Shown here: positions 1 through 64,000 of the stretch, one piece after another
Numbering within the stretch: the stretch's first letter is position 1
How the letters are laid out: each line of letters opens with the position of its first letter
Assembly (NCBI GenBank): GCA_904502235.1
Contig: CAJGDP010000006.1
Coordinates: forward strand, 2,955 to 66,954
Reading direction: 5' to 3'
DNA: 64,000 nucleotides
Source: an uncultured Bacteroidaceae bacterium
GTDB taxonomy: Bacteria; Bacteroidota; Bacteroidia; Bacteroidales; Bacteroidaceae
Position numbers and translations under genes: made by a program
Notes under the pieces: model-generated
What the model was told of the DNA's origin: nothing
Databases searched by the model: none
Seen by the model: the letters and a program-made list of their open reading frames with translations, nothing else

Positions 1-1
1 A

Positions 2-760
2 GTTGATGCAGCTCCTGCATTGACAAAGCCTACAGGCTCTAATATCAATGTTGATGCTGAACTTGCTGAGTTGACATTCGAATTCGATACAAACATCGCA
101 TTTGCAGAGGGTGCTGCTCAGACAATCAATGTATACAATGGTACTGAGGTTGCCGGTGTTGCTACTGCTACAATCGCTGAGAATGTATTGACTTTGACTC
201 TTGCAGAGGCTATCGCTCCTGAGGCTACAACAAAGTATACAGTTGATCTTCCTGCAAACTGGATTGTTAAGGCTGGTACAGACAAGGCGTTCGCTGGTAA
301 GACATTCACAGTTACTGTTAAGGTTCCATTCGTTGTTACAAACATATCACCTGCTGACGGTAGCGAGGTAGAGGCACTCGAGAGCATCGTAGTTGAGTTC
401 AATGATAATGTAGACTCTTACAATACAGGTAAGCTCGTGCTTGTAAATACTGCTGATGACAGCGAGATTGCTCTTACTGCTACAATTGACGGTAAGGTAC
501 TTACACTTGTTCCAGCAGCTACTGTTTACAATGGCACTTACAAATTGAAGGGACTGAATGGTCTTGTTAACAAGTCAGCGGCTCCTGTTGCTAATCCTTC
601 TGAGCCTGTATTCACAGTTGTTGGTACTTCTTCAGCTATCGACGGTGTTGATGCAGAGGCTGAGAACGCTGTAATCTACGACATCACAGGCCGTCGTGTT
701 AACGAGATTACAAAGGGTGGTATCTATATCATCAATGGTGTAAAAAAGCTTGTTAAGTAA
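2..760 (+). CDS. T9SS-secreted surface protein with tandem Ig-like (SbsA/Big_5-type) modules; 5-prime end cut by the window edge
   Basis: The reading frame of ORF 20..760 stays open to the left edge. It has two Ig-like modules (e.g. VTNISPADGSEVEALESIVVEFNDNV). The C-terminus ...VIYDITGRRVNEITKGGIYIINGVKKLVK is the signature of a Por/T9SS C-terminal sorting domain. Confidence 0.7.
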   Translation, partial: VDAAPALTKPTGSNINVDAELAELTFEFDTNIAFAEGAAQTINVYNGTEVAGVATATIAENVLTLTLAEAIAPEATTKYTVDLPANWIVKAGTDKAFAGKTFTVTVKVPFVVTNISPADGSEVEALESIVVEFNDNVDSYNTGKLVLVNTADDSEIALTATIDGKVLTLVPAATVYNGTYKLKGLNGLVNKSAAPVANPSEPVFTVVGTSSAIDGVDAEAENAVIYDITGRRVNEITKGGIYIINGVKKLVK

Positions 761-786
761 TTAACTGATAAAGCTTATATGAATGG

Positions 787-820
787 CAGTGGAGGGCATA
801 TGCTCTCCACTGTTTTTTTT
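787..820 (+). terminator. Rho-independent terminator
   Basis: Stem cagtggag (787-794) pairs with ctccactg (805-812) and is followed by T8 (813-820), about 27 nt after the stop codon. Confidence 0.7.
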
Positions 821-894
821 GTACAACGGGTATAAATTAAAACTGCTGTCTTATAATGTCTGCTGTTTTTTTTGAATAGCATATGTTTTTTGTG

Positions 895-902
895 TAATTT
901 TG
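895..902 (+). promoter_or_regulatory. Bacteroidetes sigma-A -7 box (TAnnTTTG)
   Basis: taattttg matches the TAnnTTTG consensus exactly, 57 nt upstream of the ATG at 959. Confidence 0.5.
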
Positions 903-958
903 CATTGAAATAATAGATATTATATAATTTACATACAGAATAACTTAATTTTTTGCTT

Positions 959-2329
959 ATGAGAAAATTTACACTTTTCTTGTCGTTATTTGTTGCTTTT
1001 ATAACTGTAACAGCTAACGAAGTTACTGCTCAAACTCTTAACCAGACAGTTGTATTCGACTTTGCAAACAATGTTTGGGGTATCCCTGGGTATGACATGG
1101 TTAACTTCCGCGGCGTAAAGACTGCAGAAACATACACAGATGGTGAAAATAGTGTCACTATTAATCCAAAAGCGAATAAGGGTGAATTCTACTACGAGAA
1201 CGGTTATCTGCGCATTGCAAAACCAGGTTCAAAAATCGTTCTTCCTGAATTCGGCTTTGCTGTTGAGAAGATTGAGGTTGTAGGACACCCTTCTGCAACA
1301 TCTTATCCTAATGTTGATATGAATGTATATGTTGGAAACACAGCAGTAAGTACTGCTTGTAAAGGCTCTACGGGAACATACACATACGAGATTGCTGCTG
1401 ATAATCAGGCTGCAGGTAATGTTTATGAACTTGTTATCGGTTCTAATGGTGGTGACTACTCAAGCGTTATGTTTATCACATATATTAAGGTGTATCCTGC
1501 CGATAATAAGCTCGAGGCTCCTGCTATCGACCTTGCAAGCGGTGTATATGTTGGTGAGCAGACTGTAAACGTACACTCTGTTACAGCAGACATCGAGGGT
1601 GTTACAGACGTTATATATTACTACACAACCGACGGCAACGAACCTACATCGGAGGACGAGGAGACCGATGGTGAAATCATCATCAGCGAGAGCTGCACAC
1701 TTAAGGTTGTTGTGGAGCTTACATACGGCGATAAGACATATGTAAGTTCTTCTACAAGCGCTGAGTATATCATCACCGAGGAGGCTACATGTAATAGAGC
1801 GGCTGTTGTTGGGGCCGGTAATTATTTCCTTGTTGCTGATGGCTATGTTGCCGCTCCTATCGAGGGAACATCACTCCCAGTTGTTGAGGCGACTGTAGAG
1901 GGCGACAACGTAACAGCTCCTGTTTACTATGCTATAACACTCGAGGAGGCTACAGGTGGTTACTACATCAAGGATGTGAACGGCAACTATGTTTACAACA
2001 CTATGATGACTCCACACAGGCTTTCAAGCAACACTTATGCTCCAACAGATGTTTGGGAAATAGAAATTGCCGATGACTGCACTGCTACAATCGCTTGCAA
2101 CGGCTACGTTCTTGCATTCTTGAACGGTGTATTCTGCACAGTGGATCCTAATGGTACTGAGACATTTGTTCTACCTACATTATATGGTGTACAGGCTACT
2201 GGTATAAACGGTGTTGTTGTAAACGGTGAGGCAATAGAGAGCATCTTCGACATCACTGGTCGCAAGGTTGAGAAGATTACCAAGTCTGGTATCTACATTG
2301 TAAACGGTAAGAAGGTTCTTGTAAAGTAA
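959..2329 (+). CDS. T9SS-secreted protein with a chitobiase/beta-hexosaminidase C-terminal-like (CHB_HEX_C) module
   Basis: I take the ATG at 959, which gives signal peptide MRKFTLFLSLFVAFITVTANEVTAQ; the track start at 953 is TTG. The segment GVYVGEQTVNVHS...VIYYYTTDGNEPTS...CTLKVV is typical of CHB_HEX_C. The C-terminus IFDITGRKVEKITKSGIYIVNGKKVLVK is a T9SS sorting domain. Confidence 0.75.
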   Translation: MRKFTLFLSLFVAFITVTANEVTAQTLNQTVVFDFANNVWGIPGYDMVNFRGVKTAETYTDGENSVTINPKANKGEFYYENGYLRIAKPGSKIVLPEFGFAVEKIEVVGHPSATSYPNVDMNVYVGNTAVSTACKGSTGTYTYEIAADNQAAGNVYELVIGSNGGDYSSVMFITYIKVYPADNKLEAPAIDLASGVYVGEQTVNVHSVTADIEGVTDVIYYYTTDGNEPTSEDEETDGEIIISESCTLKVVVELTYGDKTYVSSSTSAEYIITEEATCNRAAVVGAGNYFLVADGYVAAPIEGTSLPVVEATVEGDNVTAPVYYAITLEEATGGYYIKDVNGNYVYNTMMTPHRLSSNTYAPTDVWEIEIADDCTATIACNGYVLAFLNGVFCTVDPNGTETFVLPTLYGVQATGINGVVVNGEAIESIFDITGRKVEKITKSGIYIVNGKKVLVK

Positions 2330-2368
2330 TCTGTTCTATAAGGTAACTTTTAACCTATAATATTTACT

Positions 2369-2401
2369 CATCGGGGAGCGTTTGCTCTCCGATGTTTTTT
2401 T
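2369..2401 (+). terminator. Rho-independent terminator
   Basis: catcggggagc (2369-2379) pairs with gctctccgatg (2384-2394) with one G.T pair, followed by T7. Confidence 0.75.
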
Positions 2402-2420
2402 ATGTATGTTCTTTATCTAA

Positions 2421-2908
2421 CTTTTTGGGCGCAAAAAGTTACAAAAACGCCCGGCACAGTTTCGCAAGTCGCTCAAGGCTCTTGTTTGTGCCACGTAGTG
2501 AGCACTCATTCGCCTTTCGTTTGCCGAGAGTGTCTTTACGTTCTAATCTCGGGAACGGGGTAACTCGCTTTCAATGAATAACCATTCACTATATTAACCA
2601 ACGCTCAGACATCCCCCGTTCTTTTCCTCGATTGAAACTAACACTCTCTGTTGCTCAAATAGTGCCGGTGGTTCTAAAAGAATACTCTCGCATAAATCGC
2701 ACCGATAAAAGCAGAGTGAAAAGCCGAATGTTTTTGGGCCATTGTGCGAGGCTGTTTGAACGTAGCTCGAGTATAAATTTTCCTATATAGTCGCGCGAAG
2801 TGAGTTCCGCAGCACCCCAAAAACATGAGAAAGCTTTGAACGGCAAGCGAAGCGACTGCTTTTTGCGCGCGCAAAGCTCTTTGGTACTTTCTGTCGTACA
2901 GAAAGTAC
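2421..2908. repeat. Cluster of palindromic/hairpin-forming units in an ORF-free spacer
   Basis: Local palindromes lie at 2421-2438 (ctttttg/caaaaag), 2858-2877 (gctttttgcgcgcgcaaagc) and 2884-2908 (a perfect 10-bp stem, gtactttctg/cagaaagtac). Co-linear inverted pairs are 2526-2533/2641-2648 (gagagtgt/acactctc) and 2553-2560/2614-2621 (gaacgggg/ccccgttc). The only ORFs here are short, overlap on both strands, and are Arg/Ser/Phe/Cys-rich. Confidence 0.5.
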
Positions 2909-2954
2909 AAGGACTTTCCGCTTGAAAAAGTGTAAACGGTGTGCGGATAGGATA

Positions 2955-2992
2955 CAAAAAATGGGACTGCAACCTGCTGGTTGCAATCCCAT
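2955..2992 (-). terminator. Rho-independent terminator of ppiD
   Basis: On the minus strand, atgggattgcaacc pairs with ggttgcagtcccat (plus-strand 2961-2992) and is followed by T6 (plus-strand A-run 2956-2961). Confidence 0.7.
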
Positions 2993-3015
2993 TTCTATTG
3001 TGCTTTAAGTGTTTC

Positions 3016-5223
3016 TTAGAAGAAACGGAAGAGTTTGTTCTCTATTGGATAAACTTCCTGCAAGCCCATCTGATAGAGCTGACCTACGATGTTTGAGTAG
3101 TTGTACATGCCACCGTTTGAGAGGATGTATTCGTTCTCTTTCTTTTCGTCGTAGACACCGTTCTTTGCGTTCTTGCCGACAACTGAAATAACGTAAACAC
3201 CGTTGTCACCCTTGATTGGTGCGCTTACGTCGCTTACTGCCATCTTTGATGCTACTACGCCAAGGATAGGCTCGTCTACATTGAGTGTTGAGATGTGTGT
3301 AGGCTTCTTGAACTCTACCATGTTCACTCTTGTTACCTGTGCCTTGTTGTTGCCCTTAACTGCGTTGAAGTCCTTACCTGCGAGCTCTGATGTAATCATC
3401 TCGGCTTTCTTGTCGAGTACAAGGCGGCTCTTGATGATGTCGCGGAGTGTTGTGCCGTAGTTGTTGATCTCTTTGTCGAGTGCTACATAGCCCTTGTTGT
3501 TTACGCTTGTTACAGCTACAAACAAAAGGTATTCGTTACCGCACTCTTCGATGCCTGAGAACTCACCTGCTTTTCTCTCTTCGTCGAGAACCCATTTAAC
3601 AACGTTGCCTGTCTGTGGGATGTTGTTGATGTTTCTTGTGTAAGCGTTAACGTCGTTCAACTTCTGTACGCGGTAGCCGCTTGCCATAGCTTTGCTCTCG
3701 ATGTCCTGAACGGTGCTGCAGTCGGCGATGAACTGGCTGAGCTTGTTGTATGCTGCCTCGTATGTGTCGTTGCTGAATGCGATTTCTCTCTTTACAACTG
3801 CGAGGTTATATACGTTGTTGCTACCTTTCTTGTTGATTACCTGGAAGATGAGCTTGCCGGGGATTGTCTTGAAGTCTGCTGCTGCGTATACGCCTGTCTT
3901 TGCGCTGTAGATTGCCTTCTGTGTCTCTGCGTTGTCGATGATTCCTGCTGCATAGAACTCTTTTGATGTCATCCAGAGTGAATCTACGTGTGCATAGTTC
4001 TTTGCAATCTCCTTGAAGTTGCTGTTCTTTGCCTTCAAGAGATTCAAAAGGCTGTCGGTTGTTGCCTCTACCTCTTCGGCTGATGTGCTGTTCACTACGA
4101 TTGCACGTACGAGCAATGAGTCGGGAGCAGTTGTCTTCTCTGTTGTCATGAACAGGTTATATGTGTTGTCCGAAGGGTTGATGTAAGGACCTACAACTTC
4201 GTTTACGTTTGCCTGCTCGATACGTACCTGGATATCCTCGGGGAATGTCTCCTTTGCCCAGAGAAGGTCGTTGTACTCGAATTCGCTCTGTGCCATGCGT
4301 GCGAGACGGTCGTAGTCTTTCTCACCGTTCTTGAGTGCATCGGCATATTCGTTCATCTGTGCAAGGAGTGCCTGTTTGTCCTCGTTGCTTGGTGTTACCT
4401 TTACGCTGATGTACTTGATGTCGCGTGAGTCTTCCAACTGCTCGTAGAAGTACTTCTTGTTTGCGTTGTAGTATGCTTCAATCTCCTTGTCGCTTACGTT
4501 CACCAATGAGTCTTCGATTGAAGTGTAGGGGAATGCCGCTACTTCGAGGTTGTATGAGTTGTCGTTCAACTCGAAGTTCTTCTTTGCAAGTACTGGGTTT
4601 GCGATAGTTGCGTTCTCGATGAGCTTGACCTGCTTGTTGGTGAGTGCCTCGAGCATAACTCGCTTTTCGATGTACTTCCAGCATGTGTGGAGTGCCGCAA
4701 GGTTTGAGTCGTACTGTCCGCCGTCGCTCATCATCTGGTGGTATGCCGCGATGATTTCGTTCAGGCTCTCAACGTCAAAACCTGCCTGTGTGCGGAATGG
4801 GTGGTAAGTGTTGTTTACATAGTTGCAGGCATTGTTCTCCAAGAGGTCAATGATTTCCTCGTAAGTAACTGTGATGCCAAGCTCTTTAGCCTGCTTCTCT
4901 GCCACTGCCAACTGTGTGAATACGCTCCAAGCCTCTTCTTTGATGTAAGCAAGCTCTGTCTCTGTGAAAGCTGCTGAACGCTGCTCGTCAGAAAGACGTG
5001 GGTCGCTCATCTTGAAAAGTCTCTGTGCTGTCTCACACTCGTTGTACACTTCCTGAAAGTCCTGTGCTGAAAGCTTGTCGCCGTCAACTGTTCCTACGGT
5101 TGCTTCCATAGCGTCAGACTGGAATAATCTCCAAGCATCACCTGCGATGAACGCAAATAATGCAAGACCCACAAAGATTACAAGTAGTGGGCCCATGTTG
5201 CGCAATTTTTGTAATGTTGCCAT
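3016..5223 (-). CDS. ppiD: Periplasmic chaperone / peptidyl-prolyl isomerase, PpiD-like (SurA-N-type)
   Basis: 735 aa. It has an N-terminal membrane anchor (GPLLVIFVGLALFAFIAGDAW) followed by a long periplasmic chaperone-like region. Length and position match the PpiD-type protein found next to the gldE-like gene in Bacteroidetes. Confidence 0.75.
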   Translation of the reverse strand: MATLQKLRNMGPLLVIFVGLALFAFIAGDAWRLFQSDAMEATVGTVDGDKLSAQDFQEVYNECETAQRLFKMSDPRLSDEQRSAAFTETELAYIKEEAWSVFTQLAVAEKQAKELGITVTYEEIIDLLENNACNYVNNTYHPFRTQAGFDVESLNEIIAAYHQMMSDGGQYDSNLAALHTCWKYIEKRVMLEALTNKQVKLIENATIANPVLAKKNFELNDNSYNLEVAAFPYTSIEDSLVNVSDKEIEAYYNANKKYFYEQLEDSRDIKYISVKVTPSNEDKQALLAQMNEYADALKNGEKDYDRLARMAQSEFEYNDLLWAKETFPEDIQVRIEQANVNEVVGPYINPSDNTYNLFMTTEKTTAPDSLLVRAIVVNSTSAEEVEATTDSLLNLLKAKNSNFKEIAKNYAHVDSLWMTSKEFYAAGIIDNAETQKAIYSAKTGVYAAADFKTIPGKLIFQVINKKGSNNVYNLAVVKREIAFSNDTYEAAYNKLSQFIADCSTVQDIESKAMASGYRVQKLNDVNAYTRNINNIPQTGNVVKWVLDEERKAGEFSGIEECGNEYLLFVAVTSVNNKGYVALDKEINNYGTTLRDIIKSRLVLDKKAEMITSELAGKDFNAVKGNNKAQVTRVNMVEFKKPTHISTLNVDEPILGVVASKMAVSDVSAPIKGDNGVYVISVVGKNAKNGVYDEKKENEYILSNGGMYNYSNIVGQLYQMGLQEVYPIENKLFRFF

Positions 5224-5265
5224 AATCTAATATTTTGTTTGTTTTGTTTTTTGCGTTAAACTTTG

Positions 5266-5273
5266 CGAAGATA
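5266..5273 (-). promoter_or_regulatory. -7 promoter box for ppiD
   Basis: The minus strand reads tatcttcg (TAnnTTCG, one mismatch to TAnnTTTG), about 43 nt upstream of the ATG at 5223. Confidence 0.45.
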
Positions 5274-5359
5274 GTAAAAAGCTTTTGAATTCTTGCTATA
5301 AACAAGGTATAAAATAAAGCAAAAGAGCGCATAAAATGCACTCTTTTGCTTTATTTTTG

Positions 5360-6619
5360 TCATTTCAGCTGTGTCAGCTTTACGAGTTCTATCTTTGTGC
5401 TGTTCTGTTTGATGGTCTGTATCCTGAAGTCGCCTATGGTGATGGATTCGTTCAGCTGGGGGAATCGCTGGTGATGGGCGAGGATGAAACCTCCTAATGT
5501 CTGATAGTTGTCCGATTCGGGGATGCCGAGGTCGAATATTTCGTTTATGCGTTCTATCTCCAGACGGCCCGAAAGCAGATACTCTTTGTTGCCCAGTGAT
5601 TTGGCTATGAGGTTGGGGTTGTCGTGTTCATCCTCAATCTCGCCGATAATCTCTTCTACAAGGTCTTCGAGTGATACTATGCCCGATGTTCCGCCGAACT
5701 CGTCTATTACTACGGCAAGGGATTTCTTCTGCTGCATGAGTGTCTTCATGAGTTTCTGTGCCGAGAGGGTTTCGGGTACGAATGGCATCTTGCATATCTT
5801 CTGCTGCCATTTCTTGCCCATGCGGAATAGCTCGGATGAGTGTATGTAGCCTATTATGTTGTCGATATTGTCCTTGAATACCACAATCTTGGAGTGTCCC
5901 GACTCTATGAACACCGACTTGAGTTCGCTTAGCGGGGTGTTTACTTCCACTGCTTCAATCTCGGTACGTGGCACAAGGCAGTCGCGTACTTTGATGTTGG
6001 AGAAATCGAGGGCGTTCTGGAATATGAGCACGTCGTTGTCGATGGTCTCTTCCTCTTCTTCGGCATTCTCTATCGATGTCTGTATCAGGTGATTGAGTTC
6101 GCGCTTCGAAAAGGTGGTGTCGCGTTCTTCGTCCTTTATCTTTATGCCGAGGATGCGTAACAGGAAGGTTGAACAGAGTGTGGTGAAACGCGATAGAGGG
6201 TAGAGCAGTATGTACAACGGGTATGTTATTATTGAAAACCTCTTTAGGGAACGGTTTGGGTTTATTCTGAAGAGTGCCTTTGGCACGAATTCGCCTGTGA
6301 GGATTATCACGAGGGTTGATATTATTGTCTCGAGCAACAGTGAATTGGCGTCGCTGAATCCGTGGAGTATGGTCTTGTTCAGCAACTCTGCCATGAGCAT
6401 ACCGTAGATTACAAGCACTATGTTGTTGCCTACAAGCAGGCTGGAAATGAAGTTGTTGCTGTTGGAGTAGAACTTGTTGATTATGTATGATGTGGTGGAG
6501 CGTTCGTTGAGGTCGATACCCAACAGCAGTTTGTTGGACGATACGAAGGCTATCTCCATGCCGGAAAAGAGCGCGGAGAACATTATTACTATAATCAGTT
6601 CAAGTATCAGTTCTAACAT
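5360..6619 (-). CDS. CNNM/DUF21-CBS-CorC_HlyC family membrane protein (hemolysin-like, GldE-like)
   Basis: The N-terminus has four TM segments, followed by a CBS pair and the hallmark AVVIDEFGGTSGIVSLEDLVEEIIGEIEDEHD. Confidence 0.85.
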   Translation of the reverse strand: MLELILELIIVIMFSALFSGMEIAFVSSNKLLLGIDLNERSTTSYIINKFYSNSNNFISSLLVGNNIVLVIYGMLMAELLNKTILHGFSDANSLLLETIISTLVIILTGEFVPKALFRINPNRSLKRFSIITYPLYILLYPLSRFTTLCSTFLLRILGIKIKDEERDTTFSKRELNHLIQTSIENAEEEEETIDNDVLIFQNALDFSNIKVRDCLVPRTEIEAVEVNTPLSELKSVFIESGHSKIVVFKDNIDNIIGYIHSSELFRMGKKWQQKICKMPFVPETLSAQKLMKTLMQQKKSLAVVIDEFGGTSGIVSLEDLVEEIIGEIEDEHDNPNLIAKSLGNKEYLLSGRLEIERINEIFDLGIPESDNYQTLGGFILAHHQRFPQLNESITIGDFRIQTIKQNSTKIELVKLTQLK

Positions 6620-6622
6620 TTC

Positions 6623-7210
6623 TTATTCTTCTATTGTGTATATGCCTTTGGTGTTGTTTATCTGCCACACGGTAAGATTCTGGTCGGCTGAGAAGCCTAT
6701 GCCTTCGGTTACCTGGTGGTCGGCTTGTTCTATTCTTATGTAGGCGTCGGAATAGATTTTTTCTTTCTCCTGGTCCCAGTACATCAGCCGGGTGTGGAAT
6801 TTTTCGTCTTTGGCGTTCTTTATGTCTACGTTACCTATGAGTTTCCAGAGTTTCTGTTCGTTGTAGTAATATGCCGTGTCGCACTTTACTGTGGCTTCCA
6901 CGTTCATCTCTCTGTCGTATTTCTCAAGGTAGACGCCTTTCTCGAATGCCCAATGGGGCGGTTGGCGCTTGTCGTAGATGCGCCACTCGTCGGCGATTAT
7001 CTTGTAGCTTATGCGTCCGGAGTCGCTGACGATGGTATTTACGTCAAAGGTGCTCATTACTGCGATGGAGTCGCTGTGCTCTATGGCAAGCATCTTCTCA
7101 CCCGATTCGCCTTTGCACGATGAATGAAAAATCAGTACAACAACTGCCATGATGGCAATTGTTGTACCGTTTATAATCTGTCGTTTCTTATCTGATAGTA
7201 GTTGTCTCAT
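6623..7210 (-). CDS. lptC: LptC-like periplasmic LPS-export protein (tentative)
   Basis: 195 aa with a single N-terminal anchor (TTIAIMAVVVLIF) and a beta-rich body. It sits directly upstream of the CNNM/GldE-like gene, which is the usual LptC position in Bacteroidetes. Confidence 0.5.
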   Translation of the reverse strand: MRQLLSDKKRQIINGTTIAIMAVVVLIFHSSCKGESGEKMLAIEHSDSIAVMSTFDVNTIVSDSGRISYKIIADEWRIYDKRQPPHWAFEKGVYLEKYDREMNVEATVKCDTAYYYNEQKLWKLIGNVDIKNAKDEKFHTRLMYWDQEKEKIYSDAYIRIEQADHQVTEGIGFSADQNLTVWQINNTKGIYTIEE

Positions 7211-8609
7211 TTATCCAACCGCCAATGTTGATGGTCTGACCGCTCTTGTAGTTTCTCATGAACATTTCCTCGGCTTTGGGGAAATATTTCTTGTACATGG
7301 CGATATACTTGTCGGCCTCTTTCTTCACTGATGGGTCAACTGCTTTTGCACGCTCAAGACGGTCGATGCAGAGATAGTATGTACATGAGTTGAGTGTCTC
7401 GTCGTCGCACCAGTCGGGCTTTGTTGCGTAGCACTGTGCGATGAGGATGTGTGGAGCACCGAACTTTGAGTTCAACGACAATGCCTTCAAGGCATAGCTG
7501 CGTGCCTTCACATAGTTGCCGAGACTGTAGTATACGTTACCTACCTTGTTGCACAAGTCGGCCTTTGTGGTGATTGATGTCTCAAGCTCGATAGCCTGGT
7601 CGAACAACTCCATTGCCTTCTCGGTCTCGCCTCTCTTGAAGTAACGGAAACCGCAACCCATGGCTGCCTTTGATGTAGGCTCTATTGCAAGAGCGTACTC
7701 CGATGCTGTGAGGTATGCGTCCTGCTCGGTACACTTAAGCATACTCATAACCGAGATAACCTTGTTAAGGTATTCGAGGTTGTCCTTGTTCTCTTCGAGC
7801 TTGGTCATGTAGATGTTGTTGAGGTCCTCGCATGTTGCAGCACCGCTGTTGATGAAGTATGCGTCGATGTTGCTCTTTGAGATACGTGAAGCGTCAATCA
7901 TCTTGCCATAGTTCACTGCGTTGATGCTGTCCTTGGGGTTACCGCTCTCCTGGTAACGTGCGTTGCAAGCCTCGATGTTGTCGTGGTACTTGTCGAGAAC
8001 TTCCACAATGTAAACCGATGCGTTGAGGTAGTCCTCGATAATCTGCTCGCCGTGGCTCTGGTCTTTCTTGTACTTCATAGCAGAGTACTTCATGAAACGC
8101 TCTGTTACGGTGTACTCAGACATTCCCTGCTCCATCTCTACTGATGCTGCAAGCATGTTATAGATGGTGTCTACGGGTGCATCCTTGCGATACTGGATGT
8201 ATGCCATGGCTTTCTTGCCAAGGATGTTGCCGGCTGAAAGACGTGTCTTTGTGATTGCCTGCAATTTGTCGAGATACTTGATCTGGTTGTCATATACAAG
8301 CATGAGCTCGTTGATGTACTCCTCTTTTTTTACAGGGTCGCTCTCTTTCTTGATAAGCTCGGTAAGAATCTTTATACCGTTGGTGTAGGTATCGACACGT
8401 GCTACGGGGAACTCTGTGAATACTATTTTCCATGAGTCGTAAGCTGTGTTGAAGTCCTTGTTCTTTACGTTGATGCTTGAGATGCTGATTGCCTCAAGAC
8501 ATCTGATGCTGTCCTCGCCCTGTCCGAAACGGAATTCGTTGGTAACTCCGTTCTGTGCGCTTGCGCTTGATACTACAAGTACAAGCAGTGCAAAAAATAA
8601 TTTTTTCAT
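7188..8609 (-). CDS. Secreted TPR-repeat protein
   Basis: Signal peptide MKKLFFALLVLVVSSASAQ. Tetratricopeptide-like helical repeats are present (e.g. GNVYYSLGNYVKARSYALKALSLN, ETEKAMELFDQAIELE). It overlaps the lptC-like start by 23 nt. Confidence 0.6.
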   Translation of the reverse strand: MKKLFFALLVLVVSSASAQNGVTNEFRFGQGEDSIRCLEAISISSINVKNKDFNTAYDSWKIVFTEFPVARVDTYTNGIKILTELIKKESDPVKKEEYINELMLVYDNQIKYLDKLQAITKTRLSAGNILGKKAMAYIQYRKDAPVDTIYNMLAASVEMEQGMSEYTVTERFMKYSAMKYKKDQSHGEQIIEDYLNASVYIVEVLDKYHDNIEACNARYQESGNPKDSINAVNYGKMIDASRISKSNIDAYFINSGAATCEDLNNIYMTKLEENKDNLEYLNKVISVMSMLKCTEQDAYLTASEYALAIEPTSKAAMGCGFRYFKRGETEKAMELFDQAIELETSITTKADLCNKVGNVYYSLGNYVKARSYALKALSLNSKFGAPHILIAQCYATKPDWCDDETLNSCTYYLCIDRLERAKAVDPSVKKEADKYIAMYKKYFPKAEEMFMRNYKSGQTINIGGWINETTTIR

Positions 8610-8631
8610 CTCTCTAATTGTTCTATTTTGT

Positions 8632-9885
8632 TTATTTTACTTTCATCTTCATGAACCATGCTTCGTTGAACGTGATACCGATGTTCAGTCGGAAGTAGTT
8701 CTCGGCAATGAGTCCTGCGCTCATGGGCGACATGTGTATGTACTGTCCCGAAACGTGCACCAGTGCGCTGTTGTATTTGTTGTTGCGGTTCATAATAGGC
8801 AACGAGAGTCCGGCACTTATTCCGTATTCGTTGCATCCGTTGTTGCCTTTTACCACGGTGTATGGCTGTGCAAAGTGAACACCTCCGCGATAGCTTATCA
8901 TCTTGTGGTATTTGTTCGAAGGCTTGTTCGGTGCGTACTCCATACCTATTGAAACCTTGTAACGGTCGATGCCCATGTCGTCGTCGCCGAAGAATGTGGA
9001 TGTTCCCCATTGCTGGAATGTGTAGTCGGCACCGAACTTCCATTGCTTGTCGTAGCAGTATGTGAAACCTCCACCGTATGTGTGGGGCAACTTGAAGCCG
9101 TTTGTTATTTTTGTGGTGTCGGTCTGTTCGCTTCCACGATACAGGATTGTCTTTGCGTCGGCGTGCATGCTGTGTCCCAGCGAGTATGTTGCACCAAGTA
9201 CAAAATCGTGTTTCTTTGCTATTGTGGCGTAATACTGCAGACCGAAATCAACCTTGTAGCTCTTCAGCTTTGCTGAATGGATTTTATAATTGTCATCTTC
9301 GCTGTTGGTGAGGTTGTCACTGATTTCGTGGGTTATATCACCGTAGATGTATGCGGCTGTCGCACCCAATGACAATCCTTTGAACGGCTGCCAACCAATT
9401 CCTATGTAAGGCTGGTACAATCCTCCCGTTCCGGCATATGTGTAGGTGTGCTCTTCTGTTGTTCCTTCGTTCGCTGTAGAACTGAATGTGTATCCTACGT
9501 TTGAGAATGGAAGAAAACCTATTGACATTCCCAATCCTTTGCACAGGCGGAACTGCATTGCAATGTAGTCGAAACTTGCATTGAGCGCGTTTGTGCCTTT
9601 GCCGTTCTCTTTGAAGTAGACATCCTGGAGTGTGAATCCTGCCTCGAAAAGCATTGTGAGGGTGTCGGCTTGTGAGAACGATGCCGGATTGATGATGTTT
9701 ATGTAACTGTCGCTTCTCAAACCATAGCCCAAGCCGCCCATCTGACGGTTGATGCCGAGACTCTGGTTTGTGAGTATACCCAAACCGTAGCGTGAATAGG
9801 GCGAGTTTGTGCCGTTGTCGGCTTTTGCTCCGACAAATGCGACGAGTATTGTCAAAATTGTAAATATCTGTTTAAAAGCCTTCAT
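8632..9885 (-). CDS. Outer-membrane beta-barrel, FadL/PorV-like (function unknown)
   Basis: I take the ATG at 9885, which gives signal peptide MKAFKQIFTILTILVAFVGAKA. The N-terminal SPYSRYGLG...QMGGLGYG...INIINPASF resembles a hatch-like GG/NPA motif. The body has alternating beta-strand character. Confidence 0.55.
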   Translation of the reverse strand: MKAFKQIFTILTILVAFVGAKADNGTNSPYSRYGLGILTNQSLGINRQMGGLGYGLRSDSYINIINPASFSQADTLTMLFEAGFTLQDVYFKENGKGTNALNASFDYIAMQFRLCKGLGMSIGFLPFSNVGYTFSSTANEGTTEEHTYTYAGTGGLYQPYIGIGWQPFKGLSLGATAAYIYGDITHEISDNLTNSEDDNYKIHSAKLKSYKVDFGLQYYATIAKKHDFVLGATYSLGHSMHADAKTILYRGSEQTDTTKITNGFKLPHTYGGGFTYCYDKQWKFGADYTFQQWGTSTFFGDDDMGIDRYKVSIGMEYAPNKPSNKYHKMISYRGGVHFAQPYTVVKGNNGCNEYGISAGLSLPIMNRNNKYNSALVHVSGQYIHMSPMSAGLIAENYFRLNIGITFNEAWFMKMKVK

Positions 9886-9913
9886 ATAAAGAGCTGTTGA
9901 ATTTCTTGTTTGG

Positions 9914-10711
9914 TTATAAAGTCTCAAGAATTCTGTTCAAGCCTTTGGCGACAAGATTCTTATCTGCAAAGATACAACTTTTTATGCGATTTTTAAGCGT
10001 TTTTTCGTCTCCACCCGTTAAAAAAACCAAAACATCGCCATATTTTTCCTTTATTTCGGTGATATAGCCGTCAATTTCGTGGCAAATGCCTGTTATTACA
10101 CCGCTTCGGATGGCAGTTTCGGTGTCGTAGCCAATGGACGGTGTATCTCCCTCTTTTTCAACGAGGGGCAGTCTGCCTGTGTATTCGTGCAATGCCTTAA
10201 GGCGCATCTTTACTCCGGGAGCGATGTTGCCGCCTTTGTATATACCCTGACGGGTTACGAAATCAATGGTTATTGCGCTGCCGGCATCTATTACAAGCAT
10301 GTTGTTGCCTGGCTTTTCGCTCCATGCTCCCACGGCTGCCGCTATGCGGTCGCTTCCCAATGTGTGTGGGGTGGCGTATTCTATCTTCAGCGGGGTGGGG
10401 GTTGTGTTGTTGAACCATATGACGGGGCATCCGACGGCTTGGAACTCGGCTTTCTGCTCCTCGGTGAGGTCTATGACGGTGGAGACAATTATTCGGCTGA
10501 TGCCGAACTGGTTGTTCCACTCCGAAACAACGTCGTACGATGCTCCGTTCCGTCGTGTATGCAGCACTATCTGTTCTCCGTTGAAAAGGTAGAACTTTGC
10601 GCTGTTGTTGCCTATGTCTGCTATAAGGTTCAAAATGCTGTATTTATTTCCGACTGCAAAGATACTGCTAAGCGGTAAAATATCAAAGTAAGCCTTGTAA
10701 ATATTGTTCAT
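9914..10711 (-). CDS. coaX: Type III pantothenate kinase
   Basis: Motifs DIGNNSAKF, VIDAGSAITIDF and GGNIAPGVKMRLKALHEYTGRLP; 265 aa. Confidence 0.85.
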   Translation of the reverse strand: MNNIYKAYFDILPLSSIFAVGNKYSILNLIADIGNNSAKFYLFNGEQIVLHTRRNGASYDVVSEWNNQFGISRIIVSTVIDLTEEQKAEFQAVGCPVIWFNNTTPTPLKIEYATPHTLGSDRIAAAVGAWSEKPGNNMLVIDAGSAITIDFVTRQGIYKGGNIAPGVKMRLKALHEYTGRLPLVEKEGDTPSIGYDTETAIRSGVITGICHEIDGYITEIKEKYGDVLVFLTGGDEKTLKNRIKSCIFADKNLVAKGLNRILETL

Positions 10712-10800
10712 TTACGGAATCTTTGGGGTAAAGCTCAAGGTTTACCGCACTCGCTTTGAAAAATATTGAAGTAAACTTCATATTTCTCGCTCGTTAGCAG

Positions 10801-10808
10801 TATCTTTG
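10801..10808 (+). promoter_or_regulatory. -7 promoter box (TAnnTTTG)
   Basis: tatctttg matches the consensus exactly, 18 nt upstream of the ATG at 10826. Confidence 0.55.
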
Positions 10809-10825
10809 CAAAAGAATTGGTAAGT

Positions 10826-11995
10826 ATGAAAAGAGTAAATATAATTGTTTTAGGTCTGCTGTTCTCTTTGTCTATGATGGCAGGCACTCCAAAGTTCAGT
10901 GTCCTGACCTGTTATCCCGGCGATGAGGCTTATTCGCTCTACGGGCATACGGGGTTGAGATATTGTGATGAGGAGAAGGGGCTTGATATTGTATTCAACT
11001 ACGGATATTTCGATTTTGACGCGCCTCATTTCATCTGGCGTTTTGTCCGTGGTGAAACGGATTATATGGTCGGCGCTGTGTCGTATGATGTGTTCTGCAG
11101 AGAGTACATGAATCGTGGTTCGCTTATTGTGGGTGATGTGCTTGAACTGACTCCTGAACAGGAAAATGAACTTTTTGAATTGCTCAGGGAGAACTGCCGT
11201 CCCGAGAACAGGGTGTACCGATACAACTATTTCTATAACAATTGCACCACTAAGATTCGCGATTTGGTGGAACGTGTTACAGGAGGTGTGGAGTATGATG
11301 CCGCTCCCGGCTATGCCACTTTCCGCGATGCCTTGAATGCTCTGCTCGAAAATCATCCTTGGTATGCTTTCGGAATCAATCTGATGCTCGGTGCCGATAT
11401 CGACCGCCCTGCGTCTGTCCGTGATTTGCAGTTCGTCCCTATGAATTACATGGAGAATTTGAGCAAGGCTTATGTTACCGGTGAAAATGGTGAAAGAGAC
11501 CGGTTGTCGACCGTCCGCAATATGACAATCCCCGAAACAGAAGACTCACCTGCGGTTCACAGCAATTTTACGCCGTTCAATGTGGCTCTGTTGCTGTTGC
11601 TTGCCACTTTTGTGGTGATGCTTTGCGAGGTACGCAAGAAAAAGAGTTTTTGGGCTTTTGATGTGTTGATTATGTCAATGCAGGGATTGGCCGGTTGTGT
11701 GTTGCTCTTTATGGCTCTGTTCTCACAGCACCCGGCGGTGGGCAACAACTGGTTGCTCATTCTGCTGAATCCTTTGGCTTTGGTGCTTATGCCTGTGTAT
11801 GTATGTCGCATGAGAAAACGCAGATCCATGTCTGTCGCTTGGGTGCAGGTGGCTATGGTGGTGGCCTTCTTGGTGTCGGCTGCATGTGGGGTGCAGGTGT
11901 ATCCGTTGCCTGTTTATTTCTGCGCTGTTGCTTTGATGGTGCGTTCGTTGTTCTTGATTTATAAGGAAAATATATGCGAATTAAGTCGTTTTTGA
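10826..11995 (+). CDS. DUF4105 (Lnb N-terminal-like) domain membrane protein
   Basis: Starts at the ATG at 10826 (MKRVNIIVLGLLFSLSMMAG). SLYGHTGLRY...VFNYGYFDF resembles DUF4105. There are several C-terminal TM helices. Confidence 0.65.
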   Translation: MKRVNIIVLGLLFSLSMMAGTPKFSVLTCYPGDEAYSLYGHTGLRYCDEEKGLDIVFNYGYFDFDAPHFIWRFVRGETDYMVGAVSYDVFCREYMNRGSLIVGDVLELTPEQENELFELLRENCRPENRVYRYNYFYNNCTTKIRDLVERVTGGVEYDAAPGYATFRDALNALLENHPWYAFGINLMLGADIDRPASVRDLQFVPMNYMENLSKAYVTGENGERDRLSTVRNMTIPETEDSPAVHSNFTPFNVALLLLLATFVVMLCEVRKKKSFWAFDVLIMSMQGLAGCVLLFMALFSQHPAVGNNWLLILLNPLALVLMPVYVCRMRKRRSMSVAWVQVAMVVAFLVSAACGVQVYPLPVYFCAVALMVRSLFLIYKENICELSRF

Positions 11996-13515
11996 TAGCT
12001 TTGCTGTGTCTGCCGGCTTTGGTATGGGCGCAGGAAAGGATAAACTCTCCCAAACTATATCTGAATATTGTCGTCGACCAGTTGCGTACCGACTTTCTGT
12101 ATGAGTTCTCGGGCTTGTATGGCGAGGGCGGTTTCAAGCGTCTGCTTGCCGAGGGACGTGTGTATCCCAATTCTTACTATGCTTTTGAGAATGTGGACAG
12201 GGCTTCGGCTGTGGCTACGTTGGCTACAGGTACGAATCCTTATGTGAACGGTATTGTGGGTGAGCGTTGGTTCGACCGCAGTACTCTGCGTGCGGTAAGC
12301 AGTGTGGAGGATAAAAAATACAAGGGATTGTATTCTATTTCGCCATACGCCCCCACAAGGCTGAAGGCTATAACCATAACCGATGAGATGAAGCGTGCTT
12401 CGCGCGGCAAGGCTTTTGTATGTTCCATTGCTCCCGATGAGGATGCGGCTGTGATAGCCGGCGGTCATGCAGCCGATGTCGCCCTGTGGAAGAACAATTC
12501 GGCAGGTTTCTGGAGCAGTTCGAGCTATTATGGTGTGTTCCCCGAATGGGCCGCTGCAATGAACAAGGTGGTGCAGGGACGTTCGGCAAAGTGGAAACCG
12601 TTGTACGACGTGGAGAGATACAATAATTTCGGCGATGATGCTCCAAAGGCTTTCGGTTATGCTTTCGATGGCAAGAACAAGGTAAAGCAGTACAAGACCA
12701 CTGCCTGTATAAACGATGAGGTTGCCGAGATGGCCATGGCTTTCCTTAAAGAAGGCGTTGTGGGCGGTGATGATATTGCCGACTGTCTGTCGCTTACATT
12801 CTATGCGGGAAATATCGATGGTAATCCTATGGAACACCGTCCTATGGAGGTGCAGGATATATATGCACGTCTCGACGGTACTCTGTCGGCTCTCTTTGCA
12901 CAGGTGGACAGCATTGTGGGTATGGAGAATGTTGTGGTGTCGCTCTCGTCAACTGGATATGTTATGGTGAGCAGCGACGACGGTGCGGAATATCGTCTGC
13001 CTTCGGGTACAATATTCATGGAGAGGGTGCAGGCACTGCTGAACGTATATCTTGGTGCCATATTCGGCAAGGGGGAGTATATAGAAGGCGTATTCGGCTC
13101 GCAGCTATACTTTGACAATGCTCTTATCGAAAACATGAAAATCGACAAGATTGACCTTGTGTCGCGTTCAATAGAGTTCCTCAAGTCGCTCGATGGTGTG
13201 GAGGATGTATTCAGTATATACCATCTTGGCGGTACGCTGAGCCCGGAACTCCAATATGTGAAGAACGGATATAACCAGGCATGCTCGGGTGATGTGTGGC
13301 TACGTCTGATGCCGGGCTGGAAGGTTGCAGGCAGTTCACTGACGCTAACAAACGAGGTGTATCGTACTCCGGTAATGTTCCCGATAATCATTCATGGAGC
13401 AGGAATAGAACATGATGTGGTGGAGGGGATGACTCCTGCCAATATTCTTGCGGCAGAGATGGCGCGTCTGTTGCACATCCGCCGTCCTAACGATAATTGC
13501 CTCAGGATTTTTTAA
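11974..13515 (+). CDS. Alkaline phosphatase / nucleotide pyrophosphatase superfamily protein
   Basis: Signal peptide, then LNIVVDQLRTDFL, the metal-site motif typical of type I phosphodiesterase/AP-family enzymes. It overlaps the DUF4105 gene by 22 nt. Confidence 0.65.
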   Translation: MRIKSFLIALLCLPALVWAQERINSPKLYLNIVVDQLRTDFLYEFSGLYGEGGFKRLLAEGRVYPNSYYAFENVDRASAVATLATGTNPYVNGIVGERWFDRSTLRAVSSVEDKKYKGLYSISPYAPTRLKAITITDEMKRASRGKAFVCSIAPDEDAAVIAGGHAADVALWKNNSAGFWSSSSYYGVFPEWAAAMNKVVQGRSAKWKPLYDVERYNNFGDDAPKAFGYAFDGKNKVKQYKTTACINDEVAEMAMAFLKEGVVGGDDIADCLSLTFYAGNIDGNPMEHRPMEVQDIYARLDGTLSALFAQVDSIVGMENVVVSLSSTGYVMVSSDDGAEYRLPSGTIFMERVQALLNVYLGAIFGKGEYIEGVFGSQLYFDNALIENMKIDKIDLVSRSIEFLKSLDGVEDVFSIYHLGGTLSPELQYVKNGYNQACSGDVWLRLMPGWKVAGSSLTLTNEVYRTPVMFPIIIHGAGIEHDVVEGMTPANILAAEMARLLHIRRPNDNCLRIF

Positions 13516-13538
13516 ACTTCTAATGCAAAATATTCAAA

Positions 13539-13574
13539 TCGCCGCTCTTCCTAAAGAAGGGTGGTGAGTTTTTA
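13539..13574 (+). terminator. Putative terminator
   Basis: tcgccgctcttc (13539-13550) pairs with gaagggtggtga (13556-13567) using three G.U pairs, followed by gttttta. Confidence 0.4.
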
Positions 13575-13605
13575 TTAATTTTTAAAATTCAAAACATATA
13601 GAGAA

Positions 13606-14958
13606 ATGAGAGAGAATCTTACTGATTTTATACAATGGTTCTGCGATTTGCTTTGGGGGTGGCCTATGGTCATAGCCCTGCTTGGTACTCACCTTTTTCT
13701 TACAATCCGTCTGAAATTTCCGCAAAGGAAACTTCTTAAGGCTATCCGCCTGTCGGTTACTCCCGACAAGAGTGCAAAGGGTGATGTGAGCCAGTTCGGT
13801 GCTTTGGCAACTGCGCTTGCCGCTACTATCGGTACAGGAAATATCATTGGTGTGGGTACTGCCATAACTTTGGGTGGTCCGGGTGCTGTGTTCTGGTGCT
13901 GGCTTACAGGTGTGCTTGGTGTAGCAACAAAGTATGCCGAGGCGCTGCTTGCCGTAAAATATCGCCAGCGTACGTCCGAAGGAAAAATGCTCGGTGGTCC
14001 TATGTATGCTCTGGAGAAGGGAATGGGAATGAAATGGCTTGCCGTTCTGTTCTGTATCTTCACGGTGGTTGCCTCCTTTGGTATAGGCAACATGGTACAG
14101 AGTAATGCTATTTCGTTGTTGTGTTACGAATCGTATGGTATTCCACATATGTGGTCGGGAATGGCTATTGCCTTGTGTGCCGCATTGGTGGTGCTCTTTG
14201 GCGTAAAGGGTATTGCCAGAGTGTGTACCACATTCGTGCCCTTGATGGCAATACTCTACATCCTGGGCTGTGTATATATCCTTTTTGTTAACGGGACTTT
14301 TGTGTGGGAGGCTTTGAAACTGATTCTTGAATCGGCTTTTGACCCGAAGGCTGCCGGTGGTGGTTTTGTGGGCGGTACAATAATTATGACTGCGCGTTAT
14401 GGTATTGCGCGCGGACTCTTCAGTAATGAGAGCGGTATGGGTTCGGCTCCGATAGTTGCCGCGGCTGCGCAGACACGCAATCCGGTGCGTCAGGCACTGG
14501 TGTCGTCAACCGGTACATTCTGGGATACTGTAGTCATCTGCGCTCTCACCGGTCTGGTGCTCGTGTCGAGTATTCTTGCATATCCCGATATAACATATAG
14601 CGACGGTGCTATACTCAGCAAGGAGGCTTTTGACAAGATTCCTTATATAGGTGCTCCTTTGCTTACCTTCGGTATCATTACTTTTGCTTTCTCTACAATA
14701 CTCGGCTGGTGCTATTATGGCGAGAGAGCCATGGAGTATCTAAAAGGTAAAAAATGGATGCTCGTTTACAGGGGTATATTCATTGTGGCTGTGTTCGTGG
14801 GTGCTGTTGTGAATCTGGCTGTTGTGTGGAACCTTGCCGATATAGCGAATGCGCTGATGGCAATCCCCAATATTATATCGCTGATATTCCTCTCGGGAAT
14901 AATTGCACGGGAAACAAAGAAATATCTTTGGGAAGACAGATTGGACGATGTGGAATAA
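13606..14958 (+). CDS. Alanine/glycine:cation symporter (AGCS family)
   Basis: GWPMVIALLGTHLFLT..., ATIGTGNIIGVGTAITLGGPGAVFWCW and SNESGMGSAPIVAAAAQT are characteristic of sodium:alanine symporters. Confidence 0.9.
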   Translation: MRENLTDFIQWFCDLLWGWPMVIALLGTHLFLTIRLKFPQRKLLKAIRLSVTPDKSAKGDVSQFGALATALAATIGTGNIIGVGTAITLGGPGAVFWCWLTGVLGVATKYAEALLAVKYRQRTSEGKMLGGPMYALEKGMGMKWLAVLFCIFTVVASFGIGNMVQSNAISLLCYESYGIPHMWSGMAIALCAALVVLFGVKGIARVCTTFVPLMAILYILGCVYILFVNGTFVWEALKLILESAFDPKAAGGGFVGGTIIMTARYGIARGLFSNESGMGSAPIVAAAAQTRNPVRQALVSSTGTFWDTVVICALTGLVLVSSILAYPDITYSDGAILSKEAFDKIPYIGAPLLTFGIITFAFSTILGWCYYGERAMEYLKGKKWMLVYRGIFIVAVFVGAVVNLAVVWNLADIANALMAIPNIISLIFLSGIIARETKKYLWEDRLDDVE

Positions 14959-14998
14959 AAAAACTCGCAAGGTTTCAAATACCTTGCGAGTTTTTTTT
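14957..14998. terminator. Bidirectional terminator between convergent genes
   Basis: A7, then ctcgcaagg (14964-14972) pairing with ccttgcgag (14982-14990), then T8. Confidence 0.75.
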
Positions 14999-15011
14999 GT
15001 GTCTATGCAAA

Positions 15012-15305
15012 TCAATAATATTTTTCGATATCCCAAACGAAGGCTCTGAGTCCCAACATCTGGGCATTCTCATCAATCTTTTTCAATGCTGCCAGCAAGG
15101 AATCAACGATTTTGTCGTCGACCATTGTGATTATGCCTGAATTCATTGATGCCCATGCGTGTGTTCCGTAGTGAGGTTCACCGGTGTTGCTGCCACGTCC
15201 TTGCATCTGTTCTATGAATGAGAAACCACGGCAATTCAAACGGTCGAGTGCTGAAAGCACCGACTCTTTGTGTGCTTGGTCAAAAGCTATAAATACTCCT
15301 TTCAT
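15012..15305 (-). CDS. P-II-like small protein, PG0541-type transporter-associated
   Basis: 97 aa, last gene of the RND operon. Its size and position match the PG0541-type protein that follows the RND pump in Porphyromonas. This family assignment is from memory. Confidence 0.55.
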   Translation of the reverse strand: MKGVFIAFDQAHKESVLSALDRLNCRGFSFIEQMQGRGSNTGEPHYGTHAWASMNSGIITMVDDKIVDSLLAALKKIDENAQMLGLRAFVWDIEKYY

Positions 15306-15327
15306 AATATATATGCGTTCTTTGTTT

Positions 15328-18300
15328 TTACTTCTTTGCGTTGATTAGCATCTCTTCGTTCTTGTGCTCGTTCCAGTAAGCCTCAAGCTCGCGCTGCTTC
15401 CTGAGCTGCTTGCGACGGCGCTTGATACCGTTCTTACCGAATATGCAGTACATAACCGGGGTATATGTAAGTGTCATCACGGTAGATACTGTCAGACCAC
15501 CGATAACTGCAATACCCAATGGACGCCACATCTCGGCACCGACACCCTGGCTCACTGCCAATGGTACCATACCAAGGATTGTGGTAAGGGTTGTCATAAG
15601 GATAGGACGCAGACGGCTACGTGCTGCACGTACTGTGGCTGGGATGATACCCAATCCGCGGTCGCGGAGCAACATGGTGTAGTCGATGAGCACGATACCG
15701 TTCTTAACCACAATACCGATAAGCATGATTGCACCAAGTATTGACATGATGTTCATTGTTGTACCGGTGATGTAGAGTGCCAACAACACACCGCTGAGAG
15801 CAAACGGTACAGAGAACATGATGATGAACGGATAGGTGAGCGACTCGAACTGTGCTGCCATCACGATGAATACAAGTACGATAATCAGTATTGCCAATAC
15901 ACCCATGTCGGCATTCGATTCCATCTGGTCTTCGTATGAACCGGCAATCTGTATAGAATAGCCTGCAGGTATCTCCATCTGGTCGATTTCTTTAAGTGCA
16001 AAGGCTACACCGTCGCTGAGTGCGGCACCTGCTGCCATAACGGCGTCAACGGTAACGATACGTGAACGGTCCTTGCGCTCGATTGTAGGAGGAGTCTCGC
16101 GCTGTACAACGCGTCCAACCTCTTTGAGACGTACAGGAGCACCGGTGCTTGAATAGAGTACAATGTTCTCTATGTCGGCGATGCTTGTACGGTAGTCGGG
16201 CTCATAACGTACCTTTACGTCGTACTCGTCACCATCCTCACGGAAGTATGTTGCCAAAGCACCATTGTATCTGTTGCGCATGAATGTGGCCGCTGTGCTC
16301 AGGTTCAGACCGTGCATAGCCAACTTCTCGCGGTCGAATTCAACCTGATATTCAGGCTGGTAGTCGCTACGGCTGATATTTATCTGTGAGATAAGCTCTG
16401 TGTTGTTGCTGAGTCTTCCCTTAAGTTCCTGTGCAAGTTTGTCGGTGATGCTGAAGTCGTGTCCGTAGATTTCGAACGAAGCCTTGCTCTCGCCACCCAA
16501 ACCACCGTTTCCGCCAAGGGTTACTCGGCTACGTGCAATTTCGGGCAACTCTCTTATGTCGGCACGCATTTCGTCGCAGATTACGTTCAGTTTCTTCTCA
16601 CGGTCTGTACTTGGAACAAAGCGTATGTTGAAGCTGATAATGTGTGAACCGTTGTCGCTCATCGATGCAAAAACGTTTTCGTCATCGGCCTGACCTACGC
16701 GGAAGTTGCAGACAACCAATTCTTCCTTATAGCGTTCAGTCCATTTCTCGGTCAGTTTCATAGCAACCTCTTCTGCTTTTTCCACGCGTGTGCCAATAGG
16801 CAATTCAAGTGTGGCTGTGGCTGAACCGCTGTCCTGTGAAGGGAAGAATTCGCTCTTTATTCTGGGGAATGTAAGCAAACTTGCAAAGAAGATACCAAAA
16901 CAGATAGCCAACACTGTCCAACGATGACGTACTGCCCAGTTGATGCGCTTTGCATACCAGTTGTCGAGTTTGTCAAGTCCCTTGCCTATCGGGGTGTAGA
17001 ACAGCTTGAAGAACTTGCTCTGTTTCTTCTGTAGTTTCAGCATGCGTGAACACATCATAGGGATAAGTGTCAATGCCGCAGTTGTTGATACAACCATGAT
17101 GATACACATCATCCAACCCAACTGCTTGAACAATACACCTGCCATACCGTTAATCATTGTAAGTGGGAAGAATACGGCAAGCATTGTGAGTGTAGATGCA
17201 ATTACTGATACGGCAACCTCGTTGGTACCATGTACTGCAGCACTCTTGGGGTTAGAACCACGTTCAATGTGTGTGGTTACGTTCTCAAGTACCACAATGG
17301 CGTCGTCCACAACGTTACCGATTGCAATACTCAAGCACGACAATGAAATAACGTTGATTGAACCGTCTGAAATAAGCAGATATATGAACGATGCAATAAG
17401 TGAGAACGGAATGGTGATACCGATAATCACTGTTGCTCTCCAACGTCCAAGGAAGATGAATACAATGAGCATCACGAACAGAAGTGCGTAACCTATGGTC
17501 TCACCCAAGGCACTGATAGTCTGTTTGATGTTGTCGGATGTATCGCTGATCAAGCCAATCTCGATGTCCGAAGGAAGGCGTTTCTGCAGCTCTGGCAATT
17601 TCTCGCGCACTGCGTTGGCGATGTTCACCGAGTTACCGCCTGACTGCTTCTGGATAATGATCATAGCACCCTGCTGTCCGTCGGTATATGCCTTCTGGGC
17701 ACGCTCCTCGGTTCCGTCGACAATGCGTGCAACATCCTTAAGGTAGATATTTGCACCATTGTATGAACCTACAACAATGTTCTGCATCTCCTGTGGTGAA
17801 GTGAACTCACCCTCTACACGCAAAGGATATGTGTTGTTACCGATGTCAAAGTTACCACCGGGTACGTTGCGGTTCTCTGCTCCAATCTTTGAACTTACTG
17901 TTTCGATGGTTATGTTGTATGCCTCCATCTTGTCAGGGTTCATATATACGTTGATTTCGCGTTTTGGAGCACCGGCGATTGATACTGTACCTACACCGTC
18001 GATACGTGCAAGCGGATTGGCAATGTTCTCGTCGAGAATCTTATAAAGAGCCGGCAGACTCTCCTTTGCCTTTACCGAGAGCATCATGATAGGCATCATA
18101 TCAGACGAGAACTTGAATATGATGGGGTTACCAGCATCATCGGGTAGTGCAGATGTTACCATATTCAGTTTGTCGCGTACGTCGTTTGTAAGGTCGTCGA
18201 TATCGTAACCATATTCAAACTGAAGTGTTATCAATGATATGTTCTCGCGCGACTTTGATGTAATGTGCTTGAGGTGTTCCACTGAGTTCAGGGTGTTTTC

Positions 18301-18501
18301 AAGCGGACGTGACACGTTGTTCTCAATATCGGAAGAACTTGCGCCGGCATAGCTGGTGATTACCATTATGGTGTTTGTCTCAATGTCCGGCATAAGGTCT
18401 ATTGGCAGCTTCGTATAAGAGAAGATACCGAATATTACAACCGCGATAAAACATAAGGCGGTCATAATAGGCCTTTTTACAGCACTTTCATATACACTCA
18501 T
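15328..18501 (-). CDS. RND efflux pump inner-membrane permease (AcrB/HAE1-like)
   Basis: 1057 aa with a 12-TM architecture. The N-terminus MSVYESAVKRPIMTALCFIAVVIFG...LPIDLMPD is typical of this family. Confidence 0.95.
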   Translation of the reverse strand: MSVYESAVKRPIMTALCFIAVVIFGIFSYTKLPIDLMPDIETNTIMVITSYAGASSSDIENNVSRPLENTLNSVEHLKHITSKSRENISLITLQFEYGYDIDDLTNDVRDKLNMVTSALPDDAGNPIIFKFSSDMMPIMMLSVKAKESLPALYKILDENIANPLARIDGVGTVSIAGAPKREINVYMNPDKMEAYNITIETVSSKIGAENRNVPGGNFDIGNNTYPLRVEGEFTSPQEMQNIVVGSYNGANIYLKDVARIVDGTEERAQKAYTDGQQGAMIIIQKQSGGNSVNIANAVREKLPELQKRLPSDIEIGLISDTSDNIKQTISALGETIGYALLFVMLIVFIFLGRWRATVIIGITIPFSLIASFIYLLISDGSINVISLSCLSIAIGNVVDDAIVVLENVTTHIERGSNPKSAAVHGTNEVAVSVIASTLTMLAVFFPLTMINGMAGVLFKQLGWMMCIIMVVSTTAALTLIPMMCSRMLKLQKKQSKFFKLFYTPIGKGLDKLDNWYAKRINWAVRHRWTVLAICFGIFFASLLTFPRIKSEFFPSQDSGSATATLELPIGTRVEKAEEVAMKLTEKWTERYKEELVVCNFRVGQADDENVFASMSDNGSHIISFNIRFVPSTDREKKLNVICDEMRADIRELPEIARSRVTLGGNGGLGGESKASFEIYGHDFSITDKLAQELKGRLSNNTELISQINISRSDYQPEYQVEFDREKLAMHGLNLSTAATFMRNRYNGALATYFREDGDEYDVKVRYEPDYRTSIADIENIVLYSSTGAPVRLKEVGRVVQRETPPTIERKDRSRIVTVDAVMAAGAALSDGVAFALKEIDQMEIPAGYSIQIAGSYEDQMESNADMGVLAILIIVLVFIVMAAQFESLTYPFIIMFSVPFALSGVLLALYITGTTMNIMSILGAIMLIGIVVKNGIVLIDYTMLLRDRGLGIIPATVRAARSRLRPILMTTLTTILGMVPLAVSQGVGAEMWRPLGIAVIGGLTVSTVMTLTYTPVMYCIFGKNGIKRRRKQLRKQRELEAYWNEHKNEEMLINAKK

Positions 18502-18523
18502 ATTATTCTTTTTTTAGTGTTTC

Positions 18524-19543
18524 TTATTTTACTACTTCTACCTCAACTCCGTCAGCAAGGTTGTCGATACCTGCAACAACAACCAATGAACCTGTCTCAA
18601 TGCCTGAAATTAGCTCATAGCGGTTGTCCATTCTGCGACCAAGCTCTACCTTGTTGTGCTTAACTTTACCGTCCTCGTATGTGTAGACATAGAAGTCGCC
18701 GCTTCCGCTCTGCTTCTTGACTGCCACATCGGGTACAACTACGTGTTTTACTGTACCGAAGTTCACAACAGCCTTGCCGTACATACCCGGACGTATCTTC
18801 TTGTTGTTGTTCTCAACCTTTATTTCAACAGGGAATGTGTGTGTGGTTGCGTTGATTGTAGGATAGATTATGTCGATATTTCCCTTGAACTCCTCGTTGC
18901 CGTATGTGTTGAACTTGAGAGTTACGTCGAGCTTCTTGTTTGTCTTTGCAAAGAGCTGCTCGCTGATGTTTATCTTCATCTTTACAGGGGTAATCTGCTC
19001 GACAACAAGGATGGGCTGACCGCCGTACATGTCGCCGTTGTCGTAGTTACGTGCCGATACAACACCGTCGATAGGGCTTACAAGGATTGTGTTTTCAAGA
19101 CGGTTGTCGAGGTTCTTCTTTGTAACGTCGAGCTGCATCTTCATGTTGTCGTAGTCCGACTTTGATGTACCGCCAATCTTGTAAAGCTCTTCGATGCGCT
19201 TGAAGTTTGTGAGCTGGTTGTCGTACTGCAACTTGAGCTGGTCGAGGCTGCTTGCATCCAGCTGAACAAGCTGCTGACCTTTGGTTACGTGGTCGCCAAC
19301 CTCAACAAGGATTTTTGCAATTCGCAAAGGTGAGTTGGGGATGATATTGTTCTTTACCTCAGCCTCAACTGTTGTAGCGTACTCTTCGAGCTGTGCCACC
19401 TCTTCGGTAACCACTTTCTCGATCTTTACCTTTGGCTTAGCCTCCTGCAATGCGTTTGCTGCATCTTCTGTCTTCTCTGAACTGCCACATGAACTGATGA
19501 GTGCTGTAGCAATTAAAGCAATAAATGTCAGATTCTTTTTCAT
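18524..19543 (-). CDS. RND efflux periplasmic adaptor (MFP)
   Basis: Lipoprotein signal ...LISSCGSS. Lipoyl/barrel-sandwich hybrid layout (VEVGDHVTKGQQLVQLD ... ILVSPIDGVVSARN). Confidence 0.9.
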   Translation of the reverse strand: MKKNLTFIALIATALISSCGSSEKTEDAANALQEAKPKVKIEKVVTEEVAQLEEYATTVEAEVKNNIIPNSPLRIAKILVEVGDHVTKGQQLVQLDASSLDQLKLQYDNQLTNFKRIEELYKIGGTSKSDYDNMKMQLDVTKKNLDNRLENTILVSPIDGVVSARNYDNGDMYGGQPILVVEQITPVKMKINISEQLFAKTNKKLDVTLKFNTYGNEEFKGNIDIIYPTINATTHTFPVEIKVENNNKKIRPGMYGKAVVNFGTVKHVVVPDVAVKKQSGSGDFYVYTYEDGKVKHNKVELGRRMDNRYELISGIETGSLVVVAGIDNLADGVEVEVVK

Positions 19544-19558
19544 GGATGTATGTTTTTA

Positions 19559-20890
19559 TTATTCTTTTCCTAATACTTTGTTCAACTCTGATTTTGCAAC
19601 CAAATAGTCATATATGGTATTGTTGTATGAGAGTCTTGTGTTTGTGAGCTGCACCTGTGAGTTAGTGAGTTCAAGGATTGTTCCGTTACCGATGTCGTAA
19701 CGTTTCTGGCTGATTTCAACACCCTTCTCTGCAAGACGTACAGCCTCCTTGTTGCTTGACAACTGCTCTGAACTTGTTGTCATGTTGTCAATAAAACTCT
19801 GTGCCTGCATCTTGAGCATGCGCTCAGTGTTTGTTCTGGTCTCGGCAAGCTGGAACAACTGCACCTGATTGCTCTTGAGGCTAGAGAAGTTCTTTGCCTT
19901 GAAGATGGGGATGCTCACCGATAGAGTGATTGATGCCGCATCGCTCCAGTTGTATTTTGCGATATTCCAGTTTGTATTTGAAATAGACTGGTACTGGTAG
20001 CTTCCTACAAGTGCGATTGTCGGGATGAACGATGTCTTGAGCAGACGGCGCTGGTTGCTTATCATGCCTGTCTGCATATCAATCTGACGAAGCGAAGAGT
20101 TGTTCTCAAGGTTGATCTCAGTGTCAGCAACGCTTGCCATCTCGCTCTCGTAGTTTGCAAGGTTATCGTCTACAACAAGTATGATGTCGGCTGTTATGCC
20201 CATGAGTACCTTCAACTGAAGTCGTGCAAGTTCAACGGCATTCTTACCGCTTACAACCGATGGCCATGCGTTGTTCTTCTGTACCTCTGCGCTGATTTTG
20301 TCGTACTCGCTTACAAGTCCCTGCTCGAACATCTTGTTTACAATGTCGAAGTTAGCTTCGGCAAGTCTGAAGTTCTCGTTCAATACATTGTATGAGTCCT
20401 GTGCAAGCAGCAACTGATAGTAGGCCTTTGTTACCTGATTGATCATATCAATCTTTGAGCCGCGGCTCTTTTCAACGGCAAGCTGCACATCGCTGTTGCT
20501 CAGTTTCATTGTCTCGTAAACTGCCGGAGCATAGATGGGGATTGCCACCTGCAATGCTGCATTCCAAGTGTTCGAGTCGTCTTTACCCATCTTAATTTCC
20601 ATAGTCTGTCCGCCCATATCCATCTTCATGGATGAAACTAAAGCGTTATACTGGATTGCACCGTCCAGAGTTACTGTGGGGAGAAGATTCTGCCAAGCCT
20701 CGCTTTTGGAAATTTCCTTCAACTCAATCTCCTTTTCAGCAATCTTGATGGTTGGGTTCTCGCTCAATGCAAGCTCGATGGCTTTGTCGAGCGTCAGATG
20801 CATTGTAGGGGTGGTCTCTTGTGCATTTACTGTCAGTGTCATTACTGCCAGTATTGCAACCACTGTCTTTAATCGCATTTTAAGATTCAT
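19559..20890 (-). CDS. TolC-family outer-membrane efflux protein
   Basis: 443 aa with a signal peptide and two OEP-type coiled repeats (LTLDKAIELALSENPTIKIAEKE...). Confidence 0.9.
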   Translation of the reverse strand: MNLKMRLKTVVAILAVMTLTVNAQETTPTMHLTLDKAIELALSENPTIKIAEKEIELKEISKSEAWQNLLPTVTLDGAIQYNALVSSMKMDMGGQTMEIKMGKDDSNTWNAALQVAIPIYAPAVYETMKLSNSDVQLAVEKSRGSKIDMINQVTKAYYQLLLAQDSYNVLNENFRLAEANFDIVNKMFEQGLVSEYDKISAEVQKNNAWPSVVSGKNAVELARLQLKVLMGITADIILVVDDNLANYESEMASVADTEINLENNSSLRQIDMQTGMISNQRRLLKTSFIPTIALVGSYQYQSISNTNWNIAKYNWSDAASITLSVSIPIFKAKNFSSLKSNQVQLFQLAETRTNTERMLKMQAQSFIDNMTTSSEQLSSNKEAVRLAEKGVEISQKRYDIGNGTILELTNSQVQLTNTRLSYNNTIYDYLVAKSELNKVLGKE

Positions 20891-21545
20891 AATTATAACT
20901 TATATTTATTTTATTATTTTCCTTTAAGTATTCTTCGATAATCTCTTGTCCTTTTGGAGTCGATATTCCTCGCAGATAGAAGATGATGAGCGTGCGTCCA
21001 AGTTCGTGCGGTGTGAATTTGCTCAATTCGTTCCCTTTCTCATCCATGTTTACCGTAAAGATGGTTTCAAGGTTCTGACGGAGGATATATGAAAAAATCT
21101 CCAGGTTGGCATCTTCGCGGAAGAGTCCCTGCTTACGTCCCATATCTATCCATGCAAGGAATTTCTTGTCGTTCTGCTCTTCGTCGTGTTTCTTGCTTTT
21201 GCAGATTTCGGGATATTTCTTAAGGTCGGTGAAGAACTTCTTGTTGATGCTGCTAATGATATCAACATATTTGTCGTAGAGCTTCAGTATTATCTCGAGA
21301 GTATGTGAAGCTTGTCGAACAATAAGTTTGCCTTCATTTACAATCTTCTCGTTGTGAAGTTTCAAGGCTTCGAACAGCAATTGTTCCTTGTCGTTGTAGA
21401 GTTCGTATATGGTGCGCTTGGAGATAGAGAGGGTTGAGGCAATGTCGTCCATCTTTACATCCTTGATGCCACATTTGGTAAACTGCTCCAATGCGGTCTT
21501 CAGAATCAACTCGCGTACTTCCTCTTTCTTGTGTTCTTCTCTCAC
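20880..21545 (-). CDS. TetR/AcrR-family transcriptional repressor
   Basis: N-terminal HTH ILKTALEQFTKCGIKDVKMDDIASTLSISKRTIYELY. GTG start. It overlaps tolC by 11 nt. Confidence 0.9.
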   Translation of the reverse strand: MREEHKKEEVRELILKTALEQFTKCGIKDVKMDDIASTLSISKRTIYELYNDKEQLLFEALKLHNEKIVNEGKLIVRQASHTLEIILKLYDKYVDIISSINKKFFTDLKKYPEICKSKKHDEEQNDKKFLAWIDMGRKQGLFREDANLEIFSYILRQNLETIFTVNMDEKGNELSKFTPHELGRTLIIFYLRGISTPKGQEIIEEYLKENNKINISYNYES

Positions 21546-21571
21546 CTCTATACCATTTTAAATTCCGACTG

Positions 21572-21579
21572 CAAAGTTA
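21572..21579 (-). promoter_or_regulatory. -7 promoter box of the TetR-RND operon
   Basis: The minus strand reads taactttg (exact TAnnTTTG), about 27 nt upstream of the GTG at 21545. Confidence 0.5.
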
Positions 21580-21583
21580 CTAT

Positions 21584-21611
21584 GAAAACTTTTTGCTACA
21601 AAAAAGTTTTC
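21584..21611. promoter_or_regulatory. Palindromic candidate TetR operator overlapping the -33 region
   Basis: gaaaactttttg (21584-21595), spacer cta, then caaaaaagttttc (21599-21611): 12-bp arms with one extra A. Confidence 0.5.
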
Positions 21612-21788
21612 GTTAAAAATTATGGAAAAATTTCTTTATTAATTTTTTTTAGGATTTGAAGCATCCCGCTTGTGTGTTTATGAAAAGAACTGTTGCTAAA
21701 AAGGATAATGAAACATCCCCAAAACATCGGAATAGATGCTCTGGGGATGTTTGTATGTTCTGCACGAGCCGATACTTTCCTCAAGAAA

Positions 21789-22223
21789 TTACTCTTCGAG
21801 CAATTTCTTTAGAAAATCGTCCATCTCTTCGTTAAAGCCTTTGAGCAGATCTTCGCTCAGGATGATAGTGTCATCATCCACTATGAGCAAATCGACAATG
21901 GACTGGTGGTCGTCGTCGGTAAGCACGAAGGAGTAGGGCTTTGCTATGTTAAGGCTGTCGAACTGACCGTTTCCGTGCATTTCGGCAAGCAGTGTGCGGA
22001 GCTCTTTTTCATAGACTTCTTCGTTGTGTTCACCTTCCCATTCTAATATATGTACGCGCGCGAGGGTATTGTCGTCGTCATCCATGGCTGTTACGTCGCC
22101 CTTGCTACCATCTACATATATATGAAAGTCGGTGACCTTGGTTTCTTCTGCAGTGATGAATTCCTTTGTCATCTTTATGATGGCATCCTGCAGTCTGTCG
22201 TGTGATACTCTGCTTAAAGACAT
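21789..22223 (-). CDS. Small acidic cytoplasmic protein of unknown function, co-transcribed with secA
   Basis: 144 aa; ATG lies 12 nt after the secA stop. By my count it has 36 Asp+Glu against 13 Lys+Arg. No signal peptide or TM segment. Confidence 0.65.
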   Translation of the reverse strand: MSLSRVSHDRLQDAIIKMTKEFITAEETKVTDFHIYVDGSKGDVTAMDDDDNTLARVHILEWEGEHNEEVYEKELRTLLAEMHGNGQFDSLNIAKPYSFVLTDDDHQSIVDLLIVDDDTIILSEDLLKGFNEEMDDFLKKLLEE

Positions 22224-22235
22224 ATTGCTTCTTTT

Positions 22236-25550
<3,315 letters not shown>

Positions 25551-25608
25551 TATGTTGTAATTTTTTTATTCTGATTTTTGTGGCGCGTAATTTGCTCGCG
25601 TCGAAACG

Positions 25609-25616
25609 CAAAGATA
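25609..25616 (-). promoter_or_regulatory. -7 promoter box for secA
   Basis: The minus strand reads tatctttg (exact TAnnTTTG), about 59 nt upstream of the ATG at 25550. Confidence 0.55.
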
Positions 25617-25707
25617 GTAAAAACGTGTGAATAAATAAATTTTGCGCTGATATTTTAGCACTTTTGCTGTTGATTTGTAAGGCAAAACCTCTTTTTTCTG
25701 CTTTTTT

Positions 25708-26286
25708 TTACCAGATAAAGCCAAGACGTATGCTGAAACTCAAGGCTATATTGTCGTTTCTTGTGTTGAACCAGTTCCATAGTTGGAAACCGTGGTGGTA
25801 GCCGGTTTCGGCCGGTGTACCGAATGCGTATCCTGCACCCACCCAGGCATCGGCTATAAAGCGTCTGTAGCAATACTGATAGCCGAATGTGCCCAGAATT
25901 GAGCCCATTCGTGCCGGTGTACGCAGTCCGGTTTCGGAATGTGTGTAGTTGTAGTGTGAATAGATAGCTTCGGGACGCAGATAGAAACCAATCAAAGGCT
26001 TTTCGGGATTGTATTTGCCCATGAAGAACTTGTGTCCGTATCGCACGGTGAAACCCAAAGGGTCGTTATGATACTTGTCGTATCCGGCGCCGATGACGCT
26101 GCCGCATATTTCGGCACTCTGTTTTATGTCGGGAAAGGCACGCTCATATGAGATTTTGGTACTTCCGCTTGTCCACGAAAGGAAGGTGAGCTTTACTGCA
26201 TTCTTATATGGTTCTTTCGCTTCGATATTGTTGATGGAAAACAATAGTGTCGCAAGCAGAATGATTCTGAAAAAACGTGGTTTCAT
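25708..26286 (-). CDS. Small outer-membrane beta-barrel protein (hypothetical)
   Basis: 192 aa with signal peptide MKPRFFRIILLATLLFSINNIEA, an alternating aromatic/Gly pattern, and an aromatic C-terminus ...RLGFIW. Confidence 0.5.
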   Translation of the reverse strand: MKPRFFRIILLATLLFSINNIEAKEPYKNAVKLTFLSWTSGSTKISYERAFPDIKQSAEICGSVIGAGYDKYHNDPLGFTVRYGHKFFMGKYNPEKPLIGFYLRPEAIYSHYNYTHSETGLRTPARMGSILGTFGYQYCYRRFIADAWVGAGYAFGTPAETGYHHGFQLWNWFNTRNDNIALSFSIRLGFIW

Positions 26287-26340
26287 GTATGTGTTCGTGA
26301 TATTTTTTGTAAAGGTAGGTATTTAAATGTTATTTTTGTG

Positions 26341-26348
26341 TATCTTCG
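26341..26348 (+). promoter_or_regulatory. -7 promoter box
   Basis: tatcttcg (one mismatch), 22 nt upstream of the ATG at 26370. Confidence 0.5.
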
Positions 26349-26369
26349 CGAAAAATAAACCGATATTCT

Positions 26370-28202
26370 ATGAAAAAACTTTCATTTGCAGTTTTTGCGT
26401 CTTTCTCTTTTTTGTTGGCATCGTGCAATTGCGAAAAAGTCTATAACGCATCGGATTTTGGAATAGTTCCAGGAACGGGAGAGGATATGACCGAGGAGAT
26501 TGCCAAGGCTATTGAAACCATCAAGACGGAGCGTGCCGGCAAACCGGCAGTCCTTCTGTTTGAAGGTGGTGAATACGATTTTTATCCCGACAGTGCCAAT
26601 GTCCGTGAGTATTATATCTCCAACCACGATCAGGACAATCCAAAGAGAGTTGCTGTTGTACTTGAAGGCGTAAAGAATCTCACACTCAAGGGAAAAGATA
26701 AAGGTATGGATGCGCGTCATGCCGAATTTATGATGAATGGCAGAATGTTGCCTATTGCCATGGTGGGCTGTGAGAACTGTAAACTGGATTTCATTGCCGT
26801 GGATACACGTGTTCCGCAGATTACACAGGTAGAGGTTCTGGAGAATGATGCCGAGAACGGATATATAACCTACAGAATTGCACCATACGTAAATTACAGG
26901 ATAGATAACGGTCGTCTGATTGTATATGGCAGCAATTGGGAAATCAATCCCGGTTGGGGTATCGCATTCGACGGCACTACCAAGCATATAATTTACACTA
27001 CAAGTGATATTTGGGTGGGTACACAGAGTGTGGAGGAGGTCTCTCCCCGTGTCATCCGTGCTCCTTGGCGCGATGCCCGTCTGCTCCCCGGAACAGTCAT
27101 AGCAATGCGTTCTTACGCCCGTCCCACTCCGGGTATATTCGTTTCGGAGTGCAAAAATACAGTCCTTAAACACACAAGAGTATACTATGCCGAGGGTATG
27201 GGTCTGCTTGCTCAGATGAGTGAGAATATAACACTCGACGGCTTCAAGGTTTTGTTGGGTGATGACAGATATTTTACCACACAGGCCGATGCAACCCACT
27301 TCTCGGGATGCAAGGGCAAGATAGAGTCGCTTAACGGACTTTACGAGGGTATGATGGACGATGCCATCAATGTTCACGGTACATATCTGCGTGTGGTGCA
27401 GCGTCTTGACGACAATACCCTGGTGGGCAGATACATGCATGGTCAGGCATACGGCTTCTATTGGGGCGGAGCAGGCGACAGTGTGCAGTTTGTACGTTCC
27501 GACGTTATGGAAATCACCGAAGGCAACCGTGTCGTTGAAATTACTCCTTACGACAAGGAACAGCTTGCCGGTTGCAAAGAGTTCAGGATAAAGTTCGAGA
27601 AACCGCTTCCTGCCGATATTGCCAACGGCAAGTACGGTATTGAGAATCTGGAATGGACTCCCGAGGTGCTTTTCAGCGGTAACACCATACGTAACAACCG
27701 CGCTCGTGGTGCATTGTTCAGTACACCCAAGAGCACTGTTGTTGAGAACAACCTGTTCGACCACACATCGGGTACTGCAATATTGCTATGCGGTGATTGC
27801 AACGGATGGTTCGAAACCGGTGCCTGTCGCGATGTCGTAATCCGTAACAACCGTTTTGTGAATGCTCTTACAAGTATGTTCCAGTTTACAAACGGTATAA
27901 TATCAATCTATCCCGAAATACCCGACCTTGCGTCGCAGACAAAATATTTCCATGGCGGAAACGGAAAGGGTGTTGTGATAGAGAACAATACATTCGAGAC
28001 ATTCGATGCGCCTATCGTGTATGCGAAATCGCTCGACGGACTTGTGTTCCGCAACAACAGAATAATACAGAACAACGATTTCAAGCCTTTCCACTGGAAC
28101 CGTTACCGTTTTCTGCTTGAAAAGGTTGTGGGAGTAACCATTGAAAACAATGAATTCGATGGCGGATTCGACAAGGATAAAGATGTAATGATACGTAATT
28201 GA
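26370..28202 (+). CDS. GH110-like alpha-1,3-galactosidase (right-handed beta-helix lipoprotein)
   Basis: Lipoprotein signal ...LLASCNC. YNASDFGIVPGTGEDMT...VREYYISNHDQDNPKRVAVVLEGVKNLTLKG matches my memory of GH110 N-terminal regions. Repeated NN-containing parallel beta-helix turns (IRNNRARGALF, VENNLFDHTSG, IRNNRFVN, IENNTF, FRNNRI, IENNEF). Confidence 0.65.
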   Translation: MKKLSFAVFASFSFLLASCNCEKVYNASDFGIVPGTGEDMTEEIAKAIETIKTERAGKPAVLLFEGGEYDFYPDSANVREYYISNHDQDNPKRVAVVLEGVKNLTLKGKDKGMDARHAEFMMNGRMLPIAMVGCENCKLDFIAVDTRVPQITQVEVLENDAENGYITYRIAPYVNYRIDNGRLIVYGSNWEINPGWGIAFDGTTKHIIYTTSDIWVGTQSVEEVSPRVIRAPWRDARLLPGTVIAMRSYARPTPGIFVSECKNTVLKHTRVYYAEGMGLLAQMSENITLDGFKVLLGDDRYFTTQADATHFSGCKGKIESLNGLYEGMMDDAINVHGTYLRVVQRLDDNTLVGRYMHGQAYGFYWGGAGDSVQFVRSDVMEITEGNRVVEITPYDKEQLAGCKEFRIKFEKPLPADIANGKYGIENLEWTPEVLFSGNTIRNNRARGALFSTPKSTVVENNLFDHTSGTAILLCGDCNGWFETGACRDVVIRNNRFVNALTSMFQFTNGIISIYPEIPDLASQTKYFHGGNGKGVVIENNTFETFDAPIVYAKSLDGLVFRNNRIIQNNDFKPFHWNRYRFLLEKVVGVTIENNEFDGGFDKDKDVMIRN

Positions 28203-28207
28203 CAACT

Positions 28208-29842
28208 ATGTTCCATAAATTCAAATATGATTTAAGAGGGGTGGAGTTGCCCGAGCGTTTCAACAACCCGTTCCATTATCTGCCTCATCAGTTGTGTGTG
28301 GTGGCAGAAAGAGAACTCCGTATCTGCCTGACAAAGGACCCTTACGTTTTTGCCGAATCTTTTATGGGTAAGATGTATGGTGTGCTTGTGGTTCAGGCCC
28401 CTTCGGGTGAGATTGGCTATCTTATGGCGTTCTCGGGATTGTTGACAGGAAAGAATACATACGAAGGATTTGTTCCGCCCGTATATGACATGCAGCAACC
28501 CGACGGTTATTTCAAACAGGAAGAGGCGTGTATTTCGGCTATAAATGCCAAAATAAGCAAAATAGAGGAGAGTGATGATTATATCTCTGCCGTAAAGGCT
28601 CTGGAAACCGAAAGGGAAAAAGCCAAAAATGCTGTTGCAGAGATGTCGGCTCTGTTTAAAGCAAATAAGGAAGAACGCAAGAGAAGACGCGAAGCTGGTT
28701 TTTTGTCCCAGGAGGATGAAGCGCAGATGGTCAGACAGAGTCAGTTCGAAAAAGCCGAGCTCAAGCGTACGCGTGCGGCATGGGATGCCAAGATTGCAGA
28801 GAAAGAGAGTGCTGTGGCTCTGTTTACAGAACTTATAGAGACCTTGGGGGCAGAGCGTGCCGAACGTTCGGCGGCTTTGCAGAAGTGGCTTTTTGGACAG
28901 TTCAAGGTGTTGAATGCCAAAGGAGAAAGCAAAAGCCTTCTTGAAATCTTCGACGAGAAATTGTCGGTATTGCCACCTGCAGGAGCAGGGGAGTGTGCTG
29001 CTCCCAAACTGTTGCAGTATGCCTATGCCAATTCTTTGAAACCGCTTGCAATGGGTGAGTTCTGGGTTGGAAGGTGTCCTGAACGTGGAGAGGTGCGTCG
29101 CGATGGCTGTTACTATGGAGCATGCAAGAGCAAGTGCGAACCTATTTTGCAATATATGCTTCAGGGACTCGACGTCGAGGATTCTGCCCTTGAAAAAGGT
29201 GGTGATATAAGCAATGTTGAGATTGTTTATGAAGATGAACATCTGCTTGTCGTAAATAAACCTGCTGGAATTCTCTCTGTGCCTGGTATTGTGGGCGGTA
29301 TGTCTGTGGAACAATGGATTCGCGAAGAGTATCTGCATCGAAACGACATTTTTGTGGTGCACCGTCTCGACATGTCAACATCGGGTCTGCTCATTGTTGC
29401 AAAAAGTGTTGAAGTGTACAAGAGTTTGCAGAACCAGTTCCTGAAACGTACTGTAGTTAAGGAATATACAGCCATTCTGGAGGGAGTGCCGGTGAATAGC
29501 GAAGGTACCATAGACCTTCCGCTTGCTTCCGACTACGAGAACCGTCCATGTCAGATTGTGGACCATAAGAACGGAAAACTGGCTGTAACAAATTACAACA
29601 TGCTTGAAATTATACAATATAAGGGCAAGCAGTGCTCTTTGGTGCGCTTTAATCCTGTAACGGGGCGTACTCATCAGTTACGTGTGCATGCTGCAAGCCC
29701 ACAAGGTCTTGATTGTCCTATTGTGGGAGATGCTCTTTATGGAACAAACGGCGACAGGCTTATGTTGCATGCCTCGTCGTTGACTTTTGACCATCCTGTA
29801 AGCGGTAAGAGGTTGGTGATAGAGTGCAAGGCTTGTTTCTGA
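28208..29842 (+). CDS. RluA-family pseudouridine synthase with a ~335-aa N-terminal extension
   Basis: The C-terminal third carries LLVVNKPAGILSVPG, the catalytic HRLDMSTSGLLIVAKS, and GRTHQLRVH. I take the ATG at 28208; the track start at 28199 is TTG. Confidence 0.85.
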   Translation: MFHKFKYDLRGVELPERFNNPFHYLPHQLCVVAERELRICLTKDPYVFAESFMGKMYGVLVVQAPSGEIGYLMAFSGLLTGKNTYEGFVPPVYDMQQPDGYFKQEEACISAINAKISKIEESDDYISAVKALETEREKAKNAVAEMSALFKANKEERKRRREAGFLSQEDEAQMVRQSQFEKAELKRTRAAWDAKIAEKESAVALFTELIETLGAERAERSAALQKWLFGQFKVLNAKGESKSLLEIFDEKLSVLPPAGAGECAAPKLLQYAYANSLKPLAMGEFWVGRCPERGEVRRDGCYYGACKSKCEPILQYMLQGLDVEDSALEKGGDISNVEIVYEDEHLLVVNKPAGILSVPGIVGGMSVEQWIREEYLHRNDIFVVHRLDMSTSGLLIVAKSVEVYKSLQNQFLKRTVVKEYTAILEGVPVNSEGTIDLPLASDYENRPCQIVDHKNGKLAVTNYNMLEIIQYKGKQCSLVRFNPVTGRTHQLRVHAASPQGLDCPIVGDALYGTNGDRLMLHASSLTFDHPVSGKRLVIECKACF

Positions 29843-29875
29843 TATAGCCGTGGTTGTTCACGGTATGGATTTGTT

Positions 29876-29910
29876 GTGGAGATTGTCTAGGGCGATCTCC
29901 ACATTTTTTA
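29876..29910 (+). terminator. Rho-independent terminator
   Basis: gtggagat (29876-29883) pairs with atctccac (29895-29902), followed by attttttat. Confidence 0.6.
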
Positions 29911-29915
29911 TATTA

Positions 29916-29923
29916 TAATTTTG
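29916..29923 (+). promoter_or_regulatory. -7 promoter box for the giant glycosidase gene
   Basis: taattttg (exact TAnnTTTG), 76 nt upstream of the ATG at 29999. Confidence 0.55.
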
Positions 29924-29932
29924 CAAAAACCG

Positions 29933-29944
29933 TTTTTTTTTTTT
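29933..29944 (+). repeat. T12 homopolymer tract in the 5-prime leader
   Basis: 12 consecutive T, counted directly (cg + T12 + gc), 10 nt downstream of the -7 box. Confidence 0.95.
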
Positions 29945-29998
29945 GCTTTGTAAAGTTTTTGTATCAATGGAATATTGTATATAATCAAATCATATTTT

Positions 29999-32900
29999 AT
30001 GAAACTTAAATTTTATTTATCCGTCTTTTTTGTTCTGTTGGCATGCTTTACAGCAAAGGCACAGCAGGACTATTATGTTGTCCATGGGGCAAATGTCAAT
30101 GTAACCCATGCGGCTCATTATCCTAAGGCTGTGGGTATTGCGAATGTTAGTGGCGACCAGCAGGTGCTCGACAATATCGCAACTGCACCCCGATGCGCTG
30201 CCTATTTCGACAAGACATCCACTGTGTTCAATGTAAAGAGCGGTGAGACTGTCACTCCGCTCATCACCATAAGCGGCGAATGGATGCACGGTTATGTCTA
30301 TGTCGATTGGAACAACAACAAGAAGTTCGATGTAAATATCACAGGCGAAGGCCCTTACATCAAGGGTGATGGCAATGAACTCATGTGCTGGTCGCTCTAT
30401 AGCCATAACGGTAATGGTGACACAGGTTGGAACAGTGCCGGTCTTTATCAGAGCAGTGGTAATGTGCTTGCTCCGGGTTCGTTCCGCGTACCCGAAGGTC
30501 TTGAGGAAGGTTCAACATATCGTATGCGTTATGCAGTACAGTGGAACAGCATTGATCCCACAGGAAGTTATGCCAATTTTATAAGCGACGGTGCATTCAT
30601 CATCGACGTGATGCTCAAGATTACAGGTGTTGCCTCTGAGGACGAACAGCAATCATACCCAATTGATGAGTACAAAGAGCCTCGCGTAGGTACAACTCCC
30701 GATGCTTCGGCATGGAATGTTATCCCCGATGGCTTGAACGCTTCATGGGCTTCGCGCGACGTTCACTATAAACTGCACGAGGTTCCGCAGATTGCTCAAA
30801 AGGATGTTGCTACAGTGCGTGCCTGGAAGGGTGAACGCGCAAATATTCAGGCTGTATTGTTCAGTAAAACCAATCAGGATACCCTCTCTGTACGTATGAC
30901 AGAGTGGAAAAAGGGTGGTGAAGCTACAGGTATCAATGCAGGCGATGCACGCTTTGTGAACTATGTAATTACCGATGACTATGTGGCTTGTGGTAATCAC
31001 CCGATGACTCTTCCACAATGGCTTGTTGCCGATGTAATAGACCAGGACAAGCCTCACGCTGTTCCTGCAATGGAAACACGTCCAGTATGGTGTACTTTGG
31101 AAATTCCTCGCAATGTCGAGGCCGGTGAATATACAACCGCGCTTGAAATTGTAAATAAGGGTGGAGATGTTGTAAAGAGTCTTACGTTGAATGTGATAGT
31201 AGACTCTCACTCTTTGCCAACCGTTGCAGAGCAGAAATTCCACCTCGACTTCTGGCAGCAGCCTTATGCTATCAGCCGTTATTATGGCGTTGAGCGTTGG
31301 AGCGAGGGACATTACGAGGCTTTGCGTCCTTATTTGCAGGCACTCGGTCGTGCAGGCCAGCGCACCGTTACTGCCATATTGTTCTATGAGCCATGGGGTG
31401 AGCAGACACACGACCTCTTCGACCCGATGGTGCAGACAACCAAGAAGAGTGATGGTACTTGGGCTTATGACTATACAGTCTTCGACAAATATGTAGAGCT
31501 TTGTGCCGAGTATGGCATTGATAAGCAAATCAATTGCTTCAGCATGGTTCCATGGGATATGAGCTTCCGTTATTACGATGAGGCTTCAGGCAGTTACAAG
31601 AATCTGTCGACAACAACAGGTACAGCCGAGTACCGCGAATTGTGGACAAGTTTCCTTACTGCTTTCAAGGCACACTTGCAGCAGAAGAATTGGTTCGAGA
31701 AGACTAACATCGCGATGGACGAGCGTGGAGAGACCGATTTGCAGAATGCCTATAACATAGCAAATGCTCTTGGATTTAACTGTGCGCTTGCCGGAAACTA
31801 TCACTCATCACTCTGTGGAACATATCGCGACCTCTGCGCGCAGCTAGGTCAGGAACACCAGTTTACAACACAACAATTGGAGAACCGCAAGGCGAAAGGC
31901 TGGGTAACAACATTCTATACTAGCTGTGCAAACAGCGAGCCAAATATCTACTCAAACTCTTTGCCGGCAGAGGCTGCTTATCTTCCAATCTATGCGGCAA
32001 AGATGAACCTCGACGGTTATCTGCATTGGGCATGGTGCAACTGGGATGAGCACCCACTCACCGACAGCCGTTTCCGCAAGTTCGGTTCGGGCGATACTTA
32101 TTGCTACTATCCCGGCAACCGTTCAAGCGTTCGCTTCGAGCGTCTTATCGAGGGTATACATCAGTTCGAGAAGATACAGATTCTCAAGGAGGAGTACAAG
32201 AACAACAGCGAGAAACTTACTGTGCTCAATGCTTTGCTTGGTCGCTTCATAGGCTCTGTAGCGGGCGAAGAGTGTGCCGATATAGTAAATGATATGGAGG
32301 ACTTCCTTAATGGCAAGGAGGTTGAAGTGCCTGTGGCAAAGGATGTGCAGACAGGATATTATCATATTGTGGGCAAGGATGCATCGCGTTACGAACATCT
32401 GTATAACGATGCCACGCTCACAGGCAACAGCATGCGCTTTACATTGCAGTCCAACTCAATGGTAAATACCAATAACGGTATTTGGCATGTTACAGTAAAG
32501 GACAACAGCAAGTTGGCTATAAAGAACGGTGACGGTAATCCCCTTATTGCCGGTGCAAGTTATGCGGGCTCTGTGGTTGGTTCTTATAACGAACTTACCG
32601 TAGGTAGCACAGTAGACGTGGGCGAGTATCGTTACTACTATTTTACCGAGGCGATCAACTGCACTAATGGCGGTGAAAATTTCAAAGTGAGCGGAGTGCC
32701 TTTCGTTACCACTTGGACAGACGGTGGTGCCGGTGCCGGCGACAATCAATGGCGTTTCGAACCGGTGGATATGGACGGCATGAGTGTATATGATGTGGAA
32801 ATTGAGGGTAGTGATGATGTATATGTTACATACAGTAACGGCTTGTCATCGGAAAAGGCTTTCAATGGCGGTTTCTTTATAACTTCAAACGAGATTGCTG

Positions 32901-35002
32901 CCGATAAACTTTCTGTAGGAATGGTAGGTAACATCCTTAAAGGTGCTGACATAAATATTGAGGGCAACAAAATAAAGGTATCGAATATCAAGCAGGCTCC
33001 AACACCTGTAAAGCAGGACCTTTATAACACAAGTAAAGGTTCTATGACAATTCCTCCTTACCGTATCCCCGGTATAACAACTGCAAGCAATGGTCGTCTT
33101 ATAACTGCAGCGGCACGTCTTGTCTGCGGAACCGACCCCGGTTATGGTCAGGTGGATATCGTTTGTCGTTTGAGCGACAACCATGGCGACACATGGACCG
33201 ATATGATTGATGTTGCTGTGGGTACAGGACGTACTTCGGCAACAGTGAACTATTTCGACACAGCATTCGGTGACCCTGCCATTGTTGCCGACCGCACAAG
33301 CAATGAGGTGCTTATCATCGCCGTTGCCGGCTGTACAGTTTATGGCAACGGAAATACCACACGTCAGAATCCCAATATGATAGCCACAATCCACAGCAAG
33401 GATAACGGTGAGACATGGGAGACCCCTGTAAACGTAACAGAGCAGATATACAGTCTCTTTGATGCAGGCAATCCAATCCAGGCTGCTTTCGTGGGTGGTG
33501 GAAAGATTTTCCAGAGCCGTATTGTAAAGAAGGACAAGTATTACCGTCTGTATGCGGCGATGTGCGCACGCCCCAACGGTAACCGCGTAATCTATTCCGA
33601 TGACTTTGGTCGCACATGGAATGCTCTTGGCGGAGCTTCGGCTCTTCCTGCTCCCGGTGGTGACGAACCAAAGTGCGAGGAGTTGCCCGATGGTCGTGTG
33701 ATTCTATCAAGCCGCGTTGGTGGCGGACGTATATACAATATATATACTTATAGCAACACACTTGCAGGTACCGGTTCATGGGGAACATCAGTGAAGAGTA
33801 CCTTTGCTGGTTCTGGTCTCACACCCGGCGGAAACTCTACCAATGGTGAGATTCTTGTTGTACCTGTGCAGCGCAACAGCGACGGCAAGGATATGTATCT
33901 TGCCCTGCAGTCGTTGCCCACCGGTAGCGGACGTACAAATGTGGGTATCTTCTATAAAGAGTTGACCGATGTTACCGATATCAACACTGTTGCGAACTTT
34001 GCTGACGGCTGGAACGGTTTCTATCAGGTAAGCAACACGGCATCGGCATACAGCTCTATGGATTTGCAGGCTGACAATAGAATAGGTTTCATCTATGAGG
34101 AGACACTTACAAAGCATGGTACTGTGCAGAACCCTGTTTCTACAAGTTTCCCCACTGGCGCTGGAACCCACAACTATGACGGCTTTGACAATATCTATGT
34201 TGCATACGACCTTGAGTATATTACTAATGGCGCATACAGCATAAAAAGAGATGTCGACCGTAGAGAATTTGTACGCGACTATTTCACCGCACTTGTTCAG
34301 AACGAACCGACAGAGGTTAAGGATGCTGTTACGGATGCCCTGAATGCATTGAGCAAGGAACCTACAGTTGTTGAAATAGACAATGTATATAAGGCTTTTA
34401 AAGCTCTTGAACCTGCCGACAAATGGGATGGCAAGTTGCTTACGTTTACTAATGTCCAGCAGAATGGCACAGAGCGTACTCTTTATATAGATAACAATAA
34501 CGTGCTGAACCTTAGCACATCCACCCCGGAGGAGTTGGGGGTGGCAGCCCAGTTTCTCTGTACAAAGGAGATGAGCGGAAAGTATAGCTTCTATAACGAA
34601 GATAAGAAACTGTATATGATATGGCGTGCCGGCAACAATTATGGTTATAATAACAACACTGGAACACTTGCTGCATACAATGCCACATATTGTGATTGGA
34701 GCATAAATAATGGAAGTGTTGCCGATGCATACTATCTGGTGAGTAAAAGAAATGATGGTTCAACAGATGGCTCGTTGATAGTTATGGCTTCGGGTGCTTT
34801 CGATGCATTTTCGGCTTCCGAGGGTTATACATCCACTTACAGTAATCTTTTTCGTATAGATGTTATTGAGAATGCTACTTCGATAACTGATGTCAAAGAG
34901 AATCCTGTTGCGAACGGTATTTATGACCTTCAAGGGCGCAAGGTTGAAAAAGCAGAAAAAGGGATTTATATAATCAATGGAAAGAAGATTTTGGTAAAGT
35001 AA
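29999..35002 (+). CDS. Multidomain T9SS-exported glycosidase: N-terminal GEVED-like module, GH123-like (DUF4091) module, GH33 sialidase, T9SS C-terminal domain
   Basis: ATG at 29999 gives signal peptide MKLKFYLSVFFVLLACFTAKAQQ. DUF4091/GH123-like block: FHLDFWQQPYAISRYYGVERW... from 31238, with an Asp-Glu pair in NIAMDERGE (31718-31723). Sialidase features: YRIP (33059-33070), Asp-boxes SDNHGDTW (33173-33196), SKDNGETW (33395-33418) and SDDFGRTW (33596-33619), and YSSM...GFIYEE (34049-34102). The C-terminus is IYDLQGRKVEKAEKGIYIINGKKILVK. Confidence 0.85.
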   Translation: MKLKFYLSVFFVLLACFTAKAQQDYYVVHGANVNVTHAAHYPKAVGIANVSGDQQVLDNIATAPRCAAYFDKTSTVFNVKSGETVTPLITISGEWMHGYVYVDWNNNKKFDVNITGEGPYIKGDGNELMCWSLYSHNGNGDTGWNSAGLYQSSGNVLAPGSFRVPEGLEEGSTYRMRYAVQWNSIDPTGSYANFISDGAFIIDVMLKITGVASEDEQQSYPIDEYKEPRVGTTPDASAWNVIPDGLNASWASRDVHYKLHEVPQIAQKDVATVRAWKGERANIQAVLFSKTNQDTLSVRMTEWKKGGEATGINAGDARFVNYVITDDYVACGNHPMTLPQWLVADVIDQDKPHAVPAMETRPVWCTLEIPRNVEAGEYTTALEIVNKGGDVVKSLTLNVIVDSHSLPTVAEQKFHLDFWQQPYAISRYYGVERWSEGHYEALRPYLQALGRAGQRTVTAILFYEPWGEQTHDLFDPMVQTTKKSDGTWAYDYTVFDKYVELCAEYGIDKQINCFSMVPWDMSFRYYDEASGSYKNLSTTTGTAEYRELWTSFLTAFKAHLQQKNWFEKTNIAMDERGETDLQNAYNIANALGFNCALAGNYHSSLCGTYRDLCAQLGQEHQFTTQQLENRKAKGWVTTFYTSCANSEPNIYSNSLPAEAAYLPIYAAKMNLDGYLHWAWCNWDEHPLTDSRFRKFGSGDTYCYYPGNRSSVRFERLIEGIHQFEKIQILKEEYKNNSEKLTVLNALLGRFIGSVAGEECADIVNDMEDFLNGKEVEVPVAKDVQTGYYHIVGKDASRYEHLYNDATLTGNSMRFTLQSNSMVNTNNGIWHVTVKDNSKLAIKNGDGNPLIAGASYAGSVVGSYNELTVGSTVDVGEYRYYYFTEAINCTNGGENFKVSGVPFVTTWTDGGAGAGDNQWRFEPVDMDGMSVYDVEIEGSDDVYVTYSNGLSSEKAFNGGFFITSNEIAADKLSVGMVGNILKGADINIEGNKIKVSNIKQAPTPVKQDLYNTSKGSMTIPPYRIPGITTASNGRLITAAARLVCGTDPGYGQVDIVCRLSDNHGDTWTDMIDVAVGTGRTSATVNYFDTAFGDPAIVADRTSNEVLIIAVAGCTVYGNGNTTRQNPNMIATIHSKDNGETWETPVNVTEQIYSLFDAGNPIQAAFVGGGKIFQSRIVKKDKYYRLYAAMCARPNGNRVIYSDDFGRTWNALGGASALPAPGGDEPKCEELPDGRVILSSRVGGGRIYNIYTYSNTLAGTGSWGTSVKSTFAGSGLTPGGNSTNGEILVVPVQRNSDGKDMYLALQSLPTGSGRTNVGIFYKELTDVTDINTVANFADGWNGFYQVSNTASAYSSMDLQADNRIGFIYEETLTKHGTVQNPVSTSFPTGAGTHNYDGFDNIYVAYDLEYITNGAYSIKRDVDRREFVRDYFTALVQNEPTEVKDAVTDALNALSKEPTVVEIDNVYKAFKALEPADKWDGKLLTFTNVQQNGTERTLYIDNNNVLNLSTSTPEELGVAAQFLCTKEMSGKYSFYNEDKKLYMIWRAGNNYGYNNNTGTLAAYNATYCDWSINNGSVADAYYLVSKRNDGSTDGSLIVMASGAFDAFSASEGYTSTYSNLFRIDVIENATSITDVKENPVANGIYDLQGRKVEKAEKGIYIINGKKILVK

Positions 35003-35020
35003 AACAAAGCTGACTAAAAA

Positions 35021-35100
35021 GGCTCTTTTTGCGTTACGCTTGCTCTCAAAATGCTCATTTACTTCAAGTAAACTGCGCTTTTTCGAGCTTCGCAAGCCTT
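35021..35100. repeat. Copy of the dispersed hairpin-containing repeat seen at 2.4-2.9 kb
   Basis: cgcttgctctcaaaatgctcatttacttcaagtaaa shares the core cgcttgc..tcaaa..ctcat..ttt with the minus-strand reading of 2825-2860. It has its own small hairpin, tttact/agtaaa (35058-35072). Confidence 0.4.
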
Positions 35101-35132
35101 AAAATAGCTCTTTTTATTCAACTTCAAAGCAA

Positions 35133-35158
35133 CTAGAGCGACCTCGGGGTCGCTCTAG
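35133..35158. terminator. Bidirectional terminator hairpin
   Basis: A perfect 11-bp stem: ctagagcgacc (35133-35143) pairs with ggtcgctctag (35148-35158), loop tcgg. It is followed by tttt on the plus strand and abuts the TPK stop codon on the minus strand. Confidence 0.7.
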
Positions 35159-35160
35159 TT

Positions 35161-35778
35161 TTAATAATTGATGAACAGCAGATATTCTCCCGTTGCATTG
35201 ATTGTGAATGTATCGGCGGTACATTCGTTCAACGTTCCCTGCCACCAGTTTGTAAAATCGTAGATGGGATATAATAATCCATTGGCACTCATATCCTTTG
35301 CCGTTATGCTGAATATTGATACCTGTTGACCCTTTCGGCATTTATGTGTTGTTGTGCCGTTGCAGGGGATGAACACTCCATGGTCGGTAAATGATTGGAC
35401 CTCTGCTCCTGCGCGCATATATTCGATGAGCAGGCTTATATTGCCTATTGTGTGGTCCTCGCGCTTGCCTGTAGCGGAAACTATGGCTATGCGCTTCTTC
35501 CCTTGTTCCATGCAGAAACGTACCGCCTTTGTCTGGTCGTTACTCTCCTGTTCGCTTATTATATGCAACAGGTGTTTGTATTTTTCTTTGTTTTCTGCGC
35601 CGATGGAGTCGCCGTCGCCCACAATTGCATTGGGGATATTGCCTGTTGCAATGAAGTGGTCTGCCGCGCCGTCGCAGCACACAATATAGGTCGCATCTTC
35701 TATTATCTGTAACGGCAGTCCGGCTGTAGGATATTCGCCTCCACCTATAATTACCGCATCAGGATTGTTTATTTTCAT
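35161..35778 (-). CDS. Thiamine diphosphokinase (TPK)
   Basis: IIGGGEYP..., VCCDGAADH, AIVGDGDSI; 205 aa. Confidence 0.85.
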   Translation of the reverse strand: MKINNPDAVIIGGGEYPTAGLPLQIIEDATYIVCCDGAADHFIATGNIPNAIVGDGDSIGAENKEKYKHLLHIISEQESNDQTKAVRFCMEQGKKRIAIVSATGKREDHTIGNISLLIEYMRAGAEVQSFTDHGVFIPCNGTTTHKCRKGQQVSIFSITAKDMSANGLLYPIYDFTNWWQGTLNECTADTFTINATGEYLLFINY

Positions 35779-36352
35779 ACTGCATCAACTTTTTCCATTT
35801 GAAGTATCCAAAGATAGCAATTATTGCATAAAGAATATATAGCGCAGCTGTAAAATACAACTCTTTGTAGATATACAGTGCGCTGCTCGAAATATCAACC
35901 ACGCACCACACCCACCATTGCTCAATATACTTGCGTGCAAGCATCCACATTCCTACAATGCTCAACGCTGTTGTAAATGAGTCGGCGATGGGTACGGTGC
36001 TGTCGGTGTGGTTGACAAGTAACCATGCTATAAGGAACTGTGCAACAATGTATGTCGAAATTATTTTGGCAAAGGCTTTTTTAGGCATACGGCTGATGGG
36101 CAGTTCACGTTTCTCTTTGTTGCCTTCGGTGAAGCTGAATCCGGTTTTCCATGCTATCCATCCGTACAATGCAATTACAAGGTAGTAGATGTTTATGCCG
36201 AAGTCGGCATACAGCCCGGCATTATAGTATATGAACAGATATATTGCCGGCATTATTATTCCTGCAATCCACAGATATATACTTGCCTTGTATTCGAGCC
36301 ATATATATATAAGCCCGACCAGGGTTCCCAAAATTTCGATATACAGTTCCAT
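35759..36352 (-). CDS. pnuT: PnuC-family transporter, probably the thiamine-specific PnuT
   Basis: 197 aa with about 7 TM segments and the PnuC-like N-terminus MELYIEILGTLVGLIYIWLEYKASIYLW. Context is TPP riboswitch, TBDT, this gene, then TPK. It overlaps TPK by 20 nt. Confidence 0.8.
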   Translation of the reverse strand: MELYIEILGTLVGLIYIWLEYKASIYLWIAGIIMPAIYLFIYYNAGLYADFGINIYYLVIALYGWIAWKTGFSFTEGNKEKRELPISRMPKKAFAKIISTYIVAQFLIAWLLVNHTDSTVPIADSFTTALSIVGMWMLARKYIEQWWVWCVVDISSSALYIYKELYFTAALYILYAIIAIFGYFKWKKLMQYENKQS

Positions 36353-36356
36353 TGTA

Positions 36357-38579
36357 TTAAAGTTCTATGCTTATATGTCCTATTGCATTTATACCTGCCT
36401 GTGCGGCATATCCGGCGTAGTTGTAGCGTTGGCGCTGTCCGTTTTCGTCGGTGTAATATCCGCTTCCGGCATAACCGTTGTTCTCGTACTCTTCGTTGAA
36501 CAGGTTATATATTGTTGCGCCCACAGTGATGTTTTTCACACCTTTCAATTTGAATGAGTAAGCCAATCGCAGGTTCGTTACAAAATAGGCATCAAGGATA
36601 TGTTCCTCGATTCCGTAATTGCTCATATACTGTTTGCTCACATATTGGGATTGCAATGCGGCTTCCAAACCTTTCCATTCATAAGAAAAGCTGTTGTTTA
36701 CAATAATGTCGGGCGAAAAGGCAAGCGGAGTGTTGTCGTGGTGGATTTCCCACTTTTCATAAGTGTAGTCGTCGTACAGAACCTCGGTGAAATCCTTTAT
36801 CCTGTTACGGCTGAATGTTGCATTGGCATTCCAACGGAATCCGCATTTGAGTGCAATTCCTGCGGTGAGCTCAATTCCTGCACGATAGCTTTTGGGAATG
36901 TTGGCTGTAAGCGGTTCGCCAATCTCGTTCAGTTCGCCGGTGAGAACCAATTGGTTCTTGTAGTCCATGAAATAGAGATTTGCTCCGGCATTGAATATAC
37001 CTTTAGACAGGTTGTAGCCTATTTCGTAGTCGATAAGTCTTTCTGCTTTGGGGCGTTCGTTGAGCTTGCCGTCGGTGTAGTTGTTGCGTGTGGGCTCTTT
37101 GTGCGCAACGCTTGCCGATGCAAAGAGTCTGTTGCTGTTGTCTATCTGCCACGAAATTCCTGCCTTGGGATTTAAGAAGTCGAACTTTTCATCTATCTCC
37201 AGGTTTTGCAGGGCATCTGTTGCGTCGTTCCATTTGTCGTTGTTGCCGTCTATGGTGTAGCGTATATGGCGATATTGCAGGTCGGCATATATGTTCAGAC
37301 ATTCCATTGCCTTGTAGTCGGCTTTCAGGTATATGTTCATGTCGTTCTTGCCACCGTTGTTGCGGTAATACTCATGGTCGGGCACAAGGTTACCAATGTA
37401 ATCCTTTACCCAAAGGACCTGCCCGAAATGTCTTCCGAAGTATCTGTTTGCACCGCCACCCAATATGGTGTGAATGCGGCTGTTCTTATATGACAACGAG
37501 AATACTGCTCCGCCAAAATGGTTGTCCATGGCTTTTTTGCGTATAAGGTCGCTCTTCTTTACATTGTTGCCGTCGAGAGTGAATGGCTGCAGGGCATATT
37601 CTTTCAGTTTGCGTCCGGTTTTGTATTCCTGATAATATCCGTCGCCCTTGGTGTAGTGCAAGCCTATGTTCATGTTCAGGGTGTTGCTGAAACTATGGTC
37701 GAACAGCAGCTGGTAATTCTGTTGAAAATAATTGTCGGTCTGTCCGTCATAGTAGTGTGCCTTGCCTGTTTCGTCGGTGAACATATATCCGCAACTGTTA
37801 TAACGTCTGCCATACAGTTCCATTTCCTCTTTGCTTGCATAGTTCCAGGCGTGGTATGTCTCCTCCTTGCCGGTGAATGTTATGAAGCGTAGGGTGGTGT
37901 TGTCGGCATAGTATGCACCTTGCAGGTAGTACGACTGCAGTCCGGCTCTTGCGCGGTCTATGTAACCGTCGCTTCCAATGTTCGAAAATCTTAAATCAAG
38001 GCTCCAATGGTCGGCAAGTATACCGGTTCCGGCAGCAACGCTCTCCTTGTGTGTCATGAATGAACCGAACGAGAAACCGGCTTTTGCATACGGAAGCGTA
38101 TTGAAAGTGCTTGTGCGCAGGTTCATGCTTGCGCCGAAGGCACCGGCGCCGTTAGTGGATGTTCCTGCACCGCGCTGTATCTGAATATCCTTTACCGATG
38201 AGGCTATGTCAGGCAGATTTACCCAAAAGACATTGTGGCTTTCGGCATCGTTCACCGGAATATCGTTTATGGTAACGTTTATGCGAGTGCCGTCGGTGCC
38301 ACGAATACGAAGGCTTGTGTAGCCGATGCCTGTTCCTGCATCACTTGTTGCAATGGCACTTGGAGTTGTCGATACAAGATAAGGCAGGTCGATGCCCGTG
38401 TTCGACTTTGACAACTCCTTTTGACCTATTTCGCTGTATGCCACAGGAGTGGTCTTCGTGGCTCTTACAGACAGGATTTCAACTTCCTGCAATGCCTGCA
38501 GGTTCTCTTGTTCCTGTGCGTGCAGCACAGGAAATGCCGTTGCCATAATCAGGCAAGCGACAATTGATTTTCTTTTCAT
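36357..38579 (-). CDS. TonB-dependent outer-membrane receptor (thiamine-regulated)
   Basis: Signal peptide, plug domain (TSLRIRGTDGTRINVTINDIPVND), and a ~600-aa barrel. It is the first gene downstream of a TPP riboswitch. Confidence 0.9.
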   Translation of the reverse strand: MKRKSIVACLIMATAFPVLHAQEQENLQALQEVEILSVRATKTTPVAYSEIGQKELSKSNTGIDLPYLVSTTPSAIATSDAGTGIGYTSLRIRGTDGTRINVTINDIPVNDAESHNVFWVNLPDIASSVKDIQIQRGAGTSTNGAGAFGASMNLRTSTFNTLPYAKAGFSFGSFMTHKESVAAGTGILADHWSLDLRFSNIGSDGYIDRARAGLQSYYLQGAYYADNTTLRFITFTGKEETYHAWNYASKEEMELYGRRYNSCGYMFTDETGKAHYYDGQTDNYFQQNYQLLFDHSFSNTLNMNIGLHYTKGDGYYQEYKTGRKLKEYALQPFTLDGNNVKKSDLIRKKAMDNHFGGAVFSLSYKNSRIHTILGGGANRYFGRHFGQVLWVKDYIGNLVPDHEYYRNNGGKNDMNIYLKADYKAMECLNIYADLQYRHIRYTIDGNNDKWNDATDALQNLEIDEKFDFLNPKAGISWQIDNSNRLFASASVAHKEPTRNNYTDGKLNERPKAERLIDYEIGYNLSKGIFNAGANLYFMDYKNQLVLTGELNEIGEPLTANIPKSYRAGIELTAGIALKCGFRWNANATFSRNRIKDFTEVLYDDYTYEKWEIHHDNTPLAFSPDIIVNNSFSYEWKGLEAALQSQYVSKQYMSNYGIEEHILDAYFVTNLRLAYSFKLKGVKNITVGATIYNLFNEEYENNGYAGSGYYTDENGQRQRYNYAGYAAQAGINAIGHISIEL

Positions 38580-38690
38580 TTTAATTCCAATTTGTGGAGC
38601 CTAATGCAAAAAATAAATCCACCATGCTCCGTTGTTAAACAGAAAATGGGGATTTTTCCTGTACGCCTACATATATTGGAATGTGTATGT

Positions 38691-38770
38691 AAACTTTTTC
38701 CTACGCCGGCATTACCCGGATCAGGTTCTTGGGTATGATCTCAGCCCATGTATTAAGGCACCCCGTTTTT
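38691..38770 (-). promoter_or_regulatory. TPP (THI-box) riboswitch aptamer
   Basis: The minus strand reads aaaaacGGGGUGCcuuaauacaugGGCUGAGAucauACCCaagAACCUGAUCCGGGUAAUGCCGGCGUAGGaaaaaguuu. All conserved TPP-aptamer blocks are present (GGGGUGC, CUGAGA, ACCC, AACCUGAUC.GG.UAAUGCC.GCGUAGG). Confidence 0.9.
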
Positions 38771-38781
38771 GAAATCTGTTG

Positions 38782-38789
38782 CAAAATTA
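38782..38789 (-). promoter_or_regulatory. -7 promoter box driving the riboswitch-led operon
   Basis: The minus strand reads taattttg (exact), 12 nt upstream of the aptamer 5-prime end. Confidence 0.55.
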
Positions 38790-38992
38790 ATGTAAGTTGA
38801 TAGGAGAACAAAATAAAATCCGATTTATTTTTTCTTTTGAGGGACTATCTGCTTTATATATAAACCATTATCAATTTGCAATAATAATCCTTTTTTGTTG
38901 CGAAAAATTCAACGAATATTGCAAGAAATATTAATTTTGTGATAAATCATTAAAAAATATGTTGCAAAATGTTTTTTTATCGAAAAAAGTAA

Positions 38993-39000
38993 TACATTTG
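38993..39000 (+). promoter_or_regulatory. -7 promoter box (candidate; a second match lies at 38932-38939)
   Basis: tacatttg (exact TAnnTTTG), 65 nt upstream of the ATG at 39065. taattttg also occurs at 38932-38939. Confidence 0.45.
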
Positions 39001-39064
39001 CATAAGTCGTAGTCAGATGTTTTTCTGGGCTTGCGTATATTTATTAACTCAAATATTTAGATTT

Positions 39065-39607
39065 ATGAAAAAGACTTTTAAATTTTCAGCATTGTTGCTT
39101 TCTGCAGCTATCGTGTTGTCTTCTTGTATCGGTTCTTTCCAGTTGACAAACAAAATTAAGACATGGAACGAGGGTATCGGCAACAAGTGGGTTAACGAAA
39201 TTGTTTTCATTGCATTCCACATTGTTCCTGTATATCAGGTAAGTATCTTTGTTGATGCTGTTGTTTGCAACTCTATCGAGTTCTGGACAGGCAAGAAGGC
39301 TTTGGCTAATGTCGGTGAAAAGAAAATAGTTAAGAATAGCGAGGGTAAGAATGTTGAGATTACTGCAATGGAGAATGGTTACAACCTCACAGACGGTGTT
39401 TCTTCAATGAACTTTATCTTTGACGAGGAGACTCAGATCTGGAGTGCTGAGTACAACAACCAGTCAACAGATCTTATCAAGATTATCGACGATAACAACG
39501 CTCAGTTGTTCTTGATGGATGGCGGTGTTATGGATGTTACTCTTGATGCAGAGGGTATCGACATGGCTCGCATGTATATGAACAACAGCTTTGCTATGAG
39601 CAAGTAA
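39065..39607 (+). CDS. DUF3332-like lipoprotein
   Basis: Starts at the ATG at 39065: MKKTFKFSALLLSAAIVLSSCIGSFQLTNKIKTWNEGIGNKWVNEIVFIAFHIVPVY.... A lipobox is followed by the motif I associate with DUF3332. Confidence 0.6.
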   Translation: MKKTFKFSALLLSAAIVLSSCIGSFQLTNKIKTWNEGIGNKWVNEIVFIAFHIVPVYQVSIFVDAVVCNSIEFWTGKKALANVGEKKIVKNSEGKNVEITAMENGYNLTDGVSSMNFIFDEETQIWSAEYNNQSTDLIKIIDDNNAQLFLMDGGVMDVTLDAEGIDMARMYMNNSFAMSK

Positions 39608-39632
39608 ATAAACTTTAAATGCTTGATATTGA

Positions 39633-39663
39633 CAAGGTCGCCGTTTTTTCGGCGACCTTGTTG
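39633..39663 (+). terminator. Rho-independent terminator
   Basis: caaggtcgccg (39633-39643) pairs with cggcgaccttg (39650-39660), loop T6, then ttg. Confidence 0.7.
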
Positions 39664-39683
39664 CATTTATATATTATAATAAG

Positions 39684-39691
39684 TATCTTCG
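39684..39691 (+). promoter_or_regulatory. -7 promoter box
   Basis: tatcttcg, 17 nt upstream of the ATG at 39708. Confidence 0.5.
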
Positions 39692-39707
39692 CACCAAAGA
39701 AACGGTT

Positions 39708-40796
39708 ATGGAACATCCCGAAAACAGTACGGAATATAAGGGCTTGAAGGTAAACGAGGGAGTGGAATCACTCGGCTCGGTGAATCCTTACCTAGGGCAG
39801 ATGCGCAAACGGCGTGCATCGCTTTTGTCGGTGGATGAGTATGTGGATGGCATACGTCGTGGTGATGTTACGGTTCTTAGTCGTGCCGTTACTCTTGTGG
39901 AGAGTGTTCTTCCCGAGCATCAGGCTATAGCGCAGCAGGTTATAGAGCGTTGTCTGCCTTATTCGGGAAATTCGGTGCGTGTGGGAATAACCGGTGTTCC
40001 GGGTGCGGGAAAAAGTACTTCCATTGATGCTTTCGGAATGCATGTCCTGTCGCAAGTGGGTGGAAAACTTGCTGTTCTGGCGGTAGACCCAAGCAGTGAA
40101 AGGAGCAAGGGAAGTATCTTGGGTGACAAGACCCGTATGGAGCGTCTGGCTCTTCATCCGCGTGCTTTTATCCGTCCGAGCGCGTCGTCGGGTTCTCTTG
40201 GCGGTGTAGCGCGTAAGACCCGTGAGACAATAATACTTTGTGAGGCTGCCGGATACGATACTATATTTGTGGAGACTGTGGGTGTGGGGCAGAGTGAGAC
40301 TGCTGTCTGCTCTATGGTGGATTTCTTTCTGCTGATACAGATTGCCGGTGCCGGCGATGAACTTCAGGGTATAAAGCGCGGTATTATGGAGATGGCTGAC
40401 GGCATTGTAATCAACAAGGCTGACGGGGATAATATAGAGGCTGCGCGACGTGCGGCTGTGCACTATCGCAATGCTTTGCAACTGTTCCCGATGCCGGTGA
40501 GCGGCATACGCCCGTCGGTGCTTACATACTCGGGCTTTTTTGATATAGGTGTCAAAGAGGTGTGGGAGATGATTTCGGCATACATTGCCGAGGTCAAGAA
40601 AAACGGTGCTTTTGAATTACGTCGAAACCAACAGCAGAAGTATTGGCTTTATGAGAGTCTTGAAGAGCAGATAAAGCAACGTTTCTATAATGTACCCGGT
40701 ATGGAGGAACTTTTGCGCAGATACGAAGAACTTCTGCTTGAGGGAAAAATAACATCATTTGCGGCGGCAAGTAAGATACTTGAGTATAATCCATAA
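39708..40796 (+). CDS. meaB: Methylmalonyl-CoA mutase-associated GTPase MeaB/ArgK
   Basis: GITGVPGAGKST (P-loop), VETVGVGQSE, and VINKADGDN (NKxD). Confidence 0.9.
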   Translation: MEHPENSTEYKGLKVNEGVESLGSVNPYLGQMRKRRASLLSVDEYVDGIRRGDVTVLSRAVTLVESVLPEHQAIAQQVIERCLPYSGNSVRVGITGVPGAGKSTSIDAFGMHVLSQVGGKLAVLAVDPSSERSKGSILGDKTRMERLALHPRAFIRPSASSGSLGGVARKTRETIILCEAAGYDTIFVETVGVGQSETAVCSMVDFFLLIQIAGAGDELQGIKRGIMEMADGIVINKADGDNIEAARRAAVHYRNALQLFPMPVSGIRPSVLTYSGFFDIGVKEVWEMISAYIAEVKKNGAFELRRNQQQKYWLYESLEEQIKQRFYNVPGMEELLRRYEELLLEGKITSFAAASKILEYNP

Positions 40797-40822
40797 AAAA
40801 ACAGCCCTGAGGCTGTTTTTTA
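40795..40822. terminator. Bidirectional terminator between meaB and pfkA
   Basis: A-run, then acagcc (40801-40806) pairing with ggctgt (40811-40816), then T-run. Confidence 0.65.
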
Positions 40823-41809
40823 TTATGAAGCAAGAATCTCCTGCGCACGAACTGTGTCCTTGTCGATAGGTTTGTCGTCCTTTATTGCCTTTGTGAAAGG
40901 AATGTATACAATCTCGTTGTTTCTTAATCCTACCATGATGTTGCGCTGACCTTCGAGCAAAGCGTCGATTGCCGCAACACCCAGACGGCTTGCAAGGATG
41001 CGGTCGTTTGCTGTGGGGCTTCCGCCACGCTGCAGGTATCCAAGAATTGATACGCGTACGTCGAGCTCGGGGAAGCGCTGGCGCATGCCTTCGGCAACTT
41101 CCATGATGTTGTAGTCTTTTTCGCGACCTTCGGCAAACAGCACGATACTGCTGCTCTTTGTTCGGCGCAGACCGTTGGCGATGAACTGGTTGATTTTCTC
41201 GAACTCGGGGTCGATTTCGGGAAGTACGCATGCCTCTGCACCGGTTGCTATTGTACCGTTGAGTGCAAGGAAACCTGCGTCGCGTCCCATAACCTCAACA
41301 ATGAACAGACGCTCGTGCGATGATGCTGTGTCGCGGATTTTATCCACGCACTCCATGATTGTGTTGAGCGCAGTATCGTAACCGATGGTTGTATCTGTTC
41401 CGTAAAGGTCGTTGTCGATTGTGCCGGGGAGTGCGATACATGGAATGTCGTGCTCGCGTGCCAGATTGTATGCACCGGTGATTGTGCCGTCTCCGCCTAT
41501 TACAACCAAAGCGTCAATACCCTCTCTCTGTAGTGTCTCAAATGCTTTTGCGCGACCTTCTTCGGTCTTGAACTCATCACAACGGCTGGTCTTGAGGATT
41601 GTACCGCCTCGCTGGATGATGTTACTTACGTTTTCGGTCTTGAACTCCTTGATTTCGCCTGTTATCAAGCCTTTGTAACCACGATAGATAGCCTTTACTG
41701 TTATTCCGTGGTAGATACATGCACGTGTCACGGCACGTATAGCAGCATTCATACCGGGAGCATCGCCACCCGATGTGAGTATTCCTATACAACGAATCTT
41801 GTTTTTCAT
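40823..41809 (-). CDS. pfkA: ATP-dependent 6-phosphofructokinase
   Basis: [36 protein letters not shown]. Confidence 0.95.
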
Positions 41810-42684
41810 GTTGTTTTGTTATTATGGTAATTTATAATTGCTTTCTTGCAGTTCTCCATAAGCCATTTGGGAGTTGATGTCGCTCCGCATATGCCTATGG
41901 TTTCAATCTCTTTAGTCAATTCAAAATCAATATCCTCGGGACCTTCAATCTGATGTACATTGCTGTTTACCTTCTTGCACTCGTTGAAGAGAATCTTGCC
42001 GTTGGAACTTTTCTTTCCGCATACAAAGAAAATCAGTTGATGTGATTTCGCGAATTCTCCGATGCTGTTCATACGGTTTGCCACCTGTCCGCAGACGGTG
42101 TTGAACGATTTGCATTCTTTGTCGTCGTTAACCCGTTCCTTTATTGCATCTACAATCTCTCTGTAGCCTTCGAGCGATTTTGTGGTCTGTGAATATATAT
42201 ATGTATCCTTGTCCTCAGCTATGCGGTCGAGCTGTGCCGGCGTTTCCACAACAATGGCTTCGCCGTGTGTCTGTCCCACAAGTCCAAGAACTTCGGCATG
42301 ACCGGCCTGACCATGTATTATTATCTGTCTTTCCTTGCCTGCCGTCTCCTGCCACATGTTCTTTATGCGTTGTTGCAGTTTAAGTACAACGGGGCATGTG
42401 GCATCAATGAGTTCGAGATTGTTCTTTCTGGCTGTTTCGTATGTCTGTGGCGGTTCACCGTGTGCCCGCAGAAGAACTTTTGCGTTATGCAGTTTACCGA
42501 ATGCCTCATGGTTTATGGTTACAAGCCCCATGCGCTTCAGACGGTCACATTCGATACTGTTGTGTACAATATCGCCAAGACAGTACAAAGTGCCGCCTTT
42601 CTGCAATTCCTCTTCGGCTTTCTTTATGGCTGTTGTTACACCGAAACAGAATCCTGAATATTCATCAATCTCAATGCTCAGCAT
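41806..42684 (-). CDS. ispH: 4-hydroxy-3-methylbut-2-enyl diphosphate reductase
   Basis: [17 protein letters not shown], and conserved Cys positions. ATGA overlap with pfkA. Confidence 0.92.
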
Positions 42685-43370
42685 TATTTTGTGAGTTTAT
42701 TGAATTCGTCAATCAGCCAGTTCATCTGCTCCTCGCGTGTGAGGTTGCTGTTGTCGAGCAACAGGGCATCATCGGCTTTCTTCAAGGGGCTGACTTCGCG
42801 TGTCTGGTCCAGATGGTCGCGCTGGAGCACATTCTCGAGAATCTCGTTGAAGTCGGCTTTGTCGCCTCGTGCAGTGAGTTCGTCATATCTGCGTTGTGCG
42901 CGCACTTCTGCCGATGCTGTAACAAATACCTTCATCTCAGCATTCGGGAAGACGGTTGTGCCTATATCGCGGCCGTCCATTACGATACCTTTGGTATTGC
43001 CCATTTCGCGTTGGCGGTTAACCATCTCTTCGCGTACGAAATCGAGCTTTGCCACCTGGCTTACAAGACGCGAAACTTCCAATGAACGTATTTCGTGTTC
43101 CACGTTTGTACCGTTCAGGAAGGTAATGGAGTTCTTTGTCTCGGGGTCAACCTCAAAGGAGATGTGTATGTTTTTTATTTCGGCGCGGAGTGATTCCGTG
43201 TCTATGGTTTCGCCCTGGATAAGGTTGTTCTGCATGCAGTAGAGTGCTGTTGCACGATACATTGCACCGCTGTCGAAATAGAGATAGCCTATCTGTCGTG
43301 CCAACGCTTTTGCCATGGTGCTTTTACCGCATGACGAGAATCCATCTATGGCGATTATTATTTTTTTCAT
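42684..43370 (-). CDS. cmk: Cytidylate kinase
   Basis: I take the ATG at 43370: MKKIIIAIDGFSSCGKSTMAKALA (P-loop). The track start at 43430 would overlap the end of porQ. Confidence 0.9.
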   Translation of the reverse strand: MKKIIIAIDGFSSCGKSTMAKALARQIGYLYFDSGAMYRATALYCMQNNLIQGETIDTESLRAEIKNIHISFEVDPETKNSITFLNGTNVEHEIRSLEVSRLVSQVAKLDFVREEMVNRQREMGNTKGIVMDGRDIGTTVFPNAEMKVFVTASAEVRAQRRYDELTARGDKADFNEILENVLQRDHLDQTREVSPLKKADDALLLDNSNLTREEQMNWLIDEFNKLTK

Positions 43371-43426
43371 ACGAATATTGCTTGTTTCCGATATTTTCCG
43401 TGAAGGTAGTAAAAAATCTTTCATTT

Positions 43427-44404
43427 TCAAAGCGAATATGAAAGATTGAACAACAATGAGTGCGATGCTGTGTGCAACTGGCTGTAGGATGCGTTGAATT
43501 TTACCTTGTTCAGATGAAGACCGGCACCTATGCTGAAACCGTCGAGCCCCTTGCCGCTTGCCGAAAGTTCACGGCTCGCACGATAGTTGTATCCCAATGA
43601 AATATCAAAATTCTTGCCTATGAGAATGTCTGCTCCTATTATAAAATGTTTCAGCAAAAGCTCACCGAAGCTGTCTTTGCTTCCGTCGGCATTGTAGAAG
43701 TGGCTCTTGTCCCAACGGTGCATGTTGTTCAGGAGTGCAGATATGCGTATCGGGGCGTGCCTGAATCCTTTTGTTATACCCAGTTGAAAGTCCATGGGCA
43801 TTGTTTCGAGTTCCTCTTCGAAAGCCTTTACCTGTCCGCCAAGATTCTTGCATGCCAGTGAGAGCGACAGGTTTCTGTCAGCGTCGTAATAGTTGATTCC
43901 AAGGTCCACACCAAGCCCTAGTGCATACATGGTCTCGTATTTGGAATATATGAGTTTTCCTGATACACCGCCGCTCCAACGCTCTCCAAGCAGGTAGCAG
44001 TATGTGAATGTAAGGTCCATGTCCTTAGCCGAGAATGTTCCTGTGTAGATGTTGTCTTCGGTATATCCGTCGAATTTTCCATAATCCACATATCGTGCGA
44101 ACACGGCAAAAGAGGAGCGTTCGCCGAATGTCTTGCCGTATGCGGCTCCGCCCACATTGCAGTCGCCCATATACGACATATAGGAGATGTTCATTGTGTT
44201 GTCACTTACATTCGCGAGAAGGGCAGGATTGTGCATGGTAAGCGTGATATCGTCCTTTATGAGCGATATGTTGTCTCCGCCAAGTGCCGCCGCGTGCGAA
44301 GAGTAGGGCAGGCGCAGAAAACCGAATGCATATTCACCGCTCTGTGCCGATGCTGCAAGCGGCAAAATGAGCAATATATAATAAATAATGTGTTTTAATT
44401 TCAC
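43427..44404 (-). CDS. porQ: Type IX secretion system outer-membrane protein PorQ
   Basis: FGFLRLPYSSHAAALGGDNISLIKDDITLTMHNPALLANV is a PorQ-like N-terminus. A GTG at 44404 gives the signal peptide (V)KLKHIIYYILLILPLAASAQ. A -7 box lies inside the longer TTG-initiated ORF. Confidence 0.7.
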   Translation of the reverse strand: MKLKHIIYYILLILPLAASAQSGEYAFGFLRLPYSSHAAALGGDNISLIKDDITLTMHNPALLANVSDNTMNISYMSYMGDCNVGGAAYGKTFGERSSFAVFARYVDYGKFDGYTEDNIYTGTFSAKDMDLTFTYCYLLGERWSGGVSGKLIYSKYETMYALGLGVDLGINYYDADRNLSLSLACKNLGGQVKAFEEELETMPMDFQLGITKGFRHAPIRISALLNNMHRWDKSHFYNADGSKDSFGELLLKHFIIGADILIGKNFDISLGYNYRASRELSASGKGLDGFSIGAGLHLNKVKFNASYSQLHTASHSLLFNLSYSL

Positions 44405-44455
44405 TTTACGGATATTTTGTATAGTTTTGCAACAGGGTTTCACCGAATTGCCTTG

Positions 44456-44463
44456 CGAAGATA
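44456..44463 (-). promoter_or_regulatory. -7 promoter box for porQ
   Basis: The minus strand reads tatcttcg, about 52 nt upstream of the GTG at 44404. Confidence 0.45.
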
Positions 44464-44621
44464 ATGCTTTTCTTTTATTATTCGCCAAGCAAATACCATA
44501 ACCCGTGAATATTTATTATTCAATAACGCGAAAAATGCAATTTTATGTTGTTGTTTGAAATAATTTTAAACAATTTGTGAAAAAAGATTGCATTTCATCG
44601 TGCGTATTGAAAAATATTGTT

Positions 44622-44629
44622 TATTTTTG
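44622..44629 (+). promoter_or_regulatory. -7 promoter box for tonB
   Basis: tatttttg (exact), 31 nt upstream of the ATG at 44660. Confidence 0.5.
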
Positions 44630-44659
44630 CCCGTTGGAAAATATATACAATTTTACGAT

Positions 44660-45409
44660 ATGAATACAGAGAAAAATCAGCAAGTTAAGGACGGTGCAAA
44701 CCGTAAATTGGAACTTGAGGTTAAGAAAAGTGCCAAAGTAAACTTGGAACAGCACACTTCTACATGGCTCTTGATGGGTTTTGTGATTGTTTTTGCTGTT
44801 ACATTTGCGGTAATTGAGTGGACAACATTCGAAAAGGCGGAAAAGAAAGAGAAGAAAGCACAGCAGCAGGCTCTTGATATTCCTATTGATATTTTGGTGC
44901 CTTTCACAATTCCTGAGAAGAAGGTGGTTCCTCCTCCTCCCGAGGCAAAGAAGATCGTTGATATCATCGAGATTGTAGAGGACGAGGCAGAAATCGAGGA
45001 GAGTGACCTTGTTTCTATCGAGGAAATGGGTGATGTTGTCGAGATTTCAGACAATGCCAACATTGTGGTAGAGGAAGTTATTGAAGAGGAGCAGGTGTTC
45101 CAGGTTGTAGAACAGCAGCCTGAGTTCCCCGGTGGTATGAAAGCTCTTATGAAATATCTTCAGGACAATATCAGCTATCCAAGAATTTCACGCGACAACA
45201 ACTCACAGGGTCGTTCATTCATCCGTTTCGTCGTTAACTCCGACGGTTCAATCGAAGGCGTTGAGGTGTTGAAGAGTTCAGGTGATATCTATCTCGACAA
45301 AGAAGCTATGCGTGTGGTTAGCGGTATGCCAAAATGGTCTCCCGGTAAACAGGCCGGTAAACCGGTACGCGTATTCTTCACCTTGCCGGTAGTATTCCGC
45401 TTGCAGTAA
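44660..45409 (+). CDS. tonB: Energy transducer TonB
   Basis: N-terminal TM anchor, a Glu/Pro/Lys-rich linker, and the C-terminal domain EQQPEFPGGMKALMKYLQDNISYP...GKPVRVFFTLPVVFRL. Confidence 0.85.
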   Translation: MNTEKNQQVKDGANRKLELEVKKSAKVNLEQHTSTWLLMGFVIVFAVTFAVIEWTTFEKAEKKEKKAQQQALDIPIDILVPFTIPEKKVVPPPPEAKKIVDIIEIVEDEAEIEESDLVSIEEMGDVVEISDNANIVVEEVIEEEQVFQVVEQQPEFPGGMKALMKYLQDNISYPRISRDNNSQGRSFIRFVVNSDGSIEGVEVLKSSGDIYLDKEAMRVVSGMPKWSPGKQAGKPVRVFFTLPVVFRLQ

Positions 45410-45426
45410 GAAATAAGATACAATAG

Positions 45427-45455
45427 AAAGAGGCTGCGATGCAGCCTCTTTTTTT
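45427..45455 (+). terminator. Rho-independent terminator
   Basis: aaagaggctgc pairs with gcagcctcttt (45427-45451), loop gat, running into T7. Confidence 0.8.
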
Positions 45456-45468
45456 AATACAATAAGAG

Positions 45469-46449
45469 ATGACTATGTATACTTGGGAAGAATTGAGGGA
45501 TAAAGTAAATCTTTTCATAGACGAGTTGAAATTTGAGCGTGAACCGTTGGAACTGTATGCTCCAATCAGATACACTTTGGCACAGAGTGGCAAGCGTGTG
45601 CGTCCGGTGCTGTTCCTTATGGCTTACAATATGTATAAGGAATGTGTTCAGGATGCTTTGTATCCGGCAGTGGCTATGGAGACATACCACAACTACACTC
45701 TTATACACGACGATGTGATGGACCGTGCCGATATACGCCGTGGCAAACCTACCGTTTGTGCCAAGTGGGGCGATATACCTGCAATCCTTTCGGGTGATAC
45801 AATGCTTGTTCTTGCATACGAGTTTCTTGCTCATGTGCCTGCCGACAAATTGCCCGGCATGCTGGCTCTTTTCACCGAGACCGCAAAGCAGATTGGCGAT
45901 GGTCAGCAGTACGATATTGAGTTCGAGACACGCGACAATGTAGCCGAAGAGGAGTATATCGAGATGATACGTCTCAAGACATCTGTGCTTCTTGCTGCAT
46001 CGTTGAAGATGGGCGGTATGCTTGCAGGTGCAAGTGAATCGGACCTTGAGAATCTCTATGAGTATGGCGAGAAGATGGGCTTGGCATTCCAGTTGCAGGA
46101 CGACCTGCTCGATGTGTATGCCGACCAGTCTCTGTTCGGAAAAAAGATCGGCGGTGATATCTGTTGCAACAAAAAGACATTCCTTCTTATAACAGCATTG
46201 AATGTTGCTTCACCCGAGCAGTTTGCCCAAATGAAGGAGTGGATTGATAAAAAGGAGTTCGATGAGCAGGAAAAGATAGCCTTTTTTACCGATATGTACA
46301 ACAGACTCGGTGTAAGAGAGATCTGCGAAAAACGTATTGAAGAACTCTTTGCCATGTGCGATGCCTATATCGACCGCATATCGGTTCCCGAGGATAAAAA
46401 GGCAAACCTGAAGACTTTTGCCAACTCTCTGTTGAACCGCAAACTCTGA
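45469..46449 (+). CDS. Polyprenyl diphosphate synthase (trans-IPPS)
   Basis: First DDxxD motif LIHDDVMDRADIRRG and second motif FQLQDDLLD. Confidence 0.9.
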   Translation: MTMYTWEELRDKVNLFIDELKFEREPLELYAPIRYTLAQSGKRVRPVLFLMAYNMYKECVQDALYPAVAMETYHNYTLIHDDVMDRADIRRGKPTVCAKWGDIPAILSGDTMLVLAYEFLAHVPADKLPGMLALFTETAKQIGDGQQYDIEFETRDNVAEEEYIEMIRLKTSVLLAASLKMGGMLAGASESDLENLYEYGEKMGLAFQLQDDLLDVYADQSLFGKKIGGDICCNKKTFLLITALNVASPEQFAQMKEWIDKKEFDEQEKIAFFTDMYNRLGVREICEKRIEELFAMCDAYIDRISVPEDKKANLKTFANSLLNRKL

Positions 46450-46453
46450 TTCT

Positions 46454-47164
46454 ATGCCTTATCGCCGATTGCCCAAGACCGACCAGGCTCGTATACGTGC
46501 ATTAAGGGCTGCCGTTGAAAGCAGTACACAGAATGGCGTGTTTACCAATGTACTCTCTCATAATACATATCACCGTGCAAAGGATTTCCTTGAGCGTTTT
46601 TCGCGAGAGGTGGCTGTGTACAGACGATGCGTAAGCGAACAGTCGTCGAAAAGGGGCAACAAGGAGTACGAGGCAGCCTTGAAGAAGGCGCGAATGTATG
46701 TGTCCCATTTCATTCAGGTGCTCAGCATGTCCATAATGCGTGGGGAGATTGCACGTAACAAACGTCCATATTACGGTTTGCCCCAGGATGAGGATTCCGT
46801 CCCCAATCTGTTCTCTGAAGCATCGGTTCTAGAATGGGGTGTAAAGGTTATTGAAGGCGAGCGTCGTCGTCAGAGCGAGGGTGGAGTACCCATATATAAT
46901 CCCACAATGGGACGTGTGTCGGTTGTTTTTGAGATATTCAGGGGAATGTACGAAAGACAGCACACACTTCAGCAACGCACCAACGAGGCCCTGCGTAATA
47001 TATCGGATATGCGTTTCGAAGCCGACGAGATAATATTCGAGGCTTGGGGCGAGATAGAAAAGGCTTTCGCCGTTTTTCAGGGCGAGGAGCGTATCAGGAA
47101 ATGCGCTTCGTACGGAGTGATATATTACGACCGCCCCGACCGTAAAAAAGATAAGAATGATTGA
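46454..47164 (+). CDS. Hypothetical basic helical protein (unknown function)
   Basis: 236 aa. It is translationally coupled on both sides (4-nt gap upstream, 8-nt overlap downstream). I recognise no motif. Confidence 0.55.
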   Translation: MPYRRLPKTDQARIRALRAAVESSTQNGVFTNVLSHNTYHRAKDFLERFSREVAVYRRCVSEQSSKRGNKEYEAALKKARMYVSHFIQVLSMSIMRGEIARNKRPYYGLPQDEDSVPNLFSEASVLEWGVKVIEGERRRQSEGGVPIYNPTMGRVSVVFEIFRGMYERQHTLQQRTNEALRNISDMRFEADEIIFEAWGEIEKAFAVFQGEERIRKCASYGVIYYDRPDRKKDKND

Positions 47165-47942
47165 ATTCGTTGATACACATACGCACCTTTTTGTAACAGA
47201 ATTTGACGAAGACAGAAGAGATGCCGTACAGCGTGCTTTGGATGCCGGTGTAACAAAACTCTGCTTGCCCTCCATAACTCTGGAGTCGGTTCCTGCAATC
47301 AATGCAATGTGTGAGGAGTTTCCCGGAGTCTGTTATCCAATGCTTGGCTTGCATCCGACAGAGTTGGGTGATAATTACAAGGCTACACTCGATACCATGT
47401 ATTCGCTTTTGAAAAACGACGGACGCTATATCGCGGTCGGAGAGGTGGGGCTTGATTTCTATTGGGATGACACTCGCAAGAAGGAGCAATTCGATGCGTT
47501 CGATACGCAGATTGCATGGGCTGCAGAACTGGGCTTGCCTTTGGCAATCCATTCGCGTAGCGCATTCAATGAGTTGTATGATATGATGGAAGCTCATAGG
47601 AGCAAAGGGCTTACTGGAGTGTTCCATTGTTTTTCGGGCAGTGAAGAAGAGGCACGCAAACTTCTTTCGTTCGACGGTTTTTATCTGGGTATCGGCGGTG
47701 TGGCAACATACAAGAAGTCTACATTGCCCTCTGTGTTGAAGAATGTACCCCTCGAAAGAATAGTGCTTGAAACCGATTCGCCTTATCTGCCTCCGGTTCC
47801 TTTCAGAGGAAAACGCAACGATAGTTCTTACGTACCATACATAGCAGAGTTCTTGGCAGGGGTGTATGGCTGCACCGTTCACGATGTGGCACGCATAACA
47901 ACGTCCAATGCCAATAATCTGTTCCCTAAATTGTGTAAATGA
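47157..47942 (+). CDS. TatD-family metal-dependent hydrolase
   Basis: FVDTHTHLF, GEVGLDFYW, LETDSPYLPP. Confidence 0.9.
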   Translation: MIEFVDTHTHLFVTEFDEDRRDAVQRALDAGVTKLCLPSITLESVPAINAMCEEFPGVCYPMLGLHPTELGDNYKATLDTMYSLLKNDGRYIAVGEVGLDFYWDDTRKKEQFDAFDTQIAWAAELGLPLAIHSRSAFNELYDMMEAHRSKGLTGVFHCFSGSEEEARKLLSFDGFYLGIGGVATYKKSTLPSVLKNVPLERIVLETDSPYLPPVPFRGKRNDSSYVPYIAEFLAGVYGCTVHDVARITTSNANNLFPKLCK

Positions 47943-49009
47943 TGGAATTTGAGAAAATAGATATTTTCAGTGATGGCAAACGCCCCGTGCTTATTGCCGG
48001 TCCTTGCAGTGCCGAGAGCGAAGAGCAGGTCTTGGCTGTGGCATCGGCACTTGTGGACAAGGGCGTAACGCTTTTCCGCACAGGAGTGTGGAAACCGCGT
48101 ACACGTCCCGGTTGTTTCGAGGGAGTGGGGCAGGAGGCTCTGCAATGGTTGCAGCTTGTAAAGAGTGAATACGGAATGCCGGTATCAACAGAGGTGGCAA
48201 CGGCAGTCCATGTGGAGCAGGCTCTTGCTGCAGGTATCGATGTGCTGTGGATTGGCGCGCGTACAACAGCCAATCCGTTTGCGGTGCAGGAGATTGCCGA
48301 TGCTCTGCGTGGCGTGGATATTCCTGTGCTTATAAAGAATCCCGTAAATCCCGATGTGGATTTGTGGATAGGAGCGTTCGAACGTCTTAATAATGCCGGT
48401 GTAAAGCGTCTTGGTGCAATACATCGTGGCTTTTCGGCATACGGAGAGAAGTTCTATCGTAATGCCCCACAGTGGCAGCTGCCCATTGAATTCCGTCGTC
48501 GCATGGGAACTGTTCCCATGATTTGCGACCCAAGCCACATCGGTGGAAAACGCGAACTCGTGCTCTCGTTGTCGCAACAGGCACTGGACTTGAATTTCGA
48601 TGGTCTTATGATTGAGACACACTGCAATCCTGTTTGTGCCTTGAGTGATGCCCGACAGCAGGTAACCCCTGAGGAACTTGCACTTATTCTGGCACGTCTG
48701 GTGCATCGCTCTTCGGAGAGCGTGGATGCCGATTTCATGTCGTATCGCAGCCGTTTGGACGAGATTGATGACAAACTTATGGAACTGCTTGTGAAACGCA
48801 TGGCTATTTCCCGCGAGATAGGTGCTGTAAAACGCGACAAGGGGCTTACCGTGTTCCAACCGTTCAGATACAACGAAACAATTGAACGCTACACCAGATA
48901 TTGTGCAGAAAGCAAGATAGACATCGAGGCAGTAAAAAGCATCTTTGAGGCAGTCCATACCGAGAGTATCCGTCAGCAGCTGCATATTGTCAACGATACA
49001 GAAAAATAA
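47939..49009 (+). CDS. Bifunctional 3-deoxy-7-phosphoheptulonate synthase / chorismate mutase
   Basis: Type I-beta DAHPS core (PVLIAGPCSAESEEQ, KPRTRPG, CDPSH) plus a C-terminal chorismate-mutase helix (LDEIDDKLMELLVKRMAISREIGAVK). Confidence 0.9.
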   Translation: MMEFEKIDIFSDGKRPVLIAGPCSAESEEQVLAVASALVDKGVTLFRTGVWKPRTRPGCFEGVGQEALQWLQLVKSEYGMPVSTEVATAVHVEQALAAGIDVLWIGARTTANPFAVQEIADALRGVDIPVLIKNPVNPDVDLWIGAFERLNNAGVKRLGAIHRGFSAYGEKFYRNAPQWQLPIEFRRRMGTVPMICDPSHIGGKRELVLSLSQQALDLNFDGLMIETHCNPVCALSDARQQVTPEELALILARLVHRSSESVDADFMSYRSRLDEIDDKLMELLVKRMAISREIGAVKRDKGLTVFQPFRYNETIERYTRYCAESKIDIEAVKSIFEAVHTESIRQQLHIVNDTEK

Positions 49010-49013
49010 CCGT

Positions 49014-50126
49014 ATGATGCGTGGATTGTGGCTTGTTCTTCTATCTCTCTGCTTTATGATTTCGTGTAACAGCAGAGATGTAGAGCCTGTAGAGGGCAAA
49101 CAGGTGGAAATCCGCTACTCTTCGCTGCTTGCAATATGTGAAAGCAACGGTTATACCGTTGTGGATGTGAAGAATCCTTGGGGCGAAGGATTGCTCCGAC
49201 GCTATATTCTTGTACCGTCCGACAGCGCATTGCCACAGAACCTGCCAACCGGAACTCTTGTACGCACCCCATTGAGCAGAACGGTTCTCTTTTCGGGTGT
49301 CCATGCCCTGTTGTTCCAGGAACTTGAAGCCCTATCGGCAATATCAGGAGTTTGCGACTGCCGTTATATCTATTCAACGGGGGTGCAAAGTGGGCTTAAG
49401 GAGGGCACAATACTTGATTGTGGCAGTTCACTCGATATAAATACCGAAACAATTGTCCGGGTTAATCCCGATGCTATATTTGTCCTGCCATACGAAAACG
49501 GCGGTTATGGCAAACTCGACAGATTCTCTTACCCTTTGGTTGAGTGTGCCGACTATATGGAAACATCCCCCCTTGGCTGTGCCGAATGGGTGCGCTTTTA
49601 TGCACGTCTGCTTGGTTGCGACGAAAAAGGCGACTCCATCTTCAATGCCGTCTGCAATGAGTATGAGACTTTGCGTGGCAAGGTTTCGGATGTGAGCATA
49701 CGCCCAAAATTGATGTGTGAACTCAAAAGCACTTCGGCATGGTATGTCCCCGGTGGCAGTAGTACAATGGGGCAGATGTATAAGGATGCCGGAGCCGACT
49801 ATGTTTTTGCAGATTATGATACCAACGGTTCCGTGCCTCTCTCGGTTGAGGTGATGCTCGACAAGGCTGCCGATGCCGATGTCTGGTTGTTCAAATACAA
49901 CTCTTTAACCGACAGGACATACACCCAATTGTTGGGAGAGTATGCCGGATACGCGCATTTCAAGCCCTTTAAGGAGAAGAATGTTTATGCGTGTAATACT
50001 CATAGGAAGAATGTTTTTGAAGAGACTGCTTTCCATCCCGAAAGGTTCTTGAGGGATTTAGTATCGTTGTTCCATCCGTCGTTGTTCCCCGAATACAAAA
50101 CAGTATATTATGAAAAGATGCGTTGA
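49014..50126 (+). CDS. ABC transporter substrate-binding lipoprotein (iron-siderophore/cobalamin type, class 8)
   Basis: Starts at the ATG at 49014: MMRGLWLVLLSLCFMISCNS (lipobox). FecB/BtuF-like layout. It precedes a FecCD permease with a 17-nt overlap. Confidence 0.75.
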   Translation: MMRGLWLVLLSLCFMISCNSRDVEPVEGKQVEIRYSSLLAICESNGYTVVDVKNPWGEGLLRRYILVPSDSALPQNLPTGTLVRTPLSRTVLFSGVHALLFQELEALSAISGVCDCRYIYSTGVQSGLKEGTILDCGSSLDINTETIVRVNPDAIFVLPYENGGYGKLDRFSYPLVECADYMETSPLGCAEWVRFYARLLGCDEKGDSIFNAVCNEYETLRGKVSDVSIRPKLMCELKSTSAWYVPGGSSTMGQMYKDAGADYVFADYDTNGSVPLSVEVMLDKAADADVWLFKYNSLTDRTYTQLLGEYAGYAHFKPFKEKNVYACNTHRKNVFEETAFHPERFLRDLVSLFHPSLFPEYKTVYYEKMR

Positions 50127-51135
50127 TAAAAGAATAGGCTTTCTGTTGCTTACACTTTTTATTGTGCTCCTATTTCTGGCAAATCTTGTTTACGGTTCGG
50201 TGGATATACCGTGCAAGGATGTACTGTCGATACTGCTTGGAGGCGACAGCGAACGCGAAGCATGGAGGCTTATAGTCCTTGAAACACGACTTCCGCAAGC
50301 TTTCACAGCCTTGCTCACTGGTGCGGCAATCTCGGTTGCAGGCTTACTGTTGCAGACACTCTTCAATAATCCTCTCGCAGGCCCCGAAGTGCTCGGAATC
50401 AACAGTGGAGCAGGGCTTGGCGTGGCAGTTGTTATGCTGTTCATGCAGGGCGTGCTTGTCGCAGGCGGTATGGGCGTAACCGCTTATTTTGCAATATTTT
50501 TCGGAGCATTCCTGGGAGCGGCAGTTGTGATGGCAGTTATATTGCTTTTGTCTTCAATCCTTAGAAATAAAGTTCTTCTCCTGATTGTGGGCGTAGCGGT
50601 GGGCTATCTGGCATCGTCGCTCATATCGGTGCTGAACTACTTTGCAACATCCGAGGGAGTGCACTCCTATCTTGTTTGGGGAATGGGAAGTTTCAGCGCA
50701 GTGTCTGCAGCGCAACTTCCGCTCTATGCCGTGCCGGTATTGCTACTGCTTGCAGTTGCACTATTCATGATGAAACCGCTGAATGCCCTTCTTTTGGGCG
50801 ATGCCTATGCCCATAACCTTGGCGTGAATGTCAAGCAAGTGCGTGGAGTATTGCTCACTGTTACGGGATTGCTCACAGCTATGGTAACAGCATTCTGCGG
50901 ACCGATATCCTTTCTTGGACTTGCAGTCCCCCACATAGCACGTCTGCTATTTAAAACAAATAACCATCACCGCCTTCTCCCTGCAACAATGCTTACAGGC
51001 GCATCCACAGCACTTGTCTGCAATCTTGTGTGCCAACTCCCCGGCGAAAGCGGCTTGCTCCCCTTGGGCGCAATAACACCCCTCATCGGCGCACCAGTGA
51101 TAATATATGTGGTGCTCAGGAATAGGGGGATGTGA
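50110..51135 (+). CDS. FecCD/BtuC-family ABC transporter permease
   Basis: 341 aa, highly hydrophobic. ...RLPQAFTALLTGAAISVAGLLLQTLFNNPLAGPEVLGINSGAGLG... is typical of FecCD. Confidence 0.9.
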   Translation: MKRCVDKRIGFLLLTLFIVLLFLANLVYGSVDIPCKDVLSILLGGDSEREAWRLIVLETRLPQAFTALLTGAAISVAGLLLQTLFNNPLAGPEVLGINSGAGLGVAVVMLFMQGVLVAGGMGVTAYFAIFFGAFLGAAVVMAVILLLSSILRNKVLLLIVGVAVGYLASSLISVLNYFATSEGVHSYLVWGMGSFSAVSAAQLPLYAVPVLLLLAVALFMMKPLNALLLGDAYAHNLGVNVKQVRGVLLTVTGLLTAMVTAFCGPISFLGLAVPHIARLLFKTNNHHRLLPATMLTGASTALVCNLVCQLPGESGLLPLGAITPLIGAPVIIYVVLRNRGM

Positions 51136-51212
51136 TTGGGGAGAAAGCATTCTTATGCTGTCCGATCCAAAAGTATCTTCGTGAAAATTCTTTGTTTTTT
51201 ATGAATTCTTAT

Positions 51213-51220
51213 TATTTTTG
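51213..51220 (+). promoter_or_regulatory. -7 promoter box (candidate) for the T5orf172 gene
   Basis: tatttttg (exact), with TTTG 18 nt upstream (51191-51194). A second box, tatcttcg, lies at 51174-51181. Confidence 0.4.
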
Positions 51221-51297
51221 CTTGACGAAAAATTTGTGCCCTGTGCTGAATGGATGTGTAGATTTAGGTTGGTGTAAATGAATAAACTATTTAAAAT

Positions 51298-51981
51298 ATG
51301 TGTAGCAAAGAATTTGGTTATGTTTATATATTGACTAATCCCAGTTTTCGTGAAGATTGGGTAAAAATTGGCAAAAGTTCTCGCCCTGTAGATGTGAGAA
51401 GTAAGGAACTTGACAATACTGCAGTTCCTCTCCCTTTTGAAATTTATGCTACACTCAGAACCTCTAAGTATGACAAGGTGGAAAAGCAGATTCATAAACA
51501 GATAGATCGTCTTACCGATTTGCGTATACGTCAGAAACGTGAGTTCTTCAATATTGCTCCATCGGTTGCTCTTGATATAATGCGCGACATCGCAGACTTG
51601 CTCGAAGATGCTGAATTGGCAGTGTATGTTGACGGCAAACCTGTTATAAGTGGTAGTAAAGATGAAGATAAGAAAATCGATGCTGCAAATGAGGATAAAA
51701 AGCGTAAAAAGGCGAAGCCGGCATTTAAATTTCACATGGTAGGGCTTAATGTGGGTGATACAATTGTTTTCGATGCGCTTAATCTGTCTGTAAAAGTGGC
51801 TTCTGATGATAAAATAGAATATGAGGGACGCTTATGGTCTCTTTCTGCTTTTACAGCTGAATTTCTTCCAGAGAATATACAAAATACTTCCGGAGCTTAT
51901 CAGGGTCCGAAGTTTTTTAGCTATGGGGGTAAAACTTTGTCGCAGATGCGATTGGAGGTTGAAGAGACTATGAATAAATAA
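51298..51981 (+). CDS. T5orf172 / MUG113-type (GIY-YIG-like) domain protein with an unassigned C-terminal domain
   Basis: FGYVYILTNPSFREDWVKIGKSSRPVDVRSKELDNTAVPLPFEIY...EKQIHKQI...REFFNI is the T5orf172 pattern. A Lys/Asp linker is followed by a ~85-aa C-terminal domain. Confidence 0.75.
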   Translation: MCSKEFGYVYILTNPSFREDWVKIGKSSRPVDVRSKELDNTAVPLPFEIYATLRTSKYDKVEKQIHKQIDRLTDLRIRQKREFFNIAPSVALDIMRDIADLLEDAELAVYVDGKPVISGSKDEDKKIDAANEDKKRKKAKPAFKFHMVGLNVGDTIVFDALNLSVKVASDDKIEYEGRLWSLSAFTAEFLPENIQNTSGAYQGPKFFSYGGKTLSQMRLEVEETMNK

Positions 51982-52288
51982 CAACGCTGAACAAAAGTGC
52001 CTAATACGAAATAGTCTTCAGTGAATTTCTTGAAAATGCCGTGTGTATCATTTAATGAATTACATATTTTTGAACAAGACAATTCGTCAGTTGTCGACCG
52101 ATGAATTTACAAACGTTTCTATTTAAGGTGTTTTTTATCAATAGGATATTCTTTAATCAATCAACCTTAGAAATTTTGATGATGTTCCAAATGTCGGTTG
52201 ACTAAGCTACCGCGTTATTTTGTTTTATTTTGTCAATTAAACATGCTATTTCTCTTTTAAAATTCTTGTATAAACTGAAAAAAGAGTT

Positions 52289-52296
52289 TATTTTTG
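52289..52296 (+). promoter_or_regulatory. -7 promoter box for the ilv operon
   Basis: tatttttg (exact), 135 nt upstream of the ilvD ATG. Confidence 0.5.
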
Positions 52297-52387
52297 CAAT
52301 CTTAATCGAGAAAACGGTAATATTTGTATTTTATAGTCCTGTTTCGGCTGTTTTTGGTTGAAAATGGGGATACATCTATTTTGAATG

Positions 52388-52418
52388 CCTTTCTCTTTTT
52401 GGGGAAAGGTTTCTTGTT
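52388..52418 (+). terminator. Leader hairpin plus U-tract upstream of ilvD (possible attenuator)
   Basis: cctttctc (52388-52395) pairs with ggggaaagg (52401-52409), followed by tttcttgtt. It ends 13 nt before the ilvD ATG. Confidence 0.35.
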
Positions 52419-52430
52419 AAAATTAATGTT

Positions 52431-54233
52431 ATGAAGATAAAGTTAAGAAGTGCGCAGTCGACCGAAGGTCGCCGTATGGCGGGTGCCAGAGCTTTGTGGA
52501 TTGCCAATGGTATGAAGCGTGAGATGTTCGGCAAGCCTATCATTGCGATTGCGAATTCGTTTACACAACTTGTTCCGGGACATACTCATCTGCACGAGGC
52601 TGGTCAGATTGTGAAGGCTGAAATTGAGAAGATGGGTTGCTATGCGGCTGAATTCAATACTATTGCCATTGACGATGGTATAGCAATGGGACACGATGGC
52701 ATGTTGTACTCTTTGCCTTCGCGCGATATTATTGCCGACAGTGTGGAGTATATGTGCAATGCGCATAAGGTTGATGCTCTTGTGTGTATATCAAACTGCG
52801 ACAAGATTACTCCGGGTATGCTCATGGCTGCTATGCGCCTGAATATCCCCACAGTATTTGTGTCGGGTGGTCCTATGGAAAAGGGTACTTGGAAAAACGA
52901 GAGTCTTGACCTTGTAATTGCTATGGTGAAGGCTGCCGACAATACTGTGAGCGATGAGGAACTTGCTGAAATTGAAAAGCGTTCATGTCCGGGATGCGGT
53001 TCATGTTCGGGTATGTTTACTGCGAATTCAATGAACTCTCTTACCGAGGCTATCGGACTTTCGCTCCCAGGCAACGGTACTGTGCTTGCCACTCACGAGA
53101 ACCGCGTTCAACTTTTGAAGGATGCTGCAAAGCATATTGTTGAGAATGCCATGAAGTATTATGGTGAGGGCGATGAGAGTGTTCTTCCACACAGCATTGC
53201 AACACGTGCGGCTTTCATGAATGCCATGACTTTGGATATAGCCATGGGCGGTTCCACAAATACTATCCTTCACTTGCTTGCTGTTGCGCAGGAGGCGGGT
53301 GTGGATTTCAAGATGTCGGACATTGATGCTCTCAGCCGCAAGGTGCCTTGCTTGTGCAAGTTGGCTCCTAATGGTCCTAAATACGGCGTTCAGGATTGTG
53401 GCCGTGCCGGTGGTATTCTTGGAATACTTGGTGAATTGGCTAAGGGTGGATTGCTCGATACATCGGTGAAACGTGTGACAGGTGCTACGCTTGCCGAGGA
53501 TATTGCCAGATATTGCATTACTGGCGATGCCGTGGATGCTGAGGCTGCAAGGGTGTATGGAACTGCTCCTGCAAATGTGTTCAGCAATGTTATGGGTTCA
53601 CAGAACTGCTATTATGATACTCTTGACACCGACCGCGAGAACGGTTGTATACGTTCTCTTGAGAATGCCTATACCAAGGATGGCGGTCTGGCAATCCTTT
53701 TCGGAAATATTGCTCAGGATGGTTGTGTAGTAAAGACTGCCGGCGTGGATGAGAGTATATGGAAATTCAGCGGAAAGGCTAAGGTGTTCGATTCGCAGGA
53801 GGCTGCCGTTGAGGGTATTCTTGGCGGTGCTGTGCAGGCCGGTGATGTCGTGGTAATCATATACGAAGGTCCTAAGGGTGGCCCGGGTATGCAGGAGATG
53901 CTTTATCCTACATCGTACATCAAGTCGCGTCATCTTGGCAAGGAGTGTGCGCTTATTACAGACGGACGTTTCAGTGGTGGTACATCGGGCTTGAGCATAG
54001 GTCATATTTCACCGGAGGCTGCCGCAGGTGGCAATATCGGTAAACTGCGCGACGGTGATATCATTGAAATTGATATACCGGCACGTACTATAAATGTGCG
54101 TCTCAGCGACGAGGAACTTGCTGCGCGCGAGATGTTCCCTATGACACGCGACCGTGTTGTTTCAAAGAGCCTCAAGGCATATGCCAATATGGTTAGTTCT
54201 GCCGACAAGGGAGGCGTAAGAATTATTGATTGA
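52431..54233 (+). CDS. ilvD: Dihydroxy-acid dehydratase
   Basis: 600 aa with [20 protein letters not shown] and the [12 protein letters not shown] motifs. Confidence 0.97.
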
Positions 54234-54237
54234 TTTT

Positions 54238-55932
54238 ATGAGTAAAGAGATTATATCAGGTGGTGAGGCGCTGATGCGCTCTCTTATAAATGAAGGTGTT
54301 GATACGGTCTTCGGTTATCCCGGTGGCTCTATCATGCCTGTATTCGATGCCATGTACGACCATCGCACCGACTTCCGTCAGGTGCTTGTGCGTCATGAGC
54401 AGGGCGCTGTGCATGCGGCGCAAGGTTATGCACGCAGTTCGGGTAAGGTGGGTGTTTCCATCGTAACCAGCGGACCCGGTGCAACAAATACATTGACAGG
54501 TATCAGTGATGCTATGCTCGACAGTACTCCTGTTGTGGTTATTGCAGGTCAGGTGGGATGTGCGGTGCTTGGTACTGATGCTTTCCAGGAGATTGACTTT
54601 GTGGGTATCACACAGCCTATTACAAAGTGGAGTTATCAGATACGTCGTCCCGAGGATGTGGCTTGGGCGGTTGCACGTGCTTTCTACATTGCACGAACAG
54701 GTCGTCCCGGTCCTGTGGTTCTCGACTTTACAAAGAATGCGCAGGTTGCCATGACTGAATACGAGCCTGCTTTTGTGGATGCTGTAAGAAGTTATATCCC
54801 TTATCCCACACCATGCCGTAAGGCTGTGGAGGAGGCTGCGGCTCTTATCAATGCCGCTGAGCGTCCGTTCATGATTGTAGGTCAGGGTATTGAACTTGGT
54901 GAGGCTCATCAGGAACTCAAGGCTTTTGCCGAAAAGGCAAATATCCCTGTGGGAAAGACTTTATTGGGCTTGTCGGCTCTTCCAAGCGACCATCCTCTGT
55001 GTGTGGGTATGCTTGGTATGCATGGTAATTATGGTCCTAACTACAACACGAACCAGTGTGATCTGCTCATTGCGGTGGGTATGCGTTTCAGCGACCGTGT
55101 AACTGGTAATGTGGCTACATACGCAAAGCAGGCAAAGGTTATACATATAGACATAGACCACGCGGAAATCAACAAGAATGTGGCAGTGGATGTTCCTATT
55201 GTGGGCGACTGCAAGGAGGTGCTCCCAATGCTTACAGAACTTGTAGAGCAACGCGACCATAGCAAGTGGGTGGAGAGTTTTGCCGAACTGAATGCCGTTG
55301 AGTATGAAAAGGTGGGCCGTAAGGCTTTGAATCCAACCGTGGGTCCTTTGCTCATGGGTGAAGTGGCACGCAAGGTTAGCGAGGCTTCGAACAACAGTGC
55401 GATATTGGTAACTGATGTAGGTCAGAATCAGATGATGTCGTCGCGCTACTTCAAATATACTCTTCCGCGCAGCATCCTTACATCGGGCGGTCTTGGTACA
55501 ATGGGTTACGGTTTGCCTGCGGCGATAGGCGCAAAGATGGCTATGCCCGAACGTACCGTGTGCCTGTTTACCGGTGATGGTGGTTTCCAGATGAATATTC
55601 AGGAACTTGGTACAATAATGGAGCAGGGTACTGCCGTAAAGATGATTCTGTTGAACAACAACTATCTTGGCAATGTGCGCCAGTGGCAGGAACTCTTCTT
55701 TGACCACCGTTATTCATGGACTCCAATGCTCAATCCCGAATATTCATTGATAGCAAAGGGCTATGGTATCCCATCGCGTCTTGTCATTGAGCGTGCGGAG
55801 TTGGATGATGCCATCCGTGAGATGTTGTCAACTCCCGGTCCGTTCCTTTTGCATGTTGCCGTTAAGGAGGAGGACAATGTTATGCCTATGACACCTCCGG
55901 GAGCAACGGTAAGTGAAATGATTTTTGAATAA
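54238..55932 (+). CDS. ilvB: Acetolactate synthase, large (catalytic) subunit
   Basis: Starts at the ATG at 54238. GYPGGSIMPVFDA, GLGTMGYGLPAAIGAK, and GDGGFQMN (ThDP-binding motif). Confidence 0.95.
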   Translation: MSKEIISGGEALMRSLINEGVDTVFGYPGGSIMPVFDAMYDHRTDFRQVLVRHEQGAVHAAQGYARSSGKVGVSIVTSGPGATNTLTGISDAMLDSTPVVVIAGQVGCAVLGTDAFQEIDFVGITQPITKWSYQIRRPEDVAWAVARAFYIARTGRPGPVVLDFTKNAQVAMTEYEPAFVDAVRSYIPYPTPCRKAVEEAAALINAAERPFMIVGQGIELGEAHQELKAFAEKANIPVGKTLLGLSALPSDHPLCVGMLGMHGNYGPNYNTNQCDLLIAVGMRFSDRVTGNVATYAKQAKVIHIDIDHAEINKNVAVDVPIVGDCKEVLPMLTELVEQRDHSKWVESFAELNAVEYEKVGRKALNPTVGPLLMGEVARKVSEASNNSAILVTDVGQNQMMSSRYFKYTLPRSILTSGGLGTMGYGLPAAIGAKMAMPERTVCLFTGDGGFQMNIQELGTIMEQGTAVKMILLNNNYLGNVRQWQELFFDHRYSWTPMLNPEYSLIAKGYGIPSRLVIERAELDDAIREMLSTPGPFLLHVAVKEEDNVMPMTPPGATVSEMIFE

Positions 55933-55938
55933 GCTGCT

Positions 55939-56487
55939 ATGGAAAAGAAATTATATACAATAATCATATATACCGAGAATATTGCCGGTATGTTGAATCA
56001 GGTAACAGCGGAGTTTACCCGTAGAATGATGAACATCGACACAATTACAGCGTCGTCATCTTCGGTTGAGGGTGTTCACCGTTATACTATCACTCTTTGG
56101 GGTGAGGAGGATTCTATACAAAAGGTAACAAAGCGAATAGAGAAGAAAGTGGATGTGCTTAAGGCGGACTATTATGTTGATAAGGAAATCTTCTTCCAGG
56201 AGGTTGCGCTTTACAAACTTTCGACTCCGCAGATTATGGAGAATCCCAAGATTTCTAAACTGATACGCCACAATGGTGCTCATGTAATTGAGATGAATGC
56301 CAACTATACTGTTGTTGAAAAGACCGGTTCAACCGATGATATTCTTGAACTCTATAACGAGTTCGTTGCACAGCAGTGTATGTTGCAGTTCGTCAAGTCG
56401 GGACGTGTCGCAGTTCCGCGCGATTCAATAGAGAATCTTACAGAACTGCTTTTCAATGAGGATTATAAAAGAAAACCAATAATATAA
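55939..56487 (+). CDS. ilvN: Acetolactate synthase, small (regulatory, ACT-domain) subunit
   Basis: 182 aa with the ACT-like N-terminus YTIIIYTENIAGMLNQVTAEFTRRMMNIDTITAS. It lies between ilvB and ilvC. Confidence 0.88.
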   Translation: MEKKLYTIIIYTENIAGMLNQVTAEFTRRMMNIDTITASSSSVEGVHRYTITLWGEEDSIQKVTKRIEKKVDVLKADYYVDKEIFFQEVALYKLSTPQIMENPKISKLIRHNGAHVIEMNANYTVVEKTGSTDDILELYNEFVAQQCMLQFVKSGRVAVPRDSIENLTELLFNEDYKRKPII

Positions 56488-56496
56488 AGAACAATT

Positions 56497-57540
56497 ATGG
56501 CAGAAATGAATTTTGGTGGAGTAATAGAGAATGTTGTTACTTCACAGGAGTTTTCTCTTGAGAAAGCTCGTGAGATTATGAAGGACGAGGTTATTGCAGT
56601 TCTTGGCTATGGTGTTCAGGGCCCAGGTCAGGCATGCAACTTGCGCGATAACGGTTTCAATGTAATCGTCGGTCAGCGCGAAGGTGCTACATACGACAAG
56701 GCAGTTGCTGACGGCTGGGTTCCCGGTGAGACACTTTTCTCTATCGAAGAGGCTGCTCAGCGCGGTACAATCGTTTGTATGTTGCTTTCAGACGCTGCTC
56801 AGATTGCAATATGGCCAAAGGTTAAGGAGTATATGACAACCGGCAAGGCTCTCTACTTCTCACACGGTTTCGGTATCAACTGGAACGACAGAACAGGTAT
56901 TGTTCCTCCGGCAGATGTGGATGTAATCATGGTTGCTCCAAAGGGTTCAGGTACATCTTTGCGTACAATGTTCCTCGAGGGACGTGGCTTGAATGCCTCT
57001 TATGCAATCCATCAGGATGCTACAGGCAAGGCTCTCGACCGTGTTTTGGCATTCGGTATCGGTATCGGTTCGGGCTATATGTTCGAGACTACATTCGAGC
57101 GTGAGGCTGTATCTGACCTCACAGGTGAGCGTGGTTCGCTTATGGGTGCGGTACAGGGATTGTTCCTTGCTCAGTACGAGGTTCTGCGTGAGAACGGACA
57201 CACTCCTTCCGAGGCTTTCAATGAGACAGTTGAGGAGCTTACACAGTCGCTCATGCCATTGTTCTCAGCCAAGGGTATGGACTGGATGTATGCGAACTGT
57301 TCAACCACAGCACAGCGTGGTGCTCTCGATTGGATGACTCCTTTCCACGATGCCATCAAGCCTGTTATGTACAAGTTGTACGAGGCTGTAAAGTGCGGCG
57401 AGGAAGCTCAGAGATCTATCGACTCTAACTCTCAGCCCGACTATCGCGAGAAGCTCAACGAGGAGTTGAAGGCTTTGCGCGAAAGCGAGATGTGGCAGGC
57501 TGGTGCGGTTGTACGTCAGTTGCGTCCCGAGAACAAGTAA
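56497..57540 (+). CDS. ilvC: Ketol-acid reductoisomerase (class I)
   Basis: VLGYGVQGPGQACNLRDNG and the typical class I length of 347 aa. Confidence 0.97.
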   Translation: MAEMNFGGVIENVVTSQEFSLEKAREIMKDEVIAVLGYGVQGPGQACNLRDNGFNVIVGQREGATYDKAVADGWVPGETLFSIEEAAQRGTIVCMLLSDAAQIAIWPKVKEYMTTGKALYFSHGFGINWNDRTGIVPPADVDVIMVAPKGSGTSLRTMFLEGRGLNASYAIHQDATGKALDRVLAFGIGIGSGYMFETTFEREAVSDLTGERGSLMGAVQGLFLAQYEVLRENGHTPSEAFNETVEELTQSLMPLFSAKGMDWMYANCSTTAQRGALDWMTPFHDAIKPVMYKLYEAVKCGEEAQRSIDSNSQPDYREKLNEELKALRESEMWQAGAVVRQLRPENK

Positions 57541-57588
57541 TTCTTGCAGAGTTATAGGGACAGGCATTTTGCCGTCCTGAGTTCAAAT

Positions 57589-57630
57589 AGGGAAAATCCT
57601 TCGGTTTTGTAGGGATTTTCCCTGTTTTTT
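57589..57630 (+). terminator. Rho-independent terminator of the ilv operon
   Basis: agggaaaatcc (57589-57599) pairs with ggattttccct (57613-57623), followed by gtttttt. Confidence 0.8.
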
Positions 57631-57645
57631 GCTTTTCTTTGTAAC

Positions 57646-57653
57646 TAACTTCG
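57646..57653 (+). promoter_or_regulatory. -7 promoter box
   Basis: taacttcg (one mismatch), 44 nt upstream of the ATG at 57697. Confidence 0.4.
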
Positions 57654-57696
57654 TACCGTAAAAAAGTATGAAGGTAAAATAAAAAGATATAATGTT

Positions 57697-58788
57697 ATGA
57701 AAAGGTTGTTCTTATTGTTGCTTATGGCATTTCCGTTCGTCGCATCGGCACAGCACGACGATATCTATTTTGTTCCTAAAAAGGGCACAAAAGCTGTTGT
57801 CGTGAAGTACGTTGATGAATATGACGAATACGATGAATATGATGATGAATGGTACGACGAGGATGAGAATGTCTGCTATACAAACGATCTGTATGATTTA
57901 TATGACGAGGATTATCGTTATTCCAGAAGAATCGTACGTTTCCGCAATCCGCACAGCAATGTAAGCAGTCCGCTATATTGGGACCTGATGTATGGTTGCG
58001 GTGTGAACGACTGGATGGTCTACGACGACGGATATTACCTAAACATATATCCTACATATACCAATCCGTTGTATTATTGCTCGGGAACATCGTACAATTA
58101 TTGGAGATGGAATACATGGCATTACCCTTACAATTATCTGAATTATGGTCATTGGGGATATCACCATCACTATCCTTCGTATCATTGGCATGGATATTAC
58201 CCTCATCATATGCATGGCGGTTATCATCCTTCCTATATCGCAGGCAGTTCGTGGCGTCCAGCACACAAGATACACAAGGGCATTCCTGTGAATGGTGCGG
58301 GTAAAGGACACAATATTGCAGGAAGACCTGCCGGCAACCGTCACACTGTACACACAACAGACCGTGTGGGCACGAACAGACCTACAGACAGAGTGAGTGC
58401 TGCAAACCGACGTAATGATGCGCGTACTGTCAACGTGGTACGTGGCGAGAACCCGCAGCGTAACCAGCAGGCCCGTCGTCCGTCTGCACAATCTTCAACA
58501 AACAGAAGCGGAAATGGCAAAAGCACGGGAACACAGGTGCGTACAAATAGCGGAAGCAGGAGTAAATCATCTTCTTCAAGCGGCAGAAGTTCTTACCGTA
58601 GCAGAAGTTCCTCTTCTTCGGGTGAGTACAACCGTCCGAGCAGTACAAGCGTTTCGCGTGAGCGCAACTCTTCATCGGGCAGCTTCAGAAGCGGCAGCTC
58701 ATATTCCGGTTACGGAGGCGGTTCCGGTTCAAGAAGCGGTTCCGGCGGTTCCTCTTCCGGCTCAAGAGGCGGTGCTTCAAGACGCTGA
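57697..58788 (+). CDS. Secreted low-complexity protein: acidic DEY block, Tyr/His/Trp block, Arg/Ser/Gly tail
   Basis: Signal peptide MKRLFLLLLMAFPFVASAQ, then DEYDEYDEYDDEWYDEDE..., then ...GHWGYHHHYPSYHWHGYYPHHMHGGYHPSY, then a ~160-aa R/S/G/N-rich tail ending ...GSGGSSSGSRGGASRR. Confidence 0.7.
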   Translation: MKRLFLLLLMAFPFVASAQHDDIYFVPKKGTKAVVVKYVDEYDEYDEYDDEWYDEDENVCYTNDLYDLYDEDYRYSRRIVRFRNPHSNVSSPLYWDLMYGCGVNDWMVYDDGYYLNIYPTYTNPLYYCSGTSYNYWRWNTWHYPYNYLNYGHWGYHHHYPSYHWHGYYPHHMHGGYHPSYIAGSSWRPAHKIHKGIPVNGAGKGHNIAGRPAGNRHTVHTTDRVGTNRPTDRVSAANRRNDARTVNVVRGENPQRNQQARRPSAQSSTNRSGNGKSTGTQVRTNSGSRSKSSSSSGRSSYRSRSSSSSGEYNRPSSTSVSRERNSSSGSFRSGSSYSGYGGGSGSRSGSGGSSSGSRGGASRR

Positions 58789-58814
58789 CAATAATTAGGG
58801 CATAATCTATTACT

Positions 58815-60326
58815 ATGAAAAACACAATACTTATGAAACGGGCAATATATATGCTTTTTGTGATTCTGCCGTTTGCGGTAAATTCACAGAATATGTATAA
58901 CATTACTGATCTGTTCGATGACGCACCTTCGGGTACGGCGCGATTCATGTCAATGGGCGGTTCTATGTCGGCACTTGGCGGAGACTTGTCGGTTATGGGT
59001 ACAAACCCGGCAGGAACGGCTGTATATCGCTCAAACGATATAAATCTGACAGGTATTTTCGATATTGTGAACAACAGTGCCAAATATGAAAAGAGTGTTT
59101 CTCCATCGGGTTATAATGGTGCGGCTCTTGGTAATCTAGGCTTTGTAGTCGCTTGCGAAATTGAGGATTCCTACTTGCGCTTCCTGAACTTTGGTGTAAA
59201 CTACCGCAGAAAGAACAATTTCCGTAACAACTTTGCGATGGAGGGTCCGTCGGGTGCTTTTTCGCAGCAATATGTGTTTGACTATCTGTATAGCCTGAAT
59301 CCATTCGATCCCACAAAGATAAATTCGGGAATGTATAGCGGATTTGACTACAACTGGCTTGCATTGCTTGCGCATAATACCTATGTGTTTGATGAAGAGG
59401 GTTACTTCTATACTCCTGCCAAGCTTGGCTATAGCAGTGTGGTGCGCGGTGGCTTGAATATGTGCGATTTCAATCTCTCTGCCAATATTGATGACAGGGT
59501 GTATATAGGTGCATCTTTGGGATATTACAATCTTGACTATTCGCGCAGTTCATATTATTACGAGGATGATGAATTCGACAAGAGAATATATTCCTTGAAT
59601 AATGAATACAGAATCAGCGGTGCAGGATACGATTTCAAATTGGGCTTGATAGTACGTCCGTTCGAGTATTCGCCTTTCAAGATTTCCGCGTTTGCGCATA
59701 CTCCTGTAATGTATAGATTCATGGATAGATCTTCGGCATATATGACAGGGCCGGAAGGTCATGTCTTTGATACGGCACATGAGGATTGTTACGGTGATGA
59801 TGTGTATGTAACCTATCGTCTGAATACTCCATGGAAATTCGGTGCCGGTGCTTCATATACATTCGGCAGATATCTTGCTTTGAATGCCGAGTATGAATAC
59901 AGCAATGTTGCAGGAACGTCCTTTACTAATGGCGAAGGTATTGACATTGCGCAGAACGAGGAGATTTCGTACAATCTTAAGGCACAGCATAAGGTGCGTA
60001 TCGGTGCAGAGGTGCCTTTGAAGAAATTCGCGTTACGTGCAGGATATAACTATATATCTTCACCGTTTACTGCCGATGCTTACAAATGTATGAGCAATGC
60101 TACTGTAGTTGATACATCAACCGAGTATATGAACAAGTATTCAAAGAATGTCTTTACATTCGGTCTGGGATATACGAGCAAACTCCTCTACATTGATTTT
60201 GCATATATGTGCCAGAAGCAGAAAAGCGATTTCTATCCTTTCTATGACGAGGATTATGTGAATCCGTCGGCTGCGGTGTCAACAACCAGTCATTCAATTG
60301 TGGCTGCCGTGGGTATACGTTTCTGA
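58815..60326 (+). CDS. Outer-membrane beta-barrel, FadL/PorV-like
   Basis: Signal peptide. The N-terminal hatch-like motif is GTARFMSMGGSMSALGGDLSVMGTNPAGTAVY. The terminal strand is aromatic (...VAAVGIRF). It starts 26 nt after the low-complexity gene. An alternative ATG lies at 58833. Confidence 0.65.
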   Translation: MKNTILMKRAIYMLFVILPFAVNSQNMYNITDLFDDAPSGTARFMSMGGSMSALGGDLSVMGTNPAGTAVYRSNDINLTGIFDIVNNSAKYEKSVSPSGYNGAALGNLGFVVACEIEDSYLRFLNFGVNYRRKNNFRNNFAMEGPSGAFSQQYVFDYLYSLNPFDPTKINSGMYSGFDYNWLALLAHNTYVFDEEGYFYTPAKLGYSSVVRGGLNMCDFNLSANIDDRVYIGASLGYYNLDYSRSSYYYEDDEFDKRIYSLNNEYRISGAGYDFKLGLIVRPFEYSPFKISAFAHTPVMYRFMDRSSAYMTGPEGHVFDTAHEDCYGDDVYVTYRLNTPWKFGAGASYTFGRYLALNAEYEYSNVAGTSFTNGEGIDIAQNEEISYNLKAQHKVRIGAEVPLKKFALRAGYNYISSPFTADAYKCMSNATVVDTSTEYMNKYSKNVFTFGLGYTSKLLYIDFAYMCQKQKSDFYPFYDEDYVNPSAAVSTTSHSIVAAVGIRF

Positions 60327-60342
60327 TAAGTTATGCAGGTGT

Positions 60343-61401
60343 TCATTTCCTGCGCAGGAAGTTGAAGCCGGCATAGATTTTGAGATATCCGAATCCGTTC
60401 TGTACGGAGAGCGAAGGCTGGGTGTATGAATAGGTATGTGAAACCAACGATGCGCCTGCGAAGTATCTGCCGTTGTTATATACCAGCGCCAGACGCGAGA
60501 TAAGGTCGAAGTTGATACTTGATACAAACTCCTTGCTGTTGCTTATATTGAGCTTCAGCGAGGTGTTTTTGTAACTTATGGCTGGTGATACCGAAATGTT
60601 GGCAAGGAAATTCTTTGCAAATACCCAGTTGTAACTGTATCCCAGATTTATGCTGATATCCCTATAGTCAACACACTTGAACTGCAGTTCGCTTTTCATC
60701 AGTTTCTCTATTGCCGGGTCTATTCTTGTGTGGTCGAAATCGAATTTCTGCTCATTGTAACTTAATCCCAGGATTAGCGAACCTGCGTTTCGGCGCTGGT
60801 TGGTTGATTGGCTGAATGCCGCAGGGAACGAGAATTTCTTGTAGTTGAAAACGTAGAACAGGTTCGCACCCATCTGAGACGTGCTCAGTCCGTCGAAATC
60901 CCTCTTGTAGTTTACAAGTGGCAAATCGTTCTCAATGAATCCTTGCAGGTTTCGTATCTTGAAGCCGTCGCTGCGTTTGCGGTAGAAGAGTTCCAGGCCC
61001 AGTCTTGAACAGTATAGGTTAAGGTCCATGTCGAATTCCGGCTGGCTCTTGTTTAATGCGAAACTGTATCCGAAGAAGAGCCAACGCCATCCGAAGTGCA
61101 GACCAATCTTGTCGTTCGATGACGGGGCAATGGTTATGCTCTGTGATTTGTCTTTGGTGGAGAAACGGTAGTAGTCGTAACCGTGTGTGTATTGTGGCAT
61201 CACGGTAAAGTTGTATCTGTTCGGGGCAACATACAGTGTATCCTGTTGCAGTTGTCTGTCCACAAAGTTCACTACCTTCCAGAAGAAGTTCTCTTTTCTT
61301 GCGCTCTGTGATAGGGAAACTGCAGGAATACAGAGCATCAACAGGAGAAAAAGAACCGCTCTTCTCCCTTTTTGTGTGTTATTATGTATACCCCTTGTCA
61401 T
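60343..61401 (-). CDS. Outer-membrane beta-barrel protein, DUF4421-like (tentative)
   Basis: I take the ATG at 61401: MTRGIHNNTQKGRRAVLFLLLMLCIPAVSLSQ. It is beta-rich with the end ...KIYAGFNFLRRK. The family call is from memory only. Confidence 0.45.
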   Translation of the reverse strand: MTRGIHNNTQKGRRAVLFLLLMLCIPAVSLSQSARKENFFWKVVNFVDRQLQQDTLYVAPNRYNFTVMPQYTHGYDYYRFSTKDKSQSITIAPSSNDKIGLHFGWRWLFFGYSFALNKSQPEFDMDLNLYCSRLGLELFYRKRSDGFKIRNLQGFIENDLPLVNYKRDFDGLSTSQMGANLFYVFNYKKFSFPAAFSQSTNQRRNAGSLILGLSYNEQKFDFDHTRIDPAIEKLMKSELQFKCVDYRDISINLGYSYNWVFAKNFLANISVSPAISYKNTSLKLNISNSKEFVSSINFDLISRLALVYNNGRYFAGASLVSHTYSYTQPSLSVQNGFGYLKIYAGFNFLRRK

Positions 61402-61405
61402 GGAA

Positions 61406-62377
61406 TTACAATATTTTGCCCAGTACCTTGTCCAGAACCCAGTTGGTGGGTGTTGCACTTATGCTGTCGCACTTGCAGTTGCCCTTGCCTTGCAGATGTT
61501 CAACAATGTTTCTTATCAGGGGCAGTTGCACATATGGCGGGTTGGGTATATTGAAATGTTTTGTTCCTTCAGCACTGCGCAACTCAATGGGCTCGAATGT
61601 GAATACCGAGAATTTTATGCTTCCTTTGCTTCCGAAGATTTCGATATGGTCTTCTTTTGACGATTCGTCCGATACAAAGCACCACGAACCTGAACCGGGT
61701 ATGCCTGAATCGAATTTGAAACATGCGCTAACTGTATCTTCCGCCTTATATAGTCCTCCACGGTTGGTGGCATATCCTTCGGCATGCAGTATGCATCCGA
61801 ACATCTCCTGCAATAAATCTATCTGGTGGGGTGCAAGGTCGTAGAAATATCCTCCTCCTGCAATATCGGGCATAACGCGCCATGGAAGGTTCTCGCGATT
61901 GTAGTCGAGGTCGCGCGGAGGCACTGCAAAACGTATCTGCACGTTGAGTACGTTGCCTATCTGGGGAAGCAGTTCCTTAACCTTTATAAAATAGGGGAGA
62001 TAACGTCGGTAGTATGCCACAAAACATGGTACGCCTGTCTCTCGCGATATGCGGTTTATACGGGTGCAGTCTTCGTAGCTTGCGGCAAGCGGTTTCTCTA
62101 CATACACGGGTTTGCCGGCTTTCATTGCCATAATGGCGTATGTGGCATGCGATGATGGTGGGGTGGCGATGTATACGGCATTTACTCCTGGGTCGTCGAT
62201 AAGTGCCTGCGCATCGGTGTACCAGTGTGTTATGTTATGGCGTTTTGCGTAATCCTTGGTTCTCTCCTTGTCGCGTCCCATTACGGCAACCACTTCAGAG
62301 CCTTTTACCAATGGAAATGCCGGACCGCTCTTTTTCTCGGTGGCCTCGCCACAACCGATGAATCCCCATTTTATCAT
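61406..62377 (-). CDS. Gfo/Idh/MocA-family NAD(P)-dependent oxidoreductase
   Basis: N-terminal Rossmann motif IKWGFIGCGEATEKK and the family-typical EKPLA motif (VYVEKPLAAS). Confidence 0.88.
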   Translation of the reverse strand: MIKWGFIGCGEATEKKSGPAFPLVKGSEVVAVMGRDKERTKDYAKRHNITHWYTDAQALIDDPGVNAVYIATPPSSHATYAIMAMKAGKPVYVEKPLAASYEDCTRINRISRETGVPCFVAYYRRYLPYFIKVKELLPQIGNVLNVQIRFAVPPRDLDYNRENLPWRVMPDIAGGGYFYDLAPHQIDLLQEMFGCILHAEGYATNRGGLYKAEDTVSACFKFDSGIPGSGSWCFVSDESSKEDHIEIFGSKGSIKFSVFTFEPIELRSAEGTKHFNIPNPPYVQLPLIRNIVEHLQGKGNCKCDSISATPTNWVLDKVLGKIL

Positions 62378-62392
62378 ACTCTTTTCCTTGTG

Positions 62393-64000
62393 TTAGTTAT
62401 AGAAATTCCACGAAATGCCAAAACAGAATATTGCCGGGCTTATAGGGTAGTGCGGCGCGAGGAAATATTCCCTGTTGCCGAGACCTTTGTTCGCATGGTA
62501 GTATTTGACATAGAATCGTGCCTGTTTCAGCAGGAAGTTCGCATATACACTCGCTACAGGATAGTTGCCTATTGCAATCTTGTTTTCCGGATTCTGCTGT
62601 ACATACTGTCCCAATGCAGGTGAATAGTCGGGCGCATAGTATTTTGTGAAATATCTTGCGTCTGCTCCTATCTCCGTATTCAACACCTTTGCAATCCTGA
62701 ATTTAAGGAATATGTTGGCATATGCGTTTATCATTGGCAATGGCAGAATGTCCTGATTACTGCTGTGCTGATAGGTAACCTGGGTGTTCAGATTGAATAT
62801 TCCGAACTTGAAGTCCTGCTTGAGCGTTGCCGAGAATATCTGTATGTTGGCATTGTCCTGTCGGACATTCAGACGCCAAAGGTATCTGCCGACAGCTCCG
62901 GTTGGCAATGATTCGTTGGCTATGTATGTGTAGTTCTTTACATTCTCTAATCCGGCGTTGAGTCTTGTTCCCCACGAAGGTATCTCAAATGAGGCTTCGA
63001 TGCGTGTCTTGAACTCTTTCTTGAGTTGGTTGTCCCACCAGAAATGCTCGGAATGATAGTGGCGGTAATAGAACGACGGGCGGTTGTTCTTTATGAATGC
63101 ATTTGCTTTCAGCTGCATATCTCTGTTCCATAGTCTGAAGTGGAACTGTGCCTCTCCGTCAAAGGAGAATGCTCCGAACTCTTCGCCTATAAGCGATGCC
63201 TCACCGTTGACGTTGTATTTCAGATGTCTGCCATGTGTGCTTGATATTGAACCTCCCACCTTAAGAATGTGCTCGTTGTATTTTTTCTTGAATTCCTTGC
63301 TTTCGAGAGTAGTATCGGGCAGGGTGTATCTTTCGTATGTGTGTTCTGCAAAAGCTGTGATATCGGCGAATGCATATTTGCTGAATCCTTCGCACAGGGA
63401 GAATGCAATACGGTTCTTGACCTTAAGACTTGTGGTGAAGTCGGTTGAATCGTATGGCAGGAAGTTGTCGGCATAATAGTTGTACATCTGCTGATGGTTT
63501 ATGAAATCATGCTCGTGATATTTTACATCGGCAACATGTGTGATTCTTGCCACGCGTACGAATTCATTTTCCACGGAATCTCTTACAACGCTGTCTGCGT
63601 CGGCCACCATCTTTTCGCGATAGAATCCCATGTTGTAACCCTGTGTAAAGAAAAGGTCGTATGTGGTGTTCCTGTTCCATGTTGAATAAAGGTATACCGG
63701 AATGTCCGACGGGGTGAAGTTGCTGTTCATACCATCGGTCTCTTCGGGACGTGTGATGTAACGGTCGTCTGTTATACCTCCATTCTCTGCCTGTTTCATG
63801 CGGTAGTGCGATACAAGCAGATTGTAATCATAGTGGTCGTTCTTGTAATATGAGAACAGCGAGAAATTTGTCAGCGATGTGGCCTGTTTGTCGTATCGTC
63901 CGCGTGCGTAAAGGTAGTCGATAAGGAAACCTATTCCGAAGTGTTTGCCGGCATTTGTAGAGAAATATGCTCTCACGCGGTCGTCGCCAGTCTGTCTGTT
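62393..64000 (-). CDS. Large outer-membrane beta-barrel (putative-porin-like); N-terminus lies beyond the window
   Basis: The frame stays open to position 64000. The sequence is Tyr/Asn/Phe-rich with alternating beta character, and the C-terminus is aromatic (...FGISWNFYN). Confidence 0.5.
   Translation of the reverse strand, partial: NRQTGDDRVRAYFSTNAGKHFGIGFLIDYLYARGRYDKQATSLTNFSLFSYYKNDHYDYNLLVSHYRMKQAENGGITDDRYITRPEETDGMNSNFTPSDIPVYLYSTWNRNTTYDLFFTQGYNMGFYREKMVADADSVVRDSVENEFVRVARITHVADVKYHEHDFINHQQMYNYYADNFLPYDSTDFTTSLKVKNRIAFSLCEGFSKYAFADITAFAEHTYERYTLPDTTLESKEFKKKYNEHILKVGGSISSTHGRHLKYNVNGEASLIGEEFGAFSFDGEAQFHFRLWNRDMQLKANAFIKNNRPSFYYRHYHSEHFWWDNQLKKEFKTRIEASFEIPSWGTRLNAGLENVKNYTYIANESLPTGAVGRYLWRLNVRQDNANIQIFSATLKQDFKFGIFNLNTQVTYQHSSNQDILPLPMINAYANIFLKFRIAKVLNTEIGADARYFTKYYAPDYSPALGQYVQQNPENKIAIGNYPVASVYANFLLKQARFYVKYYHANKGLGNREYFLAPHYPISPAIFCFGISWNFYN

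What the first reader, a model, noticed from the sequence alone, without database searches (positions are those of the whole stretch)
29999..35002. 1667-aa T9SS-exported chimera joining a GH123-like (DUF4091) module to a GH33 sialidase
One uninterrupted ORF carries the following parts in order.
- A signal peptide.
- A ~180-aa N-terminal module with GEWMHGYVYVDWNNNKKFD. I call this GEVED-like, tentatively.
- A ~530-aa block (about nt 30700-32300) that I recognise as the DUF4091/GH123-type fold: FHLDFWQQPYAISRYYGVERW..., with an adjacent Asp-Glu pair at 31718-31723. That pair fits a substrate-assisted hexosaminidase mechanism.
- An unassigned ~220-aa stretch (about 32330-32990).
- A complete sialidase propeller: YRIP at 33059, three Asp-boxes at 33173, 33395 and 33596, and the Tyr...YEE region at 34049-34102.
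- Another unassigned ~190-aa stretch (about 34200-34760).
- A Por-type C-terminal sorting domain.
These two catalytic families normally occur as separate proteins. As one surface-anchored or secreted polypeptide they could strip sialic acid and then the underlying beta-GalNAc (ganglioside GM2 or Sd(a)-type caps). I do not know of a characterised enzyme with this architecture.
Basis: partly seen in the sequence, partly recalled or inferred. Interest (0 to 1): 0.7.

Follow-up and report, generated by a model that had tools for sequence, protein, structure and literature searches.

The report
Secreted two-enzyme sialidase/GalNAc-ase fusion protein
This is a real 1667-residue secreted protein of an uncultured hindgut Bacteroidales bacterium that joins an intact beta-N-acetylgalactosaminidase (GH123) to an intact sialidase (GH33), most likely to strip Sd(a)/GM2-type caps from host mucus; one enzyme of this kind was characterised in Bifidobacterium in 2025, so this is an apparently independent second version, not a first.

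Summary
Both catalytic modules are confirmed. Residues 237-744 match BvGH123 (E 2e-128) and carry the Asp574-Glu575 pair. Residues 1002-1369 match the Treponema denticola sialidase Td-NanH (E 4e-63; fold E 2e-33) and keep all six of its catalytic residues.

The fusion is not an assembly artefact. The same single ORF occurs in 59 other species-level Bacteroidales genomes, and the identical protein occurs on an independent assembly.

The "unassigned" middle stretch is a helical linker, a ricin-type beta-trefoil and a beta-sandwich.

The C-terminus is a conserved ~45-residue tail shared by many large secreted proteins. It is not recognised by the T9SS sorting-domain models, so T9SS export is plausible but unproven.

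The claim that no characterised enzyme has this architecture is out of date. SiaBb3 of Bifidobacterium bifidum (J Biol Chem, Dec 2025) is a GH123-GH33 enzyme that degrades Sd(a)/GM2, releasing sialic acid first. Its sialidase belongs to a different GH33 lineage, so the two fusions are probably convergent.

In four related genomes the same locus carries two adjacent genes, and in eight the sialidase half is missing.

Verdict: real, uncharacterised, a new variant of a recently established kind. Interest is moderate.

The parts
29875..29903 (+). Terminator-like hairpin (13-bp stem followed by a T run) between the upstream RluA-like gene and the fusion ORF. Together with the convergent downstream gene, it suggests the fusion gene is its own transcription unit.
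   Evidence: consensus scan only
29999..35002 (+). Whole gene: 1667-aa secreted GH123-GH33 bifunctional glycosidase (stop codon included).
29999..30061 (+). Sec signal peptide, predicted SPase I cleavage AKA|QQ. The mature N-terminal Gln fits the Bacteroidota 'Q-rule' (established knowledge).
   Evidence: Sequence reading. A-x-A|Q is conserved in the consensus of homologues. The Cys in the h-region is not conserved, so it is not a lipoprotein signal.
30062..30706 (+). N-terminal GEVED-like domain (res ~22-236; Pfam GEVED match at res 99-192 = nt 30293-30574).
   Evidence: 27.3-28.9 bits, cut-off 24.4. The same module is found in other sialidase-family proteins (P0132, P0158, P0182, P0217).
30746..31150 (+). 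GH123 N-terminal beta-sandwich domain (res 250-384).
   Evidence: PF22680, E 2e-34; aligned to BvGH123, 5l7r
31253..32185 (+). GH123 catalytic (beta/alpha)8 domain (res 419-729).
   Evidence: PF13320, E 1e-94; 5l7r/5l7v E 2e-128; CpNga123 5fqe E 2e-58
31718..31723 (+). Catalytic Asp574-Glu575 pair of GH123 (Asp stabilises the 2-acetamido group, Glu is the acid/base).
   Evidence: It aligns to the 'MDER' Asp-Glu of BvGH123 (chain positions 361-362 of 5l7v). The DE motif is defined in PMC11087588. It is at least 90% conserved in homologues.
32234..32353 (+). Helical linker after GH123 (res 746-785).
   Evidence: AF2 models. It is also present in the compact fusion P0135.
32354..32773 (+). Ricin-B-like beta-trefoil module (res 786-925), a probable carbohydrate-binding module.
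   Evidence: AF2 model with pLDDT 89.7. Foldseek top hits are beta-trefoil lectins: 3phz E 5e-5, MOA, CNL, PPL. No Pfam hit.
32774..32998 (+). Small beta-sandwich preceding the sialidase (res 926-1000). It probably corresponds to the N-terminal domain of Td-NanH/PG_0352-type sialidases.
   Evidence: Secondary structure. The Foldseek alignment to 10qf covers the whole 500-residue target; the domain correspondence is an inference.
33002..34123 (+). GH33 exo-alpha-sialidase six-bladed beta-propeller (res 1002-1375). It carries the catalytic residues R1022 (YRIP), D1046, E1223, R1239, R1312 and Y1351, and three Asp boxes (1059, 1133, 1200).
   Evidence: NF052328, E 5e-77. (10qf, E 4e-63). (Foldseek 10qf, E 2e-33).. 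Td-NanH residues come from PMC12889680 and were mapped through the alignment. All six are invariant in 27 sequences.
34262..34402 (+). Three-helix bundle (res ~1422-1468).
   Evidence: AF2 model
34436..34867 (+). C-terminal beta-rich domain of unknown family (res ~1480-1623). It is shared with other large sialidase-family proteins and is a possible binding module.
   Evidence: pLDDT ~85-90. (homologous segments in P0128, P0130, P0132, P0212 and others). No PDB or Pfam match.
34868..34999 (+). Conserved ~45-residue C-terminal tail (…TDVKENPVANGIYDLQGRKVEKAEKGIYIINGKKILVK). It is a probable sorting signal, possibly a shortened T9SS CTD.
   Evidence: The same tail ends at least 68 of the other 149 representative sialidase-family proteins (examples). 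TIGR04183 and PF18962 do not match it, and TIGR04183 matches weakly in 3 of 20 related tails. The tail profile hits the C-termini of 4kca (E 4e-10) and 7jvi (E 1e-4), and weakly the RgpB CTD (E 0.15).

Best explanation
The gene encodes a secreted, multi-modular, bifunctional exo-glycosidase of an uncultured hindgut Bacteroidales bacterium.

**Proposed working.**
1. A Sec signal peptide takes the protein across the inner membrane.
2. A conserved ~45-residue C-terminal tail probably directs it to the cell surface or the medium. The route is inferred, possibly T9SS.
3. The GH33 module is a canonical retaining exo-alpha-sialidase of the Td-NanH type. It removes the alpha2-3-linked sialic acid that shields the branched cap GalNAc-beta1-4(Neu5Ac-alpha2-3)Gal, that is, Sd(a)/Cad on colonic mucin O-glycans and GM2-type glycolipids.
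4. The GH123 module then removes the exposed beta-GalNAc by substrate-assisted catalysis, using Asp574/Glu575.
5. The beta-trefoil and beta-sandwich modules between and after the catalytic domains most likely hold the enzyme on the glycan.

**Shown here.**
- The ORF is real and conserved.
- Both catalytic modules belong to their families by sequence and fold.
- All known catalytic residues are present and conserved.
- The two activities are genetically linked, both as a fusion and, in four sister genomes, as adjacent genes at the same locus.

**Inferred.** The Sd(a)/GM2-type substrate, the sialic-acid-first order (by analogy with SiaBb3 and with the inability of the GH123 enzymes NgaP and SiaBb3-GH123 to act on GM2), the binding role of the accessory modules, and the export route.
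For: **GH123 module.** Pfam E 1e-94 and 2e-34. BvGH123 structure E 2e-128 over res 237-744. The DE pair is aligned and conserved. The BvGH123 sugar-binding residues W206, W253, Q256 and W306 are identical (W419, W466, Q469, W519) and W482 is replaced by F695 (alignment read against PMC11087588).

**GH33 module.** NF052328 E 5e-77. Td-NanH 10qf E 4e-63. Foldseek E 2e-33 on an AF2 model with pLDDT 78. R140, D165, E338, R354, R423 and Y463 of Td-NanH correspond to R1022, D1046, E1223, R1239, R1312 and Y1351, all invariant in 27 homologues.

**Functional coupling.**
- 59 other genomes keep the single ORF.
- Four genomes with the same flanking genes carry the GH123 and sialidase halves as two adjacent genes, each with its own signal peptide and tail.
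- A compact 1008-aa GH123-GH33 fusion also exists (P0135).

**Precedent.** SiaBb3 (GH123 followed by GH33, 1753 aa) degrades GM2 and mucin Sd(a) with obligatory sialic-acid-first order (PMC12856340).

**Ecology.** All 31 loci from the ruminant GIT MAG series (RGIG) come from cecum, colon or rectum samples, none from the forestomach. Sd(a) is a colonic mucin cap (PMC12856340).

**Context.** A GH110 alpha-1,3-galactosidase, another host-glycan decapping enzyme, lies two genes upstream (E 5e-210 to 9i4f). It is syntenic in about 24 genomes.

**Lectin-like module.** Beta-trefoil fold.
Against: - No activity was measured. The substrate and the order of action rest on analogy with an enzyme whose sialidase module is only marginally similar (28% identity over 105 aa).
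- The GH123 module is closest to BvGH123, whose natural substrate is unknown. GH123 enzymes also cleave GA2, Gb4 and LacdiNAc-type beta-GalNAc, so the pairing could serve general decapping rather than Sd(a) specifically.
- There is no nan (sialic acid catabolism) or GalNAc utilisation gene and no SusC/SusD next to the gene.
- Eight related genomes have lost the sialidase half, so GH123 can work without a covalently attached sialidase.
- The export route is unproven.
- The hindgut-only distribution could partly reflect which genomes were chosen as species representatives.
Confidence: 0.65

Rival explanations
1. Generalist tandem decapping enzyme. Both modules are active, but they are not specialised for the branched Sd(a)/GM2 epitope. 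The sialidase removes terminal alpha2-3/2-6 sialic acids from many mucin and N-glycan chains. Independently, GH123 removes terminal beta-GalNAc (LacdiNAc, GA2, Gb4-like). Fusion only ensures co-secretion and co-localisation.
For: - The sialidase module is a canonical Td-NanH-type exo-sialidase, unlike the atypical SiaBb3 sialidase, which its authors suggest may adopt an atypical fold to reach the crowded Neu5Ac of GM2.
- The same sialidase module is combined with many other domain sets in hundreds of proteins.
- GH123-only forms exist.
- GH123 enzymes have varied beta-GalNAc substrates.
Against: - The GH123-sialidase pairing specifically is kept in 59 genomes and, when split, the two genes stay adjacent.
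- The pairing arose apparently independently in Bifidobacterium, where it serves Sd(a).
- The branched Sd(a)/GM2 cap is a known natural structure that needs exactly these two activities in sequence (established knowledge; PMC12856340).
Confidence: 0.25
2. One module is a non-catalytic binding domain, for example a lectin-like sialidase or an inert GH123, so the protein has a single activity.
For: - Pfam BNR_2 is just under its threshold on the whole protein.
- Only two of the three Asp boxes are canonical.
- The NCBIfam equivalog cut-off is not met.
Against: - All six sialidase catalytic residues and the GH123 DE pair, plus four of five sugar-binding residues, are present and conserved across 27-40 homologues at 68-90% identity.
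- The Asp-box consensus in relatives is canonical (SDDNGxTW).
- Asp boxes are structural, not catalytic (established knowledge).
Confidence: 0.05
3. Assembly or binning artefact: a false join or an undetected frameshift creates an ORF that does not exist in the organism.
For: - The window is from a metagenome-type assembly.
- Two related loci (L058, L077) do show frameshifts inside the gene.
- Four loci have two genes.
Against: - The identical 1667-aa protein lies on an independent ENA assembly.
- 59 other species-level genomes from many studies carry the same continuous ORF.
- More than 120 full-length protein clusters exist.
- GC content is even across the junction.
- The junction region folds as well-predicted domains (pLDDT 89.7).
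Confidence: 0.02

Closest known systems
[quoted passage not shown]
   Same: - A single secreted polypeptide of similar size (1753 vs 1667 aa).
- The same order: signal peptide, GH123, long spacer, GH33-type sialidase, C-terminal sorting element.
- Three Asp boxes.
- A gut organism.
- The two activities needed for Sd(a)/GM2 caps.
   Different: - The sialidase modules are from different lineages. SiaBb3 lacks the RIP motif and its catalytic residues could not be read from alignment. The window protein is canonical and Td-NanH-like, and pairwise similarity is only 28% over 105 aa (using the Fig. S1 sequence, which is machine-read).
- SiaBb3's GH123 is reported as 36% identical to CpNga123, whereas the window's GH123 is closest to BvGH123.
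- SiaBb3 is sortase-anchored in a Gram-positive wall. This protein has a Bacteroidota-type C-terminal tail, a GEVED-like N-domain and a beta-trefoil.
- The activity of the window protein is untested.
BvGH123 (Phocaeicola/Bacteroides vulgatus GH123 beta-N-acetylgalactosaminidase; PDB 5l7r/5l7v) and Uhgb_GH123 (PMC7531118)
   Same: The best sequence match for res 237-744 (E 2e-128): the same two-domain GH123 core, the DE pair, and pocket-forming Trp/Gln residues.
   Different: Those are stand-alone enzymes of ~560-580 aa. Here the core is embedded in a 1667-aa protein with a sialidase. W482 of BvGH123 is Phe here.
Td-NanH (TDE0471) exo-alpha-sialidase of Treponema denticola (PDB 10qf-10qi; PMC12889680) and Porphyromonas gingivalis PG_0352
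   Same: The best structural and sequence match for res 1002-1369: a six-bladed propeller, YRIP, identical catalytic residues, and an N-terminal beta-domain preceding the propeller.
   Different: Those are two-domain proteins of ~500-540 aa from oral pathogens, studied for complement evasion. The NCBIfam equivalog threshold is not met (260 vs 900 bits), so this is a relative, not an orthologue.
T9SS type A C-terminal sorting domains (TIGR04183 / PF18962; e.g. RgpB CTD, PDB 5hfs)
   Same: The same position at the extreme C-terminus of large secreted Bacteroidota proteins. The motif 'IYDLxGRRV' aligns to 'IFDMNGRRV' of the RgpB CTD. It ends in GxYxx...KKxxxK.
   Different: It is only ~45 residues long instead of ~70-80. 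It is not detected by either HMM, and proteins that carry it are not named as T9SS cargo by NCBI.

Membership tests
CAZy GH123 (beta-N-acetylgalactosaminidase) | Sequence membership: GH123 catalytic domain and N-terminal beta-sandwich above the curated thresholds | tested here: met
   PF13320 317.7 bits (cut-off 23.1) and PF22680 118.7 bits (cut-off 27). 5l7r E 2e-128.
CAZy GH123 (beta-N-acetylgalactosaminidase) | Consecutive catalytic Asp-Glu (DE) motif at the homologous position | tested here: met
   D574-E575 align with the MDER Asp-Glu of BvGH123. The motif definition is in PMC11087588. It is at least 90% conserved in homologues.
CAZy GH123 (beta-N-acetylgalactosaminidase) | GalNAc-pocket residues of BvGH123 (W206, W253, Q256, W306, W482) | tested here: met
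   W419, W466, Q469 and W519 are identical. W482 corresponds to F695, so the aromatic character is kept (alignment read).
CAZy GH123 (beta-N-acetylgalactosaminidase) | Hydrolysis of beta-GalNAc linkages | not testable with these tools
   Needs an enzyme assay.
CAZy GH33 (exo-alpha-sialidase) | Six-bladed beta-propeller fold | tested here: met
   AF2 model (pLDDT 78). Foldseek: 10qf E 2e-33, PG_0352 about 1e-21, M. viridifaciens 1eur TM 0.78 normalised to the target.
CAZy GH33 (exo-alpha-sialidase) | Catalytic set: Arg triad, Asp acid/base, Tyr nucleophile with Glu partner | tested here: met
   R1022, R1239, R1312, D1046, Y1351 and E1223 align to R140, R354, R423, D165, Y463 and E338 of Td-NanH. 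All are invariant in alignment A1.
CAZy GH33 (exo-alpha-sialidase) | F/YRIP motif and Asp boxes | tested here: met
   YRIP at 1021-1024. Asp boxes at 1133 and 1200 are canonical, and the one at 1059 is degenerate in this sequence.
CAZy GH33 (exo-alpha-sialidase) | Pfam BNR_2 above the gathering score; NCBIfam NeuramTDE0471 equivalog cut-off | tested here: inconclusive
   BNR_2 scores 28.6 bits on the whole protein (cut-off 31.4) and 31.6 bits on the isolated module. NF052328 scores 259.9 bits against a cut-off of 900, so it is a family relative, not an equivalog.
SiaBb3-type bifunctional GH123-GH33 enzyme | GH123 and sialidase on one polypeptide, GH123 first | tested here: met
   PMC12856340
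SiaBb3-type bifunctional GH123-GH33 enzyme | Common descent of the fusion (orthologous sialidase module) | tested here: not met
   There is only 28% identity over 105 aa, driven by Asp boxes. SiaBb3 has no RIP motif. The SiaBb3 sequence was taken from a machine-read figure, so this is a rough test.
SiaBb3-type bifunctional GH123-GH33 enzyme | Sequential release of Neu5Ac then GalNAc from GM2/Sd(a) | not testable with these tools
   Needs an enzyme assay.
T9SS cargo (type A C-terminal sorting domain) | Match to TIGR04183 / PF18962 | tested here: not met
   No hit at E <= 10 on the last 100 or 300 residues. Three of 20 homologous tails hit TIGR04183 weakly (best E 0.013).
T9SS cargo (type A C-terminal sorting domain) | Similarity to a structurally defined CTD | tested here: inconclusive
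   The tail profile against the RgpB CTD (5hfs) gives E 0.15 over 22 residues. The tail is ~45 aa, too short for the seven-strand CTD sandwich.
T9SS cargo (type A C-terminal sorting domain) | T9SS machinery encoded in the genome; secretion dependent on it | not testable with these tools
   No T9SS component was recognised among the window's genes. The rest of the genome was not available.
GEVED domain (PF20009) | Pfam gathering score | tested here: met
   27.3 bits (whole protein) and 28.9 bits (segment) against 24.4. The match is partial (profile positions 3-68 of 78).
Ricin-B / CBM13-type beta-trefoil | Beta-trefoil fold; sequence membership; sugar binding | tested here: inconclusive
   Fold: Foldseek top hits are all beta-trefoil lectins or FGFs, E 5e-5 to 1e-3, TM 0.54-0.66 normalised to the single-domain targets, on a pLDDT 89.7 model. 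No Pfam or PDB sequence match. Binding was not tested.

The most novel reading that the evidence does not exclude
Hindgut Bacteroidales invented an Sd(a)/GM2-cap-removing GH123-GH33 enzyme independently of Bifidobacterium, which would be a case of convergent domain fusion driven by one host glycan.

The gene is also evolutionarily plastic. The same locus switches between a fused gene, two adjacent genes and a GH123-only form. The junctions fall at a shared beta-trefoil/beta-sandwich module and at a shared ~45-residue C-terminal tail.

That tail would be a distinct, shortened sorting signal that current T9SS models miss, although it ends a large fraction of the big secreted proteins of these bacteria.
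Probability: 0.4. Interest if true: 0.6.

Novelty: new variant of a known kind. Interest (0 to 1): 0.45.

Why it matters
**Link to the Sd(a) cap.** Sd(a)/Cad caps are a major terminal structure of colonic mucin. They shield glycans from other enzymes and pathogens. Until December 2025 no microbial route for removing them was known, and the only characterised enzyme is from Bifidobacterium bifidum.

**What this family would add.** It would show that abundant, uncultured Bacteroidales of the large intestine carry their own version, built from different GH123 and GH33 lineages. These bacteria come from ruminants and, judging by some MAG names, possibly humans. That makes the two-step 'sialic acid first, then GalNAc' strategy a general solution rather than a curiosity.

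**Annotation.** Public databases label these proteins only as 'DUF4091 domain-containing protein'. The sialidase half, and therefore a sialic-acid-releasing capacity of these genomes, is currently invisible in annotation.

**Evolutionary evidence.** The fused, split and lost variants at one syntenic locus give a natural experiment on the value of covalent coupling.

**Side lead.** The unrecognised C-terminal tail is a lead for secretion-signal annotation in gut Bacteroidales.

Tried and rejected
1. **T9SS CTD by HMM.** NCBIfam and Pfam on the last 100 and 300 residues at E <= 10 gave nothing. Twenty homologous tails gave only 3 weak TIGR04183 hits. Names given by NCBI to tail-bearing relatives never mention T9SS. 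So I did not file the protein as T9SS cargo.

2. **Internal repeat hypothesis.** I asked whether the middle and C-terminal unassigned stretches are copies of each other. BLASTP found no similarity, so this was rejected.

3. **Bulb-lectin reading of the middle module.** The profile against PDB gave only E 0.07-0.18 to monocot lectins. The structure-based search instead gave the beta-trefoil fold, so I rejected the bulb-lectin idea.

4. **C-terminal beta-domain.** The profile against PDB gave only noise (immunoglobulin/TCR hits at E > 0.03), and a Pfam PNGaseA hit at E 0.036 is not credible. It is left unassigned.

5. **Lipoprotein reading of the signal peptide (LLAC).** Rejected, because the Cys is not conserved while A-x-A|Q is.

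6. **PUL or sialic-acid operon context.** None was found. Neighbours are SecA, GH110, an RluA-like synthase, and a thiamine salvage operon (TonB receptor, PnuC, TPK).

7. **Full-length SiaBb3 sequence.** I could not obtain it. Only the sialidase segment from supplementary Fig. S1, with reading errors, could be compared. SiaBb3 did not appear among the best 150 representatives of the sialidase search.

8. **'Split' calls for L058 and L077.** These turned out to be frameshifts inside domains, not clean two-gene arrangements.


Full report
**1. The observation**

The window has one uninterrupted + strand ORF from 29975 (TTG) or 29999 (ATG) to 35002. From the ATG it is 1667 aa. Homologues start at the same Met (MKLK...). 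GC content is even across the gene (0.41-0.50).

- Asp574-Glu575 at 31718-31723.
- YRIP at 33059.
- Asp boxes at 33173, 33395 and 33596. The first reads SDNHGDTW and is slightly degenerate in this sequence; the family consensus is SDDNGxTW.
- Tyr1351 at 34049.
- YEE at 1366-1368.

**2. The two catalytic modules**

*GH123.* Pfam gives Glyco_hydro_123_N_2 (res 250-384, E 2e-34) and GH123_cat (res 419-729, E 1e-94). Against solved structures, res 237-744 match BvGH123 of Phocaeicola vulgatus (5l7r/5l7v) at E 2e-128 and CpNga123 at E 2e-58.
- GH123 is defined by a consecutive Asp-Glu pair: the Asp stabilises the 2-acetamido group and the Glu is the acid/base (PMC11087588). D574-E575 sit in 'AMDERGE', aligned to 'AMDERPM' of BvGH123. 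The pair is at least 90% conserved in homologues.
- The BvGH123 pocket residues W206, W253, Q256 and W306 are identical here (W419, W466, Q469, W519). W482 is Phe695 (one search read).

*GH33.* NCBIfam NF052328 (neuraminidase TDE0471 type) matches res 999-1374 at E 5e-77, far below its equivalog cut-off. The Treponema denticola sialidase structure 10qf matches at E 4e-63.
- An AlphaFold2 model of res 740-1667 (pLDDT 78) finds 10qf at Foldseek E 2e-33, followed by P. gingivalis PG_0352 and the classic GH33 propellers.
- The Td-NanH paper lists Tyr463/Glu338, Asp165 and Arg140/354/423 as the active site (PMC12889680).
- Through the alignment these are Y1351, E1223, D1046, R1022, R1239 and R1312. 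All six are invariant in an alignment of 27 sequences.

Neither module looks inert.

**3. The rest of the protein**

- **Signal peptide.** The N-terminus is a Sec signal peptide with an A-x-A|Q site. That site is conserved in relatives, while the Cys in the hydrophobic core is not, so it is not a lipoprotein.
- **GEVED.** Res 99-192 meet the GEVED threshold (27-29 bits against 24.4).
- **Middle stretch.** A second model (res 746-1000, pLDDT 89.7) resolves it as a helical linker, a beta-trefoil (res ~786-925) and a small beta-sandwich (res ~926-1000). The best structural matches of the trefoil are ricin-B-type lectins: Polyporus squamosus lectin at E 5e-5, MOA, CNL, and the GalNAc-binding PPL. 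The Foldseek alignment to Td-NanH spans that protein's whole length. By inference, the sandwich therefore corresponds to the N-terminal domain of Td-NanH-type sialidases.
- **After the propeller.** A three-helix bundle is followed by a well-predicted beta-domain (res ~1480-1623). It has no recognisable relatives in Pfam or PDB, but it recurs in other large sialidase-family proteins.

**4. The C-terminus**

- The T9SS sorting-domain models (TIGR04183, PF18962) do not match, even at E <= 10.
- The last ~45 residues (…TDV…IYDLQGRKVEKAEKGIYIINGKKILVK) are nonetheless a conserved element. The same tail ends at least 68 of the other 149 representative proteins that contain this sialidase type (examples).
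- A profile of 20 tails finds the C-termini of two solved Bacteroidota-type enzymes (4kca at E 4e-10, 7jvi at E 1e-4). It also finds, weakly, the RgpB CTD (E 0.15): 'IYDLqGRkV' against 'IFDMNGRRV'.
- Three of the 20 tails touch TIGR04183 (best E 0.013).
- NCBI names for such proteins never mention T9SS.
- No T9SS gene lies in the window.

I conclude that the tail is a sorting-type signal, possibly a shortened CTD. T9SS export is not shown.

**5. The fusion is real and widespread**

- The protein search returns more than 120 clusters of full-length homologues at 69-99% identity, annotated at most as 'DUF4091 domain-containing protein'.
- A scan of one genome per species finds 79 loci in MAGs labelled Bacteroidaceae, Alloprevotella, Prevotellaceae, Paramuribaculum (Muribaculaceae) and Ca. 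Caccoplasma.
- The identical protein lies on an independent ENA assembly.
- Classifying the loci gives:
  - 59 with the continuous fused ORF.
  - 4 with two adjacent genes (L056, L057, L074, L078). Gene A is signal peptide-GEVED-GH123-trefoil/sandwich-tail (1037 aa). Gene B is signal peptide-trefoil/sandwich-sialidase-…-tail (~1275 aa).
  - 8 with a GH123-only form that ends in the tail.
  - 2 with frameshifts.
  - 6 cut off by contig ends.
- The four split loci share the window's flanking genes (SecA, GH110, RluA-like upstream; TPK, PnuC, TonB receptor downstream), so fused and split states occupy the same chromosomal site.
- In a neighbour-joining tree of the GH123 domain, the split and GH123-only forms are nested within fused clades. 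This suggests they are secondary, but the tree is crude.
- A compact 1008-aa version (signal peptide-GH123-linker-GH33, with no accessory modules and no tail) also exists (P0135).

Fusion plus conserved adjacency is classic evidence that the two activities work together.

**6. Context**

- The gene appears monocistronic. A strong terminator-like hairpin lies at 29875-29903, and the downstream gene is convergent.
- No SusC/D or sialic-acid catabolism genes are adjacent.
- Two genes upstream lies a GH110 alpha-1,3-galactosidase (E 5e-210 to 9i4f), another enzyme that removes a terminal host-glycan cap. It is syntenic in about 24 genomes.
- All 31 loci from the RGIG ruminant MAG series come from cecum, colon or rectum samples.

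**7. Comparison with what is known**

A literature search found Katoh et al., J Biol Chem 2025 (PMC12856340). SiaBb3 of Bifidobacterium bifidum is a 1753-aa protein with a signal peptide, GH123 (res 281-757), an atypical GH33 sialidase (res 1229-1607, three Asp boxes) and a sortase anchor. It converts GM2 to lactosylceramide and removes Sd(a) from mucin O-glycans. Neu5Ac must be released first, as shown with D617A/E618A and E1430A/Y1558A mutants.

The fusions are probably independent, for three reasons:
- The SiaBb3 sialidase segment (from supplementary Fig. S1, machine-read) shares only 28% identity over 105 residues with the window's sialidase, mostly at Asp boxes.
- It lacks the RIP motif, and its authors could not identify catalytic residues by alignment.
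- The window's sialidase is a canonical member of a large clade: 558 representatives at E < 1e-30, most in other domain contexts.

I could not obtain the GH123 part of SiaBb3. The paper reports it as closest to CpNga123 (36%), whereas the window's is closest to BvGH123.

**8. Mechanism and confidence**

*Shown:* the protein is real and conserved, has two intact catalytic modules, and shows genetic coupling of the two activities.

*Inferred:* sialic acid is removed first by the GH33 module, then beta-GalNAc by GH123, from Sd(a)/GM2-type caps of hindgut mucus. The trefoil and sandwich modules bind glycan. The tail mediates export.

- I put about 0.65 on this overall reading.
- About 0.25 goes to a less specific 'general decapping' role.
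- Little goes to an inert module or an artefact.

**9. Verdict**

The finding is a correct and careful observation of an uncharacterised, widespread enzyme family. It is a new variant of a kind established in late 2025, not a categorically new architecture. Interest is moderate, about 0.45. It rests on the likely convergent origin, the fused/split/lost variants at one locus, the hidden sialidase capacity in genome annotation, and the unrecognised C-terminal tail.

Noticed in passing
window 26370-28202 (+): A GH110 alpha-1,3-galactosidase (E 5e-210 to PDB 9i4f; GLAA-B beta-barrels plus beta-helix). It would remove blood-group-B/alpha-Gal type caps. It lies two genes upstream of the fusion gene and keeps that position in about 24 related genomes.
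   Followed up: partly
window 28199-29842 (+): A 547-aa RluA-type pseudouridine synthase whose recognised domain covers only res 348-500. The long N-terminal extension (~340 aa) has no family match. Its TTG start overlaps the GH110 stop by 4 bases, which suggests co-transcription of a glycosidase with an RNA-modifying enzyme.
   Followed up: no
window 35161-38775 (-): A thiamine salvage operon on the opposite strand: a TPP riboswitch (38679-38775, 56.6 bits), then a TonB-dependent receptor (36357-38579), a PnuC-type transporter (35759-36352) and thiamin pyrophosphokinase (35161-35778).
   Followed up: partly
C-termini of P0121-P0269 representatives; L038 1222-7725 and L041 1081-8187: The ~45-residue tail 'TGI..V...IYDLxGRRV...KGIYIVNGKKVLVK' ends at least 68 of 149 large multi-domain sialidase-family proteins. 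It also ends unrelated 2100-2400-aa neighbours. It is present at the C-terminus of PDB 4kca (arabinanase) and 7jvi. It is not detected by TIGR04183 or PF18962.
   Followed up: partly
L056 6001-12971, L074 6001-12963, L057 2659-7217, L078 3-6280: At the same syntenic site, four genomes carry two genes instead of the fusion. Both genes contain a copy of the beta-trefoil/beta-sandwich module (59-66% identical to the window's single copy). Recombination between these copies could interconvert the fused and split states.
   Followed up: partly
L081 3497-6523 (P0135): A compact 1008-aa GH123-GH33 fusion without the GEVED, trefoil or tail modules. It lies next to a second BNR-like gene (6625-8214, - strand). 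Its taxon is unknown.
   Followed up: partly
L080 1-1204: On the independent ENA contig that carries the identical fusion protein, the upstream GH110 gene is called as two pieces (489 and 108 aa). This suggests a frameshift or sequencing error there.
   Followed up: no
window 29930-29945: A run of 12 T lies just downstream of the terminator-like hairpin and about 55 nt before the start codon. I did not examine whether it is part of the promoter region.
   Followed up: no

Follow-up and report, generated by a model that had tools for sequence, protein, structure and literature searches.

The window, as we call the whole 64,000-nucleotide stretch of DNA analyzed here, encodes a protein of extreme composition (hereafter, the target) immediately upstream of an outer-membrane barrel. 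We asked what kind of protein this is, and whether it and the barrel belong together.

Conserved elements between compositional blocks

A sequence-only reading had described the target as a 363-aa product made of three blocks (acidic, aromatic/His, and basic Ser/Arg/Gly-rich), and the open reading frame (ORF), its translation, and its composition were all reproduced here (Table 1). A recount of the 30-mer GHWGYHHHYPSYHWHGYYPHHMHGGYHPSY returned the reported 10 His and 7 Tyr, along with 2 Trp, with 19/30 residues being Y, W, F, or H. Three composition measures put the target at the top of the window's 45 ORFs that reach 200 aa or more: the lowest 30-aa entropy (1.71 vs. a median of 3.14), the densest aromatic/His 30-aa stretch (20/30 vs. 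7), and the most negative 30-aa charge (−16 vs. −6). Residues 39–75 are 30% D, 19% E, and 24% Y, with a net charge of −17; residues 118–180 are 27% Y, 17% H, and 8% W; and residues 209–363 are 28% S, 17% R, and 15% G, with a net charge of +22, ending in GSGGSSSGSRGGASRR. At the DNA level, the DEY repeats are encoded by a 9-bp tandem repeat (3.7 copies; 57813–57845), and an 18-bp repeat (2.3 copies; 58704–58745) lies within the tail.

Table 1. Positions of the target gene, its elements, and the adjacent features in the window
Feature	Position	Strand	Remarks
Terminator-like hairpin and T-run, end of the upstream ilvD-ilvB-ilvN-ilvC operon	57609..57635	+	Stem 57609–57625, then TTTTTGCTTT
Possible Bacteroidetes −7 box, TTTCTTTG	~57634..57641	+	One mismatch vs. 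TAnnTTTG; ~56 nt before the ATG; weak evidence
Target gene: exported, mostly disordered partner protein, 363 aa	57697..58788	+	ATG start; homologs, AlphaFold2
Signal peptide, residues 1–18, MKRLFLLLLMAFPFVASA then Q	57697..57750	+	Cleavage Ala18/Gln19; A18 at least 90% conserved, Q19 invariant (92 sequences)
Mature N-terminal motif Q-x-DD-I-Y-F-V-P-K-K, residues 19–30	57751..57786	+	D22, Y24, and P27 invariant in 92 sequences
Acidic D/E/Y block, residues 39–71	57811..57909	+	Composition-only conservation
Conserved core, residues 72–128, DEDYRYSRRIVRFRNP...LYWDLMYG...NDWMVYDDGYYLNIYPTYTNP	57910..58080	+	Y75, R78, and F82 invariant
Aromatic/His/Gly low-complexity block, residues 129–190	58081..58266	+	pLDDT 32–45
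Basic Ser/Arg/Gly/Asn disordered tail, residues 191–363	58267..58785	+	Composition, AlphaFold2
Conserved tail island GEYNRPSSTSVSRER, residues 309–323	58621..58665	+	Motif in 107/120 members
C-terminal Arg-Arg and stop	58780..58788	+	Family signature; R362 at least 90% conserved
Partner barrel gene: 503-aa FadL-fold 14-strand outer-membrane barrel	58815..60326	+	Database start 58833, giving 497 aa

The target ORF is a real gene. Low-complexity coding sequence often leaves long alternative frames, and a 133-aa one is present here (58397–58798), but a spurious or decaying ORF, or a gene in that other frame, is next to impossible and already refuted by sequence comparison: hundreds of full-length homologs agree with the target in their motifs and C terminus, and in four syntenic relatives the target frame is open and ends in RR, whereas the alternative frame carries three to six stops. 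Frame decay in relatives and conservation of the alternative frame had both been named beforehand as outcomes that would speak against the gene, and neither was found.

The upstream neighbors are the ilv genes, named from their ORF translations and from 93%–98% identity in relatives. The gene had been credited with a promoter and terminator context of its own; the hairpin and T-run after ilvC stand, whereas no exact TAnnTTTG −7 box was found in the interval upstream of the target.

Searches recovered 252 homologs of the target at E ≤ 1e-3, and an N-terminal-only profile reached 1239 representative clusters at E ≤ 1e-3 (307 at E ≤ 1e-10). The family is large, belongs to Bacteroidaceae, and always carries the database name "hypothetical protein," also in model strains. 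The target matched nothing in Pfam or NCBIfam, and the family has no model in either; 25 N-terminal halves of family members showed no consistent weak family. A profile search against solved structures returned compositional matches only, in RS-rich proteins of eukaryotes (e.g., CWF21 and mL77), and Foldseek with the low-confidence target model gave nothing below E = 5. Our literature search on the partner gene found nothing besides PMC4999547.

The three-block layout, whose conservation had been proposed as a check, was retained across the family (120 members). Within the acidic, aromatic/His, and Ser/Arg/Gly blocks, composition is kept and sequence is not. Between the blocks lie four short conserved elements: the A-Q junction with DDIYFVPKK, a mini beta-domain of ~55 aa (the core), the tail island YNRPSSTSVSR, and the C-terminal RR. 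Constraint is mosaic, with identities of 75%–86% in the N-terminal motif, 63%–70% in the core, and 69%–79% in the island, compared with 21%–24% in the acidic block and 28%–38% in the tail. The sequence-only reading had missed these four elements.

The A-Q junction followed by DD[ILMV]Y[FY]xP occurs at target residues 17–27 (SAQHDDIYFVP), and the motif is present in 119/120 members. Residues 72–121 carry D-D-Y-x-Y-[SA]-x-R-I-x-R-F...LYWD...W-x-V-Y-D-D-G...P-T, and the target continues with an aromatic-rich block and a basic Ser/Arg/Gly tail containing Y-x-R-P-S-S-T and ending in RR. Nearly all of the 120 members end in SRR, GRR, RGR, or ARR (...SSRGRR in B. fragilis). The blocks vary more freely. 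The target's acidic block takes the place of a VDEYNRR motif conserved in other members; the Bacteroides/Phocaeicola branch has ~60 extra conserved residues (TVVVxDxKGNxRDVDEYNRR...NDTLYIEEK...GEWVNGF) where the target has its DEY repeats. In the 80-aa aromatic block, aromatic residues are always present (W+Y+F at least 15/80), while His ranges widely: the target has 13, the family median is 7, the minimum is 0, and 11% of members have three or fewer, with HH present in 79%. Family tails have a median of 75% S/G/N/T/R, 17% K/R, and 3% D/E.

A reading of the target as hypervariable or under diversifying selection, based on 41%–49% identity to relatives whose flanking genes are 93%–98% identical, was withdrawn: these relatives are different species, with flank DNA 80%–84% identical. 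Identity is low in the blocks that keep only their composition, where disordered sequence would be expected to diverge.

The structural model agrees with the earlier statement that the target does not look like a globular enzyme. AlphaFold2 predicts ~70% of it to be disordered (pLDDT < 50 in 259/363 residues). The core is the sole confidently folded part, with short strands at residues 79–82, 106–110, and 114–119 and a pLDDT of 70–82 at residues 101–130; the last 170 residues are predicted to be disordered and without strands. Neither Pfam nor NCBIfam matched a type IX secretion cargo domain (a C-terminal Ig-like beta-sandwich of ~70–100 aa) in the target. A lipobox is likewise absent from the target, which has no Cys in residues 1–59 (Cys at 60, 101, and 128 only) and an invariant A/Q junction. 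Under the Bacteroidetes Q-rule, the Gln that follows the signal peptidase I cut is expected to become pyroglutamate (PMC5837995, PMC10653852), so the invariant junction suggests a pyroglutamate N terminus for the mature target. Taken with the model, these features support a protein exported through Sec and signal peptidase I that is predicted to be non-enzymatic and largely non-globular.

The downstream barrel and its B. fragilis counterpart

Whether the layout stays linked to the barrel had been left as a check, and the linkage held: a same-strand barrel homolog lies directly downstream in 94/94 loci, and a later, wider motif-based scan found the gene pair in 152 loci (136 unique pairs). Other flanking genes of the pair are unrelated between loci. 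In the window, the barrel gene starts 26 nt past the target stop, as had been noted, and no terminator was found in this gap.

The barrel is modeled (AlphaFold2 pLDDT 89.8) as 14 strands with an N-terminal hatch bearing a G-x-x-NPA-type motif, GTARFMSMGGSMSALGGDLSVMGTNPAG. Its third strand is interrupted at residues 136–137 of the model, where a kink of the kind that gives FadL/TodX barrels a lateral opening may lie. The best solved-structure matches (Foldseek, E of 1e-17 to 1e-15) are BamG (9hiv_F, 9n2d_B, 9hjm_F), followed by FadL and TodX; matches to the three extend to E = 1e-13. The FadL/TodX model PF03349 gave no match to the window barrel at E ≤ 1; it scores 23.4 bits against the B. fragilis ortholog (cut-off 29.7), and some relatives carry a precomputed PF03349 match. 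With the score below threshold, the membership of the window barrel in the FadL/TodX group follows from its fold and not from the sequence model.

More specific readings were rejected. The window barrel is not BamG (NF053685 at 33.2 bits, cut-off 250; 13% identity in the structural alignment), nor is it PorV or PorQ (NF033709 at 23.3 bits, cut-off 90). The partner's N-terminal peptide is not a hatch supplied in trans, as the barrel has a hatch motif of its own. FadL-family barrels of the type IX secretion system dock other proteins, as in PorV–cargo and PorQ–PorZ. In Bacteroidota, barrels of this family are known protein-docking platforms; a groove on the surface of BamG, for example, accommodates the BamH N-terminal tail (PMC12611786). 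BamG resembles the window barrel as a 14-strand FadL-family barrel, and it serves as a docking platform for an extended peptide of another protein; the BamG–BamH pair differs in that the window partner is not a lipoprotein, is disordered almost throughout, and lacks a type IX secretion C-terminal domain.

We made the tie to B. fragilis via published cloning primers, scanning metagenomes for loci with the primer sites. Among these, the BF9343_1563 primer encodes ...SSRGRR-stop, and the primer-site loci contain, in order, a partner-family member, a 527-aa barrel, and a 372-aa MACPF protein. The window barrel aligns to this 527-aa barrel with 36% identity over 503/527 aa (E = 1e-85), and the target aligns to the B. 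fragilis upstream protein with ~33% identity over the N-terminal motif and core only (E = 3e-24). Judged by sequence, the window pair is the same module as BF638R_1644–1645 and BF9343_1562–1563 of B. fragilis.

BF9343_1563 is the receptor of the MACPF toxin BSAP-1, and BF638R_1645 is its resistant ortholog (PMC4999547). Full-length homology and partner synteny place the window barrel among the orthologs of this receptor group (OmpS/OmpR, B1R). B1R/OmpS (BF9343_1563) and OmpR (BF638R_1645) resemble it in their FadL fold, hatch, extended extracellular part, and upstream partner gene. The B1R/OmpS locus differs in that the window pair has no adjacent MACPF toxin gene; at the loci examined, we found no MACPF gene beside other pairs that would provide an independent replicate of mimicry. 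On the partner side, BF638R_1644, HMPREF1080_01555, and BF9343_1562 have the elements of the target in their own version: the A-Q signal peptide, DDLYFVP, and a DDYEYAxRIIRFRNPR...LYWD core. They also have a W/Y/G/H block, a Ser/Arg tail with STYTRPSST, and a C-terminal RR, and lie directly upstream of a FadL-type barrel. The orthology of the barrel to a characterized toxin receptor and colonization factor had escaped the first reading of this DNA.

In B. fragilis, the BSAP-1 receptor barrel is needed for gut colonization and not in rich medium, a result that applies to this species and to the barrel only. On the B. fragilis partner, published work states only that it carries a signal peptidase I site and that it confers no BSAP-1 sensitivity (Roelofs et al., mBio 2016, PMC4999547). 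Expressed alone in B. uniformis or B. thetaiotaomicron, the barrel is assembled, surface-exposed, and a working toxin receptor (PMC4999547, PMC12853789), which indicates that barrel biogenesis can proceed without the cognate partner; those hosts may supply a partner homolog of their own.

Tail alleles, surface charge, and BSAP-1

Over residues 1–245, the two partner alleles of B. fragilis show 100% identity, and the tail alone differs, exchanged together with the barrel allele. The YNRPS-type island is the only one retained between the two tail alleles. The B. fragilis barrel locus is a region of heterogeneity (PMC4999547), and the shared breakpoint could be a chance recombination site.

A comparison of charge across the family gave a mean net of −19.7 for the predicted extracellular face of the barrels (range −31 to −12) and of +20.6 for the partner tails (last 150 residues; range +12 to +27). 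Outer-membrane proteins often have acidic extracellular loops. Tail charge correlated with the extracellular face (rho −0.37) and, with equal strength, with a periplasmic-turn control (rho +0.38).

The part of BSAP-1 that binds the receptor is its C-terminal domain of 38 aa, which is Arg-rich, has no acidic residues, and contacts an acidic groove on the receptor's extracellular side (PMC12853789). This domain, which is short, disordered, Arg/Ser/Asn/Gly-rich, and devoid of acidic residues, resembles the partner tails, and differs in belonging to a lipoprotein MACPF toxin. With the sensitive-type tail it has GAVRxNS, SSYGNS, RVIG, and RSTYxRP in common; the comparison gave seven shared 4-mers and one shared 6-mer, where shuffling gave a mean of 0.98 shared 4-mers (p = 0.0002). 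Set against 204 natural tails of the family, which have a mean of 1.08 and a maximum of 6, the sensitive-type tail ranks first (empirical p ~ 0.005), with one unrelated natural tail sharing six 4-mers. The resistant-type tail has no excess of shared 4-mers (p ~ 0.3). A Smith–Waterman comparison of the domain with the sensitive-type tail gave p = 0.02, and no DNA-level similarity was found between the domain and the partner tail. We take the resemblance of the BSAP-1 C terminus to the sensitive-type tail as a modest signal at the sequence level, a lead and not proof.

A proposed two-gene outer-membrane module and its rivals

Our preferred reading, plausible but a little short of probable, is that the target is a dedicated partner subunit of the downstream FadL-type barrel and that the two form a self-contained outer-membrane module of gut Bacteroidaceae. 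Taken together, the conserved short elements and the orthology of the barrel favor a partner dedicated to the barrel over a free matrix protein. With no intergenic terminator, the two genes are probably co-transcribed. The target would be exported by Sec and cut at Ala18/Gln19, and its new N-terminal Gln would be converted to pyroglutamate. The DDIYFVPKK peptide and the small beta-domain (residues 72–128) would then dock the target on its own barrel, a role suggested by their being the sole parts that keep both sequence and fold. The remainder would form a flexible arm composed of an acidic spacer, the aromatic/His/Gly segment, and the polybasic tail (~+20). In the weakest step, this tail would meet the strongly acidic extracellular face of the barrel (~−20), which in B. 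fragilis contains the groove bound by the Arg-rich C-terminal domain of BSAP-1. The physiological role of the module may be a surface function needed in the gut and not in rich medium.

Only a few outer-membrane proteins of Bacteroides have been shown to play an ecological role. The barrel is one of them, as the receptor of a strain-killing toxin and in competitive gut colonization, and published work has treated it as a stand-alone FadL-like transporter. New here is a conserved, disordered partner encoded with it at every locus examined, across hundreds of Bacteroidaceae species. The object of study becomes a two-protein module instead of a lone barrel, which raises the questions of the barrel's native ligand, of the form of the toxin's binding domain, and of the partner's effect on toxin sensitivity.

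An extension of the module reading is that the anchorless, Sec-exported, disordered partner is displayed at the surface through or alongside the FadL barrel, and that BSAP-1 imitates its tail to find its target. We regard this as rather unlikely. If true, tail and barrel would be matched, exchangeable allele cassettes that set toxin susceptibility and possibly also allele-specific self-recognition among gut Bacteroidaceae. A surface-exposed tail would also mean that Bacteroidota can display a non-lipidated protein on their surface by a new route. RcsF in E. coli offers a precedent, in which a disordered, positively charged segment passes through the lumen of OmpA, OmpC, or OmpF during BAM-dependent assembly; RcsF differs from the target in being a lipoprotein with a folded signaling domain, its porins are not FadL-type, and there is no sequence relationship. 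A plugged FadL barrel is not known to act as a polypeptide conduit. The target has no lipid anchor or type IX secretion C-terminal domain to bring its tail to the surface, and we counted this against the module reading.

The same missing signals lend themselves to a periplasmic role. The periplasm is the default place of a signal peptidase I substrate that lacks a lipobox, a type IX domain, and a beta-barrel, and there the target could be an accessory or tether whose N-terminal elements dock on the barrel from the periplasmic side, with the polybasic tail binding peptidoglycan or anionic phospholipids and so anchoring or positioning the barrel, or acting as a holdase. The strict operon linkage and the long, disordered, basic tail suit this reading, which we nevertheless judge rather unlikely. 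The periplasmic turns of the barrel are few and nearly neutral (+1.8) and thus offer no obvious docking surface, and in heterologous hosts the barrel assembles and acts as a receptor even though its cognate partner is absent. A periplasmic tether also leaves unexplained why the tail alone is swapped with the B. fragilis barrel allele, and why its likeness to the extracellular-binding domain of the toxin is allele-specific.

Another reading, distinctly unlikely in our estimate and close to the one offered by the sequence-only reading, treats the target as exported cargo in a two-partner-like system. The N-terminal peptide and mini-domain would be the signal for the barrel, and the disordered rest would be delivered to the surface, outer-membrane vesicles, or medium as a self-associating, polyanion- or metal-binding matrix or adhesion protein. 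A conserved N-terminal signal followed by a variable passenger recalls two-partner secretion substrates; the aromatic block and the blocks of opposite charge keep their composition, His runs are frequent, and tails grow by tandem duplication, as many surface proteins do. Against this, the lumen of FadL-family barrels is plugged, they are not known to translocate proteins, and their known protein roles are in docking. His is also far from universal, given the members with few or none. The proposals of metal or heme binding, Tyr cross-linking, coacervation, and polyanion binding by the target rest on composition. His-rich squid-beak proteins and Hpn-type proteins, which are His/Tyr/Gly-rich, disordered, and bind metals or phase-separate, resemble the aromatic/His block in composition only, without homology.

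Finally, the target could be functionally unrelated to the barrel, the two having been kept together as an old, stable neighborhood. In favor of this, the barrel works as a toxin receptor by itself, and the partner does not confer BSAP-1 sensitivity on its own (PMC4999547). We find this highly improbable: the short gap contains no terminator, and the same-strand adjacency persists at every locus examined while the other neighbors change, a pattern that is hard to explain without functional coupling.

The target protein and its conserved elements

We found the 363-aa ORF, with its ATG start, exactly where the sequence-only reading had placed it and with the composition claimed for it. Target residues 39–75 are 49% D+E and 24% Y (net charge −17), residues 118–180 are 27% Y, 17% H, and 8% W, the quoted 30-mer does contain 10 His and 7 Tyr, and residues 209–363 form a Ser/Arg/Gly tail (net charge +22) ending in ...SRGGASRR. 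Of the 45 window ORFs with ≥200 aa, the target ranked first for low entropy, for aromatic density, and for negative charge. A terminator-like hairpin of the ilvD-ilvB-ilvN-ilvC operon precedes it, in keeping with the terminator context described earlier; the reported −7-like box stood only as a one-mismatch match (TTTCTTTG), the exact TAnnTTTG being absent upstream. The barrel gene does begin 26 nt after the target, and no terminator was found in this gap.

Alignments of 25 and 92 family members bore out conservation of the three-block layout as a mosaic, in which conserved elements lie between blocks that keep their composition only (see table). The target carries an export signal, and its invariant Ala-Gln junction would be consistent with the Bacteroidetes Q-rule, whereby an exposed Gln becomes pyroglutamate (PMC5837995, PMC10653852). 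Neither a lipobox nor a type IX secretion C-terminal domain was found in it. By its AlphaFold2 model (92-sequence alignment), the target is mostly disordered, with a mean pLDDT of 49, 259 of 363 residues below 50, and confidence confined to three short strands (residues 79–82, 106–110, and 114–119). Neither the model nor the profile of the target matched a solved structure beyond composition.

Features of the target and its surroundings (nt, window nucleotides; res, target residues)
Feature	Position	Strand	Identity to relatives	Remarks
740-aa ORF	nt 36357–38579	−		
TPP (thiamine pyrophosphate) riboswitch	nt 38679–38775	−		56.6 bits vs. gathering score 54.3
Terminator-like hairpin	nt 57609–57625			
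−7-like match	nt ~57634–57641			
Target ORF	nt 57697–58788	+		
Signal peptide				MKRLFLLLLMAFPFVASA/Q
DNA tandem repeat	nt 57813–57845			9-bp × 3.7; underlies DEY repeats
DNA tandem repeat	nt 58704–58745			18-bp × 2.3; underlies GSGSRS repeat in tail
A18/Q19 junction and QxDDIYFVPKK (N-motif)	res 19–30		75–86%	Q19, D22, Y24, P27 invariant
Acidic linker	res 39–71		21–24%	family median 25% D/E
Core DDYxYSxRIxRFRxP...LYWDLxYG...NDWxVYDDGY...IYPT	res 72–128		63–70%	Y75, R78, F82 invariant
Aromatic block	res 129–190		39–51%	family median 50% Y/W/F/H
Tail	res 191–305		28–38%	family median 75% S/G/N/T/R, 17% K/R, 3% D/E
Island YNRPSSTSVSR	res 309–323		69–79%	in 107/120 members
C-terminal RR or RGR				nearly all family members
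Barrel gene	nt 58815–60326	+		503 aa
DUF4421 gene	nt 60343–61458	−		E = 3e-85
Oxidoreductase-like gene	nt 61406–62377			323 aa
Porin_10 gene	nt 62393–63976	−		E = 4e-159

The Bacteroides/Phocaeicola branch has ~60 better-conserved residues, including VDEYNRR, in place of the acidic region. Because of the 9-bp DNA repeat in the window, we infer that its DEY repeats arose by slippage expansion of this motif. Some family members (P0038 and P0043 among them) have near-perfect 15–17 aa tandem repeats in their tails (e.g., NAGNPRREQSARTTA ×4 and GEQRRQQPTRTAVNGN ×5–6), so expansion of repeats changes tail length in evolution; just a small repeat is present in the tail of the window protein.

A widespread family strictly linked to a FadL-type barrel

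The main search with the target returned 252 homologues (340–530 aa), none with a Pfam domain or informative name, and neither Pfam nor NCBIfam holds a model for the family. A profile restricted to the first 130 residues and free of low-complexity sequence was searched against 1.84 billion representatives and matched 1239 clusters at E ≤ 1e-3, of which 307 reached ≤1e-10; in the best 150 of the 1239 matches, the alignment lay at or near the protein N terminus. Members are publicly named "hypothetical protein" and once "Vitellogenin II" (P0526, UniRef), which looks like a spurious name prompted by the composition of the Ser-rich tail. For the B. fragilis protein (cluster of P0421), many database entries are truncated at ~200–219 aa and flagged as partial, evidently because assemblies break within its repetitive W/G and Ser/Arg coding region, so the family is under-counted and mis-sized in public annotation.

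The target is a real, constrained gene: rather than the frame decay raised as a concern earlier, four syntenic relatives keep its frame open, ending in RR. We rejected the alternative frame at 58397–58798 as the conserved one, as 3–6 stops break it in the four relatives. Flanking proteins there are 93–98% identical, the target 41–49%, and the barrel 56–59%. Flank DNA is just 80–84% identical, and these relatives are therefore different species; as the low identity of the target is also concentrated in the composition-only blocks, we dropped diversifying selection in favor of weak constraint on disordered sequence, which suffices as an explanation.

The proposed link to the barrel gene is strict: in 94 of 94 loci the gene is immediately followed, in the same orientation, by one for a barrel homologue; a later motif-based scan found the pairing in 152 loci (136 unique pairs). 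Loci with the pair came from Phocaeicola, Bacteroides, Mediterranea, Caecibacteroides, and unnamed Bacteroidaceae, and one family subgroup alone gave 297 matching stretches in a collection with one genome per species. All other neighbors vary among loci, which together with the strict adjacency makes the pair a self-contained two-gene module that has changed genomic context while staying intact. No family model matched the barrel above threshold (BamG, 33 bits, cutoff 250; PorV/PorQ, 23 bits, cutoff 90). Its AlphaFold2 model is confident (pLDDT 89.8, pTM 0.85) and has 14 strands and an N-terminal hatch; the best solved matches were the BamG subunits in three BAM complexes from Bacteroidota, followed by FadL and TodX.

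In Bacteroides/Phocaeicola the pair often lies beside prmA, divergently (L005, L011, L013, L105, and others); several Phocaeicola loci have a small 143-aa gene and a tricorn-like protease after it, and in the window's clade it is placed after the ilv operon. The barrel of loci L068/L095 (NZ_JAOQJJ010000011.1, titled Bacteroides cellulolyticus strain Sanger_22) is 92–96% identical to the barrels of chicken-gut Phocaeicola and B. caecigallinarum genomes, and the species label may be wrong.

Orthology to the BSAP-1 receptor module

Roelofs et al. (PMC4999547) identified the target of the B. fragilis MACPF toxin BSAP-1 (BF638R_1646) as the outer-membrane barrel BF9343_1563/HMPREF1080_01556; strains that produce the toxin encode BF638R_1645, an orthologue that is resistant. 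The product of the gene just upstream, BF638R_1644/HMPREF1080_01555, has a signal peptidase I site, and the 3' part of this gene falls in a strain-variable region (PMC4999547). We noted that the published BF9343_1563 cloning primer (...TCT TCA AGG GGT AGA AGA TGA) reads SSRGRR-stop, which is the C terminus of the partner family. This string matched a B. hominis locus with a 439-aa family member adjoining prmA, and a metagenome scan with the B. hominis protein recovered human-gut loci bearing the primer sites published for the two allele types. At one 638R-type locus (L126), the gene for a 440-aa family member is followed by that for a 527-aa barrel and next by that for a 372-aa MACPF protein; its barrel gene (1584 bp) and MACPF gene (1119 bp) have the lengths reported for BF638R_1645 and BSAP-1. 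The window barrel aligned end to end with the L126 barrel (36% identity, E = 1e-85) and the target with the L126 upstream protein over N-motif and core (E = 3e-24). These alignments show the window pair to be the orthologue of BF638R_1644–1645.

A FadL-like protein that has an extracellular domain, the B. fragilis barrel is exposed at the cell surface, and its expression alone in other species suffices for BSAP-1 sensitivity (PMC4999547, PMC12853789). Published work found it required for competitive gut colonisation and dispensable for growth in rich medium. Experimental knowledge of the module concerns the barrel only, the upstream gene having been tried just for BSAP-1 sensitivity, which it does not confer (PMC4999547). 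We found no mention of this gene in the literature beyond that paper; the partner family is in print once only, as an unnamed upstream gene. At a B. fragilis-type locus (L115), a same-strand 525-aa predicted lipoprotein gene without a Pfam family follows the barrel, and its counterpart at L065 is a 417-aa homologue. This gene is a strain-variable insertion exactly at the BSAP-1 site of 638R-type strains and may be a further toxin gene or a further accessory gene.

Tail, toxin, and the proposed role of the partner

Over residues 1–245 (N-motif, core, and aromatic block), the two partner alleles of B. fragilis do not differ (100% identity); past residue 245 the tails are ~50% identical, except for the island TTRTDASSSRRSTYTRPSSTRSSSSY. 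Such a pattern in the allele sequences indicates that the tail was exchanged along with the barrel allele. BSAP-1 binds the acidic extracellular groove of its receptor via a 38-aa C-terminal domain, which is Arg-rich with zero acidic residues (Borgini et al., PMC12853789). With topology assigned from the AlphaFold2 model, net charge on the extracellular face is −20 for the window barrel and averages −19.7 in 58 relatives (range −31 to −12), compared with a near-neutral +1.8 for the periplasmic turns and a mean of +20.6 (range +12 to +27) for partner tails. When charge co-variation was measured over 136 tail–barrel pairs, the periplasmic control correlated equally strongly.

The toxin domain (SSKGGAVRNNSRGHNTSSYGNSTRVIGANGNRSTYRRP) has GAVR, TSSY, SSYGNS, RVIG, and RSTY in common with the partner tail of sensitive-type alleles. 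The seven shared 4-mers exceeded shuffles (mean 0.98, p = 0.0002) and ranked first against 204 natural tails (mean 1.08, maximum 6), with a Smith–Waterman score of 57 (p = 0.02); the resistant-type tail shares two, which is no excess (p ∼ 0.3). No DNA similarity was found between the toxin domain and the sensitive-type tail, and the shared peptides use different codons, so the resemblance, if real, would be protein-level mimicry rather than recent capture. We found no second toxin-bearing locus to replicate it.

The best-supported reading is that the target is a dedicated partner of the barrel. Its conserved N-terminal peptide and mini-domain would dock onto the barrel and, more speculatively, its basic tail would engage the acidic extracellular face, with the toxin imitating the tail. 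The main difficulty for tail engagement is topology, as the tail of an anchorless Sec substrate would have to cross the outer membrane; a rival reading makes the partner a periplasmic tether or holdase. A second rival, in line with the sequence-only reading, is exported matrix or metal-binding cargo; a His cluster is frequent in the family, not universal, and the protein may or may not show metal- or pH-dependent behavior. Functional independence from the barrel, the third rival, has to be set beside both the strict linkage and the main counter-fact to a dedicated partner, namely, that the barrel is a working receptor in other hosts without its cognate partner. With a dedicated partner, the barrel, already established as a toxin receptor and colonisation factor, would become one half of a two-protein module, and this reading yields a hypothesis on the native ligand of the BSAP-1 receptor that can be put to the test. 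BamG is already known as a Bacteroidota FadL-type barrel docking another protein, whereas a conserved, almost fully disordered partner with such an architecture was not known before.

Finally, we noted other features of the window. Two outer-membrane genes, DUF4421 and Porin_10, lie beside the pair. The DUF4421 gene is convergent with the barrel gene (stop codons 16 nt apart) and is divergent in relatives (61%–66% identity vs. 95%–97% for the adjoining oxidoreductase); in 25 examined loci, a DUF4421 homologue comes next after the barrel. Its listed GTG start (61458) overlaps the 3' end of the oxidoreductase-like gene by 53 nt (61406–61458); translation probably starts instead at an internal ATG (MTRGIHNN...) ahead of a typical signal peptide. 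The sole Rfam match in the window was the TPP riboswitch, just upstream of the same-strand 740-aa ORF.
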